Of a stretch of DNA of 64,000 nucleotides, positions 1 to 64,000 are shown one piece after another. Source of the stretch: Epithemia pelagica (lineage: Eukaryota; Protista; Bacillariophyta). The number at the start of each line of letters is the position of its first letter. Within the stretch, counting starts at the first letter, position 1. The notes below the pieces were generated by a model. It made no database searches. It had not been told where the DNA came from and saw nothing but the letters and a program-made list of their open reading frames with translations. Position numbers and translations under genes: made by a program. Where the stretch lies: positions 3,596,001 to 3,660,000 of the forward strand of contig OX337232.1 of the NCBI GenBank assembly GCA_946965045.2, in the 5' to 3' direction.

Positions 1-810
1 TCTCTTGTGGGGAGCATGCGAATGCTCACCTCTCCTATATGCCATGCTGGCTCGCGACTGCTCGCAGATATCACAGCAGCTTGTTGGCAGTTTAGACGAT
101 GGTCGGAATCAATCGCACACATCTGCTTGCCACCGAGCAGCTGGCAGGAAGCCATGGCGCTCTTGTGTTTTTTTGGTACAGTTCAAGTTGGAAGGAAGAA
201 CGACATGCATCCATTGGGGGAGCGAACCCCTCGCCAAGGCGGCAACCAAGGCCACGCAATAATGGGGACTGTCGCTGGGCATCTCAAGTCCCATGATGGT
301 GATGGATGATGGATCATCTGGATGACCAACGGTTTCCCCCAAACCCATCTGGATCGGTTGTTGCGTCTTCTGTCAAAACGCGTTTCTCGTCTCGTTACCT
401 TGACTCGATTGCTTCGACAATGGGACAATAGCTCTCCTAGACCGAGACATACAGAGGTAGCGATAGCGTGTTGCCTCTAAGTCTCTCTGGCTAGTACTTT
501 CTGATGTTAATGTATTGAGAGGATGATAATATACTAAACCTCTTGCATCTTGCGTTTTGTACGCAAGGCTTGGAGTCCCTAATATATAGGTAGTGGTAAT
601 AATCGACCGTCCATATGGCACAATCCAATCTCTGTTCGCGTCTGTTCCGTTCTGTTAGCGTTTTGCACATTCTCATGCTGGGCACGTTCCAAGAGTAACA
701 CATCATGACAAGTGCGTGCAAATTAATATGTGTGCGTCTTTGTGTGTATTGTTCGTTTTCTTTTTTTCTGATTGATTAGGCGAGAGTATGTACAACTCCA
801 TTTCTCTCTA

Positions 811-3417
811 CTACGCGACATGGCCAGCATGGGCATCTACTTCGTCATCGTCCACGTCGTCATCTGGATCATGCATACAGAGGGCCACTGCCTCGTCTTC
901 GTCTTCTTCCTCTTGTTCATGGTGTCGTCGTTTTCTCCGTCGTCCCCAAAAGCAGGCCAAGATCAAATCACCCAAATCTCCCTGTCCGCCTTCCCATTCT
1001 CCATTGGCAGGAGGAATGGGCATGGTCCCACGATGAAATCGTTCCAAGTAGCCGCAATTTTGAAAGAGATTGGCCGCAAAGCGGGGCAACGAGTACACCT
1101 TGACGTATTGGGGATCGTTGTGAATGTCGGCATGCTGTGCGTGCGCCCAGGCACACAATCCACGCTCTTCGTCCGTACCGGGAATGGTATTGTCCATAAT
1201 CATGGAAGTAATCAGGGCAATCACCATGGGGCTACTCATCAACGCCAGGGCAATTTGACCAAAGGCCGTATCGAAAAACGGGCTTTTCTTGCTATCTTCA
1301 TCGGCCAAGGTGGTCGTAAAGTATCCGCCGGGTCCGGCAATGGACAAGCTGTAAAATATGGAAAAGCCAACAATGAACAGGTTACGGTGATTGTTCAGCG
1401 TAATGTACTGTAAATTGGACATTCCCACAGCTACTAGCACTGCCAATACAACACAAAACATGCCTCCAATAATGCCAGATGGCAGCGCTGCCATGGTGGC
1501 CGCGGCCTTGCCCAAAACACCCACCAAAATCAAAATAATGGAAGCCATTTGAACGACCACACGAGAGCCTACGCCTGTCAGGGCCATGACGCCAATATTT
1601 CCGGTCGACGACGTGGAACCTGACCCAGTGCCAAACATGCCCGTCATCATGACACCGAGACCTTCAGCCGCCAAGCCACGGCTAATAATACCGGGTGTGG
1701 GAGGAGGTGCACCGCAAATGCGTGCGCAGGAATAGTAATCTCCCACCGACTCAATCATACTCGCCATCATGGCTCCAAACATGGGAATCACGCCTGTTTC
1801 ATGGTTCCGAAAATCGAACACGTCAGATAAAAATGCAACAGAGAAGTGTCGACCTAGCTAACAGTACTTACCATACGATTCGAACCGCAATCCACCCCAC
1901 TGACCAGGATACGGGAGTCGGAAGAAGGGCATGTCTTCAATAATGTGGTTGGCGCCGTCTGTGCGACAAGCACTGCCTTCCTCCCAAACGTCATGAGCGG
2001 TGAAAATGGCACTGAGTGACCAGGTAAACCCCATGGCCACCAGTAGTGGAAAGAGGGAGATAAATAACAAGAGACTGCCTGCTGCGCCACCGGCACCGAG
2101 GGACGTGGCCGATCCTCCGGCCATGTGCTTAATGTATTGACTGCAAATGACGGCCAGTATCATCATGGTTAACCCCATGGGAAAGCAGGTCGAAACATTG
2201 GCAAAACCAACGTCGTAGTATCCCAAACCAATGGTAATAATCACCGCTGAAATGGTGATGGGAGAAATGTACTTGAGAATAGGAACAATGGCACCACTGT
2301 AACCTAGAATTGCTTGAACCATACCCGCTACCTAGGAAAATGAAACGCGCAAGAAGATGATGTGAGTGGTCAAACTGAAACACACACGGCGGCACAAGGG
2401 CAAACGTCGACTTGTGTGGCAACGTACCAAAACAGACCCCGACAAGACTTGCATGGTCTGTATAAACCGTTCTTGTGGATCGGCAATGGCTTGTAATTGG
2501 GGATGTTGAATAATGCTGAGGGTCGGTGGTAGATAGGCAAAACTTGGCACTTGAAAAATGGGTAATCGATTGCCAAAGGTGGTTTGAATCAAGGTATTTA
2601 ACCCAGTGACAACCGCAATGGTTCCAATGAGTTCCGCCGATTGATGCGAGGTTCCTCCCATGAGTGGAACAATGGTCAATGGAATAAGACCTAATCCTCC
2701 AAACAAGGTCAAGGCATTTTGAAAGCCCAACAAGATTGTGAGTGACACGGACGGAACATGGGAAATGGTATATTGAATGCCATTTTTCTTTGCCTCGGCT
2801 TCATAATCAAAATTGTGATGATGATGATCACTCCCAAATCCACTGGAACTGCTCACTGTACTGGGTCCATGCGAGGAGGGTGCCTTTTCCAAACTATTGC
2901 TACATGAGCCGCCGCCACTACTGCTATTGCTACTGCAACCCACTCGATCCGTTCCTTGGAGTAACATGGAGGGTGGCGTCAGCCGTTTGCTATTGTTGCT
3001 CCCATTGCTTCCCGACACGGTGGCTTCATCCGACAAGGATTCATCGGCCGTCAAGTCCGTCGTGGTCCGTGTGGTGGTGGCCGTACTGCTGCTTGTTGTG
3101 GTGGAACTGAGAGCCGTTCGTCCGGGTGTGGACGGATCTCGCAAGGGAATCTTGATGGTACCTTGGCCCAACATGGAAGAATTGGACAACGACGACGAAT
3201 TCTTGGGGAGCAGCCGTCCATCCATGACGACTACGGTTTTGGTCGTTGGATTGTGGGACGGAAAATGATCATTTTCATCTTCGTCATCGGCATCCAGTGA
3301 TGTATTGTAAGAGTCGGAATGACTGTGATGGCGGCGACGCCGACCGCTACCACTTCCTCCTTGATGGCGATGATACTGTTGCACCATTAAGACTTGATCT
3401 TCAAAGGAGGTGTCCAT
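811..3417 (-). CDS. Nucleobase-ascorbate transporter (NAT/NCS2, SLC23 family) paralog 1; exons 3417-2428, 2331-1872, 1793-811
   Basis: Motifs LLGFQNALT, RLPIFQVPSFAY, MIESVGDYY, AEGLG, NIGVMALTGVGSRVVVQ, DNTIPGTDEERGL. GT-AG introns at 2427-2332 and 1871-1794 join the three ORFs in frame. Confidence 0.92.
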
Positions 3418-5762
3418 CTTGCTGCAAAGATTCTCGAGTCGAGATAGGTGCTCCTTTCTCAAATAAAGATTTCGGAATGTGAATCTACCACCAGTCGGAT
3501 TCTCAGACACAAAACCCAGCAAGCTGAGCTGTTATCTTCTCTTCCTTGTTGCCGTCGCGAGAGAACTTGGTTGGTGGTGGTGATGCGTGGCGCAGAAATT
3601 AACTCGTCCTTCAGAAGTTCGGAATTCTCACCGTCTCGTTTGGTACGTGCGAAGGATGAATTCGAACCTGCGGGTTACCAACCAACCAAACAACAACACT
3701 TTCTTTTTTCTTCTTCCTTTTTGTTTGACAATCTCTTGAGTATAATATTTCCAAGGAATCGTTTCACAGAATATAGATCAAGATCTCCAACAAGCACCAC
3801 CGAGGGAAACAAACAACCGCTGTACAAAAAAGTCGTTGCTACCGAAAGGGCATCTCTCGCAAGGCTCAAAAGAAACAAGAACAACAGCAACAACACCCTG
3901 CGGATTGATGGATGGATCAGGAGCGACTTTGTTGTTGGGTGGAACGATCGCTCTTTCGGCCGGCTGTCCTCAAAGTCAAAATTCTTGAATGATCCTTCTT
4001 GGCCTCTGATTCTCTGGAAGAATGAATATAAGTGCGATTCAGCAAAGCACAAAACGTCTCTCTTGACTGGAGCGAGTTGCTTGCTTCTAATACAGGAGAA
4101 GTGGTGGCGGTGGTTGCACCTCGCTGTCTGATGGAGAGGCACACGAAGAGAAAAGAAGTCAATCTGTCAGTAGCGTGTCTCTTTTGTTGATCCAATAAAA
4201 TCGCAAAAGTGCAAAGTGGAGCTCGTTTGCTTCTGATTTGGCAACGGAAGAGTCCAAACGCGGTTGTAACGCACCCTTACTATGGTCTGGTTGGTGGCTG
4301 GTAAGTAGAATAGAGCCCTGTATTACTCCGCAAACGAAACGAGATTCCAACAACAGAAACAGATGGTGCGCGCTAATAGAACAACTCCTCCACCATTCGC
4401 AGCAGAGCGACTTGTGATCAAGTGCCGTCCACTCGTGTGTGTGTGTCCAATCAACTGCTCCTGTTGCGTTGTCGCTCTTCTTTTTGTCTCCCTCTGCTGC
4501 TGCTGCTGTCTGTGTCGTTGATCAATATGAGGATGACGACACAAGTCCAACCAGCAGATGATAAAAGAACAAGGGGGGGCCAAAGGCCTCTCCACCAATC
4601 GCACCAACCAACACAGCCAAGGAGAACAACCGATTCCGCAAACCAGAGACTGTGAGAGAAGGCGAACAGAAGAACACTCGGAAAAACGAGGTGTAAAGAT
4701 TCAAAATTTCATACTAGTACTCAAATACGCATAGTAAAATAGAAAAAAGGATCAGTTGGATTTTGTTCCTTTCCATTTTTCCCATCTTCCTCTCCTTGGG
4801 ACGGCACCAACCAGCCGTTCGGGCCACACGCCAACGCACCACATGGATGACGTACGGACGAGGGGACGGCAGCGCCATGCAACAGATGCACGTTACGGCA
4901 ACAATTGAATTCTGCTGCGACAACGACAAACACGTGGTGCAGTTGGAAGAGACTCGCACACCAAAAGTGATGGCCGCAGGGGAGTGTGTCGTGTGTCGTG
5001 TGGCGTTGTCTCATTGTGCGTTTGTGGCTTGGAGGTGCACGTCGGCTCCAAAAGTGTCACAACTCTCCTTTGGCACCTCCGGGGTCTATGTGTTGTGTCA
5101 GGCAATCGAGATGGTAGATGCGAGGATGACACATGACATGGGAATGATGTGTTGAATCTATCAACATCACCTATGCATTTTCAAAAGTGTCAGAGGATGT
5201 GTGAACGTCGACCTGGAGGGTGTCAACAAGACAAGCAACATCTCTTGCCACATTTCGGGGGGGATGACCTACGTCTATACTCACGTATCCGAATAGATTC
5301 GGCGACAATACTATGTCGAATCTAAATAGACTAGCAGAGTCACGTGGTCGATCCATTAGTGGACATGCAAGAGATCCTAACAAGCGTCAGTGGATGGAAT
5401 CCAGATTATATGATCTATTGCCTGGCTCTTTGTAATGGGACTGGAATACCATTGAGTGTTTCAAGGTGGAAGTAGTAGTCTGTTGGTATCATGGTTTTTT
5501 GTGTTAGAATATGTAGTAGCAACGGGAAGCATCATCCACCCCTATGGACAGAGAGTTCGGGGCCATGGATGTGTGTATGGAACGGAGAGTCTTTTTCTCA
5601 CTCCACAGTTGCGTTTCTCCAGGAATGGACATTCTCATTCCAGGGAACTGCCTCCATCCATTTCTATAATTTAGGTTTTCGTATTGACAAGAGTCTGGCT
5701 GTGTAGTTCCAGAACAATAGTAGTGCTTGTGTTTGTTTGTTTGTTTGTATCCTTCATCCGAA

Positions 5763-8504
5763 TTAGGCGCTATAGCCTCGTTCGTCGCGCAAATCTTGCA
5801 CGTCCGGATCCATTTCCACGGCATGATATTGCGACCCCGACGACGATCGATACGTCTTGCGGTTCGTTCGTGTCGAAGAGGACGACGGTGGTGGTGGTGC
5901 CACAAAGAGATCGGACATGTCCCCCCGACTGCCCGCCCATTGTCCATTCACGGGAGGAATGGGCATGGTCCCACGATGAAAGAATTCCAAATAGCCACAA
6001 TTTTGAAAGAGTCGGGCCCAAAAGGATGGCAACGAGTACGATTGGACATATTGCGGATCATTGTGAATGTCCGCATCCCGTGCCTTGGTCCAGGCCTTGA
6101 GGCCACGTTCTTCGTCTGTTCCTGGAATCGTGTTGTCCAAGGTGAAGGATACCAACACGGCAATGACCATGGGACTACTCAAGAGGGCCAACGCAATCCG
6201 ACCGGCTGCCGTATCGCCAAAGGGATTTTCTTCCAATGTGGAAAAGTATCCACCCGGTCCGGCAATGGACAAACAGTTAAAGACCGCGAATCCAATAATG
6301 AACAAGTTTCGGTCGTTTCGTAATGAAACATATTGCAAGTTGGACAATCCCACCGCGACCAAGACGGCCAAGACGACACAAAACATGCCACCGACAATGG
6401 CTGAGGGCAAGGCCGCCAAGGCGGCCGATACTTTTCCCATCATACCAACTGCCACAATCATAATGAGGGCTGCCATTTGTACGACCGCTCGCGAACCAAC
6501 ACCCGTCAAGGCAATGACCCCAATGTTCCCCGACGACGATGTCACACCGGACCCTGTTCCATACAGACCGGCCATCATGACACCAATGCCTTCGGCTGCC
6601 AAACCGCGACTTATTATGCCTGGTGTGGGTGGAGGAGCTCCACTGACGCGAGCACACGTGTAATAATGGCCCACCGATTCAATCATACTCGCCATGACGG
6701 CTCCCATCATGGGGACGATTCCTACATGTGTATAGAAATCAGGAGAAAGCGCCGAGTCAGAAACAATCACAATCCAATTCCATGCCAAAGCAACGGTTGA
6801 AACGACTGTCGAAACACACACGTACCGTATAGTTCAAAGCGGAATCCATGCCATTGTCCGGGGTAGGGGATTCGTAAAAAGGGCATGTGTTCAATCAAAT
6901 CGCGCGCTCCATCGGTCCGGCAGGCACTCCCTTCATCCCAGACATTGTAGGCCGTTAAAATGGCACTGAGAGATCCCGTAAAGGTCATGGCCATGAGAAT
7001 GGGCAAGAGGGACAAAAAGAAGCGAATACCACCCATACATCCACCATTGGACGTTCCGCCACTCGTGGCATCGCCACCCGTTGTGGGAGTGGACCGACCA
7101 CCCACGGGAGCCATGTGGGAATGCCGTCCCACATTGCCACTGCTGCTGGTAGTACTGTGATCGGTATGATGCTGATGTACCATGGGGGGTTGCGACGATG
7201 GTCCTTCGTGAACGGAATGTGGAAACACGTGATGGTGATGATGATGGTGATCTTGGAGAATTTCTTCATCGTCGTCGTCCACGTCGTCGTCGTCGTCATG
7301 TTCTGGATGGGTCGGCAAACTGGCGGGTTTGAAAAATTGACTGCAAATCACGGCCAAGAGCATCATGGTCAATCCCATGGGGAAACATGTGGCCACTTTG
7401 GAAAAGCCAACATCGTAATAGCCCAATCCAATGGCAATGGTAACGGAAGCAATGGTGACGGGGGAAATGTACTTGAGCATGGGCACGACGGCACCACTGT
7501 ATCCCAAGGCCATTTGCACAAAGCCAGCCACCTGTTGTATGACAGAGCATCGATGGAAAAGAACAGTCGTGAGAAACCACAGTGCGCGCACAAGTTCCGG
7601 TTCCATATCAAACATGACCGTGCTCCGACGATAGACACAACGCCAACATACGTACCATGATGGATCCGGAAATGACTTGAATGGTTTGTTTGAATCGTTC
7701 ACTGTCATCTTCAATGGCTTGTAGTTGAGTATTGTTGATGATACTAATGGTCGGTGGCAAATAGGAAAAGCTCGTGACTTGAAAAATGGGCAATCGATTG
7801 CCGAGCGTGGATTGAATCAAGGTATTCAAGCCCATGACAAAGTAAATGGTGCCAATCATTTCGGCCGCTTGGAAGGGCGTTCCGCCCATGAGAGGAACAA
7901 TGGTAAGGGGAATCAAGACCAGACCACCCAAGAGGGTCAAGGCATGTTGACAACCCAACAAAAAGGTCAAGGGGATGGGCGGAACTTCGGTAATGGGATA
8001 TTGAATGCCATGTTTGCGGGCTTCGAGGGCATAATCAATGTATTCTTCTTCATCTTCGTCGTCGTCTTCTTCGTCGTCGTCTTCCTCGACATTTTCAATC
8101 ACGGTAGGGTAATGGTGGTTGCCCTCATCGTCGCCTTGAGGATTGGAGGGGGAAACCAACGACGACGACGACGACGATGAGGATTTATGGACCAAGCGTC
8201 GTGAGGTTCCGGAAGGAGTGCGACGACTACTCGTTTGTGACTGTTGCTGCTGTTGCTGCATGGGAATCTTGACGGTCGACTTGCCCAACAAGGAGGAGGA
8301 GGAAGTAGTAGTGTGTGCAGCAGCAGCAGCATGTGGATGAGCATGACGACGATGAAAGAGAGACTCCGCAGTAGTAGTTCCTGGTTGTTGCAGTTGTGGT
8401 TGCACTTGAATTTCATTGGGATGATCGTCGTTGTAGGGTCGCCGCTGACCCACAAAGGCTTGGTGGTGGTGATCTGGATGATGATTGGGTGGCACCGACG
8501 TCAT
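5763..8504 (-). CDS. NAT/SLC23 transporter paralog 2; exons 8504-7656, 7531-6826, 6721-5763
   Basis: Same motifs (LGCQHALT, RLPIFQVTSFSY, MIESVGHYY, NIGVIALTGVGSRAVVQ, DNTIPGTDEERGL). Introns 7655-7532 and 6825-6722 sit at the same positions and phases as in paralog 1. Confidence 0.92.
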
Positions 8505-9567
8505 GATGAAATTCTAGAACAAGGGGGTTGTCGTTTGTTGTTTGTTTGTTTGTTTGTTGTTACGGTGGTTGGAACTTCCTCGACGCACTGTGCACTCTCT
8601 CTCGCGCGCGCTATCTGCCAGTGTGTCGTCGATGATGATGATGATGATGATGATAATGATACTGAAGGAATACTCTAGCCAGATCCACAACGCGCCACGA
8701 TTCGGTAGGCGGCAGTTGTTGTTCGAGAAACAATGGAGATACCACACACACACAAGACGGAAGAACGAATGGTCCGAGGCCACACCACAAACGGGAGAAT
8801 TCTTTTCTCGTTTCAACTCTCTCTCTCTCTCGGCGCAAAAGCCTCTCCACCACCACTCGTCGTCTCGTTGTGGTTTGCCTTCTTGTTGGTCTGTCGCTCT
8901 CTCGAACCCAACCCCAACAGAAAGGGCGAGCAGACACTCGAGTTCTCACGCGAATCCAAGAAGAGAGCCAAACACACCAAGAAAAAAAGCGAATGGAGAA
9001 TGGACCGACACAACAAAAGGGAAGTGCACGGACGGCAGCAGCTTGTGTGTCTGTCTGTGGCTCGTCGTGTCCTCCCCGGTTGACGGTCGGTCCTTGGCAG
9101 ATGGTGTATCTTCGGACTATTTCCACGTGTGATTCTGCGACCGATTGCTCCGCGCTCGGGCCGGCCAGCTCGGTCCGGATGATGGATGGCGCGGATGGGG
9201 ACTGCGACCACAACGCGCGCCGCCAAGTCATTCGGGCGGGGTCGAGGTGTGCAGTATAGGTGCACAGAGAGGCATACCGATCGTTTGTTAACACAACCAC
9301 CACCACAACAACAACCGCAAGGACCATCCTACCAGAACACACAACACAACAACCGTTTGTTCCTTCTTCTCTTGTGTGGAAGAAAGAGTTTCCAGTGGAT
9401 CAAGAGTCTCGAAAACGTAGAGCGTGTGCCAAACCAAGAGTCTCGTTCCTACGACAATTTATGTTTCGTGTTCCATCATCCTCATGAAGAAGCAGGGAAC
9501 AAACCTCTATCATTATTATTCTTATGATTCGAGCCAACGTCAATTGGGTTCGACATGTATTAGGGTA

Positions 9568-12500
9568 ATGACAGAACGAAGGAAACGAAAAAGAAGGATT
9601 GCACTGGCAGTACAAGGACTACCACTCCTGGTAGTATCATTCTTACTCTCATTGGTACCCCTGGCAACGTCCTGGACCACCAGCCTTCAACAACCATGGA
9701 GGACAGTATCGACCATTGAGTACAATCGAAGGATTCTACAACAACAACAGCATCCACCACATTCCGTGGCTCCTCGTCGTCCTTTCTCCATTCAAAGTGC
9801 CGTCACTACAACGCCCGAAAAGCCTCCAGTCGATCCCCACAAACAACAACAACAACAACAACAACATGAACAGCAAGCACCGAATCCGAATGGTAGTGGT
9901 GGTACCACCACGACCTTGTTGCCCACTTCTCCCTTGGAAGCAGCCGCTGCTGCTGCTGGATCGACGGCCGTGTCTGATCCGAATCAAGAAACTGACGACG
10001 AGGACAACGAGGACAATGATGATTCTCCGAGTGGCTTGCATCACTTTTTTCGATCGCGACGAAATGGTCGCGCCAAACGACGCACCATTCGCGTGCAACA
10101 GTATTGGAAAAGCAATCCCTTGTCCGAAGGTAACAAGGAGGAACAACCAGAGAAATCGGGGGTATCACCACCAGTATCCACGAGCAACCACCACCACCAC
10201 AAGGACAATCATACCATGGTGACGGAATGGACCTTGATGCAACCGCCTGGAAACGAAGGAACCACCACTGGCACGACTCCCACCACCAATCCCATGTGGT
10301 CCTCGTCGTCCTCTTGGAACGGGGCCTGTTTTGCCAGTCGGGACACCACCCACAATCCAACACCACCAAGTACAACCACTGCCAAAATTCCTCCCTTGGT
10401 CAATGCCACCTTGTTGGTCGACGATCCCGTGCCGCCCACCAGCACTCAGACCACCACCACACCACCAAGCACAACCACAACGACGGTTCCCCACCCAACC
10501 AACCACAACCACAATAACAAGGGAGAATCCGCCACCACGGACGACCCGGCCAGCACCACCACCACGGCCCAAATTCCTCCCTTGGTCAATGCCACCTTGT
10601 TGGTTGACGATCCCCTGCCACCCACCAGCACCCAAACAACGACAACACCAACAACCACAACGACGGTTCCCCATCCAACCAATCACGACCACAAGAACAA
10701 TGGCGAATCCGCCACCACGGACGACCCTGCCAGCAGCACCACCACGGCCCAAATTCCTCCCTTGGTCAATGCCACCTTGTTGGTGGATCCCCTACCCACA
10801 ACCAAAACGACGACGACGACAACAACCACAGGGGGGCACCACCACCATGACAACACCAACCGCCACAAGGAAGCAGGACCAGGACAACCACCACAACCCC
10901 AACAACAACAGTCCCAACCACCCGGAGTGACTCTCAGATCCTCGACTGTAGCATCATCCACTCCTCCTACTTTGACAAAGGAGGAGGAGGAGGAGGACCA
11001 ACCATCACCACCGTCAGCCGGAGTAGGAGGGACCTCACAAGAACAAGAACAAGAACAACAGCAACAACATTTGCCAAACCAGCAGCCAGTGGGAGAGACA
11101 CTGGAACCAGCACCACCCGAGCCAGAGTCCAAACCACTCATGACACCACCACCACGTGCTGGGCAACCACCAATGGCAGAGACCCTTTCGGAACCACCAC
11201 ACAATAAGGAACGATCACAACCATCCTTTTTCGAAGAGGCGACTCGAGTGTCGCACGAAACCAATGTACCCCCACCACACGCCAAAGAAGAAGAAGAAGA
11301 AGAAGCACGGGCGTCCTTGGCCGAGGAACCCACCACCACAACAACACCGGTCGACCTGTTGCAACAAGCCATGCAGCAAGCTCTGCAACAACAACAGCCG
11401 CAAGAGGTTCCACTCGCACAACCACCAGCACCAATCACAGCAATACCGGCAACGACGCCACCACAAGCTAGCCAGGACACTGAAAATGACAATGACGAGG
11501 ATTGGATGGTGGCCGCCAGTGAAACCTTGGCTTCGGCAGCCGCTCAAACCTGGGCGGCTGCCACGGCCGTCTTTCAGAATCACACGGCTACGGTTTGGAA
11601 TTCTTGGGCGGACCAAGTCCAAAATGCCACCACCACGACCGCATCAACAGAGCCCTCTTCCTTTCAAGGGTCATTCGTTCCACTAGCAACTCCGGCATCT
11701 CCAGACATAGTCCCACCATCCGAGGCCCCGGCACCTTTGCCGGCACCCCCATCATCTACAACAACAACACAACAACAACAAGCTCCCGATGGAGTTGTGA
11801 CAGAGCCACCCGCTCCATCGCCCCCACTCCAGGTTCCCGGTGCGGTGGAACCATCCCCTGTATTGCAACAAGAACAATCGCCCCCACTCCAGGTTCCCGG
11901 TGCGGTGGAACCGTACGCACAACAACAACCACAACCACAAGCCGAGTCCACACCGTTGCAAGTTCCAGGTCCCTTCCCACAACAGCCAGTACAACCAGCC
12001 GAGTCGTCGTCATTGCCACCACCACAACCTCCACAACAACAACAACAAGTTTCCAGTCCATTCCATCAGCAACAACAGTCACCACAACAACAACAACAAG
12101 TTCCAGGTGCTTACCATCCAATCGATGCTCCATCGGCACCCCTGCATGCTCCTCCTGCTGGTCCATTCCAGCAACCACCACCACAACAACAGGCGCAATC
12201 ACCACACCCTCCAGGTGTTGTTCCAGGTGGAGTGGCCCAGCCACCACCACCACAAGGTCCAGGTTCCTTTCAGCAATTCCAAGGTCCTCCTCCTGTGTTT
12301 CAAACACCACCACCACAGCCCCAAGTACAAGTGCCAGGTTCATTTTCGCAGTTCCAGCCGCAAGCTCCCGGTGCTTACCAACCAGCACCTCCTTCCGAGA
12401 TTTCTCCACGACAAGGAACAAGTCCATTTCCGCAATCACCACCGGTACCACCGCAAGGTCCGGTGGGTCAACCAACATATCCACAAGCGCAGTCTGTTCC

Positions 12501-15363
12501 ACCACCAGGAACAGGACCGTTCGAGCAACCCCCACAAGCGCAATCCGCAGCATGGCAAGCTGTTCCAGGTCCATTCCAGCAATCACCCCATCCGGCTCAG
12601 TCCACAACAGGTCCATTCCAACCACCAGCTCCACCACAAGGTCCGGCGTGGAATGCGCCAGCCAATGGATACGACAACACGGTTGGTACGGCAACCAGTC
12701 CAACCATGAGTGCTAGTACCATCCAACAGCCACTCCCTCTTCGACGGAAACGACGTCGTCGTCAAGTTTCCGAGAGTCCGCCCGAATCCCTCTGGAGTGT
12801 CCCCAATGGACGGAAACGGCCCGATGCGCCATTGCGACAACAACAAGTAGCGCAACCACAGGTTCCACAACAAGAGCCTCCCGTGTCGCAGTGGCCCATG
12901 GCTACCCCGCCCGAGGTGATTCAAACTCCCGGTAGCGCGTTCATGCCCAATGAGCCAAGCTACCGACACGACAACAGGGTCAATGGCGTTGATTCGCAAC
13001 AAGCTAGACACTCGCACGACTTTGGCGCTTCCTCGTCGAACGATAGTCCAGTACGCAATATGGGTGGTGGTGCATATGGTTCCGTTGATCCAATTCAACA
13101 CTATGAGGAAAGTTACGATGATGATGATGATGACGAGGAAGAAGATGCACAAGAGGCGTCCCAGGACAGGAGAGCCAATTACAATCCATGGATGCCACAC
13201 AAACCAGCGTTTGTTACGGTTCCGCCCATGGAAAAGAACAAAAAGAATTCGGAGCAGCAGCAAGATCCGAAACGACGAGCCCCATCTGCAACCGCGGCTT
13301 CCAAGAAAACCCAGGATGTGGCCTCTTCGGCACCCGCCACAAAGAAACCCAAAATGATGATGATGATGATGAATAAGAATCAAATGAAACAACCATCGAA
13401 TCAGTCGGAGAAACAAATCTCGATTGAATCAGAGTTGGAAACGGAGAGAAGCGATGATGCCAAGCAGCACTCTTCGGTATCGACTGCTTTGGATCCTAAA
13501 CCGCTTCAAACCACGACAAAGGCGGAAGAAGATCGCAACAGCAAGAAAGTCGGTGAGAGTGACCCATCAGACAAGGAGACCAAGATGGAAGAAGCCGTGG
13601 CTTCTACTTGGTCTGCTCCCTGGTGGTCGACCACGCCGTTTGGTGACCTTCTAAACTCGGACAAATCCAAGGGACAAGTTGGATTCCCCAACTTTTTTGG
13701 TGGTACAGATGACCAAAAGCAAAATGCCCTGGACGATACCAAAGTTAATGAAGACACTTTGATTGAACCACAGGAGGCTCTCAACGAAAAGGAACGAGAC
13801 AGCTCCAAAGATGCAACCACACCCAGTATTCCTGTGAGTCCTCTTCCTGAGACTGCTTCTACCGAGTCCAAAGACGAAACCGCTGTGACGAATCAAGTTT
13901 TGGTGGAGGATAAACCTCCCTCTGTTGCATCTGAAAATCACAAAACCACCAACAACCACAAACAGCATCCTCCCGACGAACAGCCACAGGCTGTTGGTTC
14001 CGGGGATGCTTTGTTGGATGATTCTGTGAAAGACGAGACCTCTGTTTCTCCGCCCTCCGCAGCGGCCAAACAACGATCGTATTTCCACCCTGATCCAGAA
14101 CGAGACCACCAGGATCAAGCAGTGGCCAAGGCAGTCGCAGACGTTGTGTCGGGTCGGTCCAATATGACTCAAGCACCCGAAACCAAGAATGATTTGTCCG
14201 ATTCCGATTGGAATCGAACGACCGATATGGGTTCCACAAATACCAAGGTTGCGGATCCAGTTCAGGAGCCTCAAACAGTTTTGGCATCTTCCAAGAGCGC
14301 ACTCGATGCTCTGTTGGATTCTTCAAAAAAGGAGGCGGAGTCGCCTGCCGAGTTGCTTTCCAATGCTAGGCAAAGGGTAAAAATGCAACGGAGTCTACAA
14401 GAGGACGATACGACAGTCCAGATACATGCGGAATCATCCGTATCCCAAAGTGACATGAATTCCGTTTCGGAAGCTCATCAGATGGATCCACCGATCGCGG
14501 CATCGACTCCGTGGTCACCCGCGCAATCGGCGTCGGCCTTGCAAAAGGAACTCTTTGAAAGCTTGGGAACCGCACAAAACCATCGACAGGGCACCAGTCG
14601 ATTCATGACAGCGACGCATATTGGCACCAACGCCGAAACTGTACCGGGAAAACGTTCTTCCTTTGGCAGGTTCTTGGGAAAGACGGGGCACACCTTTCAT
14701 CGACCTTCTGGATTCAAGAGAGCTACAGATGATGATGGTGATGATGGAACGCACTCTGTGACAGAGACAGAACCAGTTGCATCCAGTGACGACGCATCGA
14801 ATGACCCGTTCATGTTTCGGAAATCCAAGTCGGAGCCATCGTTGCATGCGCGACCGGCCTTGGACGAGTATGAGTACGAGGAAAAGGGTGGCGATTCGGC
14901 GTCCTTTGTGGTACCCTTTCCGCCTTCCTCCAAGTCGGAGCGCAACAGACGGGCGGAACCTCCGTACAACGACGACGACGACGATAACGCTGTCACAGTG
15001 GTGGCCTCGTGGAAACGAAACGATTTGAACAACCATCGATTGTGGTCCGACTCGGAAAAGGAGGGTGGAGTTCGTGTCTTGTTACGATCCCTCTTGTCCC
15101 TTGTGGGACATCGATTGCGATCCCTGGCACTCTTGACGGTGGTATGGAGTCGATGGAGTCGTACCAACTTGCGACCAACACTCTCTCCTGGAGCAGGAGA
15201 GGAAACGACAATTTCGGGGTTTAGTACGAGTCGTCACCACTGGAAACGACGGGGTGCTCTGGGAAGCACCGCGCTTCGACTGGGATCTTCTCCTCCCAAC
15301 AACAACAAGAACCACAAGAAGAAAAAGTTTCATGGCTTTCGACATCCACCACGATCGCCCTAG
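9568..15363 (+). CDS. Very large low-complexity Thr/Pro/Gln-rich protein with an N-terminal hydrophobic signal (mucin-like, or possibly plastid-targeted)
   Basis: 5.9-kb stop-free ORF. The likely start is ATG 9568 (MTERRKRKRRIALAVQGLPLLVVSFLLSLVPLATS-W). Internal repeats present; no recognisable folded domain. Confidence 0.7.
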   Translation: MTERRKRKRRIALAVQGLPLLVVSFLLSLVPLATSWTTSLQQPWRTVSTIEYNRRILQQQQHPPHSVAPRRPFSIQSAVTTTPEKPPVDPHKQQQQQQQHEQQAPNPNGSGGTTTTLLPTSPLEAAAAAAGSTAVSDPNQETDDEDNEDNDDSPSGLHHFFRSRRNGRAKRRTIRVQQYWKSNPLSEGNKEEQPEKSGVSPPVSTSNHHHHKDNHTMVTEWTLMQPPGNEGTTTGTTPTTNPMWSSSSSWNGACFASRDTTHNPTPPSTTTAKIPPLVNATLLVDDPVPPTSTQTTTTPPSTTTTTVPHPTNHNHNNKGESATTDDPASTTTTAQIPPLVNATLLVDDPLPPTSTQTTTTPTTTTTVPHPTNHDHKNNGESATTDDPASSTTTAQIPPLVNATLLVDPLPTTKTTTTTTTTGGHHHHDNTNRHKEAGPGQPPQPQQQQSQPPGVTLRSSTVASSTPPTLTKEEEEEDQPSPPSAGVGGTSQEQEQEQQQQHLPNQQPVGETLEPAPPEPESKPLMTPPPRAGQPPMAETLSEPPHNKERSQPSFFEEATRVSHETNVPPPHAKEEEEEEARASLAEEPTTTTTPVDLLQQAMQQALQQQQPQEVPLAQPPAPITAIPATTPPQASQDTENDNDEDWMVAASETLASAAAQTWAAATAVFQNHTATVWNSWADQVQNATTTTASTEPSSFQGSFVPLATPASPDIVPPSEAPAPLPAPPSSTTTTQQQQAPDGVVTEPPAPSPPLQVPGAVEPSPVLQQEQSPPLQVPGAVEPYAQQQPQPQAESTPLQVPGPFPQQPVQPAESSSLPPPQPPQQQQQVSSPFHQQQQSPQQQQQVPGAYHPIDAPSAPLHAPPAGPFQQPPPQQQAQSPHPPGVVPGGVAQPPPPQGPGSFQQFQGPPPVFQTPPPQPQVQVPGSFSQFQPQAPGAYQPAPPSEISPRQGTSPFPQSPPVPPQGPVGQPTYPQAQSVPPPGTGPFEQPPQAQSAAWQAVPGPFQQSPHPAQSTTGPFQPPAPPQGPAWNAPANGYDNTVGTATSPTMSASTIQQPLPLRRKRRRRQVSESPPESLWSVPNGRKRPDAPLRQQQVAQPQVPQQEPPVSQWPMATPPEVIQTPGSAFMPNEPSYRHDNRVNGVDSQQARHSHDFGASSSNDSPVRNMGGGAYGSVDPIQHYEESYDDDDDDEEEDAQEASQDRRANYNPWMPHKPAFVTVPPMEKNKKNSEQQQDPKRRAPSATAASKKTQDVASSAPATKKPKMMMMMMNKNQMKQPSNQSEKQISIESELETERSDDAKQHSSVSTALDPKPLQTTTKAEEDRNSKKVGESDPSDKETKMEEAVASTWSAPWWSTTPFGDLLNSDKSKGQVGFPNFFGGTDDQKQNALDDTKVNEDTLIEPQEALNEKERDSSKDATTPSIPVSPLPETASTESKDETAVTNQVLVEDKPPSVASENHKTTNNHKQHPPDEQPQAVGSGDALLDDSVKDETSVSPPSAAAKQRSYFHPDPERDHQDQAVAKAVADVVSGRSNMTQAPETKNDLSDSDWNRTTDMGSTNTKVADPVQEPQTVLASSKSALDALLDSSKKEAESPAELLSNARQRVKMQRSLQEDDTTVQIHAESSVSQSDMNSVSEAHQMDPPIAASTPWSPAQSASALQKELFESLGTAQNHRQGTSRFMTATHIGTNAETVPGKRSSFGRFLGKTGHTFHRPSGFKRATDDDGDDGTHSVTETEPVASSDDASNDPFMFRKSKSEPSLHARPALDEYEYEEKGGDSASFVVPFPPSSKSERNRRAEPPYNDDDDDNAVTVVASWKRNDLNNHRLWSDSEKEGGVRVLLRSLLSLVGHRLRSLALLTVVWSRWSRTNLRPTLSPGAGEETTISGFSTSRHHWKRRGALGSTALRLGSSPPNNNKNHKKKKFHGFRHPPRSP
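10375..10830 (+). repeat. Three ~180-nt coding tandem repeats (TTA[K/Q]IPPLVNATLLVD...)
   Basis: The block cctcccttggtcaatgccaccttgttggt recurs at about 10393, 10576 and 10756. Confidence 0.9.
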
Positions 15364-16300
15364 CTATAGAGGTACACGATCCATTCTTTTGTATTGTTGG
15401 TGCACACTCGGGGAGATTCCCGGCGTTGGGGATGCTGCCGACTACAGTAGATCCAAGTGCCCCGAATCTCTCGGTTCTGACGCACCCAAGGAATACAGAG
15501 AGGACAAGCGGTTGCAACGTTTGCGGAAACACTCGGTGACTGGCAGTCACTCGAGAACATCAACATCCGTGTCCATCACGAACACAACAGGCTACATTTC
15601 AATATTTGGGGACTTTTATATATACAATATATGCATTCAAACCGGGGAATCATGGACAGCATGATGTTTGTAACTTGTCCAATACGAATGGTACGAATGG
15701 CACAATCCAGCGAACATGTACTGGGAGGAATATCCATGGCTCCAACTCACTCGGACTGTTTGTTGTTTCCTCTACAGGACTGTAGAATAAGAAGAATAGA
15801 GAATTCTGTTTTGGAACAGACAGAGAGTGTTTCTATTAGCCAAGTTGGAATGGGACGATTCAAGAATCTCTAGGACGAGCAATAGTGTGGAGCGTTTGTC
15901 TCCGAATGGCGCATAGAATATGGAGCCCACCAGGAATACTCGTACACACATAGTCGGTCGGTCGGCGTCGGCGTGGGTCTCATGGGAGTGCCCCCGCGCG
16001 CATTGCGTGCCAGTATGTCTACCGCGCCGGGGGACATGAATCCGCGATTTAAAATTCTAGAGCCTCCCGAGTACGAACAGGTTCGAAGTTCGAACTCGCC
16101 TGTTCCTCCATGTCCATGTTGTGATGTCACTTGACGGCATGGGCATGGCACGAATCGACCATCGACTACAGCCTGTAGCAAACGAAGAAGAAGAAGAGGA
16201 GGAGGAAACTTTGCGAATGCATAAAAAGAGTGCCTGGTGCATCCACTCAACAAACAACCGAATACCAACAGTTTCTCCGTATTGCGTTCCGTGAACCATC

Positions 16301-16885
16301 ATGTCGACCATTTTCTTGCTGCTACAAGACGTTTTGCTCTTGGTGTCCACCTTGCTATGTACGACTTGCTTTGGCTTTGTTCTCATTTTTGCCATTGTCA
16401 TTATGCCGGGCCTGGCCAAGCTTGAGAATGGTCCGTTTTTGCACGCCTTTAAAGTCATTGATGGAGTCATTCAAAACAGTCAACCCATTTTCGTCGTTGT
16501 CTGGCTTGGTTCCATCTTGTCCCTTGTCGTATTGGCCTTGACCACCATCCTTTCGTGGCTGATCATGGGGAGCGACGATGATTTGTCCAGGACCGAGGTC
16601 CTTTTGATTCTGATTGCCACTGTTTCGTACTTGACGGGCCAATACACCACCTTTACCATCAACATTCCTCTCAACAATCGCATCCAATCGCTGAATATTG
16701 ACTTGACGGATGACTTGTCACGATCGTTGGAACGAGATCATTTTGAAACCCGTTGGAATGTGGCCAATGAAATTCGAACCGTCCTCTTTGGTGTGGCCTC
16801 GCTCCTCTTGTTGATTACCCTCGTGTTCCATGACCCCTCGTCTTCTTCCTTTTCCAATCCATTGTCCTGGTTTGGAGTATGGTAA
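16301..16885 (+). CDS. DUF1772 (anthrone oxygenase-like) 4-TM membrane protein
   Basis: FAIVIMPGL...FLHAFKVIDGVIQNSQPIF...TFTINIPLNN...FETRWN...RT pattern; intronless. Confidence 0.8.
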   Translation: MSTIFLLLQDVLLLVSTLLCTTCFGFVLIFAIVIMPGLAKLENGPFLHAFKVIDGVIQNSQPIFVVVWLGSILSLVVLALTTILSWLIMGSDDDLSRTEVLLILIATVSYLTGQYTTFTINIPLNNRIQSLNIDLTDDLSRSLERDHFETRWNVANEIRTVLFGVASLLLLITLVFHDPSSSSFSNPLSWFGVW

Positions 16886-17036
16886 AAAATGACGAACTCT
16901 GACTTGGAGACGTAGCCTAAGAGAAGGAACTAGAAACTACTCACTTGCAACATGATTTCTTGGCGTAAAACGACGATGACGACGACACGTGAGTGGATCT
17001 CCTTGCGATTTCAAGCCAAAGAACAAATCTCCAGTG

Positions 17037-17064
<28 letters not shown>
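17037..17064. repeat. (CT)n microsatellite
   Basis: About 14 CT units, read directly. Confidence 0.95.
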
Positions 17065-17068
<4 letters not shown>

Positions 17069-17665
17069 CGATCTCTCTCTCTGGAATGTGTTGATCCTGC
17101 GGTGAGACTGGGGGCAAGTACAACCTATTACTACACATATTCTGGTCCCTTGTACCAAGCATACCACAAGGACTTGTGTGTATGGCTGGTCGTCGCACAA
17201 ACTCTCCCACCAAGAACGAAACGCCAAACGTCCACCGAGTTGTTCATTTGGGGACCGATTCTCGGAGCTTCTTTACCACCGAACACTAGTGTGGCGATTC
17301 ATGTCAACGTTTGGCAGAATCCAATAAGGCTTCCAATTCATCCACATGACTGCTGCCTGCCTGGGCAGCTTCGGAGGAGCAGCATGACACTAGTCGAGAG
17401 AGATCATGCAGCTTTCCCCGTGGCATTTTGAACACCAAAGAAGAAGAAAACAGGATGGTTGTGGAGGGAATGTTCTCATTCCTTTTTTGGAGAGGAGAGG
17501 ATCGTCCCCGAATGGTGCGACTGAATGATTTGCTTCCGCGAGCGAACCGTGGCGAACCTTTGTGTGGCCCGACGTCGATTTGGTGTCGATTTCATTTCGG
17601 TCTCACAAAATCAAATCATTCGAGACGAAGAGTCCCATCGTTTCAAAACACTGGATCAAATCATC

Positions 17666-18765
17666 ATGGCTCGTTCGGCTTCTACTTCTTCTTCGTCGAC
17701 TCCTCCTCCCTTTGTGACGGCCAAGGAGTGGTTTCAACAAGGTCAACGTGTCTTGTACAATGCCCAAACCAAGACCATGGTTTCGTCTGCCACCTCCTCG
17801 ACACCCAAGAATCATGACATTTATTCCGTCTTTGAACGGGTCGTTCCACCCACCAGCAAGTCGCCGTCGTCCTCGTCGTCTAGGAAAGGATCCTCCCCAC
17901 AACGGGGGGTCACCTTTTTGCCGGGCTTTCCGGATGGTTCCTACGGATGGTCCAAGGTCAATGCCTTGCTCCAAGACGACACATCATGGTCACGTCTCTT
18001 TGTGGAATATGTCGGTCAAGGCGATTCGGACAAACCCAGTCGTCGCGAGTATACGTACAGTACCATGGAACGTGCCGATCTGGTGCAAGCCCAATGGGCG
18101 GCCCATGGCATTACGAATACAGTCGTGGTGACCTTTGATTATTCCTCCCTCGTGCTGATGGAATTGTTGCAACGTCAACGTCGTGCGCAGGACCGCCACG
18201 AATCGGTTCGTACACGGATCCAACACGTTTTGATTGTGAATGGTGGATTGTTTGCCGATGGCCATTCGCATCCCATTACCACCACGCCCTTGTTGCAAAC
18301 ATGGATGGGACGTGTAGCTTGTTGGATGGCACAACGCTCCTCCCTTGTCTTGAAGTTCATGATTCGTCCCCTCTTTTCAACGACTATGGCGTCACGGACC
18401 AGGAACTGCACGAAATCGGTGAGGCAATTACCGGCCACAAAATTGGTGCCATGTTTCTCTGCAATGCCGCTGGCTTTGTCACAGAACACAAGCGTTTTTA
18501 TGCCAATCGCTGGAATTTGCAAGCCGTCTTGGACAATCGCCAACAGACCTACGACACCATTCTGCCCCACACGGTCCATGTGGTGGGCAGTGAACAGGAT
18601 CCCTTTGAACCCAAGCAATTGGTCTTGGCACGACAACGTCTGGGCGACCAAGTTCAAATCACGCTTCTTCCGGGAGGTCACATGATCACGTCGGAGCAGG
18701 CGGACAAACTGGCACACATGGTCGATGCCATGCTCCAAGTGGACGACCAGACAAGCCAAGACTAA
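17666..18765 (+). CDS. MEST/epoxide-hydrolase-like alpha/beta hydrolase with one frameshift near 18375 (pseudogene or assembly indel)
   Basis: FLPGFPDGSYGW oxyanion motif, TFDYSS nucleophile elbow and NGGLF in one frame. HVVGSEQDPF and LPGGHM (catalytic His) lie in the -1 frame (ORF 18301-18765). Confidence 0.8.
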
Positions 18766-18986
18766 ACAACCGCAAGAGAGGTAAGAGTTCTGGGTTGATT
18801 GTGTGTCAAAACAACGCAGACTGGAAAGGGCAAACTGATATTCCACTTGGCTGTAGTTCGTTTGGCTCCACACACAAAGCCTATTCGTTTCAGACTCTAA
18901 TATATATCTACTCTATAAAAGAGGGAAAGATCTGTTGAAACAGGAGGTATAGATCCTCGATAGCGAGTTGCGAGAAGTCGCTACTC

Positions 18987-19208
18987 CTAGGTAACATAGC
19001 GAAACAAAAAAAAAAAAACAAATCGACCAAAGAATAGTTGATCCCAGCCAACTGAGGCCTGACGGGCAATGAGGGGCTGATACAGAGTGGGAACTTGGGG
19101 AAAGACAATTGGAGAATCGCCGAGCCATAGAAGAAGAGCTTCGTGGAGGATGGATTGAAGGTTAGGGTCGAAACAATGCTCAGTCCAAAAATGGATCCTA
19201 GGTAGCAT
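18987..19208 (-). mobile_element. Probable relic of a non-LTR retrotransposon C-terminal region
   Basis: ORF fragment ends in Q-x2-VGWDQLFFGR, resembling the Q..IGW..F..GR motif of LINE-type ORF2 tails. Surrounding frames are broken. Confidence 0.4.
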
Positions 19209-19540
19209 AGCGGTGTACAGAAGCGATTATCGGTCGCGGTGGCATTTGAAAAACAACGTCGGTCGCGGTGGGATTTGAACAAACAAACGTCCAACGTCCA
19301 GCAACGCACAGGATTTGTTTTGAATCATCTATGCATTGGTTGTATACTGGAGATTGGCTGCGAGCGTGGGATGCCGATGCCGGCTTTCGAAATGTTTAAT
19401 TCGGGTGGTCGGGACTGGAAAGATCAGTCCCGGTCCTTGGGGACATTGGGGAGAAAGAATGCGAATCCAACGGTCATAGTCATTTACCCATTACCTCTGT
19501 ACTTGGAAGGCGGATCCAAGCTACGTAGTTTCAAAGCTTA

Positions 19541-20247
19541 GGGGGTATATTATCGGGCGCGCGGAGCATGTGCGGAGCATGATATGGGCGGAGAAAGGCC
19601 AAACCAACCCGGATATAGAGCTTTCCTCCGCAAAATTTACATGCGGAGGAAGAGTGCGGGTGGAGCATGGTTGGAAGCAAAATCACGCGCCCACACACCA
19701 CACACTCAATGCGTCGAACAGTCGAAGTCTTCCGATGATGGATTTGTCATGGACAAAAGCGATGACAGAGTCTATCTAGGCACTAGTATTGTAGACAAGT
19801 ACATATAGTCGGCCAACTGTTGCTGCCTTGCTCTTTAGGAGTCTTTTCCATCCTCATGGTGGAGGTTGTGTTTCCATAGAGGAAATTGACGTGTCTTTCC
19901 CACATGAGCTCGTAGGGCCAACAGAACAACAGGTGAAATATCCAATGGATACTCTAAATGATAAGTAGTCTATAAAGGGAATGATTATTGTGTCCGGAAA
20001 CCACCCCTTTGCTTGCCATCGTCTTCCCAAAGTTGCTCTTCTCCTTCCTTTTCGATTCCATACTTAAGGCGACCCATACGCGTTTCCGTGACGGTCGAGG
20101 ATTTTGAGCGCGCGCGCCACGCATGCTCCGCATCTCTGCATCCGCCCACCGATAATATAGACGCGCGGAGCATGCATCGTGGAGCATGCATTGCTCCCGC
20201 CATATCCATGCTCCGCCCATGCTCCGCGCGCCCGATAACATACCCCC
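19541..20247. mobile_element. PIF/Harbinger-type (Tourist-like) MITE, 707 bp
   Basis: 41-bp TIRs (GGGGGTATATTATCGGGCGCGCGGAGCATG..., 2 mismatches). TTA duplication on both sides (19538-40, 20248-50). Subterminal GGAGCATG repeats. Confidence 0.9.
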
Positions 20248-20392
20248 TTAGTCTTTTGTTTGAATTGGAACTTGCTTTCGTTACGACACGAATAAGTGAA
20301 CGAAGTTGGTCCATAAATTCGCACGACAAACCAACAGAAGAGCCACATAATCGTTGCAAAATCGTGTTATTACATACTAAAAAGTCCTGACA

Positions 20393-21763
20393 ATGATGAG
20401 GCGTTTCTTTGGTGGGAGGTCTTCATGGGTTGTGGTTGTGGGGGCCAGCCTGATTTTTGCCTCTTTTTTTCTTCCTTTCCAGCAATATCAATCTCTCCGT
20501 GTCTTGAATCCACTCTTTGATGAGTGGTACACCATGGATGGCCACCAAGCCCTGGCAGTAGAATCCACAACTCCCAACGACAGCAGCAGGATTGCGGAGG
20601 AAACAACAACAACAACAATGCCAACACCATCTCCATCCAAACCACCACCTCCTCCTCCTCTCGCCGTCTGTACCACGGCAGACATGGAGATTTTGAAGCG
20701 TCAACTCCCTCCACCTCGCAGTCATTGTAGGGCCACCAACTGTCCTCATACATCGTATTGGTTGGATTCGTACCTTCTTGGTGCTCCTCCTCCGGATAAG
20801 GAAGAAGCAAAACAACAAGAAGCAGAAGAAGGAGCCAGTCGTCACTCGGCCATTTTTGTGGGCTGCAACAAGGGACTGGATGCCATGAACTCGCTCCGAC
20901 TCTTGTCACGCAACACTCGGTACGACCGCACCACATGGAACACGGCCATGATGCAGCAAGTCACGAACCAAACCAACAAGGAGAGTGGTGTTACGTCGAT
21001 CAATCCGGGAGCTTGCGGACAAGAAAGATCCAAAGGAAAGAATGACCCCTTGTGGAATGCCCTTTCTGTTCCTCGTCCTGCCCTTGTTCATTGCATTGAA
21101 GCCATGCCAATTACGGCAAAATTGTTGCAGGCAACGGCACAGTCTCTCCACATCCAAGACTCGTTTCCAGTGACCAATGTTGCCATGTCCAATGCGGATG
21201 GAGCCGTCTTTTTCCCCAACCATGATTCGAGGGCAGGAATTGAAAATCAGGGCATTTTTAACTGCGACAAGTACAATCTACAGCCTCATCTCTATGAAAA
21301 TGACAAGAACAAGACGCCTTGTACACCGATCCGCATGCAAAGTCTGGATACCTTTGTCCAAGAGCACTATGGAGATGATACTAGTAACAGTCGCATTGAC
21401 TTTGTGAGTATTGATGTGGAAGGGTTTGATCGCAACGTCCTCCTGGGTGCCACCAAGTCATTGCACCGCATTGGCTATTTGGAATTTGAATATCATCAAG
21501 TGGGAGCCTGGAAAAAGCCCGAAGCCAACTTGAGTTCGGTTGTTACGTGGTTGCACAACGATTTTGGCTTTGTGTGTTATTGGGCCGGCAACAATGGCCG
21601 TGTCTGGCGTCTGACGGACGACTGCTGGCAAGCGCATTACAATAATCGGTGTTGGTCCAATGTCGCGTGTGTCAATCGGTACGATCCAGAATCGCACTCT
21701 CTATTGGCCCGCATGGAAGAATTGTTTGCGGCCACTCTCAGAAAAGGAAGGAATCAAAAGTGA
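20393..21763 (+). CDS. FkbM-family (Methyltransf_21) SAM methyltransferase with N-terminal membrane anchor
   Basis: IFVGCNKG, VHCIEAMP, NVAMSN, IDFVSIDVEGFD..VL.GA, LEFEYH motifs; hydrophobic N-terminus and Pro-rich stem. Confidence 0.85.
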   Translation: MMRRFFGGRSSWVVVVGASLIFASFFLPFQQYQSLRVLNPLFDEWYTMDGHQALAVESTTPNDSSRIAEETTTTTMPTPSPSKPPPPPPLAVCTTADMEILKRQLPPPRSHCRATNCPHTSYWLDSYLLGAPPPDKEEAKQQEAEEGASRHSAIFVGCNKGLDAMNSLRLLSRNTRYDRTTWNTAMMQQVTNQTNKESGVTSINPGACGQERSKGKNDPLWNALSVPRPALVHCIEAMPITAKLLQATAQSLHIQDSFPVTNVAMSNADGAVFFPNHDSRAGIENQGIFNCDKYNLQPHLYENDKNKTPCTPIRMQSLDTFVQEHYGDDTSNSRIDFVSIDVEGFDRNVLLGATKSLHRIGYLEFEYHQVGAWKKPEANLSSVVTWLHNDFGFVCYWAGNNGRVWRLTDDCWQAHYNNRCWSNVACVNRYDPESHSLLARMEELFAATLRKGRNQK

Positions 21764-22917
21764 AACCAATTGAGAATCTACAACATCTAGATAGTAGGTA
21801 GCGAATGGTTACTAGAAAAGCATTTATTCTTGTGTTTCTCCCTGGTTTCTGTGGCAGCTCTGGCATGGTGCTAGGTAGCTAGTCTATTAGCGGCGGTTTG
21901 TGAATGCAGTCCCATTGGATCCTCATGTGTCGAATGCACACAAGAATGCGGCACCAACTACTACTCATTGTGCCGGAACGGGCGTCTTAGCGTGAACATG
22001 TGTTTCGATCCTCTCTGGGACTCAAAACACGTCCCGATTCGTCGACTGCGTCCTCCTACTTCGGCCGTTGCAAGCGCGCCAGGTCCGCGGAACAAAACTC
22101 CTCCACAGAATGATCCATTTCATGCAAGTGGGTGCCTCCTTCGCCAGCTGCTGCAGCATTTCATGCAAGTGGGTGCCTCCTTCACCGGCAGTAGCAGCAG
22201 GAGCACCTGTCGTTGGTCTCTTGATGATGCTGGCAAAGGCAAAGGAATCTCGTACCTTGGCACCCACGCAACGAAGAACGGTTTTGTGCATCGAAAGAAT
22301 CAAGTTTGTGCAGCAAGGCTACGAAAACCACGTTGCTTTGCAATACCATCAAGGGTACTTTCAATCCATGGAGCACGACTGTAGAGACTGTGCACGGGCC
22401 GTTTCGGCTCTCGGCCATGGCCGGTTCTCCTCCTCCGGCGTGTGAAGGAGTGGGAGTAGGATCATCTTGGTTCCGTCACTTCTTGACAGAACGAAACCAC
22501 CACATGTCCAATTCTTTGAAAGCGGCAGCTCGAGACACATTTCTTCGTTGTGAGACATGTCCAATTGTTGTGCCATTGTCTTAATTGTAATGGTCCTTCC
22601 TCCTTATCTTCTTCTTCTTTGGGATACTAGTCTTGATCTTTGCTCGAAGATCGTTGTCGATTCTTCTTCAAGTAGTTAGGTCCCACATTCCTTTGGTTTG
22701 TCGCATTCGATTGGCTTGCTGCTTGGCCCATATGGGTTGTGTCGTCGTGACATTGTGTTGGATCTGCAAATCCACACCAAGTCTTCTGGAGTCATTCGAA
22801 TCAATTCTTTTCAGAAACAATACACATCATCATCATTATCATCATCAATATCATCATCATCAACTACTCCTGCTTCTAGTTTCGCTGTCATCTAATTCGA
22901 AGTAGCCTGTTCCCATC

Positions 22918-23478
22918 ATGTCGAGCGTGGAATACCGAGATTTTCAAGACTTTATTCTGCTCCTTTCGACCTTTTTGTGCACCTCGTGCTTTGGCATGGT
23001 CCTGATATTTTCCATTGTCATTATGCCGGGACTGTCTCATCTCGACGATGGACTCTATTTACAAGTCTTTCAAGCCATTGACGGTATCATTCAAAAGGGT
23101 CAACCCCTATTTGGCTTGTTTTGGCTCGGATCCATTGTCTTGTTGCTTACCTTGGCCGTTGGAATGATTATCCTGACCACCACCAAGGACGATTATGACG
23201 ACAAGCGGGATATTACCAGATTGATTCTGGTACTGGTTGCCACGGGTGCCTATCTCATTGGTCAATTTACCACCTTTACCATTAATATTCCCCTCAACAA
23301 TCGAGTCCAAACCTTGGAGGACCTGGAAAGCATGGATGGACCCACGCAACGGTTGGAACGAGACAATTTTGAGCTTCGTTGGAATGGGGCCAATCGCATA
23401 CGAACCATCTTGTTTGGAATCTCCTCGTTATTGTTGCAATTTACCCTCCTCCTGCACGAACCACCATCGTGGTTTTAA
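22918..23478 (+). CDS. DUF1772 membrane protein, paralog of 16301-16885
   Basis: Colinear similarity: FSIVIMPGL, IDGIIQKGQPLF, TTFTINIPLNNR, FELRWN.ANRIRT. Confidence 0.8.
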   Translation: MSSVEYRDFQDFILLLSTFLCTSCFGMVLIFSIVIMPGLSHLDDGLYLQVFQAIDGIIQKGQPLFGLFWLGSIVLLLTLAVGMIILTTTKDDYDDKRDITRLILVLVATGAYLIGQFTTFTINIPLNNRVQTLEDLESMDGPTQRLERDNFELRWNGANRIRTILFGISSLLLQFTLLLHEPPSWF

Positions 23479-23694
23479 TAAGAAGAATAGAAGCACTACA
23501 TAACAGGAAACAACCATCAACAACAACAACCATCCTCATTGGTCCACATGGATCCAGTGCGATGAAAGAACGAGACACAAGGCACAGCAAAGCACAAGAC
23601 TCATAGAGAGATGGATCTAGCAAATCTGTCTGACCCAAAGTATTGATCGATCGTAGATCTACTCCTACTACCCATAGCAACAGCAACAACTGTG

Positions 23695-24427
23695 CAAGGA
23701 TGTAAGTGCTGACAAGTCAGTTTTTTTTACGTCTGACGAATTGACCGAAAGCGTCACAAGTCACGTCAGCCTATTGGGCCGTGACTAATTTGGTGACCAA
23801 TTTAAGAAAATTCTTTTTTCTTCCCCGGGCTTGGTTGGTGCAATTCCATGCGACGAGAAACGCACAAAAATGAGAAAAAAACAAGAAGCATGTAGGTAGA
23901 CGATGAACCACAACAACCTGTGTCATCCGGGGATGAAGACGAGGAGTACGGCGCTGAAGGTGAAGGTGACTCTTCTAATGAATGTGATAACGAAGAAGAT
24001 GAGGATGCAGTAGCAGAAACAACAGCGCATGCGGAACAAGATAGAAAACCTAGAGCCCTTGCCAACAGTAAATGACAAGAATTATCCTCAAGAGGATCGA
24101 CGGTACTTTGGCCGTCCGCAATGACAAGTACCCTCTGTCTAGCTTTGTCTGTGTGCAGGAGGAAGAGGTGGGCGTCGACCCACTCCCGAGTCTCCCGACT
24201 ATTATGGGAGCGTTCAAGTACCATTAGGAGATGGAGAGTCAACATCAGATCTAGAGATCACTCTTCATTAGATGTAAGCATTCGTAGCTTAGTAAATGTG
24301 TGTTATTGCGGAGTACCTAATGCGTCACCCATTTGACTAATTGGATTAAAAGAAGTCACCCTTTGGTCAAAATCTGGTCACGTCAAGTCAGTAAGGGGGT
24401 CCGTGACGTGACCTACTTACATCCTTG
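23695..24427. mobile_element. Non-autonomous TIR DNA transposon, 733 bp, CA...TG ends, 7-bp TSD (P-like or hAT-like)
   Basis: Perfect 13-bp TIR CAAGGATGTAAGT/ACTTACATCCTTG. AACTGTG is duplicated on both flanks. Clustered GTCAC/GTGAC motifs lie in both subterminal regions. Confidence 0.85.
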
Positions 24428-24615
24428 AACTGTGGTAGCCCGTCGTGCACGTCTGGAATTTTGCCAAGTCGTGTTCGCAGTCCCAGTCGCGCAGCACAAC
24501 AGGTATGCAGTGAATTCAGCCACAATCGGCCACAAAACCGAACACCAGGACAAGTAATACACGACAAAGAACCGAGGCCGACACTAACACAAGAAAGAGA
24601 AAGACAGAAGGAAAG

Positions 24616-25524
24616 ATGACGGTCGTGGCTCAAGAGGTCAAGTGCGGCGCATGGTGCATCCACAATGTATTGGACAAGCGCGAATGTGACGAAATTGTGG
24701 AGGCCGCCTTGGAGGCAGGTGTGGAACACAAGGTAGCCCGTGGCGACCGCCGGCATCGAAACCACCAGGCCCATCACTTTCAGGATAAGGTCTTGTCGGA
24801 GAAATTGTGGCAGCGTCTCGAGACTGTGGTGCCGCCCTCCTATACCTTTGTATCTGAATCACCGCCACCACCAGGATTTGAAGAGGAAAGTATTCAGGAC
24901 ATGATGGGACACTGGCACGCCTGTGGCGTCCATTCTCAATTTACACTCTTGTACTATCGCAGTGGAGGACATTTTGGTCCCCACCGGGACGGGTACAAGG
25001 TCTTGTCGGATCATGTCCGCAGCATTTTGACCGTGGCCATTTACTTGAATGACCGACCTCCTGGTCATGGAGGAGCCACGCAATTTTTACGAGACAATGA
25101 CGACATGTTGATAGCCGAACTGGATGACTGCGGTCGCATCCTGTCTCGTCCCGACCAGGTCGAAGCCCGAGTCGAAGCCGACGAGGCCGGAAAGGCGGTC
25201 CTATTTCAACACGATTTGTTGCATCAAGGGGAACCCATCCAAATATGCAGCAACCATTCGAATGATACAATAAGAACGGGAGAGCACGAGGGAGACTTGT
25301 CGCAACAGGAGGAGGATACCGCAGCCGTCAAGTGGTTGCTCTTGACCCAAGTCTTGTACCCACGGGATCCCGCCACAGCCCCCCAGTGGACGCCCGATCA
25401 GTATGAGGCTCGCCGAATCCTGGCCTTGGCCGAACAAGCCGAAGTCCAGGGCGATATCCCCAGTGCCATTCGCTTATACAATCAGGCCTATCGGTTGGAT
25501 CGAACCTTGGAGACCAATAACTGA
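24616..25524 (+). CDS. 2-oxoglutarate/Fe(II) dioxygenase (prolyl-4-hydroxylase-like) with a C-terminal TPR-like helix pair
   Basis: HFGPHRDG (HxD), LTVAIYLND, GGATQF, AVLFQHDLLHQG (distal His). Confidence 0.88.
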   Translation: MTVVAQEVKCGAWCIHNVLDKRECDEIVEAALEAGVEHKVARGDRRHRNHQAHHFQDKVLSEKLWQRLETVVPPSYTFVSESPPPPGFEEESIQDMMGHWHACGVHSQFTLLYYRSGGHFGPHRDGYKVLSDHVRSILTVAIYLNDRPPGHGGATQFLRDNDDMLIAELDDCGRILSRPDQVEARVEADEAGKAVLFQHDLLHQGEPIQICSNHSNDTIRTGEHEGDLSQQEEDTAAVKWLLLTQVLYPRDPATAPQWTPDQYEARRILALAEQAEVQGDIPSAIRLYNQAYRLDRTLETNN

Positions 25525-25736
25525 GGGGACCAAACAGCGACCTAGCTATAGCTAGAATGACGAACTAGAATAGAAATCGATAACAAGTGAATCACGGAAC
25601 GAGTTTCAAAAATCTCTCAGAGGAACTTATTATTGGTCCTCCTCTTCTTGTAGCTCTACAATAACCTGGAACCGAAAAAGAGTCTTTGGTTCCACCACTG
25701 CCAACCACAACAACAATCGATGAACCATCCAGTCTG

Positions 25737-28289
25737 TCATCGTTGCAGGTTGTGTCGCAGTGTGGTCGGTACCACGACCACCGGTTTTTCGTACAGGGAG
25801 GGTGCCGTCGTGGTGGTCGGTACCGAGACTCGATTTGGATGCTGAAAGAATGGACGAGTCTCTGCAAGTGTTGTCGTCGTTGGGATTGGTCGATACGACA
25901 CCAGCGGCTCCCCTCCACCACCATAAAGATGATTGGGGACCGAAGGGGTAGTCGCTGAAGGAGTCAAATACTGTACCGTTCGGCCGGTCCATACAAAGTG
26001 TGGATGAGTCAAGTCCAGCCGTTGTGTAGAAAGAATAATGGAAAGGGCAGTGGCTGGAACAATGGCCCAAATTCTCTCATCCGATTTGAATGACTGAGAA
26101 TCGAGAGGCCGTGTGGCGGTACTACTAGGACCCGCTGCTGCTGCTGTTGTTGGTCCGAGAGTGGGTTTTTCGAGACACACATGCGTCGTAGAGGTTTCAT
26201 CCATTTCACCACGACGAGGAGGCACAGCCGTAGATGGTGCGTGTGGCATGACATTCATGGGAGACGGTCCACCATCCACTCCTCGACTCGTCTTCGTGTT
26301 GTAATTGTTCTTCTTCTTCAAGTGTACTCCAGGGCCCGTCGCATAGGCATTCTTGTACTGAGCTCGGCGATACTCGGCCGCATTGGCCAATTGCCGAAGG
26401 TATCGTTGATGTCGTACAATGGCTTCGCGCATGGCATGGCCCGCCTTTTCTCGGGCATTCAAAGGAGTGAGTTCACCCCACCGTCCCGACTTGTCGTCCA
26501 TGGCCTTGATGAATCGTCCATAGACGGGTCGATTGGTATCCCTGTCACCGTCGTTTTCATGATCAGGGTCCAAGCCGGTTCCGTATCGAACGACATGGCA
26601 AATGTCGGCCAAGACAATGGTCTTTTCCAACTTGGTGGGGGCGTCGACGTAGCGTTGCCGGAAGCTGTCGACAATGTCGTAGAATCGAACATTGCCATAG
26701 CGTGAGATATTGCCTCGTCCCCGTCCACAAAAAACATCGTATTGAATGGCAACTTTGTAGTCCTTGGGCAAGGGCGTCAATTCCGGTGCTTGCTGTGGTG
26801 CTCGTTCGGGTTTGGATGGAGGAGATGGTTCGGTCGACCGCTTTGAAGAAGCAGCAGCAGCAGCAGCATCATGGCGAGAAGAGTCCATGGCCGGAGTAGG
26901 AGAAGTGGCAGAATCGAGAGGCCGTGTGGCGGTACTACTAGGACCCGCTGCTGCTGTTGTTGTTGGTCCGAGGGTGGGTTTTTCGAGACACACATGCGTC
27001 GTAGAGGTTTCATCCATTTCACCACGAGGAGGAGGCACAGCTGTAGATGGTGCGTGTGGCATGACATTCATGGGAGACGGTCCACCAACCCCTGGTGACA
27101 TGCGCCGCATGGTTCGACTCTGGACGGGTAGTGTCTTGTCCCCGGCAGCATGTCCACGGTGCATCTTGGACGATTTTGGTTTCGTTTCCGGCATCTTGCA
27201 CGACGACTTGTGGCGTTTCTTTTTTTGCTGGTGTGACGGGTGGATTGTATCCTCCTGATCCGTGGGGTGTCTCGTTTCCTGCATCTTGGACGACGACTTG
27301 TGGCTTTTCTTTTTCGGGTGAAACGTGCTGCATCCTTCGAGATTGTTCGTGTGGTCCTCCCTAGTGTCGTTGGCAGCAGTAGCAGCAGCAGTATCAAGTT
27401 GTCGTCGTGTCTCGTCGGATCCATCCAATCGTTGCATCTGATGGGAAGACTTGTGGTGGTGCCTTGTTTGATCGATTTTGGACGACGTGTGGTGTTTCTT
27501 CTTCTGTTGCGGTAATGTGTGGATTGTGTCCTGGCGAGAGTTGGCATGGTTCGTCTCGTCATGGACAGCAGCAGCCGTGTTGTATGGTGGTGTCTCCTCC
27601 TCCTGGTGGTGGTTGGTGGAGTCGGATTCATAGTCCACTCCTCGACTCCTCTTGTTGTTGTACTGGTTCTTCTTCTTCAAGTGTACTCCGGGGCCCGTCG
27701 CATAGGCATTCTTGTACTGAGCTCGGCGATACTCGGCCGCATTGGCCAATTGCCGAAGGTATCGTTGATGTCGTACAATGGCTTCGCGCATGGCATGGCC
27801 CGCCTTTTCTCGGGCATTCAAAGGAGTGAGTTCACCCCACCGTCCCGACTTGTCGTCCATGGCCTTGATGAATCGTCCGTAGACGGGTCGATTGGTATCC
27901 TTGTCACCGTCGTTGTCGTCGTCAGGAGCGTCCAAGCTGGTTCCGTATCGAACGACATGGCAAATGTCGGCCAAGACAATGGTCTTTTCCAACTTGGTGG
28001 GGGCGTCGACGTAGCGTTGCCGGAAGCTGTCGACAATGTCGTAGAATCGAACATTGCCATAGCGTGAGATATTGCCTCGTCCCCGTCCACAAAAAACATC
28101 GTATTGAATGGCAACTTTGTAGTCCTTGGGCAAGGGCGTCAATTCCGGTGCTTGCTGTGGTGCTCGTTCGGGTTTGGATGGAGGAGATGGTTCGGTCGAC
28201 TGCTTTGAAGAAGAAGCAGCAGCAGCAGCAGCAGCAGCATGGCGAGAAGAGTCCATGGCCGGAGTAGGAGAAGTGGCAGTACGATGCAT
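25737..28289 (-). CDS. Diatom DUF6824 protein with two near-identical DUF6824 domains
   Basis: DVFCGRG...GN.RF..IV...R.RY...EK......IC.VVR..GRFIK...W.EL....AREKAGHAMRE occurs twice. Start chosen by homology with the paralog at 51527. Confidence 0.82.
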   Translation of the reverse strand: MHRTATSPTPAMDSSRHAAAAAAAASSSKQSTEPSPPSKPERAPQQAPELTPLPKDYKVAIQYDVFCGRGRGNISRYGNVRFYDIVDSFRQRYVDAPTKLEKTIVLADICHVVRYGTSLDAPDDDNDGDKDTNRPVYGRFIKAMDDKSGRWGELTPLNAREKAGHAMREAIVRHQRYLRQLANAAEYRRAQYKNAYATGPGVHLKKKNQYNNKRSRGVDYESDSTNHHQEEETPPYNTAAAVHDETNHANSRQDTIHTLPQQKKKHHTSSKIDQTRHHHKSSHQMQRLDGSDETRRQLDTAAATAANDTREDHTNNLEGCSTFHPKKKSHKSSSKMQETRHPTDQEDTIHPSHQQKKKRHKSSCKMPETKPKSSKMHRGHAAGDKTLPVQSRTMRRMSPGVGGPSPMNVMPHAPSTAVPPPRGEMDETSTTHVCLEKPTLGPTTTAAAGPSSTATRPLDSATSPTPAMDSSRHDAAAAAASSKRSTEPSPPSKPERAPQQAPELTPLPKDYKVAIQYDVFCGRGRGNISRYGNVRFYDIVDSFRQRYVDAPTKLEKTIVLADICHVVRYGTGLDPDHENDGDRDTNRPVYGRFIKAMDDKSGRWGELTPLNAREKAGHAMREAIVRHQRYLRQLANAAEYRRAQYKNAYATGPGVHLKKKNNYNTKTSRGVDGGPSPMNVMPHAPSTAVPPRRGEMDETSTTHVCLEKPTLGPTTAAAAGPSSTATRPLDSQSFKSDERIWAIVPATALSIILSTQRLDLTHPHFVWTGRTVQYLTPSATTPSVPNHLYGGGGEPLVSYRPIPTTTTLAETRPFFQHPNRVSVPTTTTAPSLYEKPVVVVPTTLRHNLQR

Positions 28290-28552
28290 GGTTGGCGATG
28301 GTTGCTTTATTGCCTTGTTGGACGAGGGGCGTTTTGTGTTGTCTAATTGTAAAAAGGAACGCCTGGGAGACAACGGACGGTTGCCAATCTCGGTGTGTGT
28401 GCCTCGGTGTGTGTGTCTCGGTGTGTGTGCACAAGAAGAATCAAACGAAAAGCCTGTTTGGATGGACCTTTTTCTCACCGACAAACTACGCATGCGGTTT
28501 GGGTCGCTTGGTTATTTTATTTGTTGGAAGGGCGCGTCCTCTTGTTAAGTCG

Positions 28553-28752
28553 NNNNNNNNNNNNNNNNNNNNNNNNNNNNNNNNNNNNNNNNNNNNNNNN
28601 NNNNNNNNNNNNNNNNNNNNNNNNNNNNNNNNNNNNNNNNNNNNNNNNNNNNNNNNNNNNNNNNNNNNNNNNNNNNNNNNNNNNNNNNNNNNNNNNNNNN
28701 NNNNNNNNNNNNNNNNNNNNNNNNNNNNNNNNNNNNNNNNNNNNNNNNNNNN
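28553..28752. other. Assembly gap (200 N)
   Basis: Run of N. Confidence 1.
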
Positions 28753-29084
28753 AGCCACGAGCTGTCGTCTTTTGGCGGTCTTCTGCCGTTTGTTGCGAAT
28801 ACCCTGTTGGGGAATTCGCATTTTGCCAAAAAGACGAAGAAAGCCGCACCTTTGCTTAATGCCCATTAGATTATCTCATCAAGAACTGACTGTACTCTAC
28901 ATAAGTGGACAACTGTAGACAATGAACTAGGCTATAATAAAGGAAAAGAAAACCAATGTCTCAGTGTACGTCAAAGTTAAAAGGGGACCAAGAGCAAGAC
29001 CAAGATCACCTCCCTCTTCCCTACAAGCTGGTTCGAGACGAAGCCTGCATGAGAGTATAAGAGTAAAAATACTGTAGTGACACG

Positions 29085-29297
29085 CGCATCGTACCGCCCC
29101 GGTCAAGAAGGGACCGACGGACGAACGATGAAGAGGACATCGATCCCAGTGAGATCTCAAGAGCAAGAAGTGGTTGGGATGGTCATTCCTATGACCGTCC
29201 CAACAAAAGTTCAGCAATCATAAATTGTTGGAAAGAAGAAGAGCACAGTCATCAAGGATTTGATCACCCATTGGTTCTGTGTATTCGCTTCTTTCGC
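29085..29297 (+). repeat. Split direct repeat A1 (213 bp)
   Basis: Matches 37470-37682 and 38112-38324 end to end. Confidence 0.95.
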
Positions 29298-29360
29298 TTC
29301 GGTTTTGGTGTTTTCTCCCTGTCGACCGTGCCATCCACCTCATCCTTGTTCTTGTTCGCC

Positions 29361-31717
29361 ATGAAGTTTGAGTGGGGAAGTACTCCGGATTCTTCACCCT
29401 CAGTGGGGTCGTCAGGTGAGTCTCTTGTGACCGGGGGGGGGGGGGGGGGACCCTTCGTTCGGGTTCTCTCTTCGGTGTTGTTCGTTTCGAACAATCTAGT
29501 TTTGAGTCGTTATGTCGGGGCATTTTTGGCACTGGGCAGCGTGTGTGTGTTCGCTCCGACTGTTCGGTTGCGTCCCATACGGCTCGGAAACAAGAATGGG
29601 CTTCTTTGGTGGGGGACGATGCCACCTGCATTTTTATTCGGGGCGGTAGTGTGTCCACGAATTCCGATACCGCGGATACGGTTTTCAGTCATCCCATTCT
29701 TCCGGGAGCTTGTGTCCGTGATTTGGATTGGAGTGAGATGGAACTGAGTCCGCGATCCCTCGAGAGTTGGCAGGCCACGTTCGCCTCTTTACGTCAAGTC
29801 GCATCCGAGGAAGGTGAGGGTGTGGATCTCACAATTGCTGCCAAAGTCATGGCAAATACGAAAGGTGAAGTCAAGTTTGCTGCCATGACACCTAAACCTA
29901 GCAAGCGTGCTAAGGTCGAAACAGTGTCTAGTAGTGATAGTGAGGATGAAATGGAACTCCTGGAAGGAGGCCATCCTCGTACTCCGGCAGGTCGTTCATC
30001 GATTCCATGGAAAGAGGTCCCTTTGGACATTGGCTCACAGCAAGCGACACCGTCGGTCAAGGTCTTGCAAGGTGGAGCGTGGAGCAATTTGGTAGAGAAT
30101 GTTAACCATCTCAAAGCCGATTGTCAACGCGCGTCCCACAAGAGAAAGGTAATGGAGGAAATGCAAGAAGAAGCGATTGAACAGCTGAACGTTAAGCTGT
30201 CGGTGTTGCATGCGTTGTTGGGGGTACGGCCTGCGGAATTTGGTACAGATTCGGCGTTTTCGGTCCTCAAGCACTGTGTTGAAACAGTACAAACAGTACG
30301 AGAATTGTTGAATCAGAAGCAGAGCCACCAGAGGATGGACGCTTCACTGGTGGCTAAGGTTGAGGAGCTGGATCGCAAGATGGATGTTGTTCAGGGTTCC
30401 TCGAAGTCGATGGTTCAAGGGGAGCTTGACAAATTCTTTGCTGACCAGAGCGAATTTCGTCAACAGTTTGTGAATCCTACGTTGACTCTTTTGTCTCGGT
30501 CGTCGAGTAACAATGCTGACCCAGGAGGAAAATGGGCCCAGATGTTTGAGAATCTCCAAGCACGAATGGATGCAATGGAGCGAGGTGGCGCTTCGGCCTC
30601 AACCGCGCCGTCGGGTGGATTGTCGACTGGTGGGGTTGGAAGTTTTGGATGGATGTCGGGAGGAGGTTCAGTTGGAGCGGCTGCAAGTGCGCCAACGGGA
30701 GCCACCGGGATGCTGACAGGATCTACCGGCTCGGCACTCGCAGATGCTATGGCCGAGCTGCGCCGTATGAAGGAAGAGTTGCAGGAAGTCAAAATGGGAA
30801 TTAGTGATCTGCAGGAGCAAGTAGACAATGAGGCGATTACGGTGGGATCCATCGTGTTTCCATCTCGTACTTTCTGTGTGTCTTGGCTTACCTTGCACCA
30901 CGCAGAAAGCGATCCGCATGTTTTCGTTGACGCTGTCTCGTTGTTGTCGTTGGCGACGTCGGATATGAGTTTGGACGAAGATCGAGCGGCCAACAAACGC
31001 GCAACAACAGCAAAGGTGAGAGATAAGACCCCTTATCACACGGCGTATATTGCGTCATTCAATCTAGACGTACCTTCTTTGCTGGGTAAAGGGACAGATC
31101 AGAGTCAGACCACGAACTCGCGAGCTCTGGGAGGCGTTCCGAAGTTTGAAGACTTTCACCCTCCGTCAAGGCGCGAGGGAATCCATCAGCGGATCCTTGA
31201 TCATGTACGGGATGGGAGGCAGACTCTTGAGCAAGCAATTGGTGAATTGTTTGCCTTTGGAACAGCGCCGTCGAGTGTGGCCAAGGAAATGTTGCATTTG
31301 AGTAAGGCCTTTTGGGATGACCTTTGTCACTGGATGGTACGATACCATCAACAGGTCCAGGCCGAGAGTGAAGCCAGCGAGCAGGAGGTTTGGATCCTCA
31401 TCTCGCATTGCGTGCGGGCGGTGTTTAAGAGCCTTAGAGAGGCTCGTGCTCCGGGCAGAGCATCAAATACCCCAGCTGGCATGTTGTGGGGGACCTTGAA
31501 AGCTCATGACGTGATGAAGGAGTACAGAGCTGCCGAATTCAGCGGCCATCCCAAGATAGCACTCATTTTGCACGAACACTTGATTCGGTTCGCGACCCCA
31601 CGTTCGAAATTCGATACACTTAAGTCAAGTCTGGAAGAACGGTTGGAAAAGCTGCAACGGTCAGTAAATGCGGCGGTGTCGGCAACTAACAAGGCGAGCA
31701 AGAAAGAAAAGTCGTGA
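29361..31717 (+). CDS. Gag-like ORF1 of element 1; one-base frameshift in the G17 run at 29433-29449
   Basis: With one extra G, ATG 29361 reads into LFGVVRF...LCRGIFGTGQRVCVRSDCSVASH, which matches element 2 FGITF...LCLGIKRGGNTFCIDPKCSKAGDH. The C-terminal LWGTLKAHDVMKEY matches LYGVLRTHDVMAEY. Coiled-coil-like middle. Confidence 0.75.
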
Positions 31718-31720
31718 GAA

Positions 31721-34700
31721 GTGAGTCCGTGGGAGGTTGTGGCAATATCTCAGAGGAAAGATAGGAAACGTGGACGGGAGGTTGGCGAGAAAATGAATGT
31801 GGAGAGCCGAGAGTTAGCGAAGGGCTCGTTGTTGAAACGTAAAGTAGATATGATCGACGCAAGTGACGAGTCGCTAACTGGAGTTGCGGAACAGAAGACT
31901 GGGCGGATGAGAGTAGGGAAAGGAAAGTGGCGAATAGGCATAGCAAGTATTGGAACCCCCTTTTGGTTTTGGGCGGTGACATCGCTTGGCTGTGTAAAGT
32001 GGATTGATGTGTTGGATGTAGATGACATTGGCGACGAAACTGGAGCTTCTGAATGGCGAGAGCTGTTGATCCCGTTAGAGCAGAAACTGACGAAGAACCG
32101 AGGTTCGAAAAAACAGCGAATTGAATTCCAGGAGTCGCAGGAGTGGAATAGACGCTCGCTAGTTGATGTTGTCTTCTTTGAAGGGGGTATGTCACCGGGT
32201 CCATCTCACCCAGTTTGGAGCATGGAGACCGTCCAAGTAGTGGTGTGGATAGGCGGTCAAAAATGGTCGGGTCCTCCTTTAGAGGATCTTCGGCTAGAGA
32301 AATGGTCAAAAGGGGTGATGAAGATTCCACATCAGGATCTTGGAGGTGTCACCGATTTGGTTTCTTGGATCCATTTTGCAGAGCGTACTCAAGGACCATC
32401 GAAGGAACAGTGCAAGGACATGCCAAGGTTCGTTGATTGTTGGGCCGATTTCCTCGATGATGGTTTAAGGAAGACAACTATGCGGGGAGTGATCGATCCC
32501 ACGGTCCACGGTAGAGAATGTAAATTATCTGTGGAGTGTGTACGAGGAGCACGTCCTTCATCGATGATTGTGAACCGCAAGCTGAGATGGAAGATTGACA
32601 GGTTCATAGAGCATACGTTGCCAAGTGTATTTGCATCAACAGGTCTCGTAAAGCGGCGGCTTACTCCGAAGGAAATCGCGATTACAATGGACTTTCCGGC
32701 TGGTCTCCATAAACGAGGATCGGATTCGGAATTGGCTCGTTGGTTGGATGATGTGTCGGTTCCCTTCAAGGTTAGAGTGCAAGTTGTTAATTCGTTGCGT
32801 GAATGGACGAGAGAATCGAAGGAAGGGTTCACAGAAGATGTGAAAATCAGGAAAGATGAGGGTTGTCTGGATCGAAACGGTTTACTCAAGGAAGAGGATG
32901 AGTGCCCCGATGAAACACGAATGACGGAAGACGAGATACCTTTGTATTCGATTCCCGACAGTGAGGAAGGGGGTGGCTCTCTCAACACCGAGGAAAGGCG
33001 TGAGGACAGAAACCTGAAAGCAACAAAATCAGACGATGCAAAAATCCCGACTTACCTTTGGGACAATCGTATCTGTCAAAAATTGGGAATCCAGAATGAA
33101 GGTAAACGGTTGGAAGTGGTCGACGCGCTGAATTCGATTCGCAAGGGGGCGCTACGATATTGGAAGCGTCGTGTCTGCGCGGATTTCTGGTCGTGGTGGA
33201 AGAATCAAAAGTTTGACGATGACGAGGAAGAAGTGCGAGATCAAACCATCAAAGCCGGACTCAGCGCTTTGGAGCATGCAGCGAGGTCATCCTGGTGGGA
33301 TTGGGACATGGGTTCTTCCCCTTTCTTCTGGAGGATGCCAGATTTGGGGTGGATGACGGAAATGAGAGACGGAGTCGCCCCCATGTGGATTGGACCGACA
33401 CCTGCATATCGGCGGCGTCAACATGCCAACCCGAATGAGGAGAGTAAAGCTTTGGAAAAGAAGAAGTTGACCAAAGTGAGGAAGCGGGGGTACATCGCGC
33501 CAACTCCAGGCATCAAATCACTTACCAGTTTCTTCTCAGTCCCGAAAGGGGAGGATGATATACGTATGGTTTATGACGGGACGAAGAGCGGTCTCAATGC
33601 GGCGCTCTTCTCTCCGTGGTTTGGTCTGGGAAATGTGAACGCTATGCTCCGTTCGATGGAAGGAAAAACATGGTCAGCAGATAATGATTTTGGTGAGATG
33701 TTCCTTAACTTTTGGGTTCATCCCGAGCTCAGATGTTATACGGGCATTGACATCACTGACCTGTTTCCGGAGGAATTGAAAGAACGTTGCGGACGCACAA
33801 GAATCTGGGAAGCATGGACGAGATGTGCGATGGGCCTCACAACTTCGCCCTACCAAACGACCCAGTGTGCCCAACGTGTAAAAAGGATAATTTTCGGAGA
33901 CCGGTCTGATCCTGAAAACATATTTGGCTGGGTTGACGTGAGGTTGAATTTGCCGGGGGATACAGACTATGACCCATCGCTGCCATGGATCAGTAAGATA
34001 AATGCGAATGGAGACATCGCGGCGGATGTCCACCCATACGTTGATGACTTACGTGAGACAGCTCCCTCGGAAGAGGAAGCCTGGCTGGCGGCGAGCAAAA
34101 TGGCAAAGGGAGCGGCGTTCTTTGGGTTACAGGATGCCGCAAGGAAACGAAGAGAGCCGAGCAAATCGCCGGGTGCTTGGGCTGGAGCCATTGTTGAAAC
34201 TGGTAATGATGGACGAGTATACAAGACTGTGGCTCAGGATCGCTGGAACAAGACAAAGGCTCACGTCGAAAGGTTGAGTGAATGGGCGGAATCGCCAGAA
34301 CGGATCAATCGAAAGGAACTCGAGCGCATACGAGGATTCCTTGTGTACGTGTCGCTTACTTACGACATTATGGTCCCCTATCTCAAGGGAATCCATTTGA
34401 CTTTGGAGTCATGGAGACAGGACCAAGATGGAGAGGGTTGGCGATTGCCTGAAAAAGATCGCAGAAAGCGAGCTTGTGAATGGAAGGAAAAGGCGAGTGA
34501 GATTCCGCCAGATACTGTCGCAAAGGTCCCGAGGTATGATGGGGATATCGCCGCCCTTATGGAACTTACGAAGGATAAAACACCGCCAAGAATCTTAGCG
34601 AGACCTCTCAAAGGCTCCAAGGCTGCCATTTTATTTGGGGACGCCTCCGGAGAGGGATTCGGCTCGTCGTTATGGATCTATGGATCAAGCACCGTAGAAA

Positions 34701-35569
34701 CAGAACATGGGCTTTGGACAAGGGCATACGGAGCCAGGTCATCGAATTTCCGCGAGTTGTACAACCTGGTTCTGCGCCTCGAGGCCTTGGTGGACAATGG
34801 AACCATTGAGCATGGTTCCGAAGTCTTTATGTTCACAGACAACTCGACGGCGGAGGCTGCCTTTTACAGGGGAACTTCGTCGACCAAGTTGTTGTATGAG
34901 CTAGTGTTGAGAACCAAAAGAATGGAGATGCGAGGTTGCATTTTTCTCCGTGTCGTCTGGGTGGCAGGCACACGGATGATTGAGCAGGGCACGGATGGGC
35001 TCTCGAGAGGTGACTTAATGACAGGAGTCATGGCCGGGAGTGATATGTTGTTGTATGTGCCCCTCAATAAGACCGTTGAAGAACGGCAGAGTGGGGTTGT
35101 GGATTGGATCACAAACAAAGCCACAACGCTCTCATTCTGGAAGACTCTCTCTGCGCAAGATTGGTTCGATCAAGCGTTTGAACAAGGAAATTTCGTGTGG
35201 ATTCCGCCTCCTGCTATTGCAGATGTTGCGGTGGATCAATTGTGCGAGGCGAGACACGTGCGCACACACTCTGCCCATGTTTTTATTTGCCCTGCGCTCA
35301 TGTCGAATCGTTGGAGGAAGAAGTTGGGAAAGGTCGCCGACTTTGTGCTTTATATCCCAGTTGGCTGTGAACTTTGGTCAAAGTCTCAACACGAACCGTT
35401 GATTGTTGCCTTTTTGTGCCCTTTTTTAAGCAGGAAACCTTGGCAGGTCAAGCGAGCAAAAGGCTTACTGGACACGGTGGACGGGGAACTGTCTGAGTTG
35501 TGGCCATCCGGTACAGCCGTTGTCGGGAATCTGTTGCGCAAATTATGGACATACACGGGGCACGAGTAG
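31721..35569 (+). CDS. Pol ORF2 of element 1: C5-methyltransferase-like N-terminal domain, reverse transcriptase, RNase H
   Basis: RT: FFSVPKG.DDIRMVYDGT, DNDFGEMFLNF, MGLTTSP, YVDD. RNase H: GDASG.GFG, SSNFREL, FTDNSTAE, QGTDGLSRG. Confidence 0.93.
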   Translation: MSPWEVVAISQRKDRKRGREVGEKMNVESRELAKGSLLKRKVDMIDASDESLTGVAEQKTGRMRVGKGKWRIGIASIGTPFWFWAVTSLGCVKWIDVLDVDDIGDETGASEWRELLIPLEQKLTKNRGSKKQRIEFQESQEWNRRSLVDVVFFEGGMSPGPSHPVWSMETVQVVVWIGGQKWSGPPLEDLRLEKWSKGVMKIPHQDLGGVTDLVSWIHFAERTQGPSKEQCKDMPRFVDCWADFLDDGLRKTTMRGVIDPTVHGRECKLSVECVRGARPSSMIVNRKLRWKIDRFIEHTLPSVFASTGLVKRRLTPKEIAITMDFPAGLHKRGSDSELARWLDDVSVPFKVRVQVVNSLREWTRESKEGFTEDVKIRKDEGCLDRNGLLKEEDECPDETRMTEDEIPLYSIPDSEEGGGSLNTEERREDRNLKATKSDDAKIPTYLWDNRICQKLGIQNEGKRLEVVDALNSIRKGALRYWKRRVCADFWSWWKNQKFDDDEEEVRDQTIKAGLSALEHAARSSWWDWDMGSSPFFWRMPDLGWMTEMRDGVAPMWIGPTPAYRRRQHANPNEESKALEKKKLTKVRKRGYIAPTPGIKSLTSFFSVPKGEDDIRMVYDGTKSGLNAALFSPWFGLGNVNAMLRSMEGKTWSADNDFGEMFLNFWVHPELRCYTGIDITDLFPEELKERCGRTRIWEAWTRCAMGLTTSPYQTTQCAQRVKRIIFGDRSDPENIFGWVDVRLNLPGDTDYDPSLPWISKINANGDIAADVHPYVDDLRETAPSEEEAWLAASKMAKGAAFFGLQDAARKRREPSKSPGAWAGAIVETGNDGRVYKTVAQDRWNKTKAHVERLSEWAESPERINRKELERIRGFLVYVSLTYDIMVPYLKGIHLTLESWRQDQDGEGWRLPEKDRRKRACEWKEKASEIPPDTVAKVPRYDGDIAALMELTKDKTPPRILARPLKGSKAAILFGDASGEGFGSSLWIYGSSTVETEHGLWTRAYGARSSNFRELYNLVLRLEALVDNGTIEHGSEVFMFTDNSTAEAAFYRGTSSTKLLYELVLRTKRMEMRGCIFLRVVWVAGTRMIEQGTDGLSRGDLMTGVMAGSDMLLYVPLNKTVEERQSGVVDWITNKATTLSFWKTLSAQDWFDQAFEQGNFVWIPPPAIADVAVDQLCEARHVRTHSAHVFICPALMSNRWRKKLGKVADFVLYIPVGCELWSKSQHEPLIVAFLCPFLSRKPWQVKRAKGLLDTVDGELSELWPSGTAVVGNLLRKLWTYTGHE

Positions 35570-36977
35570 AATGTGTAAAAGCATTTGGCATGCAAGTTGT
35601 TACGCCAAATTGGAACATGATACCTTCCCGGTGTTTGAAGCCGCAGATTTGGATGATGCTCTGTTGGACGAAGAGTTGCATGGGGAGATGGAAGATGACT
35701 CCAGGCGATTTCAGGAGGCGAGAGTCGGGGACGACCTGATGTGTCCTTTCCAATGCGACGAATGCTCCTTTTACAACTTGCAAGGGCGATTCGCTGCGGA
35801 TCGAGAGCAAGACAAGATTTTGAAGTTGTGTATTCGACGGGCGAACTTGGATGCGTTTTGGTCGCAAGAAAGGAGCACGGTAGAGAAAAACTGGAGAGAG
35901 ATGAAAGGGCTGCTGGAAATCGGGAACACGATAGGTTTGGATCACCCTCTTCCGAATAGAGGTCCAATGCCGCTCGGAGACACGCAAGGATTGAATGTGG
36001 CGTGCCTTATGCTGATGAAAACTTTACGAGAAGGACGGAACTCAAAACGGATTCAATTTGAGACGGCCAGGAAGGTTCGGTCTGTGGTGTCAAATTTCTG
36101 CCACACGTTGCCAGGAGGAAGTGGATTGTCGGCCGTGGGCCAAGGGGACAGAGGTGGATTGTTTTTTAGCGCCAGTTCAACAAACTCCTACTGGTTCCGA
36201 CGATTCATGGCAGGCTGCCATCGTCGCATGGGAGATGTTTGGATTCCGGATCAGGCCGTAACTTTGGATGAGATCTTGGCTGGGCTGGCAATCCTTGAAG
36301 AAGAATGGCAAGGTGGTGTCACGGGTCAGAGAAAGCGGGAGGTGGCGTTGACAGGTGCCTTGGTTGTGGTTGGATTCGCAGCCGCCCTGCGAGGAGAAGA
36401 GATCCCACAAATTGATGTGGGACTGATGAGGAAATACTGGGAAGAAGGACTCAATTACCAACGAAAAAGACACGTACCGTTGGCTCTTGCTGGACGTTTC
36501 AAACAGACGAGCGGAACCTTTCGGATTTACATCCAACCGCTGTGCGATCGAACAAGTTCGGGCATTGAAATAAGAGTCTGGTTGGAAAGAGCAATACGGA
36601 GTCTCGAAGAGGTCAAGATAAGGACGGGCCCGATGTTTCGGATGTCTACAAAACAAGGCAAGATCAAGCGTGCGTCCGTGGGAGATCTCGACATACTGTT
36701 TCACGCCCTTTGGAAAAGGGTACAGCACCGACACCCGCACTTGATAGTCGAGAGCACAAAGGTCGAGGAAGTGTTTAGTACTCGGCGTTCATTCAGAAGA
36801 GGAGCTACGACGGAAGCGCAGAACCGGGGCATTTCGAAAGATACGATCGAAATGAATAACCGATGGAAAAAACACCTGAAAGGAAGAGGGATACTTCCTT
36901 CTATGTCAATGATCGAGCGATACTCGGATGCCAAGGCCTCAGTCGAGGCGTTGGTTAAGTTTTCTGAAGGCTTGTAA
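35434..36977 (+). CDS. Tyrosine recombinase ORF3 of element 1 with an N-terminal Cys-rich finger; start probably supplied by splicing
   Basis: ALRGEE (catalytic R), RSFRRGATT, NRW, ERY (nucleophile Y). The frame is open from 35430 with no ATG before the conserved CxxC. Confidence 0.88.
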
Positions 36978-37051
36978 GAAAATCAGGGAGAAGGAGGAAA
37001 GGAAGAGGATTATGAATGAGAAATACGAAGGTTGAAGGAAAGACCAAACGG

Positions 37052-38755
37052 GGTGATGACTCGGCTATACTACTACCTCGGTGGTATACGTCTAGGTCGC
37101 TTGTTGTCCGTCAGCTGGCCTGTTTCATGGACTGGAAGTCTCTCTCCACGGTTGGTTGCTTGAGTGTGGCAACTCATTGCAGCTGACTTCTGCATCGCTG
37201 CGAAGATATTTCGAGGATGCGGTCTCACTTTGTGAGGAAAAGGAGTGGGGGTTCTGGTCTGGAGACACACTCGCCCACGGCAAACACAGTTTAGCAGATT
37301 CTGGAGATCTGCGACTGTGGCGCGATTACGGATCCTTCCTACGGATATGGGTGGGGGGCCATAACCCCCCCCCCAGCGTTGGTCAAGTACTTTAATATAG
37401 TTTTTCTAAGTGTGTAAGAATGTGAGAACGAGAAGGGTCGGTGTCCTCAGAAGAGAGAGGAACTAGTACCGCATCGTACCGCCCCGGTCAAGAAGGGACC
37501 GACGGACGAACGATGAAGAGGACATCGATCCCAGTGAGATCTCAAGAGCAAGAAGTGGTTGGGATGGTCATTCCTATGACCGTCCCAACAAAAGTTCAGC
37601 AATCATAAATTGTTGGAAAGAAGAAGAGCACAGTCATCAAGGATTTGATCACCCATTGGTTCTGTGTATTCGCTTCTTTCGCCCACCCGCCCGCCCGGTG
37701 ATGACTCGGCTATACTACTACCTCGGTGTTATACGTCTAGGTCGCTTGTTGTCCGTCAGCTGGCCTGTTTCATGGACTGGAAGTCTCTCTCCACGGTTGG
37801 TTGCTTGAGTGTGGCAACTCATTGCAGCTGACTTCTGCATCGCTGCGAAGATATTTCGAGGATGCGGTCTCACTTTGTGAGGAAAAGGAGTGGGGGTTCT
37901 GGTCTGGAGACACACTCGCCCACGGCAAACACAGTTTAGCAGATTCTGGAGATCTGCGACTGTGGCGCGATTACGGATCCTTCCTACGGATATGGGTGGG
38001 GGGCCATAACCCCCCCAGCGTTGGTCAAGTACTTTAATATAGTTTTTCTAAGTGTGTAAGAATGTGAGAACGAGAAGGGTCGGTGTCCTCAGAAGAGAGA
38101 GGAACTAGTACCGCATCGTACCGCCCCGGTCAAGAAGGGACCGACGGACGAACGATGAAGAGGACATCGATCCCAGTGAGATCTCAAGAGCAAGAAGTGG
38201 TTGGGATGGTCATTCCTATGACCGTCCCAACAAAAGTTCAGCAATCATAAATTGTTGGAAAGAAGAAGAGCACAGTCATCAAGGATTTGATCACCCATTG
38301 GTTCTGTGTATTCGCTTCTTTCGCCCACCCGCCCGCCCGGTGATGACTCGGCTATACTACTACCTCGGTGGTATACGTCTAGGTCGCTTGTTGTCCGTCA
38401 GCTGGCCTGTTTCATGGACTGGAAGTCTCTCTCCACGGTTGGTTGCTTGAGTGTGGCAACTCATTGCAGCTGACTTCTGCATCGCTGCGAAGATATTTCG
38501 AGGATGCGGTCTCACTTTGTGAGGAAAAGGAGTGGGGGTTCTGGTCTGGAGACACACTCGCCCACGGCAAACACAGTTTAGCAGATTCTGGAGATCTGCG
38601 ACTGTGGCGCGATTACGGATCCTTCCTACGGATATGGGTGGGGGGCCATAACCCCCCCCCAGCGTTGGTCAAGTACTTTAATATAGTTTTTCTAAGTGTG
38701 TAAGAATGTGAGAACGAGAAGGGTCGGTGTCCTCAGAAGAGAGAGGAACTAGTAC
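37052..38755 (+). repeat. 3' repeat array B1(37052-37469)-A2(37470-37682)-B2(37697-38111)-A3(38112-38324)-B3(38339-38755)
   Basis: Direct comparison. B copies differ in C-run length (10/7/9) and by one G>T in B2. A 14-bp spacer CCACCCGCCCGCCC lies between A and B. Confidence 0.95.
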
Positions 38756-38862
38756 CTCACGTGGCAATCATACACAAAAATTTATAGTCAAAACATAGGC
38801 CCCCTTCCTTTTGTGGAGACGACGACCATGGCAGTCGATACAACGTCGAAAATGATGCCTTA

Positions 38863-39848
38863 ATGGCTCTATTGTATGCAGGGCCTCTTGTTCTTCCGAC
38901 ACGACAAGAGTTGTATCGGACCATGGTCTTTCATCGAGGCATGCATACGATACCATTTGTGTCAGGGAGAACTAACTGTGCGTCGTCGTCACAGTCGCCG
39001 TGTGCAACCACAACAACAAAAGAAGAAGAGGAGGAAGAAAACGACGACGATTCACCAAAGAACCCGAAACCACCCAGTCACATGGCATCCTCTCCCTCGC
39101 ACCATACAGTCCAACAGCAACAAGAAGAAGAAGAAGCAGAAGAAGTTTTTTGGGACGCTGCATCTCTACAAGAACAAGAACCAGAAGATACGATCCATCA
39201 ACCAACCAATGTTCCGTGGAGCAGGTGGTGTCGGATGGAATGGACGACTCATGGCATTGGCTTTGAGTCGCTCCTGGGTTATTTCATAGTTTTCAACGCG
39301 GTTTATTCCTTGGTGCATCCCCTTTGGATGGCAATGACAACAACTCAACCCTCAGCTACTGCTACCGCTGCAAGTGGCCTGTCACAACCACAGCACCTCC
39401 CCCAAGTTGTGGGGTGCGGGAAACTGGCAACACTGTTGATGCGTGGCATGACCACCAGTGTGTACTGGTTTCCCTCTCCCCGTGTCTACGATTGTGTCAA
39501 ATTCTATCAACACAATCAACAACGACAACAAGAACCAGGTGGGTGGTATTCGCTCGTATACCGGTGGTATCCAAGACGTGTTCCACTGGTGGAAATGGTT
39601 GTCTTTCTGTGGGCAGATGCCTTGTTGGAACGTACCTTCGAGGCATGGTGACACTGGTGTTGGCCTTGGTTGCCCTGTGTCACGGGGTGGATTTTATTTG
39701 CATTAACCAAGACACATTTCAACACTCCACTCTTGACTACCATGTTCCTTCGCGGGGTGTTCATAGCGACCTATCCACCATTCTTGGCCTTGTGCGTGAC
39801 CTCCTGCTCCACACGAATCTGACGAACCTGCGTTGGAAAGTGTCGTAG
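38863..39848 (+). CDS. Hypothetical membrane protein, apparently frameshifted near 39640
   Basis: 262-aa ORF with acidic tracts and hydrophobic segments. A hydrophobic continuation (GMVTLVLALVALC...) lies in another frame up to 39848. Confidence 0.4.
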
Positions 39849-40898
39849 AAATGAAGGAAGCATGCCCAACAAGCTGTTGTTGTAACCAATGGCAATCATG
39901 TCAAGAACAACAATGGGTCAGGCGTTGCTCGTCCAGTCTCGTTGTTGGCACTCTCTTCCTGTAACCTAGGCCAACACACTACAACAGTTTAGAAAGATAG
40001 TGACATAAGAAGAATAGTTTAAAACACTTGCCAATGACGGGATACCATAAGTCTAGTAAATGATGAATTCTCGTGTTTTTTCAGGATCATTAATCGAACT
40101 CCCCCTCTTGAGATAAGGCGTGAAGCACTAAATACTGGTATAACTCGAGATATAGGTCGTTTGAGCCGGCACCACCGTTCTCGTATTGTTATATTACACC
40201 TATACTAAAAGTCTGGGGTGGTGGTGTCGCCTCAAACGGCCTACGACGGCCATCGTCATGGGAAGCGGTCACTAATCGTTATCGAAATTTGCTTTTTGAA
40301 TGAAATGTGTGACAAAATGTGAGGTCAAGCTCGTAACCGAAAAACCGGAAGGCAAACCAGAACGCTAGGGTGCTGTGGGCAAAAGTGTAGTCCTACATTA
40401 TTGTATGTGTTTCTTACACTATTTAGGCCATGCAGGTAGCGTCTCGAACCAGCTTGTGCCGATAGATGTTGATATGAAATGACGCCTGACAAACCTGTCA
40501 CGGTAGGATGTCACGGTTCAGCATCTTCACTCGGAAGTTGCTTCACCGGAAAACATCTGCACATTCCGATAACGACAGGATACCAGAGTACAGCAAATGA
40601 CGAAAGAAAGGGACCGCCCTATCCGAGCCCTGCCGAGAACTGGTATGAGTGGTTAATCGAAACTATTCAACAATGATGGATTGTCCTCCAATGCATGGAC
40701 TCCATCCAATGAGGCAAGGCTGGCGATTGGGTCAACACAGCCAAAGCCGAATCCGAATCCACAACGCACTGAGCTCACTCTTATCAGGTTCAGCGTTCGT
40801 TTGGCAAAGGTCTGATCTCCTTTGGCAGCGTTCCACCACCTCTCAAGAGTAATTTGGGCTTTTCCTTCTCCCTTCGTGTTTCTTTGTCGTCTTTCTTC

Positions 40899-43352
40899 AT
40901 GTCTTTCGCTCCGTCTAAAGCTCCTCCTCCCGACGATGAGGACTCTCTCCTTTCGTCTCTCGTTGCTTCGGCATCCATTGTCACTCCGGGCATGGCCGGG
41001 GCCCCAGCTCGTGCTGGGGCTCAGGGGGGGGGGGGGGATAGTGGTCAAATTTCCTTCCTTCCTTCTGATTCCACGGACCTTTCGACAGCTACTCCCATGA
41101 AGACGACTGTTACGGAACCCTCAGGCACGGGCGATTTCTTGTCTACAAGTAAGTTTGGAATTACCTTCCTCTCCGACGAAACTGCCCAGGAAAAGCTCCT
41201 TTGTTTGGGAATCAAGCGAGGGGGGAACACCTTTTGCATAGACCCCAAGTGCTCCAAAGCCGGGGACCATGGAACAGGTTTACCCCCCTTCGACTTGTCT
41301 CAAACCAGCGGAGGATTCATTATGAAGAAGACCTCGGCATCCGCCTTCTGCTCGCCAGGCATCCCTCTTGATTCTATTCCGTCCGAAATCAAGAACAAGC
41401 TCCTCCAAGAAAAGCATACGGTGGATGACTGGATGAAGAAGTCCCTAGCTATCAAACGCTTCGCGTTGATCAAAAAGGAACAAGGAGAAACAGCTGAGAA
41501 CCTTGAAGAGTCGGAAGCTCGTGTCATCAAGATCACGGACTCTTCGACACCGTACACTGTTTCGAAACGTTTCGCAACTTCAAATCCGTCTTTTGTAGTT
41601 GAAAACTTCTCTCCTCATCGAAAAATCCTCGGCGGAAATCTGCAAGAGGTGACAACCAAGATTTGAGAAGACCCAAGCATGATCCCAATGGTATTGCGGG
41701 AGATCGAGGATTCTATGATGGAAGCTGGAGAGTTGATCCGTGCTATCTCCTCTGACCAGGTAAAGGCAAAACAAGAAGTCGTTGATAATGTTGAAGCCTT
41801 GGGGTTGCAACTGGAAAAACTACACATGGAAATCGGACCGAGGGAAAACATTAATGAGGTTTTTCAAGCCCCAACAATTCTTTGGGGTGTCCTTCAAGCC
41901 ATTACCAACTCAATTACGGGGAGTGACTCAACTTCGGGGGGAGTCAACCAAGACTCACTCCGATCCATGGAATTGTTTGTCAAGTCCAAGATCGGTGATC
42001 TAGACATTCAAATCAACAACATGTCGACTCATTTCAAGACGCTTCATTTGCAAACAAGAAACGATTTGCAGACCGTGTCCACGGATGCTAAGGCCATGGT
42101 GGATTCTCTTCGTTCTCACTTGGTCAAAGGCTTCCAAGGCCTCATCAGTCGAATGTCTACAGTGGAGCAGTCGGTGCAGATAATTCAACAGAACGGGATA
42201 AACAATCCAAGCAACTCGATGTCGAGCGGCACTTTGGGAAATTTGACCCCGCAACAACAAATCGATTGGTTGGCTAAAACCAGCAAGCTGGAGGCAGAAA
42301 TCCAAGGACTAAAAGCTGTCCTCCAACAGGGACAAGCGGATTTTCAACGTTTGAAGTCTAAGATGGATACAACAGCAATCAAGTTTGGAAACTTGGGTTT
42401 GTCGACAGTGGACGACTGCAAAGCATGGGTCGCTATGAAGTTTGGCTCCAGGGCATATGGATTGTTCTTCGACTTGCCTTTGGTTTTGGAATGGTGTGCC
42501 TCCCAGGAGCATGGCGACGTTTTGTCCATGCTTACGGCAATGGAAAAAAGGCACAAGATGCAAATCGCTACTACAAATGAAGCGAGATCTCTTTATGCTA
42601 TGAAGCTTGAGTTTCCACAGATTCTTTACAAAGATCTGCCTGGAACCGGCCGAGACCCGTCTTTCTTAACAGCTATGAAAGACTATGAAGATTGGGAGGC
42701 TCCAGAAACAGGAGTCCGAGATAGAATCATCAACAAGATCGGCAATATGCAATCCATGTTTGGAGAACAGATCGCAATCACAATGTCGGGAGAACCGGAA
42801 GCCCATGCCTTGGCTACCTCGATGCTGTCGGTCTCAATTGGATGTTGTCGTGAGCTTGTGAATTATTTTGACGAAACAATGAACGAGCTTACGATGAAAT
42901 CGAAGTTCACCACACGCAAGGCTTTTAGCCTGGTAACGCAAGTGGTTCGACGCTTCTTCTTGGACCTCTACAAGGTGAGGGCTCAAGTCTATTCGTCGAT
43001 TTCAACCTCGGATCAAAGTGGTCAATGTGCGTGGATCCTCTATGGGGTGCTTCGAACCCACGACGTCATGGCAGAATATTCTACCGCGCGTTTCTAGAAT
43101 CACCCGTCCGTTTCCAGTGAATATATTCGGTTCCTGTCGACGAACTCAGGATTTGAATCCCTAAAAACACTGGAGGACAAGGTGGACTCTCTCAAACAAA
43201 ACATGCAAACGGCCACCAAAGAATGTCATGCGGCGAAGAAAGCAGCTGATACTGCTAATAGCACTGTGGACTCAGTCAAAAAGGACGTGGCTGAGTTGAA
43301 GAAAGCAAACAAACGCCGTGGCGGAAACAACAGCAACAACAACAGCGATTGA
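40899..43352 (+). pseudogene. Gag-like ORF1 of element 2 with in-frame stops at 41664-66 (TGA) and 43095-97 (TAG)
   Basis: The frame continues through both stops (F*NHPSVSSEYIRFL aligns with FSGHPKIALILHEHL of element 1) to TGA 43350-52. Confidence 0.82.
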
Positions 43353-43376
43353 CAAGAAGGAGCATCTAAATTAGGA

Positions 43377-46300
43377 ATGGATAGTTCACCATCTGTCTCT
43401 GCCGATTTAGATGCTCTTAGTGAAGCCTCCACTATTAGTTCTGGCCGTCTTCTACAATGTGGAGAGAAACCGCGAGCACGGTCGCATCCCTCTTGTGAGG
43501 TTACAATTCAACGATCCGTTCGACGAATGGTGGACCGCGGAGTGAAAACTTTTCGTGCTGACGTCTCTTGTCTTCTCTTGGGACAAAGTTCCTGGTATTG
43601 GGGCTTGGCGTTGAACCAAGGGGATTGGAGTGGGATCTACATGCTGGCCAGCGATTATGAGGCCAGACGCACCAACCCCTTTTGGCATTCGGTTGCCAAA
43701 CAGTTAGAACCAAAATTGCACCTTGTGCCCAGCATCAACTTCATCCTGGGCCGAGGCTTGATTTCCTTGGTATTGATTGAAGGAGATCCAACGTATTTGG
43801 GGTCTACCTTACCTCATATACCGTCCGATTGGCCTGTCCTGATGCTTCTTCCTGCGGGTTGGTCACGTCCGTCCATCCCTGACGTGCACTGGCTCGCCGT
43901 GAGTCACACACGTTGTGGCGGTGTCACTACGGCCAGAGTCAATATTGGCCGTCGCAATCTCCCTCCTTTGCACTTTCAGGTGGAGGTTCGGCGGTCTATT
44001 TCCTCGATTCTCGATCACTCAGTTCGGCCGACCTCTTGCTCAGCTGTCGGGCCATCTCAACCATGTTACCCGCAACACAGTCAACTTTACGTCCGCAATT
44101 TGAAGCGTCATGTTTTGGTGCCCACGACGTTCTACAAGACTGGGTGGGGCCACCGTCCCCTTACCCCCGCCGAGTTAGGATCCGCTTTTGATCTCCCCTT
44201 GTGGCTGCCTCCTACCTCGGACGCCCATGCTTGGTGGCACAACCATGTGATGGGGGCGCGTTTTGTCCCTATCAAGATCCCTGCTGCTGTGTTGGGCGGT
44301 GCCATCCCTCATTTGGAACCGGACTATGTACATCATCTGGATCGAGCCGGGGAAAAGCGTGACGGGCCTCCTCCTCATTGTCCTCCGACGCCCAAACGTC
44401 GGCGAGTTTCGCCACCCATGGATGCTACAACGCGTGATGGTCAACCGGGCACGTGGTTTGCTCCCATTCGTGCTTTCCTGCCCCACTCAGCTTGGCTGGA
44501 CGACTCTCTCATTGCAACCAAAGCTACTCAGGCGGACGATGCGGAAGCCCCCTATGCTTTGTGGGATGGTCGCATTCGTGGCGTGTTTCCTTGGGTTACT
44601 GATCGGGCCTTAGCTGGGTTTCGCACTCTTGGCCTTTGGTGGTGGCGACGTTCTTTGTACCGTGGTTCGGGATGAATTGGCTGTCGCTTCTACCAGCGGC
44701 GCGCCAGCGCCAGGGGGGGGGTGGGGTGGGGTGGGGGGGGTGATGTTTTCTCTTTGCTTGAGGTCTGCATAGCTGGGCGTTCGGTTCTTTCTCAATTGCT
44801 TGCGGCCTCCTGGTGGGATTGGGACCACGGCTCCTCCCTGATCTTTTGGCGGTGGAACGGCCAACAACAACAACGCGATGATTGGTACGGTACTCCAATC
44901 CACGTCACTGCTCCTCTTCCACGCAACAAACGTCCCCAACGTGCTCCTACGGCGGACTCCCGACCACGTGTTGCCGCCAAACTCGCCAAGGTTCTATCAC
45001 GTGGCTATTTTGACACCGATGCATCCATCCTTAGTTTAACCGACTACTTCGATGTCCCCAAGGGTGACACCGACATCCGGATGGTTTATAATGGAACCAG
45101 CTCCGGCCTCAACGATTCCTTGTGGGCTCCAAATTTCTGGCTTCCGACGGCGGAAACTTCATTGCGCCTTTTAACAACCGCTTCGTACTGTGGAGACATG
45201 GACCTAGGGGAAATGTTTCTCAACTTCCCCATGGACCACAATCTGCGTCCTTTTGCCGGTGTGGATCTACGCCCCATCAAAGACTTGTTCCCTTCGGAGC
45301 TTTTGGAGGCGGGATGTGCAGACAAAGTCCGCTGGAACCGCCTGTTTATGGGCATGCTCCCAAGCCCTTTTCACGCGGTGGAACAGTTTTACTTGGCTGA
45401 GGAAGTCGCTAGAGGCTCCCCTCATGACTTGCTCAACCCCTGCGGATTCGATGAGGTTCGGTTTAACATTCCGGGCTCGGCCGATTATTCTCCAGTACGG
45501 CCTTGGGTGATGAAGTGGAACTCCCAAACTAACTCCATCGCCGGTGATTCGGTTACATACATGGACGACATTCGAATTGTCGGGTCGTCGGCAGAAAACG
45601 CATGGCAGGTGGGTAGACAACTGGCTTCACGCCTCCAATATTTCGGCATTCAGGACGCGCCGAGGAAACGTCGTCCGCCCTCCAAGACCCCGGGAGCATG
45701 GGCTGGGTCGGTCCAGCATATTTCAGACACTGCTGTGTCCAAGACGGTCACACAAGCGAAGTGGGAAAAAGGGAAAGGAATCATTCGACTGTACAAAGAG
45801 GCTTTCAAGAACAGTGATTCCCCGTCCTTTTTGCACAAGCAAATGCAACGCGACGTCGGGTTCCTGGTGCATCTAGCAATGACTTGTGCTTGCATGATGC
45901 CTTTCCTTAAGGGTTTCTACCTGTCCATGAACTTGTGGCGAGGAGGACGCAACAAGGAAGGATGGAAACTTTCAGCAAGGGAATGGATTACAGAACCGCA
46001 GGAAAAACTCGACACTCGAGAATACGACACGCTCTGCGGCTTTGGGAATGACGTAGAGAAATCATTCGACCAACGCGAAAAGGAAGACCTTCAACCTTCA
46101 CCTCAAATATCCGGTGTCCCAAGACTCAAGGCAGATGTTGAGGCACTGTCAGCTCTTTTTGACTGTGACACTCCCCCAATCATCAAGGTCCGATGCGAAA
46201 CCATCTTTATTGCCTTATACGGATCTGGCGACGCGTCTGGAGCCGGATTCGGATCCGCCATCCAGCTGCCGCAAAAGGGATTGTCTTACCGAATTAGCGT

Positions 46301-47256
46301 CTGGGATAGTGACGTTGTGGTGGGAGAGTCTTTCAAACTGGAGAGAGTTTACCAATTGTGTGGAGGCTCTGGAGGAGGAAGCGAGGAAAGGGACTTTGAA
46401 ATCCTCGGAAGTATTTTTCTTCACCGACAACTCAACGGTGGAACGGTGCTTTTACAAGGGGTCCTCCTCCAGCCCCAAACTCCTAGACCTGGTGATCCGC
46501 CTAAGACGACTAGAAATGGCACACTCGTTGCGGTTACTTATTTCACATGTGTCAGGTAAAAGAATGATTGCGTGGGGTGTGGATGGTATTTCCAGAGGTC
46601 AGATGAACAAAGGCGTCATGGCGGGTCAACCGATGCTGGCGTTCATCCCACTGCACAAAACACCAATTCAAATGTCAGACTCCCTTATGGGATGGGTAAA
46701 GTCATGGCTGGGGCCAAAGACGGAATGGCTTACCCCCATGGACTGGTTTACAACCGCCCACGACATCAGAGGCTGGACAATGCCTACTGAAGCAAACAAA
46801 CTGTCCCTGCCAATACTGAGGCCAGGACACTTTGTTTGGAGTCCTCCTGCGGGCGCAGCAGATGCCGCCCTGGAAGAACTCAGGAAGATTAGACACAAGA
46901 GACAAAAGTCTACTCATGTCTTTCTATGTCATCGTCTGCTTACTCCCCGCTGGTACAGACTGATGCACAAAGCTTGTGATCTCGTAATTACCATTCCGGC
47001 TGGAACGTCGTTTTGGCCTCGTGACAACTATGAACCTCTCATCGTCGGTTTTGCCTTCCCTTTTCTTAGGTCAAAGCCGTGGCAACTGCGCGGCACGCCA
47101 AAAATGTTCGCAGTGGAGAGGAAGTTGCGAGAAATGTGGAAAAACGATGAACTGGGTGGACGGGATCTTTTGCGGAAACTTTGCATTCAGTGTTGGAAAC
47201 TGGCCACCATGTCGGAAAGCATGGTGTCCAGGGTGTTATTTTTCGAGCGAAGATGA
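43377..47256 (+). pseudogene. Pol ORF2 of element 2 (MTase-like, RT, RNase H) with a stop at 44673-75 and a +1 T insertion at 46331-33
   Basis: DYFDVPKGDTDIRMVYNGT, DMDLGEMFLNF, YMDD, GDASGAGFG. Removing one T restores GESSNWREF, then FFTDNST and GVDGISRG. Confidence 0.9.
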
Positions 47257-48643
47257 CGGTTTCTACATTGCTAGCAAAAATACATCCTACGGGCAAGATG
47301 ATCAAGATCGGCTAGTTTCAGAAAGTTGGAAGCAGCAATCTCGGGACAGATCCGAAGACTTTTTGAAAGCAAGAAAGGGTGACCATTTGATCACCCCGTT
47401 TGAGTGTGATTTTTGCATCTTTCGCAAGCTGCGATTGCGAGACCCGGATCGTACAAACGTGCAAGACAACTATCTCATGATTTGCATCAGACGAATGAAT
47501 CTCGATGCCTTTTGGAGTAAAGCTCCCAGCACAGTAAAACAAAATGCAACCTTGGTGAAGCGTATGATTGAAAGCTCGGCGAAAGTAGGGAATCCGCATG
47601 GGCCGTTTGAAAGAGCAAGCCCTTTCCCTCCGCACGACCATTGTGGATACCACATAGCATTTCTCATGCTTGATGACTCGAGGAACCAAGGAAAATATCA
47701 CAAGACTCATAAGCAATTTGATTCGGTGAGAAGAATCCGGTCGGCATTCTCAAACTTTGTTCGGGCAACTCCTTCCACCTTGATGGGGCCGGCGTCTATG
47801 GTATTGGTGGACAACAATGGCAAAACCGCGAGCAGAATTGGAAACGACGAAAGTGGCTCTCTCTGGTTCTCAAGATTTGCAGAAGGTCTTAAAAGAAGAA
47901 TGGGTCAAGACTGGCGACCGGACCAGGCAATCACCCCGGATTTGCTACTAGCGGTACTCTCCTCGGTAGAACAAACGGTCGTGGACTCGGAGTCGCTAGA
48001 GTGGCAATACACGCAAATCATGGCGGGTACCTTTTTTGTGATAGCTTACGTATTGTCGCTAAGAGGGCCCGAAGGTTTTCTTCTGGACTTGGAAGGTCTC
48101 CGTCTACATGGAGACTCTCTTCGGCATCGGGCTAGCTGCGTGGTTATAGCATTGTGGGGTCAATTCAAGGGCGAAAACGCTGAAAGAGCGCACTTGCTTC
48201 CTTGTTGCGATATTACAGGAAGTGGCATTCCAGTTCGGACTTGGGTCCGACGAGCGGTTCTTTTGGCTCTGGATAACAACAAAACCAAGGGACCACTGAT
48301 GACTCATAGAGATGGAAAAAAGATATCATCTCGGGATATTGATGAAATATTCCACTTCCATTTGACGCAGGTGTGGAATCAAAGCCCCCATCTGTTTCTC
48401 TCTCACGAGATCAGTGACGAGGAAGACATTGTGAACAAGTACTCGAATTCTCGATCCTTCAGGAGAGAATCAAATACCCGGGCAAAAGAAATGAACGTAT
48501 TGATTCCTGACACAGACATCATTAACAGATGGCGCGTTAAAGAATCAGCAGGAACAAGAAAAGAAGGCGGGTCCATGGATCAAACCTACACCGATCCGAC
48601 CCTGTTGTTGGCGCCTTTCCTTCGATACACCCAACAGATGTGA
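47070..48643 (+). CDS. Intact tyrosine recombinase ORF3 of element 2 with an N-terminal Cys-rich finger
   Basis: SLRGPE, RSFRR, NRW, TY motifs; colinear with element 1 ORF3; no stops. Confidence 0.88.
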
Positions 48644-49632
48644 AAGAATATGACAGATTCGAAGTGGGGGGTACAGAGACCAACAGGATACCCTGATGCC
48701 GACATGGCAAGGCTCAGGCTCCTGCTCCTTGGGCTCTGGCTGGAAGTTCTTTGTGAGTTGCCCGCCTCCTTCCCTCCGTGGGCTGATTGTATGGTGCTAC
48801 CTGATCAGGCCTGGAGGGAACTAAGGGAGGAACAACGGGAATCCTGCAATTGTTCTTCGAGTTGGACCTTTTGGAAGCGGTCTCCACTTTCTTTGGAAAC
48901 AAAGTTGGTGACCTCTGAGTGGAAAGAGGGTGACCCTATTCCCCCCACAACATGAAGCAGATCAACTCTGTGGATTGAGCGAATCTAATATTAACTCAAA
49001 AGTGTTCTACTCTACTCTGCCCTTTGTTCTGGTTAGAACTGCAATGGATGACAAATCCATCTCGACATGGCGAAGAGGTGGGAGCTTGGGAAGGATTCAA
49101 AGGCCCGCACCAGAAGGGCAATATGGACTTTTGTACATTAATCCAAGAATTCGTCAACCTTACAGTAAAAATGTCACCTATCGACAAGAAATAATGGGTA
49201 TCCCAGGTAATCACTGAGTGGGTATTCTTGTACGATGACGAACGCGCCACACCTACCTATACTATGTCGCCCGTTCAGAACACTCTATGAACAGAATGTT
49301 TCGATTCTAGCTAGGGGAGCTTCTACTCTCTATCTAGATTGAAAAAAGCCGTGAGAGGTTAAGTCTAGAGGGATGCCATTTAGTTGTGCCTTTTCAGAGG
49401 AATAGTTCCGATCTGAACCGTAGTCGACACGATAAGCAGGACGGGTGCTGCTGCTGCTCCCGAGAACACTCTCTTGCGATGATTGGCAACCAAAGAAGTG
49501 CCATGTCGAAGGAATCTCGACTCACGACGGGATTTCTTCGTCTCCCACTAGTATCGTGTGGCGGCGAGCTCCGGCAACGGTAGGCCGCTGTATGCAGCTG
49601 GACAAGTAGTAGTTTCACACGAGCTCGAACGT

Positions 49633-49633
<1 letters not shown>

Positions 49634-49685
<52 letters not shown>

Positions 49686-49701
49686 AGAGAGAGAGAGAGA
49701 G
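49634..49701. repeat. (GA)n microsatellite
   Basis: Over 30 GA units with one GG interruption. Confidence 0.95.
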
Positions 49702-49975
49702 CGTCGTCCAACAGTATTTTGTCCGTGAGAGCAGGGCTTGGTGCCGGCAACTGTTGAGGACTACACCGAAGTCAGGACTTGCTGGATCGAACGTTGTGAA
49801 CTAGAATGGAATGGATCAAACATCCATGACCCGTGACGGATCAAATATTCATGACCACAGTGAATCCAAGAACAAAGTTTCCCCAACGATCCATGGATCT
49901 CGTACAATCGGTGGACAACCCCGTCTGTCATGTTTGCAATTCCTGTCTCAGTGTCGGTACAACGACCAGCGGTTT

Positions 49976-50328
49976 CTTTTCGTACGAGGGCGGCGTGACC
50001 TGTACCGAAACGTACTGGTGGGGACGATGGAATGGAGGAGGCGTCATCGTCGTCGTATCCGCCAGTGCTGTTGGTGGCGGTCGGTGGTACGCCGAATGCA
50101 AGGGCTCACCACCACCCTGAGGAATGGGGGCCCACAGTAGTACTTGTCGATTTTTCGTACGAGGGCGGCGTGACCTGTACCGAAACGAACTGGTGGGGAC
50201 GATGGAATGGAGGAGGCGTCATCGTCGTCGTATCCGCCAGTGCTGTTGGTGGTGGTCGGTGGTACGCCGCATGCAAGGGCTCACCACCACCCTGAGGAAT
50301 GGGGGCCAAAGTAGTAGTACTTGTCGAT
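49976..50328. repeat. 175-bp tandem duplication of the 3' end of the DUF6824 gene
   Basis: ttttcgtacgagggcggcgtgacctgtaccgaaacg... occurs at 49977 and 50152. Confidence 0.93.
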
Positions 50329-51527
50329 GGAATCAAATACTGTGCGGTTCGGCCGGTCCATATAATTTCTGGATGCTCCAAGTCCAGTTGTTGGTTTGGA
50401 TTATAAAGAAGGGAGGAAAGGGCTGAAGCCGGAACGACGAGCCACATTGTCTCATCCCATTTCAATTGAGGATCGGGAGGCCGTGTGGAGGTACTTCTAG
50501 GACCCGCTGCTTCTGCTGCTTCTGTTGGTGGTGGTGCCAGAGAAATGGATCGCCCGTTCTCGAGGTAACCCTGTGTCGGGGAGGTTTCATCAACGACACG
50601 AGGAGGAGGAGGAGGAGGCACAGCGGTGGATAGCATGGTATTGGTGGGAGACGGCCTTGCGCCATGGTCCACTGGTGAACTGCACCGCATGGTTCGATTC
50701 TGAACTGGAACCGTGTCATCGTCCGCAAGTCCACGGTGAATCTTGGACGACTTATTGCGGTCTCTGTTGTCATGCATCTTGCTGGAGGATTTGTGGTGTT
50801 TCGTTTCCTGGTGTAACGTGTTGATTGTATCATGACAAGAGTCCTGATCCCGGCATCCTGCGGAATTGTCCGAGTTGTCCTCCATGCGGGCCTCCATGCG
50901 GGCAACAGCGGTGTCTTGTGCTGGTGTCTCCTCCGCATGGTCGGATCCATTCTCCGCCAGTCCTCGACTCCTCTTCGTTTTGTTGACCGCTTGGCGATTG
51001 GCTTGTGCTTTGGCCAATTGCCGGAGGTACCGTTCATGACGCACAATAACATTTTGCATGGCATGAGCCGCTTTGTTCCGGGCCGACCGGGGCTTCAGTT
51101 CTCCCCAGAGTGCCGAGGAATCGTCCAGGGCCTTGATAAATCTTCCATAAATGGGACGATTGTCCTCATGGTTGTCGTCATCGTGGTCACCCTTTGTGGT
51201 GGTTGGGGGCTTTCCGAATCGAACGACATGACAAATGTCGGCCAAGACGGTCGTCTTGTCCTCCTTGGGGGCATCGACATAGCGTTGTCGGTAGCTATCG
51301 ACAATGTCCGTGAATCGAAGATTGCCATGCCAAGAGCTATTGCCCCGTCCCCGTCCACAAATGACATCGCACTGGGGGGAAACCTGATAATCCTCAGGCA
51401 AGTGAATCAATTCCTGTGCTTGTTGTGGTGGTTGTTTGAGTAAAGGAGGAGACTCCTCGGTCGGCGGCCTCCGAGACGCAGTATCACTCGGAGAGTCCAT
51501 GGCAGGAGTAGTAGTAGTGCAATGCAT
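50106..51527 (-). CDS. Single-domain DUF6824 protein, paralog of 25737-28289
   Basis: DVICGRGRG...GNLRF..IV..YRQRY...GRFIK...W.EL...ARNKAAHAM. Shares PAMDS and W..VPA.ALS segments with the paralog. Confidence 0.82.
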   Translation of the reverse strand: MHCTTTTPAMDSPSDTASRRPPTEESPPLLKQPPQQAQELIHLPEDYQVSPQCDVICGRGRGNSSWHGNLRFTDIVDSYRQRYVDAPKEDKTTVLADICHVVRFGKPPTTTKGDHDDDNHEDNRPIYGRFIKALDDSSALWGELKPRSARNKAAHAMQNVIVRHERYLRQLAKAQANRQAVNKTKRSRGLAENGSDHAEETPAQDTAVARMEARMEDNSDNSAGCRDQDSCHDTINTLHQETKHHKSSSKMHDNRDRNKSSKIHRGLADDDTVPVQNRTMRCSSPVDHGARPSPTNTMLSTAVPPPPPPRVVDETSPTQGYLENGRSISLAPPPTEAAEAAGPRSTSTRPPDPQLKWDETMWLVVPASALSSLLYNPNQQLDLEHPEIIWTGRTAQYLIPSTSTTTLAPIPQGGGEPLHAAYHRPPPTALADTTTMTPPPFHRPHQFVSVQVTPPSYEKSTSTTVGPHSSGWW

Positions 51528-53206
51528 TCTTGTTGGCGATCGTGGTGATTGCGTCTGGTTGGACAAGGAAGACGACGGGCGGTGGTTCCGGTCTCCTTCC
51601 ATTTTCACAAGAATGCCTTGTTGACGACAATGGACGTGCTACCAATCTCGGCGTTCCACAAACTATAGACAGGAGCCCAGTTTTATGCTGATACAAGAAT
51701 ATGTCTCGCAACCAATGCTGCTCACGTGTCCAGAAAGACAGAGAGGGTGCACGATATTTCTCGGAACCACCAATGCTGTTGAAGCTGGGAAAGCTTTTCG
51801 TTTTCTTCTTCTTCTTTCAAACAACAACAACTCGGTTGCCGTCCTGGTGTGTGTTTGGATCAATGATCAATCCCAATGGCTCGACTCCAACCACCACAGC
51901 ACGTACGGATGTAGTATATAGGTACGGAGTGTATCGCTGCGTTCGTTGGTTCCCCGTTCCTCAAGCTCGGCGCCGCCACGCAACAATGTTTTTCGGTGTG
52001 TGTATGTTTTTTGTTGCTTTTTTCTTTGGTGGAGAATAATTCTATTATTTAACCTGGTGGTGGCGCGGCGGACGGCGGACCCTCCATCCAAGTGGGACAT
52101 TTTTGGTATTGCCCTCGAAGCATTGCCATCCGTTGTTATAGAAGGTGAGAGTCCGCCGCTCCATCAGACAATAATATAAAATAAAGATTAAAAAATTAAG
52201 AAGAATAAATAATGGCGAACGTGCTCTACAACCTACAAATAATGCGTTGGAGGTAGGTCCACTAACGACTGCTCGTACCTACTATATAGTAAACAGTAGT
52301 ACTCCTCGTGCTTACTAAAGACTAACTAGTCCTACTCCTATTTGGCACGTACGTCCATGGTTACCCCCTAGAATAGTGAGTCCAGGTTGATCGTTATTCA
52401 CAGACAGACCCAGAGCATCAGAATGCTTGCTCCCTCTCTCATTCACGATCAGGACTCACCCTCGCTAGGGGAAAGGTTTCGACTTTCGACTTTCGAATCA
52501 CTTTGGGATTTCTGGGATTTGGGATTTGGGCCATAACCCATAACACTGTGTGTTGAAGAGGTGGATATTTTATGGTAGTAGAGATCTACTTCTGCTCTCT
52601 ACCTACCTCTAGGCGCACGATATTGTCATTTACGTGCGAGACTGCCCTACCCTTTCGATGTATTCCTAACTCCTAACTCATAGCGCATCCCAGAGGTTTT
52701 GGTCATCCTCTAATCTTGTTGACAAATGAATATCTTCCTTTCCCGAGACAGAAAGAAGCAATCGAAAGAGCATTCAAAGACGGGCTGATCTATATAATAT
52801 TATGTTGTATGTCTCAAATAATTCGGACTCCTCTGAAAAATCAAAAATAATGAAAAAATCGCTCTCACAATTCACAATGGAATCATGATGTGCATGCGCC
52901 GTGTTCCGTTTCCAATGTTTCCAAAGGGGAGAGAAATCGTCACCCCGCAGGCTACCGGAGAACAGCGAACTTCCACTATGGTTGTATTTTTTCGATCTTC
53001 AATCTGCTGGCTGCTGGAGGAAGAGGATGTACGCCGCATCTCCCCACGTTTGCGAAATACTCCCGTCTACTTCCAGGCGGGAGAGAGGAAACAAGTATTA
53101 TGAAGTAGGTAATTTCCCAAACGAGTTGTTGCCTATGAAACAATCACAAACACTATAATATATGAACCGAACGGACCTCTTGGAGTCGTACAGTTTTGCG
53201 CCGCCC

Positions 53207-56200
53207 TCATATCCTTGTGGTTGCGGCAACTTGTTCGTTTGGCTCGTGTGACTCTTGTCCATCCTGGTGGTGGTGATGCGACGATGGGACGACGGCTACT
53301 TTAGCAGGGAAACTGCCATCGGGACACATCCACATGTATTCGGGAGGCAGATCCCAACCTTCCTTGGGTGGTTGGAACAGTGGACTGGATGGTGGCACTG
53401 CCATGGGCGGCAATGCCATCATCCCAGCACTTTGTTTCAGGGTCGTCAACTCGCGCAAGATATAACATTGCACAATCAAAACCAACACCGTCAAGAGTGG
53501 ATGGAGCGTTGTGCTCAGACCACCACCACCCCGAAGCAGGCCCACAAGTCTGCCTGGAAAGGAGGGGACAGGCTCCAGGACGGGTACGGGTACCGGCTCG
53601 ACGGCTGCCGCGGCCGGTACCACAGCAGCCGCCTTTTCTCCTTGGATCGCTTGGGACATGTAACCACCCACTAAAGAGAGGCACAACAACGACAATGGAA
53701 CAAGACAGTTGGACATGTGAGTCGACAGGACGGGTCAAAGACAATGCCACGAGCCATGTCACCAGCACAAGATGACTTACTTTTCTTGAAAAAGTCGGTA
53801 AACTCAGACCGTGTCGTCTTTTCAATAATGCTCTTGAACATGGTCGATTTGATAAAGGTGATTTCAAACTCCATCACGACCGAAACCGATTTGCCATTGG
53901 TTTGCCTCTGTTGCACACGGATGCGATCATCGACATGAAAACAATCGGCCATGGGAACATCGTCGACAATGGTCCGCGTTTCCAAACACAATCCATAGTC
54001 TCCATATCGAGTCAGGTTTTGTTCTTTCCGGGCCCCGGCTTGTGGGGGAGCGAGTGGTGCATTCACCGGATGCTTGTAATGAATGACGCGTCGTTGGGGC
54101 AGTGGTTTAGCCGTGGCTACTGCTGGTTGTTCTTGTGGTGGTGATTCGGTTGCCGCTTCTTCCCAGTTGGTGGCCCGCAACGAGGAGTCTCCCCGTGACT
54201 CCAAGTACTTGGCAATGGAATGGGAAGCTCCATTGGCCACAAATTTGGACATGAATTCATCCAAGGTACATTCCAATTCCAAATTCTCAATCACCAAATT
54301 GCGATACAAACTCTTTTTGGCAACACAATCGGCCCATTCTTGTTGCATGGAAATTTGTGGGGGCTTCTCTTCTTCTTGCTGTTGTGGTTGGACCAATCTT
54401 GGTGCGGGCACTGCAGAGCCACTGGTCGTCTCGACATCTTGGGAAAAGTTGAGACGCAGGACCGAGAGATTGGGATCCGAATTCATGCGAACAAAGGATC
54501 CACGAGGGAAAAGACTGGAGGAAGCATCGCCTCCATGAGAATGCTTGTGACCTCGTGTCTTGGAGGATAATAATATTTCATTGTGCAATTCCAGCAAGCT
54601 CGCCCACACCTTGTCGGGATTTTCCATGTCTTGAAACAAGTAGGTTTGTCCATTCTTGTGTGTGACACAAATCCCTTGTTGTTCTTGTTTCGATACGATT
54701 TGAACTTGTTTCAAGGCAGTAAAGGGCAAATACACTTGCCGGGTGTCCCAAAAGAAGCGTTTGCCATAAAAGTACAAGCCTTTCCATCCCGCATAAAAGG
54801 ATCCTCTTACACCGTCGTAGGTACAGGCCAGGGGTTGGAGTTTGATTTCGCCCAACTTTTCGCGGACTTGGGGAGACGACAATCCGGCCACCGGTAAGGT
54901 GGACAATTTCGATGGTTTCTTGGACAATGTCGTCCTGGTGGATACTGATGGTGATTGGCGGCGTGTCTTCTCCTCCTTTCTTGGTGTGGACGCACCTCCA
55001 GTTTGTTCCTCTTCTTTTTCGTCATCATCTTCGTCCATGAGTACCATACTGGGTGCCAAGAGTCCGGCTGGATCGGAATTGCGACGTTTCAAGGGCCGAG
55101 TCACCATGGACGCCGACGAGGTGGGAGTGGACGCAATCGACGAGGCATCTGTTTCGTGATCCAACAGGGCATGGTTGTGCAAACTCACCAAAATGGGCCA
55201 AACGCGAGAGGGTTGTTGCAGGGAGGAAAAGGTGTGAACTTCTCCACCTCCCTGTGGTTGCGATTGTTTGGTCACGATGCGGACGCCTTGATCCAATTTG
55301 ATCACTTGCCGAATCATTTCTGGAACCCAAGACCACGCATGACCACCCAACAGCATTTCAGAACAAGCAAGCATGGAAACGACAAGGAATACAATCAGCA
55401 TGGTTATGGTGAGAATAGAGTTGCACCGAGACAAGCAGCCTTTGGATTTACGACGCCACCAACAAGAACCGGAAAAAGTCATGCCCATTGGAAATAATGA
55501 TACGATCGACCGTAAAACAATGGCAAACACACACAAGCTACTTCACAAGATGGACACCCCCATCCCTTCTGTTTGCTACAAGAATGACAGCAAGACATCA
55601 TGTCGTCCTGGTCTGCTGGATTGTGTCGAATCTCTTGTATGTTGTATTGTATATGTAGCAAACCAAACCGTCTCCATCACCATGGTGTGTGGTGTCACTG
55701 GTGTGACAGAGGCCTGTCAGAATATATCACACTGCTGCACACACCACACACACACACACACACAGAGAGTTGCCGAACATGGCTGCCTCCCAACAACCAC
55801 AATCCTTTCTACATCCTCATCCTCATGGCACACAAACCACTATAGAGAAACAAACAAGAACCGCAAACAACAAACAACCAGGCAACTTACCCCACGGCAA
55901 GGGAACTTTCTTGTCAAACAAAAAGTAGGTTCCCACAAAGTAGAGCGCTTGTCGACCGGCATACAAGGTCCCATTGACGCCTTGATAGACACAGGTATAC
56001 TGTCCCACAATCGTACCCGTCACTTGCTCGACTTGCGAATTATTATTGTTGTTGGGAGTGGGTCGTCCCCGTTTGTTCTTGTGGTTGGTAGTAGTCGTAG
56101 TTGTCGTAGCAATTGGTGTTGGTGGTGGAGAGCGTTTGGTGGGCAATGGTGATGTTGCTCCATGCGCATCCTTTTGTTCCTTACTTGCGACCTGGTCGGG

Positions 56201-56896
56201 TGTGGATGCTTGCGTTCCTTCTTCTTCTTCTTCTCTTATTTGAGATGGTGGCCGAACCGCTCGTGTTTCGGTTGGTTTCGTGGGGCTGTTGTTGTCGTTA
56301 CCACTAGTAGCACTAGACGGGGTGGAGTGATTGGAAAGGGTCGACATGTCGTCGTCGTCGTCGTTGTGGTTGTACCAATCGTTCTTGTTGTTGCTCTTCT
56401 TCTTTGGGGGAAGAAAAGAAAAGGGATTGCGTTCCAAATACGAAGAATCGTTCGACGGTACAATGGTAGTGGAACCAGTACACCACGTGTCCCAACAAAC
56501 TTGTTTCCACACGCGTTGTGCGAGATTGGTGTGGACGTGTCGTCGTTCTCCTCCTCCTCTCGCACTTGTGGTGGTTGAAGCTGCGGCTGCGGCTGTGAAA
56601 TACGAGGGTGTGGCAACCAAAAAGGAACAACAAAAGAGAGTGCAGGAAAGGCCGCCGTCTTTTGTGGTCTTTCGTGGAGTAGTAGGAGTGATGGTACTGG
56701 TTGTCTTGTGATGGTTCGTGTTGTGGTTGTTTTGGCTGGTGGTGGTGGGAACCACCACAAACAAACAGGGTTTGGTCGAGGAGCACGGATTGCTGCTGTT
56801 GCCGTTGTAGTAAGGATGCAGTGGATCTCCTTCTTCTTCTTCTAGTTCGTCGTCGTCGTCGTAATAGGAATAGGGATTGGACCAGAGCGGCTGCAT
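53207..56896 (-). CDS. GRAM-GRAM-VASt (LAM/Aster/VAD1-like) lipid-transfer protein with a C-terminal TM; exons 56896-55891, 55319-53781, 53670-53207
   Basis: Two GRAM-like segments (YTCVYQGVNGTLYAG...LPW|EMIRQV; LACTYDGVRGSFYAG...LPF..LKQV) and a VASt segment (DDVPMADCFHVDDR, FIKSTMFKSIIEK). GT-AG introns 55890-55320 and 53780-53671 keep the frame. Confidence 0.85.
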
Positions 56897-57563
56897 TCAA
56901 ACAAATAACACACGCTCGTTCCAAACAATCGCTCTCTCCTCGTTCCTGTCGTCTGTCTCTCCCTCTCTGTTTCAACGCTCGGCAAGACCTTTACTACAGC
57001 ATGTGGAGTGTCCCTCTCTCTCTCTACTGCACACACACACACACAAAGAGAACACAAGAAGAGGTGCTCCATCCAGATTCCAGATCTCCTTTCTCTATGA
57101 TGTGATGTCTTGTGTTCTTTCACGCGAGATGTGTTTGCCGTGTCTTGTTCGAACTCTGTGCGGACACGCACGCGCGTGACGACGGTTGACAACCTGTCGT
57201 CAACGCATCCGGCACGCGGACGCGGTGCCAACTATTGTAGCGACTCTAAGGCGACTTTATAACGCGACCCACACACCCCAAGAGATTCTTTCCCAACGCC
57301 CAATTTGGCAAGATTGAACATTCGGAACCACCAGCAAAGATTTAGAGTCCGTCCCATCGACCATGACAACCACCAGCCGGAACCTTGTATTATTACTACA
57401 TGGCAGCAACAAGGCCCTCCAAGTCTAGACGAATACGAAGCAGCGTCTTTTCTTTTTCGAGTGGGGAGAACCACAGAGTGTCGAGGAAACAAGACACGAA
57501 CCCCGCTCCTGTCCTTCACTCCATATCCATATACCCAGTACACTCACAAGTGCACACAACAAG

Positions 57564-59937
57564 ATGAGCAGATTGGTTGTGTGGTCCAGCATTATCCTCC
57601 TCATGACAACCACCACAGCGGTGGTGGTGGCGGTAGCGGCTGCTGCTCCGTCCTCGTCCACGTTTCAAATTCAGGTAGGTCCATTCTTCCGCCCTGGCTT
57701 GGTGGTGGTGATTTTGTGGTGTCTGTCCAAATCTCACATCTCATTCTTTCCATCCATTGGTTCTTCTTGTCGCTGTTGCATCTCTCTCTTTCTCTTTCTC
57801 TTTCTCTCTCTCTTCCTTCCTAGGTTCCTCCCGAATTGAAACGGACACCCCATGGCTACAATCATTTGCCCGCCCTGTTTGGACGACCCGTCCGCTATGT
57901 GTCCTTGAACGTGCCCTTGTTTTATTTGCAAGGCGATCCGTTGTGTACACCCGTGACCGCTGAGACAGTCCGTGCCATGACACAGCAAAACCATGAACCA
58001 CAACCACATCATCATCAAGGCACCGCCACCCCCGTTGTACAACTCTTTCCCCGCGATATTGCCCTCTCGAGTCCGTTTATGCTCATGATCGATCGAGGCG
58101 ACTGTAGCTTCGTGACCAAGGTCCGCCAGGCCCAACAGTTGGGAGCGGCCGCCGTGGTGATTGCCGACCACACGTGTCGGTGCAGTGCGTCGTCGTCGTG
58201 TGTATCCAATTCCTTTTGCGAAAGCGTCGGACCGGTACGTAGACGTGGACGGTTCGTGGAACTCTTGTTTCCGAAGTAGTAGAACTCTTGTTTGGGAGCT
58301 TTTTCCAACACTGGGGCCTGAGGATGGTCACTCCTTTCTACTTCTCCTCCAACAATATGTCTGGAATGCTCCCATCACTTCTCATTTCGTTCCCTTGTTC
58401 TTGTTCCGCCCTTCTACTTCCTTCGTTTTTCGCATCATACTACTTGTACTAGGTCCTAATGGACGATGGATCGGGAGGCGACATTTCCATTCCCTCGGTG
58501 CTCTTGTACAAGGAAGGTGCCGATGCCATCAAGGCCGTCCTGCAACGCAACAAGAATCAATGGGTCCAAGTGGAATGGAGTCATTCCCGCCAAACCGAAA
58601 ACAACAAGGACGACGCCATACTAATTGACTATGAATACTGGTCCTTGCCCGGCCATGTCAATTCACGAGACTTTTGGACAAGCTTTGGTCCCCTGGCTCG
58701 GGCCCTGGAACCCTGGACCCGATTTCAGGCCCGATTTGCCATTTGGGATGGCATGGCGGCCGGCTGTTACCAACCAGCCACGTCCACCAATGGAGGAGGA
58801 GGAGAAGGGAGTGAAGAAGAAGGAGGTCGTTGTCCCAATCTTTGTACCAATCGAGGACGGTACTGTGCCAATTCATACCGGCCACCCGCAGCAGTCCCAC
58901 CCAACGACGACGACGACGACGACACAACGACCCATTCCACCAATATCAGCACTCCTCCTTCTGAAATTACCGGGACGGCCATTGTGACGGAAGCCCTGCG
59001 CCGATTGTGTATTCAGCGACAATTTGCTCAACAAGAGGCGGAAACCCCCGAGGAGGCTCAAGGCGTAGATGGCCAGCAAGCCTGGTGGACCTACGTCCAA
59101 ACCTTTGAACACGAGTGTACCAGTTCCATGGAACGCTTTACCTCACCGACCTGTATCCAACACGCCATGCAAACGGCTCGGATCGATTCCTCGTGGATTG
59201 AGGATTGCATGAGAGACGTCGGTGGTGTCGATAAGGATACCATGAATACTCTGTTGGATGAGGAGATCCGACAACAACGCATCAAGGGAGTCTTTCAGCA
59301 TCCCATGGCAGCCATTCAAGACCTCAAGGTCGATACAACGACAGGTTCTTCTTCTGTTTCGGCCGTCAGTCTGTGGAAGGCCCTTTGTGCCGAAGTTTCC
59401 ACCACACTGGAACCACCCCCGCTGTGCGCTCACTGTGGCCAATGGGACTACTCGATTTCCAGCATTTTGGACTGCATCGAGCGCAATGGGACGGCTCCTA
59501 CGACGCCAACCTGTACGTGCCCCGAGCTTCCTTTGGCCGCCAATGTTTCATTGGTGAATAATAATACGACCTCCTCTGTCTTGTGCAATGAGACCGATGC
59601 TTCGACGACAGCTGCTCCCGCTGGTAGCAAACACGACGTTGTGACGCCTCCTGAAACGTGGCCCAGTAGTTCCACGACGAAACACGAGACCATCGATCAC
59701 GTCATGGTCCCCGTCGGACCAACGACAACCGATCGCCATACCTTGTGGTTCCTCATGTTGCTTCTACTGTGTCTGATGGTCGGATTGGTTCTGGGAGCAG
59801 TGGTGGTTCGGTATTGTGGTTTCGCCAATCCCGACGAGATGCGACTAGGACGACAGGCCGTTCCCACCAATGACGATGACGACGACGGTGATGAATCCAT
59901 CAAAGCCAAGGGTAAGGCCTTGTTTGGTATCGCGTAA
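57564..59937 (+). CDS. Vacuolar sorting receptor-like (PA domain, VSR luminal domain, TM); exons 57564-57674, 57824-58234, 58453-59937
   Basis: Signal peptide, LFG.P, LMIDRGDCSFVTKVRQAQQLGAAAVVIAD, LMDDGSGGDISIPS, CTNRGRYC, TEALRRLCI, C-terminal TM. Canonical introns join the exons in frame. Confidence 0.88.
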
Positions 59938-60386
59938 GAGTCATATGTAGGCCTATGTGGATCCTATAGAATTGCATTGTATTTTATGGTAGTTTTGGTT
60001 CCTCATTGATTCGACGCAAAACACGAGAGTAATCACACCATCTTATTAGACTATAGGCGCGCACACCTATAGGTCCAACACGGAGCAATGTCGAAACGAT
60101 TAAAGAGGCATGCGACGAAGCAACCACTCAACATTCTGGCGCAATGGTTGGTTTACGAAGGCGAAAGCGCCATCGTCGACCCCTCCAATACCTACCTGGT
60201 AGGTAGGTAGAGCTATGAACTGTCTCTACTAGACAGAGTAGACTACCGGTAGCTAGCTAGACACCTACGTAGACCGAACGCAAGACTGACACCATAATAG
60301 CTCAAAAGCTTCCACGCGTTGTCTCCTCGTGCGTGTTGGTTTGTCCCAAAATTCTCTCGAGTTCACAAAGCGAGCAAAAACGCACC

Positions 60387-61613
60387 ATGACACTGCAAGA
60401 ACAAGCACGAGAGTCGGGCCTTGTCCTTTTGAACGAAGCAGAGGAATGGAATGAAACGGACTGGCCTCCTCTCAAAGGTGGATGGCGTTCGCGGCACGCT
60501 TCGGTCGTACTCCATCCGCCCGATAATAAGGACAACGACGACAATAAGGACAATAAGAACAAGGGACAAACGGTCGTGGTGATGGGTGTTTCTCAAAGCA
60601 AAGGCTCCACGAATTCCGTTCTTTTACTGAATTTGGCAGAACAAGACAAGCAGTGGCGACAAGGACCACCCATGAACAAGAAACGTATGGAACATGCCGC
60701 TGTTGTGTGCAACGGAGGCATTTACGTCATTGGAGGAGGAGACGGTTACAGTTCATGTTTTGATTGTATGGAACGAATTGATTTCAATGATTTGCTGCAA
60801 TCATTCTCTCCAACAAGAATCAGCTCAAAGAAGAGCCACTGGACAACATTGAATTTACGGTTATCGACAGGAAGAATAGCATGTTGTGCTGTTGCGGTTC
60901 AAAACCGATACATTGTTGTAACGGGAGGATGGAACAGGGAGAGATTGTCGTCGGTTGAGATTATTGACACCAACAAACAAATTGTTACTGCAGGACCATG
61001 TATGAATGTTCCTCGCCAATGTTGTGCCAGTGCGGTCATTGGTCACCGCATCTTTGTCGTTGGAGGCCGTAACGATCACGGCAATGGTGACTCGATGGAG
61101 TATTTGGAGTTTGCAAAGTCGTGTGACAATGAGGAGACAAAGGAGAAGACTGATTCGTCAGCCATTTCATTCTCGTCCACCTGGACCACTCATGCTGAGT
61201 TGATGCTTTCCGTCCCGCGAGGCTTTTACGCCGCGGTTGCCCTGGGATCCTGTCTGGTTGTGACGGGAGGACGCAGTCCAACCGTGGAAGTATTGGATAC
61301 GCACAGCAAGCGTGTGTGGAATCTCCCACCACTTGGAAATCTCCTTGGACGCTGCAGTATGTTGACTCTTGCGAATCAAATTGCACTGGTTGGTGGACGT
61401 CAGAATCCTGCCTGTGCGACATTACCACTCATGGATCGGAATTCGTGGTGTTTTCAGCGACTCTGTGAACAGCAGCCCAACGGATGGTATCATTCTCTGG
61501 AAGGAATGTGGATCCGAAATGCTGATATTTCGCGCTTCTCCACCTCGACATCAGCTCGTAAGCGAGCAAGACCCGAGACGCACCGTGGTGATGAAGGAAA
61601 GGATGAAACTTGA
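60387..61613 (+). CDS. Kelch-repeat beta-propeller protein
   Basis: Repeated R..H/C.AV.....IYV.GG.....S.E units with W..L/GP.M spacing. Confidence 0.9.
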   Translation: MTLQEQARESGLVLLNEAEEWNETDWPPLKGGWRSRHASVVLHPPDNKDNDDNKDNKNKGQTVVVMGVSQSKGSTNSVLLLNLAEQDKQWRQGPPMNKKRMEHAAVVCNGGIYVIGGGDGYSSCFDCMERIDFNDLLQSFSPTRISSKKSHWTTLNLRLSTGRIACCAVAVQNRYIVVTGGWNRERLSSVEIIDTNKQIVTAGPCMNVPRQCCASAVIGHRIFVVGGRNDHGNGDSMEYLEFAKSCDNEETKEKTDSSAISFSSTWTTHAELMLSVPRGFYAAVALGSCLVVTGGRSPTVEVLDTHSKRVWNLPPLGNLLGRCSMLTLANQIALVGGRQNPACATLPLMDRNSWCFQRLCEQQPNGWYHSLEGMWIRNADISRFSTSTSARKRARPETHRGDEGKDET

Positions 61614-61827
61614 AATTTGCAACACATATCATTTTGTTCTCAAATAGTTGTTGTCTTGTATGGTATGGTATGGTATTGCTACAGATTGAGATATCATGGA
61701 AATCCTTGTACTGCCGTCGTCCGCAAACAGGCGTGGAGCAAGGCTCTTGGGTGCCTGTCCATGGTGCCATGCCTCTCTGCTGTTGAATGGGTCAAGTTAT
61801 CGTTTTGTGGAAGATGCTTGTTGTGCC

Positions 61828-62025
61828 CCTGAAACGACAAATCACCAAACTTTGTGGTTCATGATGTTGCTTCTACATTATCTGATTGTCGGCTTGGTTA
61901 TGGGAGTTGTGTTTCCGCCTATCCCGAAATGCGGTTTGGACGACAGGTTGATCCTATCGACGACAATGACGATGAGGACGGTGACCACGAGGTCCAAGCC
62001 ACTGGTAAATCCTTGTTTGGTATAG
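61828..62025 (+). pseudogene. Duplicated, degenerate 3' end (TM plus tail) of the VSR gene
   Basis: HQTLWFMMLLL..L.VGLV mirrors RHTLWFLMLLLLCLMVGLV. The downstream intergenic DNA also mirrors 59940-60180. Confidence 0.85.
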
Positions 62026-62560
62026 CGTAAAAGCCATAAGCAGGCCTTTGTGGATCATAGAATTGCATTGTTGTATGGCAGTTTTGGTTTCTCGTTGAGT
62101 CGACGAACCACGAGCACGCACACCATCTTTAGACGCATAGATCCAACAGGGAGCAATGTCGAAACGCGGTTGAAGATGCAGGGGACGAAGCAAACATTCT
62201 AGATTCTAGTGCAATTGATGATTTTACCAAGGCGAACGCCAAAAACTGGGAGCGTGACGAAATGTCTACGGTCGGTACGAGCGTCACACATAAACTTGAA
62301 TCGACATTCTGGTGCAATTCTGTTGGTTTTTACCTCGGTGAAAGCGCCATCGTCGAGCTCAAAGACCTAGATGTAGCTTCCCGAGCCATCTATTCTATCG
62401 ACAACATGACGACGTCGCTAGACTACGTAGATAAACGCCTCTACTAGGGACCGAGCGCACGACAGACGCTTTTGCTCAAGAGCTTCCACGCGGTGTCCTC
62501 GTGCTCTCTCGAGAGCTCGAAGCCAAATAAACGCGCTGTAATATATTATAATAGGTGACC

Positions 62561-64000
62561 ATGACACTGCAAGAAGAAGCACGACAGTCGGGCCTTGTCC
62601 TTTTGAACGAAACAGAGGAATGGAATGAAACGGACTGGCCTCCTCTCAAAGGTGGATGGCGTGCGCGTCAGGCTTCGGTCGTAATTGATCATACAATACC
62701 GATAAGGACAACAACAACCAGGGACAGACGGTTGTCGTGTTGGGAGGACGTCAACAAGGGCAAGGCACTGTCAGTTCCATTGTTGCATTGAATCTAGCAG
62801 ACCCAAACAAACAGTGGCGAGAGGGGACGCCCATGAACAGGAGACGTAGTGGACATGCCGCTGTTGTGTGCAACGGAGGTACCTACGTCATGGGAGGAGG
62901 AGACAGTTTTCGTTCAAGTTTTGATTGTATGGAACGAATTGATTCAGATGACTTGCTGCAATCGTTTTCTACAACAAGAAGCAGCTCAAAGAAGATTCAC
63001 TGGAAAACATTGAATTTTCGGTTATCAACAGGAAGAGCATCATGTTGTGCTGTTGCGGTTCAAAACCGATAGATTGTTGTGATGGGTGGATGGAACAGGG
63101 AGAGATCGTCGTTGGTTGATGTCATTGATACCACGAACCACACTCTCACTGTGGGACCATGTATGAAAGTTCCTCGATCATCCTGTGCCAGTGCGGTCAT
63201 TGGTCACCGCATCTTTGTCGTTGGAGGCCGTAACGATCACGGCAATGTTGATTGGACGAGATTGGCATGTCGCTTATCAACGAGACGATCAGGATGTTGT
63301 GCTGTTGCGGTTCACAACCGATTCATTGTTGTAATGGGTGGATGGGATGGAAGGCAAAGGTTGTCGTCGGTGGATATTATTGATACCAGGAACCACACCG
63401 TCACTGTGGGACCAAGCATGACTGTTCCACGACGATTTTGTACCAGCGCGGTCATTGGTCACCGCATCTTTGTCGTGGGAGGCCAAAGAGGGCACGGCAA
63501 TCTTGACTCGATGGAGTATTTGGAGTTTGCAAAGTCGTGTGACAATGAGGAGACAAAGGAGAAGACTGATTCGTCAGCCATTTCATTCTCGTCCACCTGG
63601 ACCACTCATGCTGAGTTGATGCTTTCCGTCCCGCGAGGCTTTTACGCCGCGGTTGCCCTGGGATCCTGTCTGGTTGTGACGGGAGGACGCAGTCCAACCG
63701 TGGAAGTATTGGATACGCACAGCAAGCGTGTGTGGAATATCCCACCATTTGGAAATCTCCTTGGAGGCTGCAGTATGTTGACTCTTGCGAATCAAATTGC
63801 ACTGGTTGGTGGACGTCAGAATCCTGCCTGTGCGACATTACCACTCATGGATCGGAATTCGTGGTGTTTTCGTCGACTATGTGAACAGCAGCCCAACGGA
63901 TGGTATCATTCTCTGGAAGGAATGTGGATCCGAAATGCTGATATTTCGCGCTTCTCCACCTCGACATCAGCTCGTAAGCGAGCAATACCCGAGACGCGCC
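62561..64000 (+). pseudogene. Tandem Kelch paralog with frameshifts, a TAG at 63070-72 and extra repeats; runs off the window
   Basis: MTLQEEARQSGLVLLNETEEWNETDWPPLKGGW start, then broken frames. 63500-64000 is nearly identical to 61090-61590. Confidence 0.85.

Follow-up and report, generated by a model that had tools for sequence, protein, structure and literature searches.

Expression of the recombinase in DIRS, Ngaro and PAT elements is poorly understood, and the recombinase ORF of these elements is often overlapping and without a start codon. The question of how a tyrosine recombinase (YR) comes to be translated is also raised by two retroelements in the diatom Epithemia pelagica. They lie in a 64,000-nucleotide stretch of contig OX337232.1 (positions 3,596,001 to 3,660,000), the whole of which is called the window here. 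A sequence-only reading of the window had proposed that, in both elements, a long in-phase intron of about 6 kb places the recombinase under the gag start codon. In this study, we re-checked this proposal in the two elements and in their relatives. The results supported it through nucleotide-level conservation where neither reading frame demands it. As far as sequence can tell, we confirmed that the two diatom elements and dozens of distant relatives keep in-frame splice signals for a predicted spliced recombinase message.

Organization of the two elements

Element 1 occupies 29085..38759 on the forward strand, as do all features described below, and its repeat structure and ORFs give the plan A1-[gag, pol, YR]-B1 A2 B2 A3 B3. 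The 213-nt 5' repeat A1 (29085..29297) is 100% identical to positions 37470-37682 and 38112-38324. The 3' repeats (37052..38759) hold 2.7 copies of a unit of about 642 nt, divided into B1 (37052-37469), A2 (37470-37682), B2 (37697-38111), A3 (38112-38324) and B3 (38339-38759). Judged by the 100% identity of its terminal repeats, element 1 looks young, despite one frameshift that breaks gag (29361..31717). Gag ends with an in-frame stop before pol (31721..35569), an intact ORF of 1282 codons in the same frame, which encodes in order an N-terminal region without assigned function, a reverse transcriptase (RT, with YVDD), an RNase H and a C-terminal domain. The ATG at 29361 is out of frame with the long gag ORF (29543-31717), and the homologous ATG of a relative (L003) opens a single unbroken gag ORF. 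The claim that the recombinase falls under the gag start codon thus holds for element 1 by homology only, this copy's own gag being frameshifted.

Element 2 is a degenerate, dead copy with its own recombinase-frame ATG before the acceptor. Its coding region covers 40899..48643 with a broken gag-pol frame, and a search for its terminal repeats found none. Gag (40899..43097, starting with ATG 40899) is broken by in-frame stops, and pol (43377..47256) by in-frame stops and at least one frameshift. The recombinase ORF (47021..48643) is unbroken, with ATG 47030 lying upstream of the acceptor. Both elements are YR retrotransposons with split direct repeats, the repeats being seen in element 1.

Encoded proteins and class of the elements

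The predicted structure of the recombinase (mean pLDDT 80) matched Cre (1kbu_B, E 2.8e-5, TM 0.60 on target), and the fold search also returned lambda Int, XerD, Tn1549 Int and Flp. At the sequence level, the recombinase had no match in Pfam or PDB, and a 90% cluster mate from Fragilaria crotonensis carries the name 'Phage integrase family'. Close relatives occur in the diatoms Fragilaria crotonensis, Pseudo-nitzschia multiseries and Epithemia. By its modelled structure, the encoded enzyme is predicted to be a tyrosine recombinase with a Cre-like fold, which, in place of a DDE integrase, marks the YR retrotransposons (order DIRS in the broad sense). The region around the CxxC motif was well folded in the model (pLDDT 82-93, residues 21-60), and because of this confident folding translation must enter upstream of CxxC.

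For pol, in which the YVDD motif is present, the RVT_1 matches were below threshold (E 0.0045 and 0.0015), and the profile search of PDB returned MMLV RT marginally (E 0.85). The fold search placed RNase H folds on top, using a low-confidence model (pLDDT 52.5). The domain that follows RNase H is conserved and about 200 residues long, contains a W-x-P-P-P motif and has no fold assigned.

The absence of a methyltransferase-like domain in pol separates Ngaro-like from DIRS-like and PAT-like elements. We found no methyltransferase match in pol in Pfam or in the fold search, the latter run on a poor model. The gene order (gag, RT/RNase H, YR) was Ngaro-like, and element 1 showed the Ngaro-like repeat plan A1-[ORFs]-B1A2B2 with one extra A-B unit. 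The 'Ngaro' label of the sequence-only reading is provisional, supported by the split direct repeats and the gene order. Split direct repeats are also common to PAT-like and VIPER-like elements (PMC6681497).

Splice signals of the two elements

The coding part of the predicted exon 1 of element 1 (29361..29415) consists of 18 codons and 1 nt, beginning with the gag ATG (29361-29363), and is kept in two relatives (L002 and L003) with synonymous changes. It ends in the 5' splice site CAG|GTGAGT (29413..29421; last exon base 29415, phase 1), which matches the consensus MAG|GTRAGT at 9/9 positions. The 3' splice region (35384..35433) contains a branch-like CTCAAC, a 45-nt AG-free pyrimidine-rich stretch and a tandem AAG/CAG, ending at 35430 and 35433, respectively. 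Relative to the recombinase frame (window coordinate mod 3 = 0), both ends are in phase 1, and the CAG at 35433 is the position common to close copies (P0123). The acceptor lies inside pol, where its pyrimidine tract and AG also code for Pro-Phe-Leu-Ser/Arg. The open frame of the recombinase (35430..36977) is +1 relative to pol and starts directly after a stop ending at 35429. Its CxxC motif (35493-35504) begins an N-terminal Cys-rich module. There is no ATG at the acceptor, as had been claimed; the earliest in the recombinase frame is at 35571, past CxxC and 2 nt after the pol stop.

In element 2, the donor CAA|GTAAGT (41146..41154; last exon base 41148) is in phase 1 after 83 codons and 1 nt and matches the consensus at 8/9 positions. 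Its pyrimidine tract and TAG acceptor (47040..47069, TAG end 47069) are likewise in phase 1, and the pol frame at the acceptor is CTT AGG T. Re-checking reproduced the proposed ATG 29361, the donor 29415/16 in phase 1 and the acceptors 35430/35433 of element 1, as well as the donor 41148/49, the acceptor 47069/70 and the recombinase-frame phase of element 2. The two acceptors occupy homologous positions, each followed 57 nt later by the codon for the first Cys of CxxC.

Conservation of donor and acceptor across relatives

The sequence-only reading had named conservation of site and phase in other copies as a check, and both were found at the donor and the acceptor. The best 5' splice site-like sequence within 600 nt of the gag ATG was in phase 1 in 17/17 full-length elements (about 10 lineages, which are not each independent evidence, since phase agreement is inherited); 15 of them scored at least 8/9 and six were perfect. 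The codon split by the donor was GGT in all 16 Gly cases, compared with 28% GGT usage in gag. At third codon positions, donor position +5 was G in 17/17 (background 0.29) and position -2 was A in 14/17 (background 0.23), and the residues encoded at the donor varied among relatives (E, K, T, G). Almost every relative had one site of at least 8/9 in the first 55-250 nt of gag; outside the focal site, about 12 donor-like sites of at least 8/9 occurred in 62 kb of element sequence. These results indicate that the placement of the gag donor exceeds chance.

At the acceptor, the pyrimidine tract, the AG-free zone and the phase-1 AG were retained at about 60 pol-recombinase junctions. Third positions in the last 10 codons of pol were pyrimidines at a frequency of 0.75 versus a background of 0.48, and the AG-free stretch had a median of 48 nt versus a background gap of 8 nt. 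The acceptor AG in pol was always AGN (AGG 27, AGA 14, AGT 12, AGC 7) in a count in which the site was picked as the phase-1 AG, a phase-blind rule picking the same site in 42/56 loci; codon usage elsewhere was 37% AGR and 24% AGY. In the YR frame, the same AG reads xxA|Gxx with variable amino acids. In a freshwater subfamily, the AG has shifted to the opposite side of the invariant Pro-Trp of pol, with phase 1 retained. The acceptor signals overlap pol codons, so their conservation is partly protein constraint. In most relatives, the YR frame opens about 20-30 codons ahead of CxxC, and most have no ATG in between. It overlaps pol in the +1 frame in 71/73 loci, and in most loci an in-frame stop separates gag from pol. 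Donor and acceptor were retained together in about 10 lineages with protein identity of only 30-50%.

A predicted spliced message and its alternatives

We infer that the two sites are used in this pairing, and a long intron running from the gag donor to the recombinase-frame acceptor is, on the sequence evidence, the probable reading of the locus. Under the splicing model, the full-length transcript would serve as the gag(-pol) mRNA, for which it is usable because the gag ORF reads straight across the donor. The host spliceosome would splice a fraction of this transcript, joining the phase-1 donor, which lies some dozens of codons inside gag (29415/16 for element 1), to the phase-1 acceptor in the terminal part of pol (for element 1, 35433 or, alternatively, 35430). 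With about 6.0 kb excised, the message would be about 2 kb long, and its product would start at the gag ATG and run in frame from 18 Gag codons (83 in element 2) into the recombinase. Splicing of a 6-kb intron would be inefficient and would keep the recombinase scarce relative to Gag and Pol. It is a more evenly balanced matter whether these diatom YR retrotransposons, as a large and widespread family, control their recombinase in this way, by retrovirus-like alternative splicing that yields a Gag-leader-recombinase fusion.

The main rival is a frameshift in which ribosomes reaching the end of pol pause at the conserved AGN and resume in +1, which would produce a (Gag-)Pol-recombinase fusion. 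It would suit the +1 overlap with pol in 71/73 loci, the YR frame mostly without ATG at its entry, and the conservation of the entry codon in pol as AGG/AGA/AGT/AGC. The frameshift sites of Ty1 and Ty3 have AGG and AGU as their slow codons, and the CTT AGG T of element 2 is joined by CTT AGG C, the Ty1 heptamer, in several freshwater relatives. A Pol-YR fusion protein is also viable, given that a single ORF spans pol and YR in L099, which belongs to the same assembly; P0215 is likewise a natural single-ORF fusion. However, the codon before AGN varied (TCC, TCT, TCA, TGC, TGT, CAC, CAT, GAT, GCC, CTT, CTC, AGC), which indicates that there is no common slippery site, and the four AGN codons need different tRNAs. 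Frameshifting accounts for neither the third-position pyrimidine excess, the AG-free zone nor the conserved gag donor, and the stop between gag and pol in most loci means that a fusion would require two recoding events. We therefore regard the frameshift as unlikely.

Expression of the recombinase from its own transcript or by internal initiation, at a downstream ATG (35571) or a non-AUG codon, appears decidedly improbable. Gene callers do annotate ATG-started ORFs (P0001 and many others), the earliest YR-frame ATG of element 1 follows the pol stop by 2 nt, an ATG directly precedes CxxC in a few relatives (P0033, P0061, P0091, P0119), and a stand-alone relative (L097, L098) has its own ATG behind a non-coding leader. 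Against this, the position of the first ATG was not conserved, and no conserved near-cognate start codon was seen. A start at 35571 gives a protein without the first Cys pair; the upstream CxxC is conserved and folded, so shortened products would lose zinc ligands. Internal initiation would also leave the donor without a role.

We hold it to be just as improbable that the splice-like motifs are by-products of coding, or have another role such as U1 binding without splicing, with the recombinase expressed otherwise. Both sites do lie within coding sequence (Ser-Gly-Glu in Gag, Pro-Phe-Leu-Ser/Arg-x-Pro-Trp in Pol), the branch-like yTnAy follows automatically from the Leu-Ile/Thr codons of pol, and pol farther upstream is also AG-poor. 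The signal bases were nevertheless conserved at synonymous positions and despite amino-acid changes, the joint retention of both sites in about 10 lineages at 30-50% protein identity runs counter to a by-product, and one contig (L095, below) shows the predicted junction architecture.

Three further candidates were rejected. A -1 frameshift at T TTT TTA (35422-35428) has the right zero frame, but the -1 frame stops after about 30 codons and is not that of the recombinase. For a short intron joining pol to the recombinase, we found no conserved donor in pol within 600 nt upstream of the acceptor. A short intron linking the ATG exon to gag fails because the stretch after the donor is protein-conserved and L003 has a single ORF.

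Search for the predicted spliced product

The splice model was analysed exon by exon. We searched public contigs and proteins for junction RNA or protein of the window's own elements or of close copies of element 1 and found none. All 80 metagenome loci had pol upstream of YR, and the examined YR contigs carry pol directly upstream, except L095 and four that were set aside, namely a pol-less contig (L027), a mini-derivative (L096) and two stand-alone contigs (L097 and L098). With the 40 N-terminal Gag residues of an abundant relative as the query, only Gag was retrieved. Among the best 150 of 2744 representatives, N-extended matches were mostly pyrimidine-tract read-through or ab initio pol-YR gene models (P0200, P0274, P0229, P0186, P0206).

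With cluster members also examined, only L095 and L096 were informative among the candidates for a spliced product. L095, from run SRR15033867, lacks pol and joins a gag-type leader with 53 codons and 1 nt in frame to YR, which has one break. Between the join and C[CT]TGG there are 8 nt, as expected from the acceptor of its clade. A search for the parent element of L095 found none, and L095 could be DNA or a deletion derivative rather than spliced RNA. The predicted spliced RNA would retain both terminal repeats, and for this reason copies of it may return to genomes as short elements of leader plus recombinase, like L095.

Comparison with known elements

In retroviruses of the avian sarcoma/leukosis type, the donor lies a few codons into gag, so Env begins with the first Gag residues. 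The diatom elements resemble the retroviral env-type subgenomic mRNA in that the full-length RNA would also serve as gag-pol mRNA, gag-pol would be excised between a donor just past the start codon of gag and an acceptor near the end of pol, and the downstream protein would use that start codon. Close to their 5' end lies a consensus 5' splice site that unspliced RNA reads through as gag, and the downstream ORF is preceded by a phase-compatible 3' splice site with branch, pyrimidine tract, AG-free zone and YAG. Unlike in retroviruses, the downstream gene encodes a tyrosine recombinase rather than an envelope protein, the element has DIRS order and split direct repeats rather than the form of an LTR provirus, and the splicing is a predicted one. 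If the splicing model is true, these retroelements of non-LTR type would have arrived at the 'env strategy' independently, and their recombinase expression would be convergent with that of retroviral env.

Among LTR retrotransposons, spliced subgenomic RNAs are known from gypsy/ZAM-type elements (env message) and from copia (2-kb gag message). As in these elements, host splicing would set the protein ratio from one primary transcript; to our knowledge, neither gypsy/ZAM nor copia expresses an integrase or recombinase by splicing, and the element order differs. Ty1 and Ty3, which use +1 programmed frameshifting, share with the diatom elements an enzyme ORF that is +1, overlaps pol and lacks an ATG, and an AGG/AGU-type entry codon. 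In contrast to Ty1/Ty3, the diatom family lacks a conserved slippery codon, with the exact CTT AGG C limited to a few freshwater relatives, and its pyrimidine tract, AG-free zone and distant donor play no role in frameshifting.

Natural splicing of DIRS, Ngaro, PAT or VIPER elements is, as far as we found, not reported in PMC7192593, PMC6681497, PMC8547959 or PMC12477816. Ngaro-like and PAT-like YR retrotransposons follow the classification of Poulter and Butler (as cited in PMC6681497), and the Cafeteria Ngaros are those of PMC8547959. The diatom elements share the gene order and repeat plan of Ngaro-like and PAT-like elements, and differ from them in the extra A-B unit, the pol C-terminal domain of about 200 residues and the N-terminal Cys-rich module of YR. 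Unlike those of the Cafeteria Ngaros, the diatom proteins are too divergent to reach the Pfam RVT_1 or Phage_integrase threshold.

The conserved donor-acceptor pair offers a concrete model of recombinase expression that can be tested by RNA-seq. The splicing model would also explain errors of gene callers, which cut the protein at an internal Met or fuse it to pol through invented introns (P0001, P0186, P0206), and it would give annotators a rule for such recombinases in diatom genomes. The two host introns that we read use the signals G|GTACGT and YAG|G, which speaks for the splicing model; both were about 100 nt long, and an intron of 6 kb would be unusual beside them. If the model is true, the elements would show in nature an intron that is very long, and probably inefficient, next to host introns of this size.

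Proposed splice sites and relatives sampled

Sequence comparison makes it reasonably likely that the recombinase of these elements is expressed by splicing from a donor in gag to an acceptor at the start of the tyrosine recombinase (YR) frame. The sequence-only reading had placed such a splice in both gag-pol-YR retrotransposons, with donors at 29415/16 in element 1 and 41148/49 in element 2 and acceptors at 35430/35433 and 47069/70, respectively. All of the donors, acceptors and ATGs that it named were found in the window sequence at the predicted coordinate and phase. To collect relatives, a single protein search was combined with a single metagenome scan; this yielded 80 loci with a pol-YR junction, and genomic copies were added by look-up. 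Their YR identity to element 1 ranged from 81% down to about 30%. The window lies in a genome of diatom type, and named YR homologues came from Epithemia clementina, Fragilaria crotonensis and Pseudo-nitzschia multiseries. Related copies also lie on other contigs of the ENA assembly ERZ21939226, probably from the window's own genome.

Organization of the two elements

Element 1 (29085-38759) has the plan A1-[ORFs]-B1A2B2A3B3. Its 213-nt repeat A1 shows 100% identity with two copies inside the 3' array, indicating that the insertion is young. The array (37052-38759) is built of units of about 642 nt, 99-100% identical among themselves, and carries one extra A-B unit over the usual B1A2B2 plan. 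The gag gene ends at 31717 and contains one frameshift, and in this copy its ATG at 29361 does not share the frame of the long gag ORF; the homologous ATG of the related copy L003 starts a single unbroken gag. The pol gene (31721-35569, 1282 codons) follows in the frame of gag after one in-frame stop, and the +1 YR frame (35430-36977) opens directly after a stop ending at 35429; neither pol nor YR is broken. We compared the gag/pol border (window 31715-31720) with 20 related loci. In 13 of the 20, gag and pol share a frame across an in-frame stop, suggesting that the boundary is passed by stop read-through. Six loci have pol in the -1 frame relative to gag; one subfamily accounts for five of these, four of which come from freshwater lakes.

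Pfam and PDB sequence searches with the element 1 YR protein gave no match. The fold of its model (mean pLDDT 80) matched Cre, lambda Int, XerD, Tn1549 Int and Flp, so the last ORF encodes a tyrosine recombinase. The reverse transcriptase (RT) identity of pol is weakly supported, by an RVT_1 match (E 0.0045) and a YVDD motif, and that of RNase H by a match in a fold search made with a low-confidence model. A domain after RNase H at the pol C-terminus (window 35100-35420) is conserved in relatives, with the motifs W-x-P-P-P and H-V-F-x-C-P; its structural model was poor, and the searches run gave no methyltransferase match. At one related locus (L084:3-2828), the RT (YVDD) region abuts this domain and RNase H is missing, an arrangement that would have arisen by deletion within the element or by some other processing event.

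The coding region of element 2 spans 40899-48643, and its pol and YR are 31-39% identical to those of element 1. Terminal repeats were sought around it and not found. Its gag-pol region has five in-frame stops, one of which may be the regular gag/pol stop of the family, and at least one frameshift in pol. The YR ORF is unbroken, and an ATG at 47030 lies within its frame.

Another relative (contigs L085-L094) is present in 149 blocks of a public collection, chiefly marine metagenomes. Its unit of about 13 kb has extra ORFs of 376 aa (minus strand) and 465 aa, and the wrap-around of its contigs suggests that it exists in tandem or circular form.

The donor in gag

Within the opening 600 nt of gag, the highest-scoring donor-like site was in phase 1, with one nucleotide of the codon before the junction, in 17/17 full-length elements (about 10 lineages), and lay 55 to 250 nt downstream of the gag ATG. 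It matched at least 8 of the 9 positions of MAG|GTRAGT in 15/17 and was perfect in six; donor-grade sites elsewhere in the elements numbered about 12 per 62 kb. Gag around the donor is low-complexity and not alignable across lineages. Where the split codon is Gly, it is written GGT (16/16 cases, compared with 28% GGT usage), and the residue that follows is Glu, Lys, Thr or Gly. At third codon positions, donor +5 is G in 17/17 (background 0.29) and donor -2 is A in 14/17 (background 0.23). Just downstream, many lineages have a G-run that may act as an intronic enhancer or code for a Gly linker. Since the Gag protein is conserved on both flanks of the donor and gag is continuous in L003, Gag would be encoded by unspliced RNA.

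The introns of two xanthine/uracil permease genes, which lie in tandem at window 811-3522 (-) and 5763-8504 (-), served as a small reference set for host splice signals. Two introns were read within a permease gene; each spans about 100 nt, with donor G|GTACGT and acceptor YAG|G.

The acceptor and the start of the recombinase

At about 60 loci, a stop within the Glu-Pro-Leu motif of pol shuts the YR frame, which reopens just 20-30 codons upstream of the conserved W..G.CxxC, mostly without an ATG. Between this stop and CxxC, the pyrimidine fraction at pol third positions is 0.75, compared with 0.48 farther upstream, and the AG-free gap, 8 nt in the background, has a median of 48 nt. Because pol reads through the acceptor, the pyrimidine tract and AG are also coding. 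The AG reads xxA|Gxx in the YR frame, where the encoded residues vary. With the site chosen beforehand as the phase-1 AG, the pol codon was AGN (Arg AGR or Ser AGY) in 60/60 loci and never CGN or TCN; codon usage elsewhere is 37% AGR and 24% AGY. When the AG was instead chosen without regard to phase, as the one that closes the longest AG-free stretch, it was the phase-1 site at 42 of 56 distinct loci. In a freshwater subfamily, the AG lies two codons past the invariant Pro-Trp of pol, not before it, and is still in phase 1. The element 1 acceptor is a tandem AAG/CAG, and the CAG at 35433 is common to the related locus L002 and the 90% relative P0123. No conserved donor was found within 600 nt upstream of the acceptor, so its partner would have to be distant.

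The YR frame encodes a conserved Cys-rich N-terminal module, which was modelled confidently (pLDDT 82-93, residues 21-60). The first YR-frame ATG of element 1 (35571) would cut this module, and the position of the first ATG varies among relatives. Conservation and predicted folding of the module indicate that entry into the YR frame upstream of CxxC would be needed.

Such entry could instead come from a +1 ribosomal frameshift out of pol, which we regard as unlikely. YR is +1 to pol in 71/73 loci, an AGN codon stands at the entry point, and Ty1-like heptamers occur in element 2 and a few relatives. A natural single-ORF Pol-YR also exists in L099 (4451-12547 of ctg1351l, ENA ERZ21939226, the assembly of L002 and L003). 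This third lineage has gag, pol and recombinase in one frame, with in-frame stops between gag and pol and within pol (one each), and its pol and recombinase form a single 848-codon ORF without overlap. However, frameshifting leaves the variable codon before AGN, the silent-site pyrimidine and AG-free signals, and the gag donor unexplained.

Contigs bearing on a spliced product

Direct evidence for a spliced product of element 1 is weak. In every YR contig examined, pol lies directly upstream, except in L095, L027, L096 and L097/L098. The search for spliced-type proteins covered the best 150 of 2744 representatives, and L095 and L096 stood out. Residues 1-40 of Gag from an abundant relative, used as query, matched Gag only.

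L095 (1-2059, Logan SRR15033867) lacks pol; a 295-nt leader and an ATG are followed by 53 codons plus 1 nt resembling a Gag leader, in frame into a YR with one break. Similarity begins at residue 2 of the predicted element 1 product and no more than 5 nt from the predicted CAG of the related locus L042, and the join lies 8 nt upstream of C[CT]TGG, matching its clade. A search for its parent element found none. With the layout expected of such a molecule, L095 is a candidate spliced RNA or retro-copy of one.

In L096 (1-1869, Logan SRR24908319), an element-1-like Gag leader is followed by a CTG|GTGAGT donor, and after a further 69 nt a CTAG acceptor leads into YR, in a frame open end to end, with one break in YR. 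As all these parts are kept, it is an internally deleted mini-derivative preserving both donor and acceptor. In L027 (1245-4920), the recombinase directly follows gag and pol is missing; similarity to the full-length relative L013 resumes 2 nt past the predicted acceptor of L013. A distant stand-alone recombinase of 537 residues (L097:415-2028 and L098:259-1872, two runs, 99.4% identical) shares the Cys-rich N-terminus and starts at an ATG of its own, behind a non-coding leader of at least 414 nt.

Known systems and genomic neighbourhood

Accounts of DIRS-1, VIPER/TATE, Cafeteria Ngaros and Ectocarpus elements do not describe natural splicing (PMC7192593, PMC6681497, PMC8547959, PMC12477816), and a full-text literature search for subgenomic RNA in DIRS/Ngaro-type elements returned nothing relevant. 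The closest relatives are probably Ngaro-like/PAT-like elements, whose gene order agrees with that of the window elements and whose repeat plan agrees with that of element 1. The closest analogue of the proposed message would be a retroviral env message of the type that has its donor inside gag.

Elsewhere in the window, a 1979-codon ORF at 9424-15363 (+), without a match in a Pfam search, shows strong strand skew (GC skew -0.28, AT skew +0.38). Genes for DUF6824 proteins flank elements 1 and 2 at 25737-28493 (-) and 50106-51608 (-).

Follow-up and report, generated by a model that had tools for sequence, protein, structure and literature searches.

A predicted C5-cytosine-methyltransferase fold, without its catalytic motifs, before reverse transcriptase in the Pol protein of a diatom retrotransposon

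A retrotransposon in the genome of the diatom Epithemia pelagica very probably carries a retained, catalytically dead cytosine-5 methyltransferase (C5-MTase) fold in its Pol protein, ahead of the reverse transcriptase (RT). Such a domain had been proposed from the letters of the window alone, the window being the stretch of 64,000 nucleotides of contig OX337232.1 that was analyzed here. Fold searches, motif counts, dN/dS ratios, and the congruence of the domain and RT trees all bear the proposal out. The fold is predicted from a structure model. The motifs of catalysis and cofactor binding are lost across the family, and the domain is kept by selection.

Layout of the elements and the gag-pol boundary

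There are two related elements in the window (Table 1). Element 1 consists of an A repeat, three ORFs, and a B-A-B-A-B array. Since its repeats are 99-100% identical, the insertion is young. The repeats follow the split direct arrangement (A1, then B1-A2-B2 downstream) of PAT-like elements and of Ngaro-like ones alike, plus one additional A-B unit on the right. This extra unit may be real or an effect of the assembly. The first ORF is called gag by its position, and a Pfam search with it returned nothing above cut-off. Its ATG and the main frame (29420-31717) are in different frames across a run of 17 G at 29433.

Table 1. Features of element 1 and of the domain of element 2, in positions of the window
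Feature	Positions	Strand	Remarks
Left-end repeat A1 of element 1, 213 bp	29085-29297	+	100% identical to 37470-37682 and 38112-38324
ORF1, gag-like, coiled coils	29361-31717	+	A homologous ORF precedes pol in relatives
Single in-frame TGA at the ORF1/pol boundary, candidate readthrough site	31715-31717	+	Frame comparison in relatives
pol frame without interruption, 1283 codons, of which codon 26 is the first ATG	31718-35569	+	
Predicted dead C5-cytosine-methyltransferase fold, Pol aa 71-362	31928-32803	+	AlphaFold2 model, Foldseek, VIA
H-x3-GGVT, equivalent to motif VIII; other residues stand for both arginines of active enzymes	32324-32386	+	Global hhalign register
R-x-L-x3-E-x5-D-x-P and P-x-K, equivalent to motifs IX and X	32654-32803	+	Weak DNA-MTase profile matches there
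Conserved pre-RT block, KATKSDDA to WWDWD	33017-33310	+	Conserved in relatives
RT core, approximate bounds, YVDD at 34037	33500-34200	+	Weak RVT_1 matches and motif in sequence
RNase H-like domain (GDASG, FTDN, DGLSR)	34637-35010	+	Motifs in sequence, conserved in relatives
Domain following RNase H, likely Dam-type (adenine MTase-like)	35180-35542	+	Conserved in 14 aligned copies
Likely tyrosine recombinase, encoded by the third ORF, which overlaps the end of pol	35430-36977	+	LRGEE, RRSxRR, NRW, and a late Tyr conserved
B-A-B-A-B repeats (B ~420 bp, A 213 bp)	37052-38759	+	99-100% identity
Predicted dead C5 fold domain of element 2, degenerate copy from a distant family	43533-44321	+	

The C5-MTase-like domain lies N-terminal to RT, as originally described, and does not abut it. 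Between the end of the domain at about aa 362 and the RT core there is an acidic linker of about 70 aa and a conserved block of about 170 aa. The pre-RT block has dN/dS of 0.05-0.10 in relatives, and no family match was found for it. The RT core is marked by FFSVP (aa 605) and YVDD (aa 774). RVT_1 matches it with E 0.054 in element 1 and 0.0016 in element 2, both below the Pfam cut-off. It is followed by three motifs that we take to be those of the RNase H family.

After RNase H comes a C-terminal domain with W-x-PPP in place of NPP. Pfam and PDB searches with it were blank. With the homologue P0051, Atlas gave a score of 0.91 and 184 of 256 features, in a cluster that has PF05869 (Dam) on 14% of its members. 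The domain is likely of the Dam type, which is a lead rather than an HMM-confirmed assignment. Its position is that of the methyltransferase (MT) domain in DIRS1-like and PAT-like elements, and Pol thus probably carries both methyltransferase folds. As the accessible parts of the sources define the groups, Ngaro elements lack the MT domain, and PAT-like elements combine it with split direct repeats (PMC3266345, PMC4157794). The original prediction had called the element Ngaro-like. That label is probably wrong, since a Dam-like domain is probable here, and element 1 is better called PAT-like, a class assigned from structure.

The third ORF gave a weak XerC/D match at the first catalytic Arg (probability 2.7%) and no match in library searches, Pfam and PHROGs among them. 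Its start (35430-35800) is Cys-rich, with CxxC pairs and FQCDxCxF that are kept in relatives, and could be a zinc ribbon. The CpG observed/expected ratio is 0.93-1.04 in the ORFs of element 1, with no CpG depletion, and the CpG content gives no hint of self-methylation.

The layout recurs in element 2 (about 40900-48643), which is broken by stops at 43095 and 44673 and by a frameshift in pol. No terminal repeats were found for it in a limited comparison. The motif pattern that had been reported to recur in this element was found in the ORF at 43353-44675.

ORF1 and pol lie in one frame with a stop between them in 17 of the 18 elements that have both ORFs (25 elements were examined, seven of them without ORF1 on the contig). 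By our grouping, gag and pol share a frame in 11 of 12 lineages, the exception being L027, where they overlap instead. The stop was located in element 1, in element 2 (43350-43352), and at loci L003-L049. Eight of the 18 elements have no in-frame ATG before the domain. Given the common frame and these missing start codons, Pol is likely made by stop-codon readthrough. Element 1 itself has an early ATG in pol. A stable hairpin follows the gag stop in only three of 14 elements, and the stop contexts vary. No description of gag-pol readthrough in this retrotransposon order was found in the literature covered, a scope outside of which lie subscription journals, Repbase reports, and supplements. 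In one lineage (L010:3962-4930 and L006:1751-2719), gag and pol are separated by a 323-codon in-frame ORF that has a TGA stop on either side. It is blank in Pfam, with 56% identity between the copies and dN/dS of 0.16 over residues 166-290. The pol of this lineage would need two readthroughs or another start.

Predicted fold and loss of the catalytic motifs

The AlphaFold2 model of the approximately 290-aa domain, a single model built from a 28-row alignment, has pLDDT 87.5 and pTM 0.87, and the five models range from 80 to 87.5 without templates. All 41 rows listed by Foldseek against the PDB are C5-MTase family entries, with M.HhaI the best (E 8e-8). An independent aligner, VIA, placed C5-MTases in the top 19 of 48,161 solved chains (Z 17.1 to 8.9), and the first chain with another fold follows at Z 7.0. 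M.HhaI leads here also (Z 17.1, rmsd 4.1, 257 aligned). The structural matches span model residues 4-308. They take in both lobes of a two-lobed fold in which the motif X helix returns to the large domain. Because both lobes are matched, the match is specific to C5 enzymes and is not that of a general Rossmann fold. Cytosine MTases again lead the matches in a viral structure library. The structural test that had been proposed for the domain was thus clearly passed. Sequence identity to the structural matches is 8-15%. The DNMT3 entries reach Z 11.8-12.6, below M.HhaI, a hint that the donor was not DNMT3, at an identity of 10% where no phylogeny is possible.

A C5-MTase match by sequence-profile search had also been set beforehand as a test, and here no significant match was obtained. 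None of the 28 aligned members and none of 80 scanned members (from the best 150 of 1,719 clusters) reach a Pfam match with PF00145. NCBIfam gave no significant match with the domain, and nothing significant was found in the PDB by sequence or by profile. A match to 3kwr in the PDB search was rejected as chance. Alignment by hhalign with ten active phage and E. coli C5-MTases has a probability of 6% and covers motif IX only. Its score of 25.8 exceeds 40 of 40 column shuffles (maximum 15.4). The sole weak match in PHROGs is a DNA methyltransferase, phrog_116 (E 0.14), on the motif IX/X stretch. Atlas, run on the domain of a homologue, gave unnamed clusters only. Homology to the C5-MTases is therefore predicted from the fold, and not proven at the level of sequence.

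The motifs quoted in the original prediction are all in the pol frame where they had been placed. These are WRIG at aa 71 (31928), VDVVFF at aa 149 (32162), IPHQ at aa 203 (32324), RRLTP at aa 313 (32654), and VPFKV at aa 348 (32759). The order I, IV, VI, VIII, IX, X is found in the strands and helices of the model, and motifs VIII to X are also in order in the global hhalign alignment. The registers come from strand order in the model and this weak alignment. Because global hhalign misplaces the N-terminal half, it was used for motifs VIII to X and not for motifs I to VI, which were placed by secondary structure only.

The absence of the catalytic PC and ENV motifs was confirmed. The copy in the window is free of Cys from aa 93 to 231, and its motif VI strand is VQVVVWIGG. 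With the whole stretch free of Cys, the loss stands whatever the exact register. One hundred near-full-length members were picked from 212 segments by profile coverage (median pairwise identity 21%). FxGxG, EN, and the motif X GN were found in 0 of 100. PC was found in one member and RxR in five, and Arg in register in seven and in one. A Cys anywhere in the loop is present in 15 members, at scattered places. The PC, ENV, QxRxR, and GN motifs are invariant in all ten comparison enzymes. That the domain still methylates, by an unusual chemistry or on an RNA substrate, is very improbable. The whole fold is kept, including both lobes, and the carboxymethyltransferase 8yf3 (Z 15.0) is a case of a C5 fold put to another use. 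However, the missing or scattered Cys and the absence of the cofactor motifs from all 100 members argue against activity.

The family conserves other residues instead. At the motif VIII equivalent these are H205 (98/100), G209 (99/100), G210 (98/100), and T212 (87/100). Further along are R313 (97/100), E319 (100/100), D325 (99/100), P349 (98/100), and K351 (84/100). The tryptophans W83, W167, and W196 are conserved in 89, 83, and 87 of 100 members, near the former cofactor and base pockets. G209, R313, L315, E319, and P349 are kept core residues of motifs VIII to X. Peculiar to the family are H205, G210, T212, D325, K351, and several tryptophans. It could be imagined that H205, T212, D325, and K351 form a new catalytic site on the old fold, such as a hydrolase or a self-cleavage activity that frees Pol from Gag. 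The near invariance of H205 and D325 at such low identity would fit, and active enzymes have small residues at these two columns, in the global hhalign register. LTR elements carry a protease directly after Gag, and the present domain comes directly after Gag in frame, in an element with no recognizable protease. Even so, this is improbable. G209, R313, L315, and E319 match the motif VIII/IX structural core of active enzymes, and with the other invariant residues belonging to that core, H205 and D325 may be a buried stabilizing pair.

Family, selection, and co-inheritance with RT

A HMMER scan with the 28-row alignment against 1.84 billion representatives found 1,719 clusters (50% identity) at E <= 0.001, of which 765 reach 1e-10. 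Word-based searches gave 13, 18, and 7 relatives. In a metagenome scan, 341 candidates yielded 49 loci, and the domain profile matches 38 ORF segments of more than 80 aa at these loci, both window copies included. The family is multi-copy in one organism, as seen in three runs that are contigs of one study, and no relatives were found in viral contigs. The member analysis drew on the best 150 of the 1,719 clusters, and there could be catalytically active members among the rest. Among these 150, 64 run into the Pol linker or RT, four have a longer unmatched tail, and 82 end within 120 aa and are silent on context. In 56 of 56 proteins with RT among the best 150, the domain comes before RT. At three loci (L014, L027, and L034), the assembled contig, 8.4-10.7 kb long, is a whole element and begins and ends with the same 115-127 bases. 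These contigs may be circular forms or collapsed repeats.

The domain of element 2 belongs to the same family. It was matched with E 7e-4 by a profile of close relatives of element 1 only and with E 1e-22 by a profile of 99 other members. Both profiles were built without element 2 and searched against 1,110 window ORFs and reversed ORFs, where the best other target had E 0.12-0.22. A single-sequence structure model of the element 2 domain had pLDDT 33 and was not used.

The domain is under purifying selection in relatives. The dN/dS check that had been proposed was run on three related in-register copies and gave a ratio of 0.15 in the domain, whereas the linker next to it is at 0.30-0.60 and RT at 0.03-0.04. 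In another lineage the domain has 0.14 (0.08-0.21). Among 60 pairs with at least 60% identity, the diverged pairs are mostly at 0.1-0.3, and very young pairs and pairs with L049 are at 0.34-1.2, with wide intervals reaching 1. Domain and RT trees were compared for 30 proteins with both. The distance correlation is 0.86, a value as high being reached in 0 of 2,000 permutations. Of the supported splits, 11 of 14 and 13 of 14 are common to the two trees, and there is one strong conflict, among close relatives. Measured by tree length, the evolutionary rate of the domain is about 2.6 times that of RT. Purifying selection, together with a domain tree that tracks the RT tree, identifies an old, retained pseudo-enzyme. 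It likely arose by one old capture into the ancestor of this family of tyrosine-recombinase (YR) retrotransposons, followed by early loss of catalysis and inheritance with RT. A single capture, early loss, and continued selection fit the selection and tree data.

These results also bear on whether the domain is a neutral relic or a false fold produced by the prediction. The lack of significant sequence-profile support would agree with such a reading. It is nevertheless largely refuted by the selection and fold results and has only the slightest probability. The low dN/dS of the domain, residues that stay invariant among highly diverged members, and five template-free models of good pLDDT are all against it, and so are the weak sequence signals, which fall on motif IX and exceed every column shuffle.

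Possible function and known systems

The dead fold is best explained as a putative non-catalytic nucleic-acid-binding module of Pol, for which we judge the chances to be about even. Readthrough of the in-frame stop would give a Gag-Pol fusion with the dead fold right behind Gag, and the fold would enter the particle with it. There, its two-lobed cleft, basic overall, could hold the RNA template or the cDNA beside RT. We infer that the holding would serve copying, strand transfer from repeat to repeat, or the formation of a circle. There is a precedent in the adenine methylase domain, an inactive MTase retained in DIRS Pol according to the accessible text (PMC3537659). Net charge is positive in 87 of 100 members, which is a weak sign of binding, because the active comparison enzymes are near neutral. 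Against binding, the known DNA-contacting arginines are lost.

A role in counter-silencing is less probable, and on balance unlikely. The dead fold would read methylated or hemimethylated CpG, or would cover the cDNA, and so keep the host DNMT5 off fresh copies as a shield, decoy, or reader. In a diatom, loss of DNMT5a depletes methylation and derepresses young transposable elements, as given in the accessible part of the source (PMC9998398), which supports such a role. The three conserved tryptophans near the old cofactor and base pockets, the faster evolution of the domain, and the undepleted CpG of element 1 point the same way. However, no positive selection was seen in the pairs tested, and the arginines that hold the flipped cytosine are gone.

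The domain might also serve as a scaffold in the manner of DNMT3L, an inactive partner of the active DNMT3 with a regulatory role. The dead fold would then oligomerize Pol or bind Gag, RT, or a host DNMT. Complexes of the inactive DNMT3L with DNMT3 are among the structural matches, and we hold this to be about as improbable as the new catalytic site. DNMT3L-type pseudo-methyltransferases likewise have a C5 fold without catalytic motifs that is kept by selection. They are host regulators of an active partner, whereas the present fold is encoded by the element, is fused to RT, and keeps both lobes.

A broader reading is possible and doubtful. The elements would form an undescribed and very large YR superfamily in which a readthrough Gag-Pol lies between C5 and Dam-like folds. 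Its invariant His, Thr, Asp, and Lys would carry a new function, either as a methylation reader or shield or as an enzyme that processes Gag-Pol or cDNA.

Other methyltransferase domains have been found in retrotransposons. In SymbioDIRS-Dnmt3, a DNMT lies within the Pol ORF of a YR retrotransposon with A-coding-B-A-B repeats (PMC5890265). Common to both are a C5-MTase domain in one Pol ORF with RT, A-ORFs-B-A-B repeats, purifying selection, and congruent domain and RT trees. As far as the accessible text goes, however, its DNMTs keep the key residues, match PF00145, and group with Dnmt3 (PMC5890265). The present domain, in contrast, is from a diatom, has lost the catalytic and cofactor motifs, and is invisible to Pfam. 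The Dam-like MT domain of DIRS1-like and PAT-like elements is likewise kept in Pol and is called catalytically inactive in the parts of the sources at hand (PMC3537659, PMC3266345, PMC4157794). It differs in being of the adenine-MTase type and in lying after RNase H, and the present Pol probably has both. EpiLTRs are retrotransposons with both adenine and cytosine methyltransferase domains (bioRxiv 10.64898/2026.05.21.726589). From the available portion of that preprint, they are LTR elements of Cymbomonas and Euglena with chromodomains and a sequence-detectable DNMT that is sister to DNMT4. The present element differs from them in its tyrosine-recombinase type and in the dead C5 fold, invisible to sequence searches, at the N-terminus of Pol.

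It is thus already known that the Pol of DIRS elements can contain active DNMTs (PMC5890265), and a dead C5 fold in Pol was not found in print, in sources seen in part. Likewise, no account of a YR retrotransposon with an inactive C5 fold turned up in the same literature, to which subscription journals, Repbase reports, and supplements did not belong. In the accessible parts of the published reports, the DNMTs of retrotransposons were detected with Pfam and taken for active enzymes, which would mark the cDNA of the element itself. A fold that is kept for long without its chemistry and is invisible to Pfam implies a non-catalytic value in Pol, and also that DNMT capture has been undercounted. 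This is relevant to the role of MT domains in DIRS-order elements. For experiments it is of use that the domain is small and folds well and that the element is young and multi-copy.

The rest of the window contains a number of other features. There is a 200-base N gap at 28553-28752 and a low-complexity ORF of 1,980 codons without a Pfam match at 9421-15363. Two DUF6824 genes, of a family typical of diatoms, are at 25737-28511 and 50106-51638 and have internal duplications. Xanthine/uracil permease genes form a tandem pair at 811-7816 and are about 73% alike in DNA.
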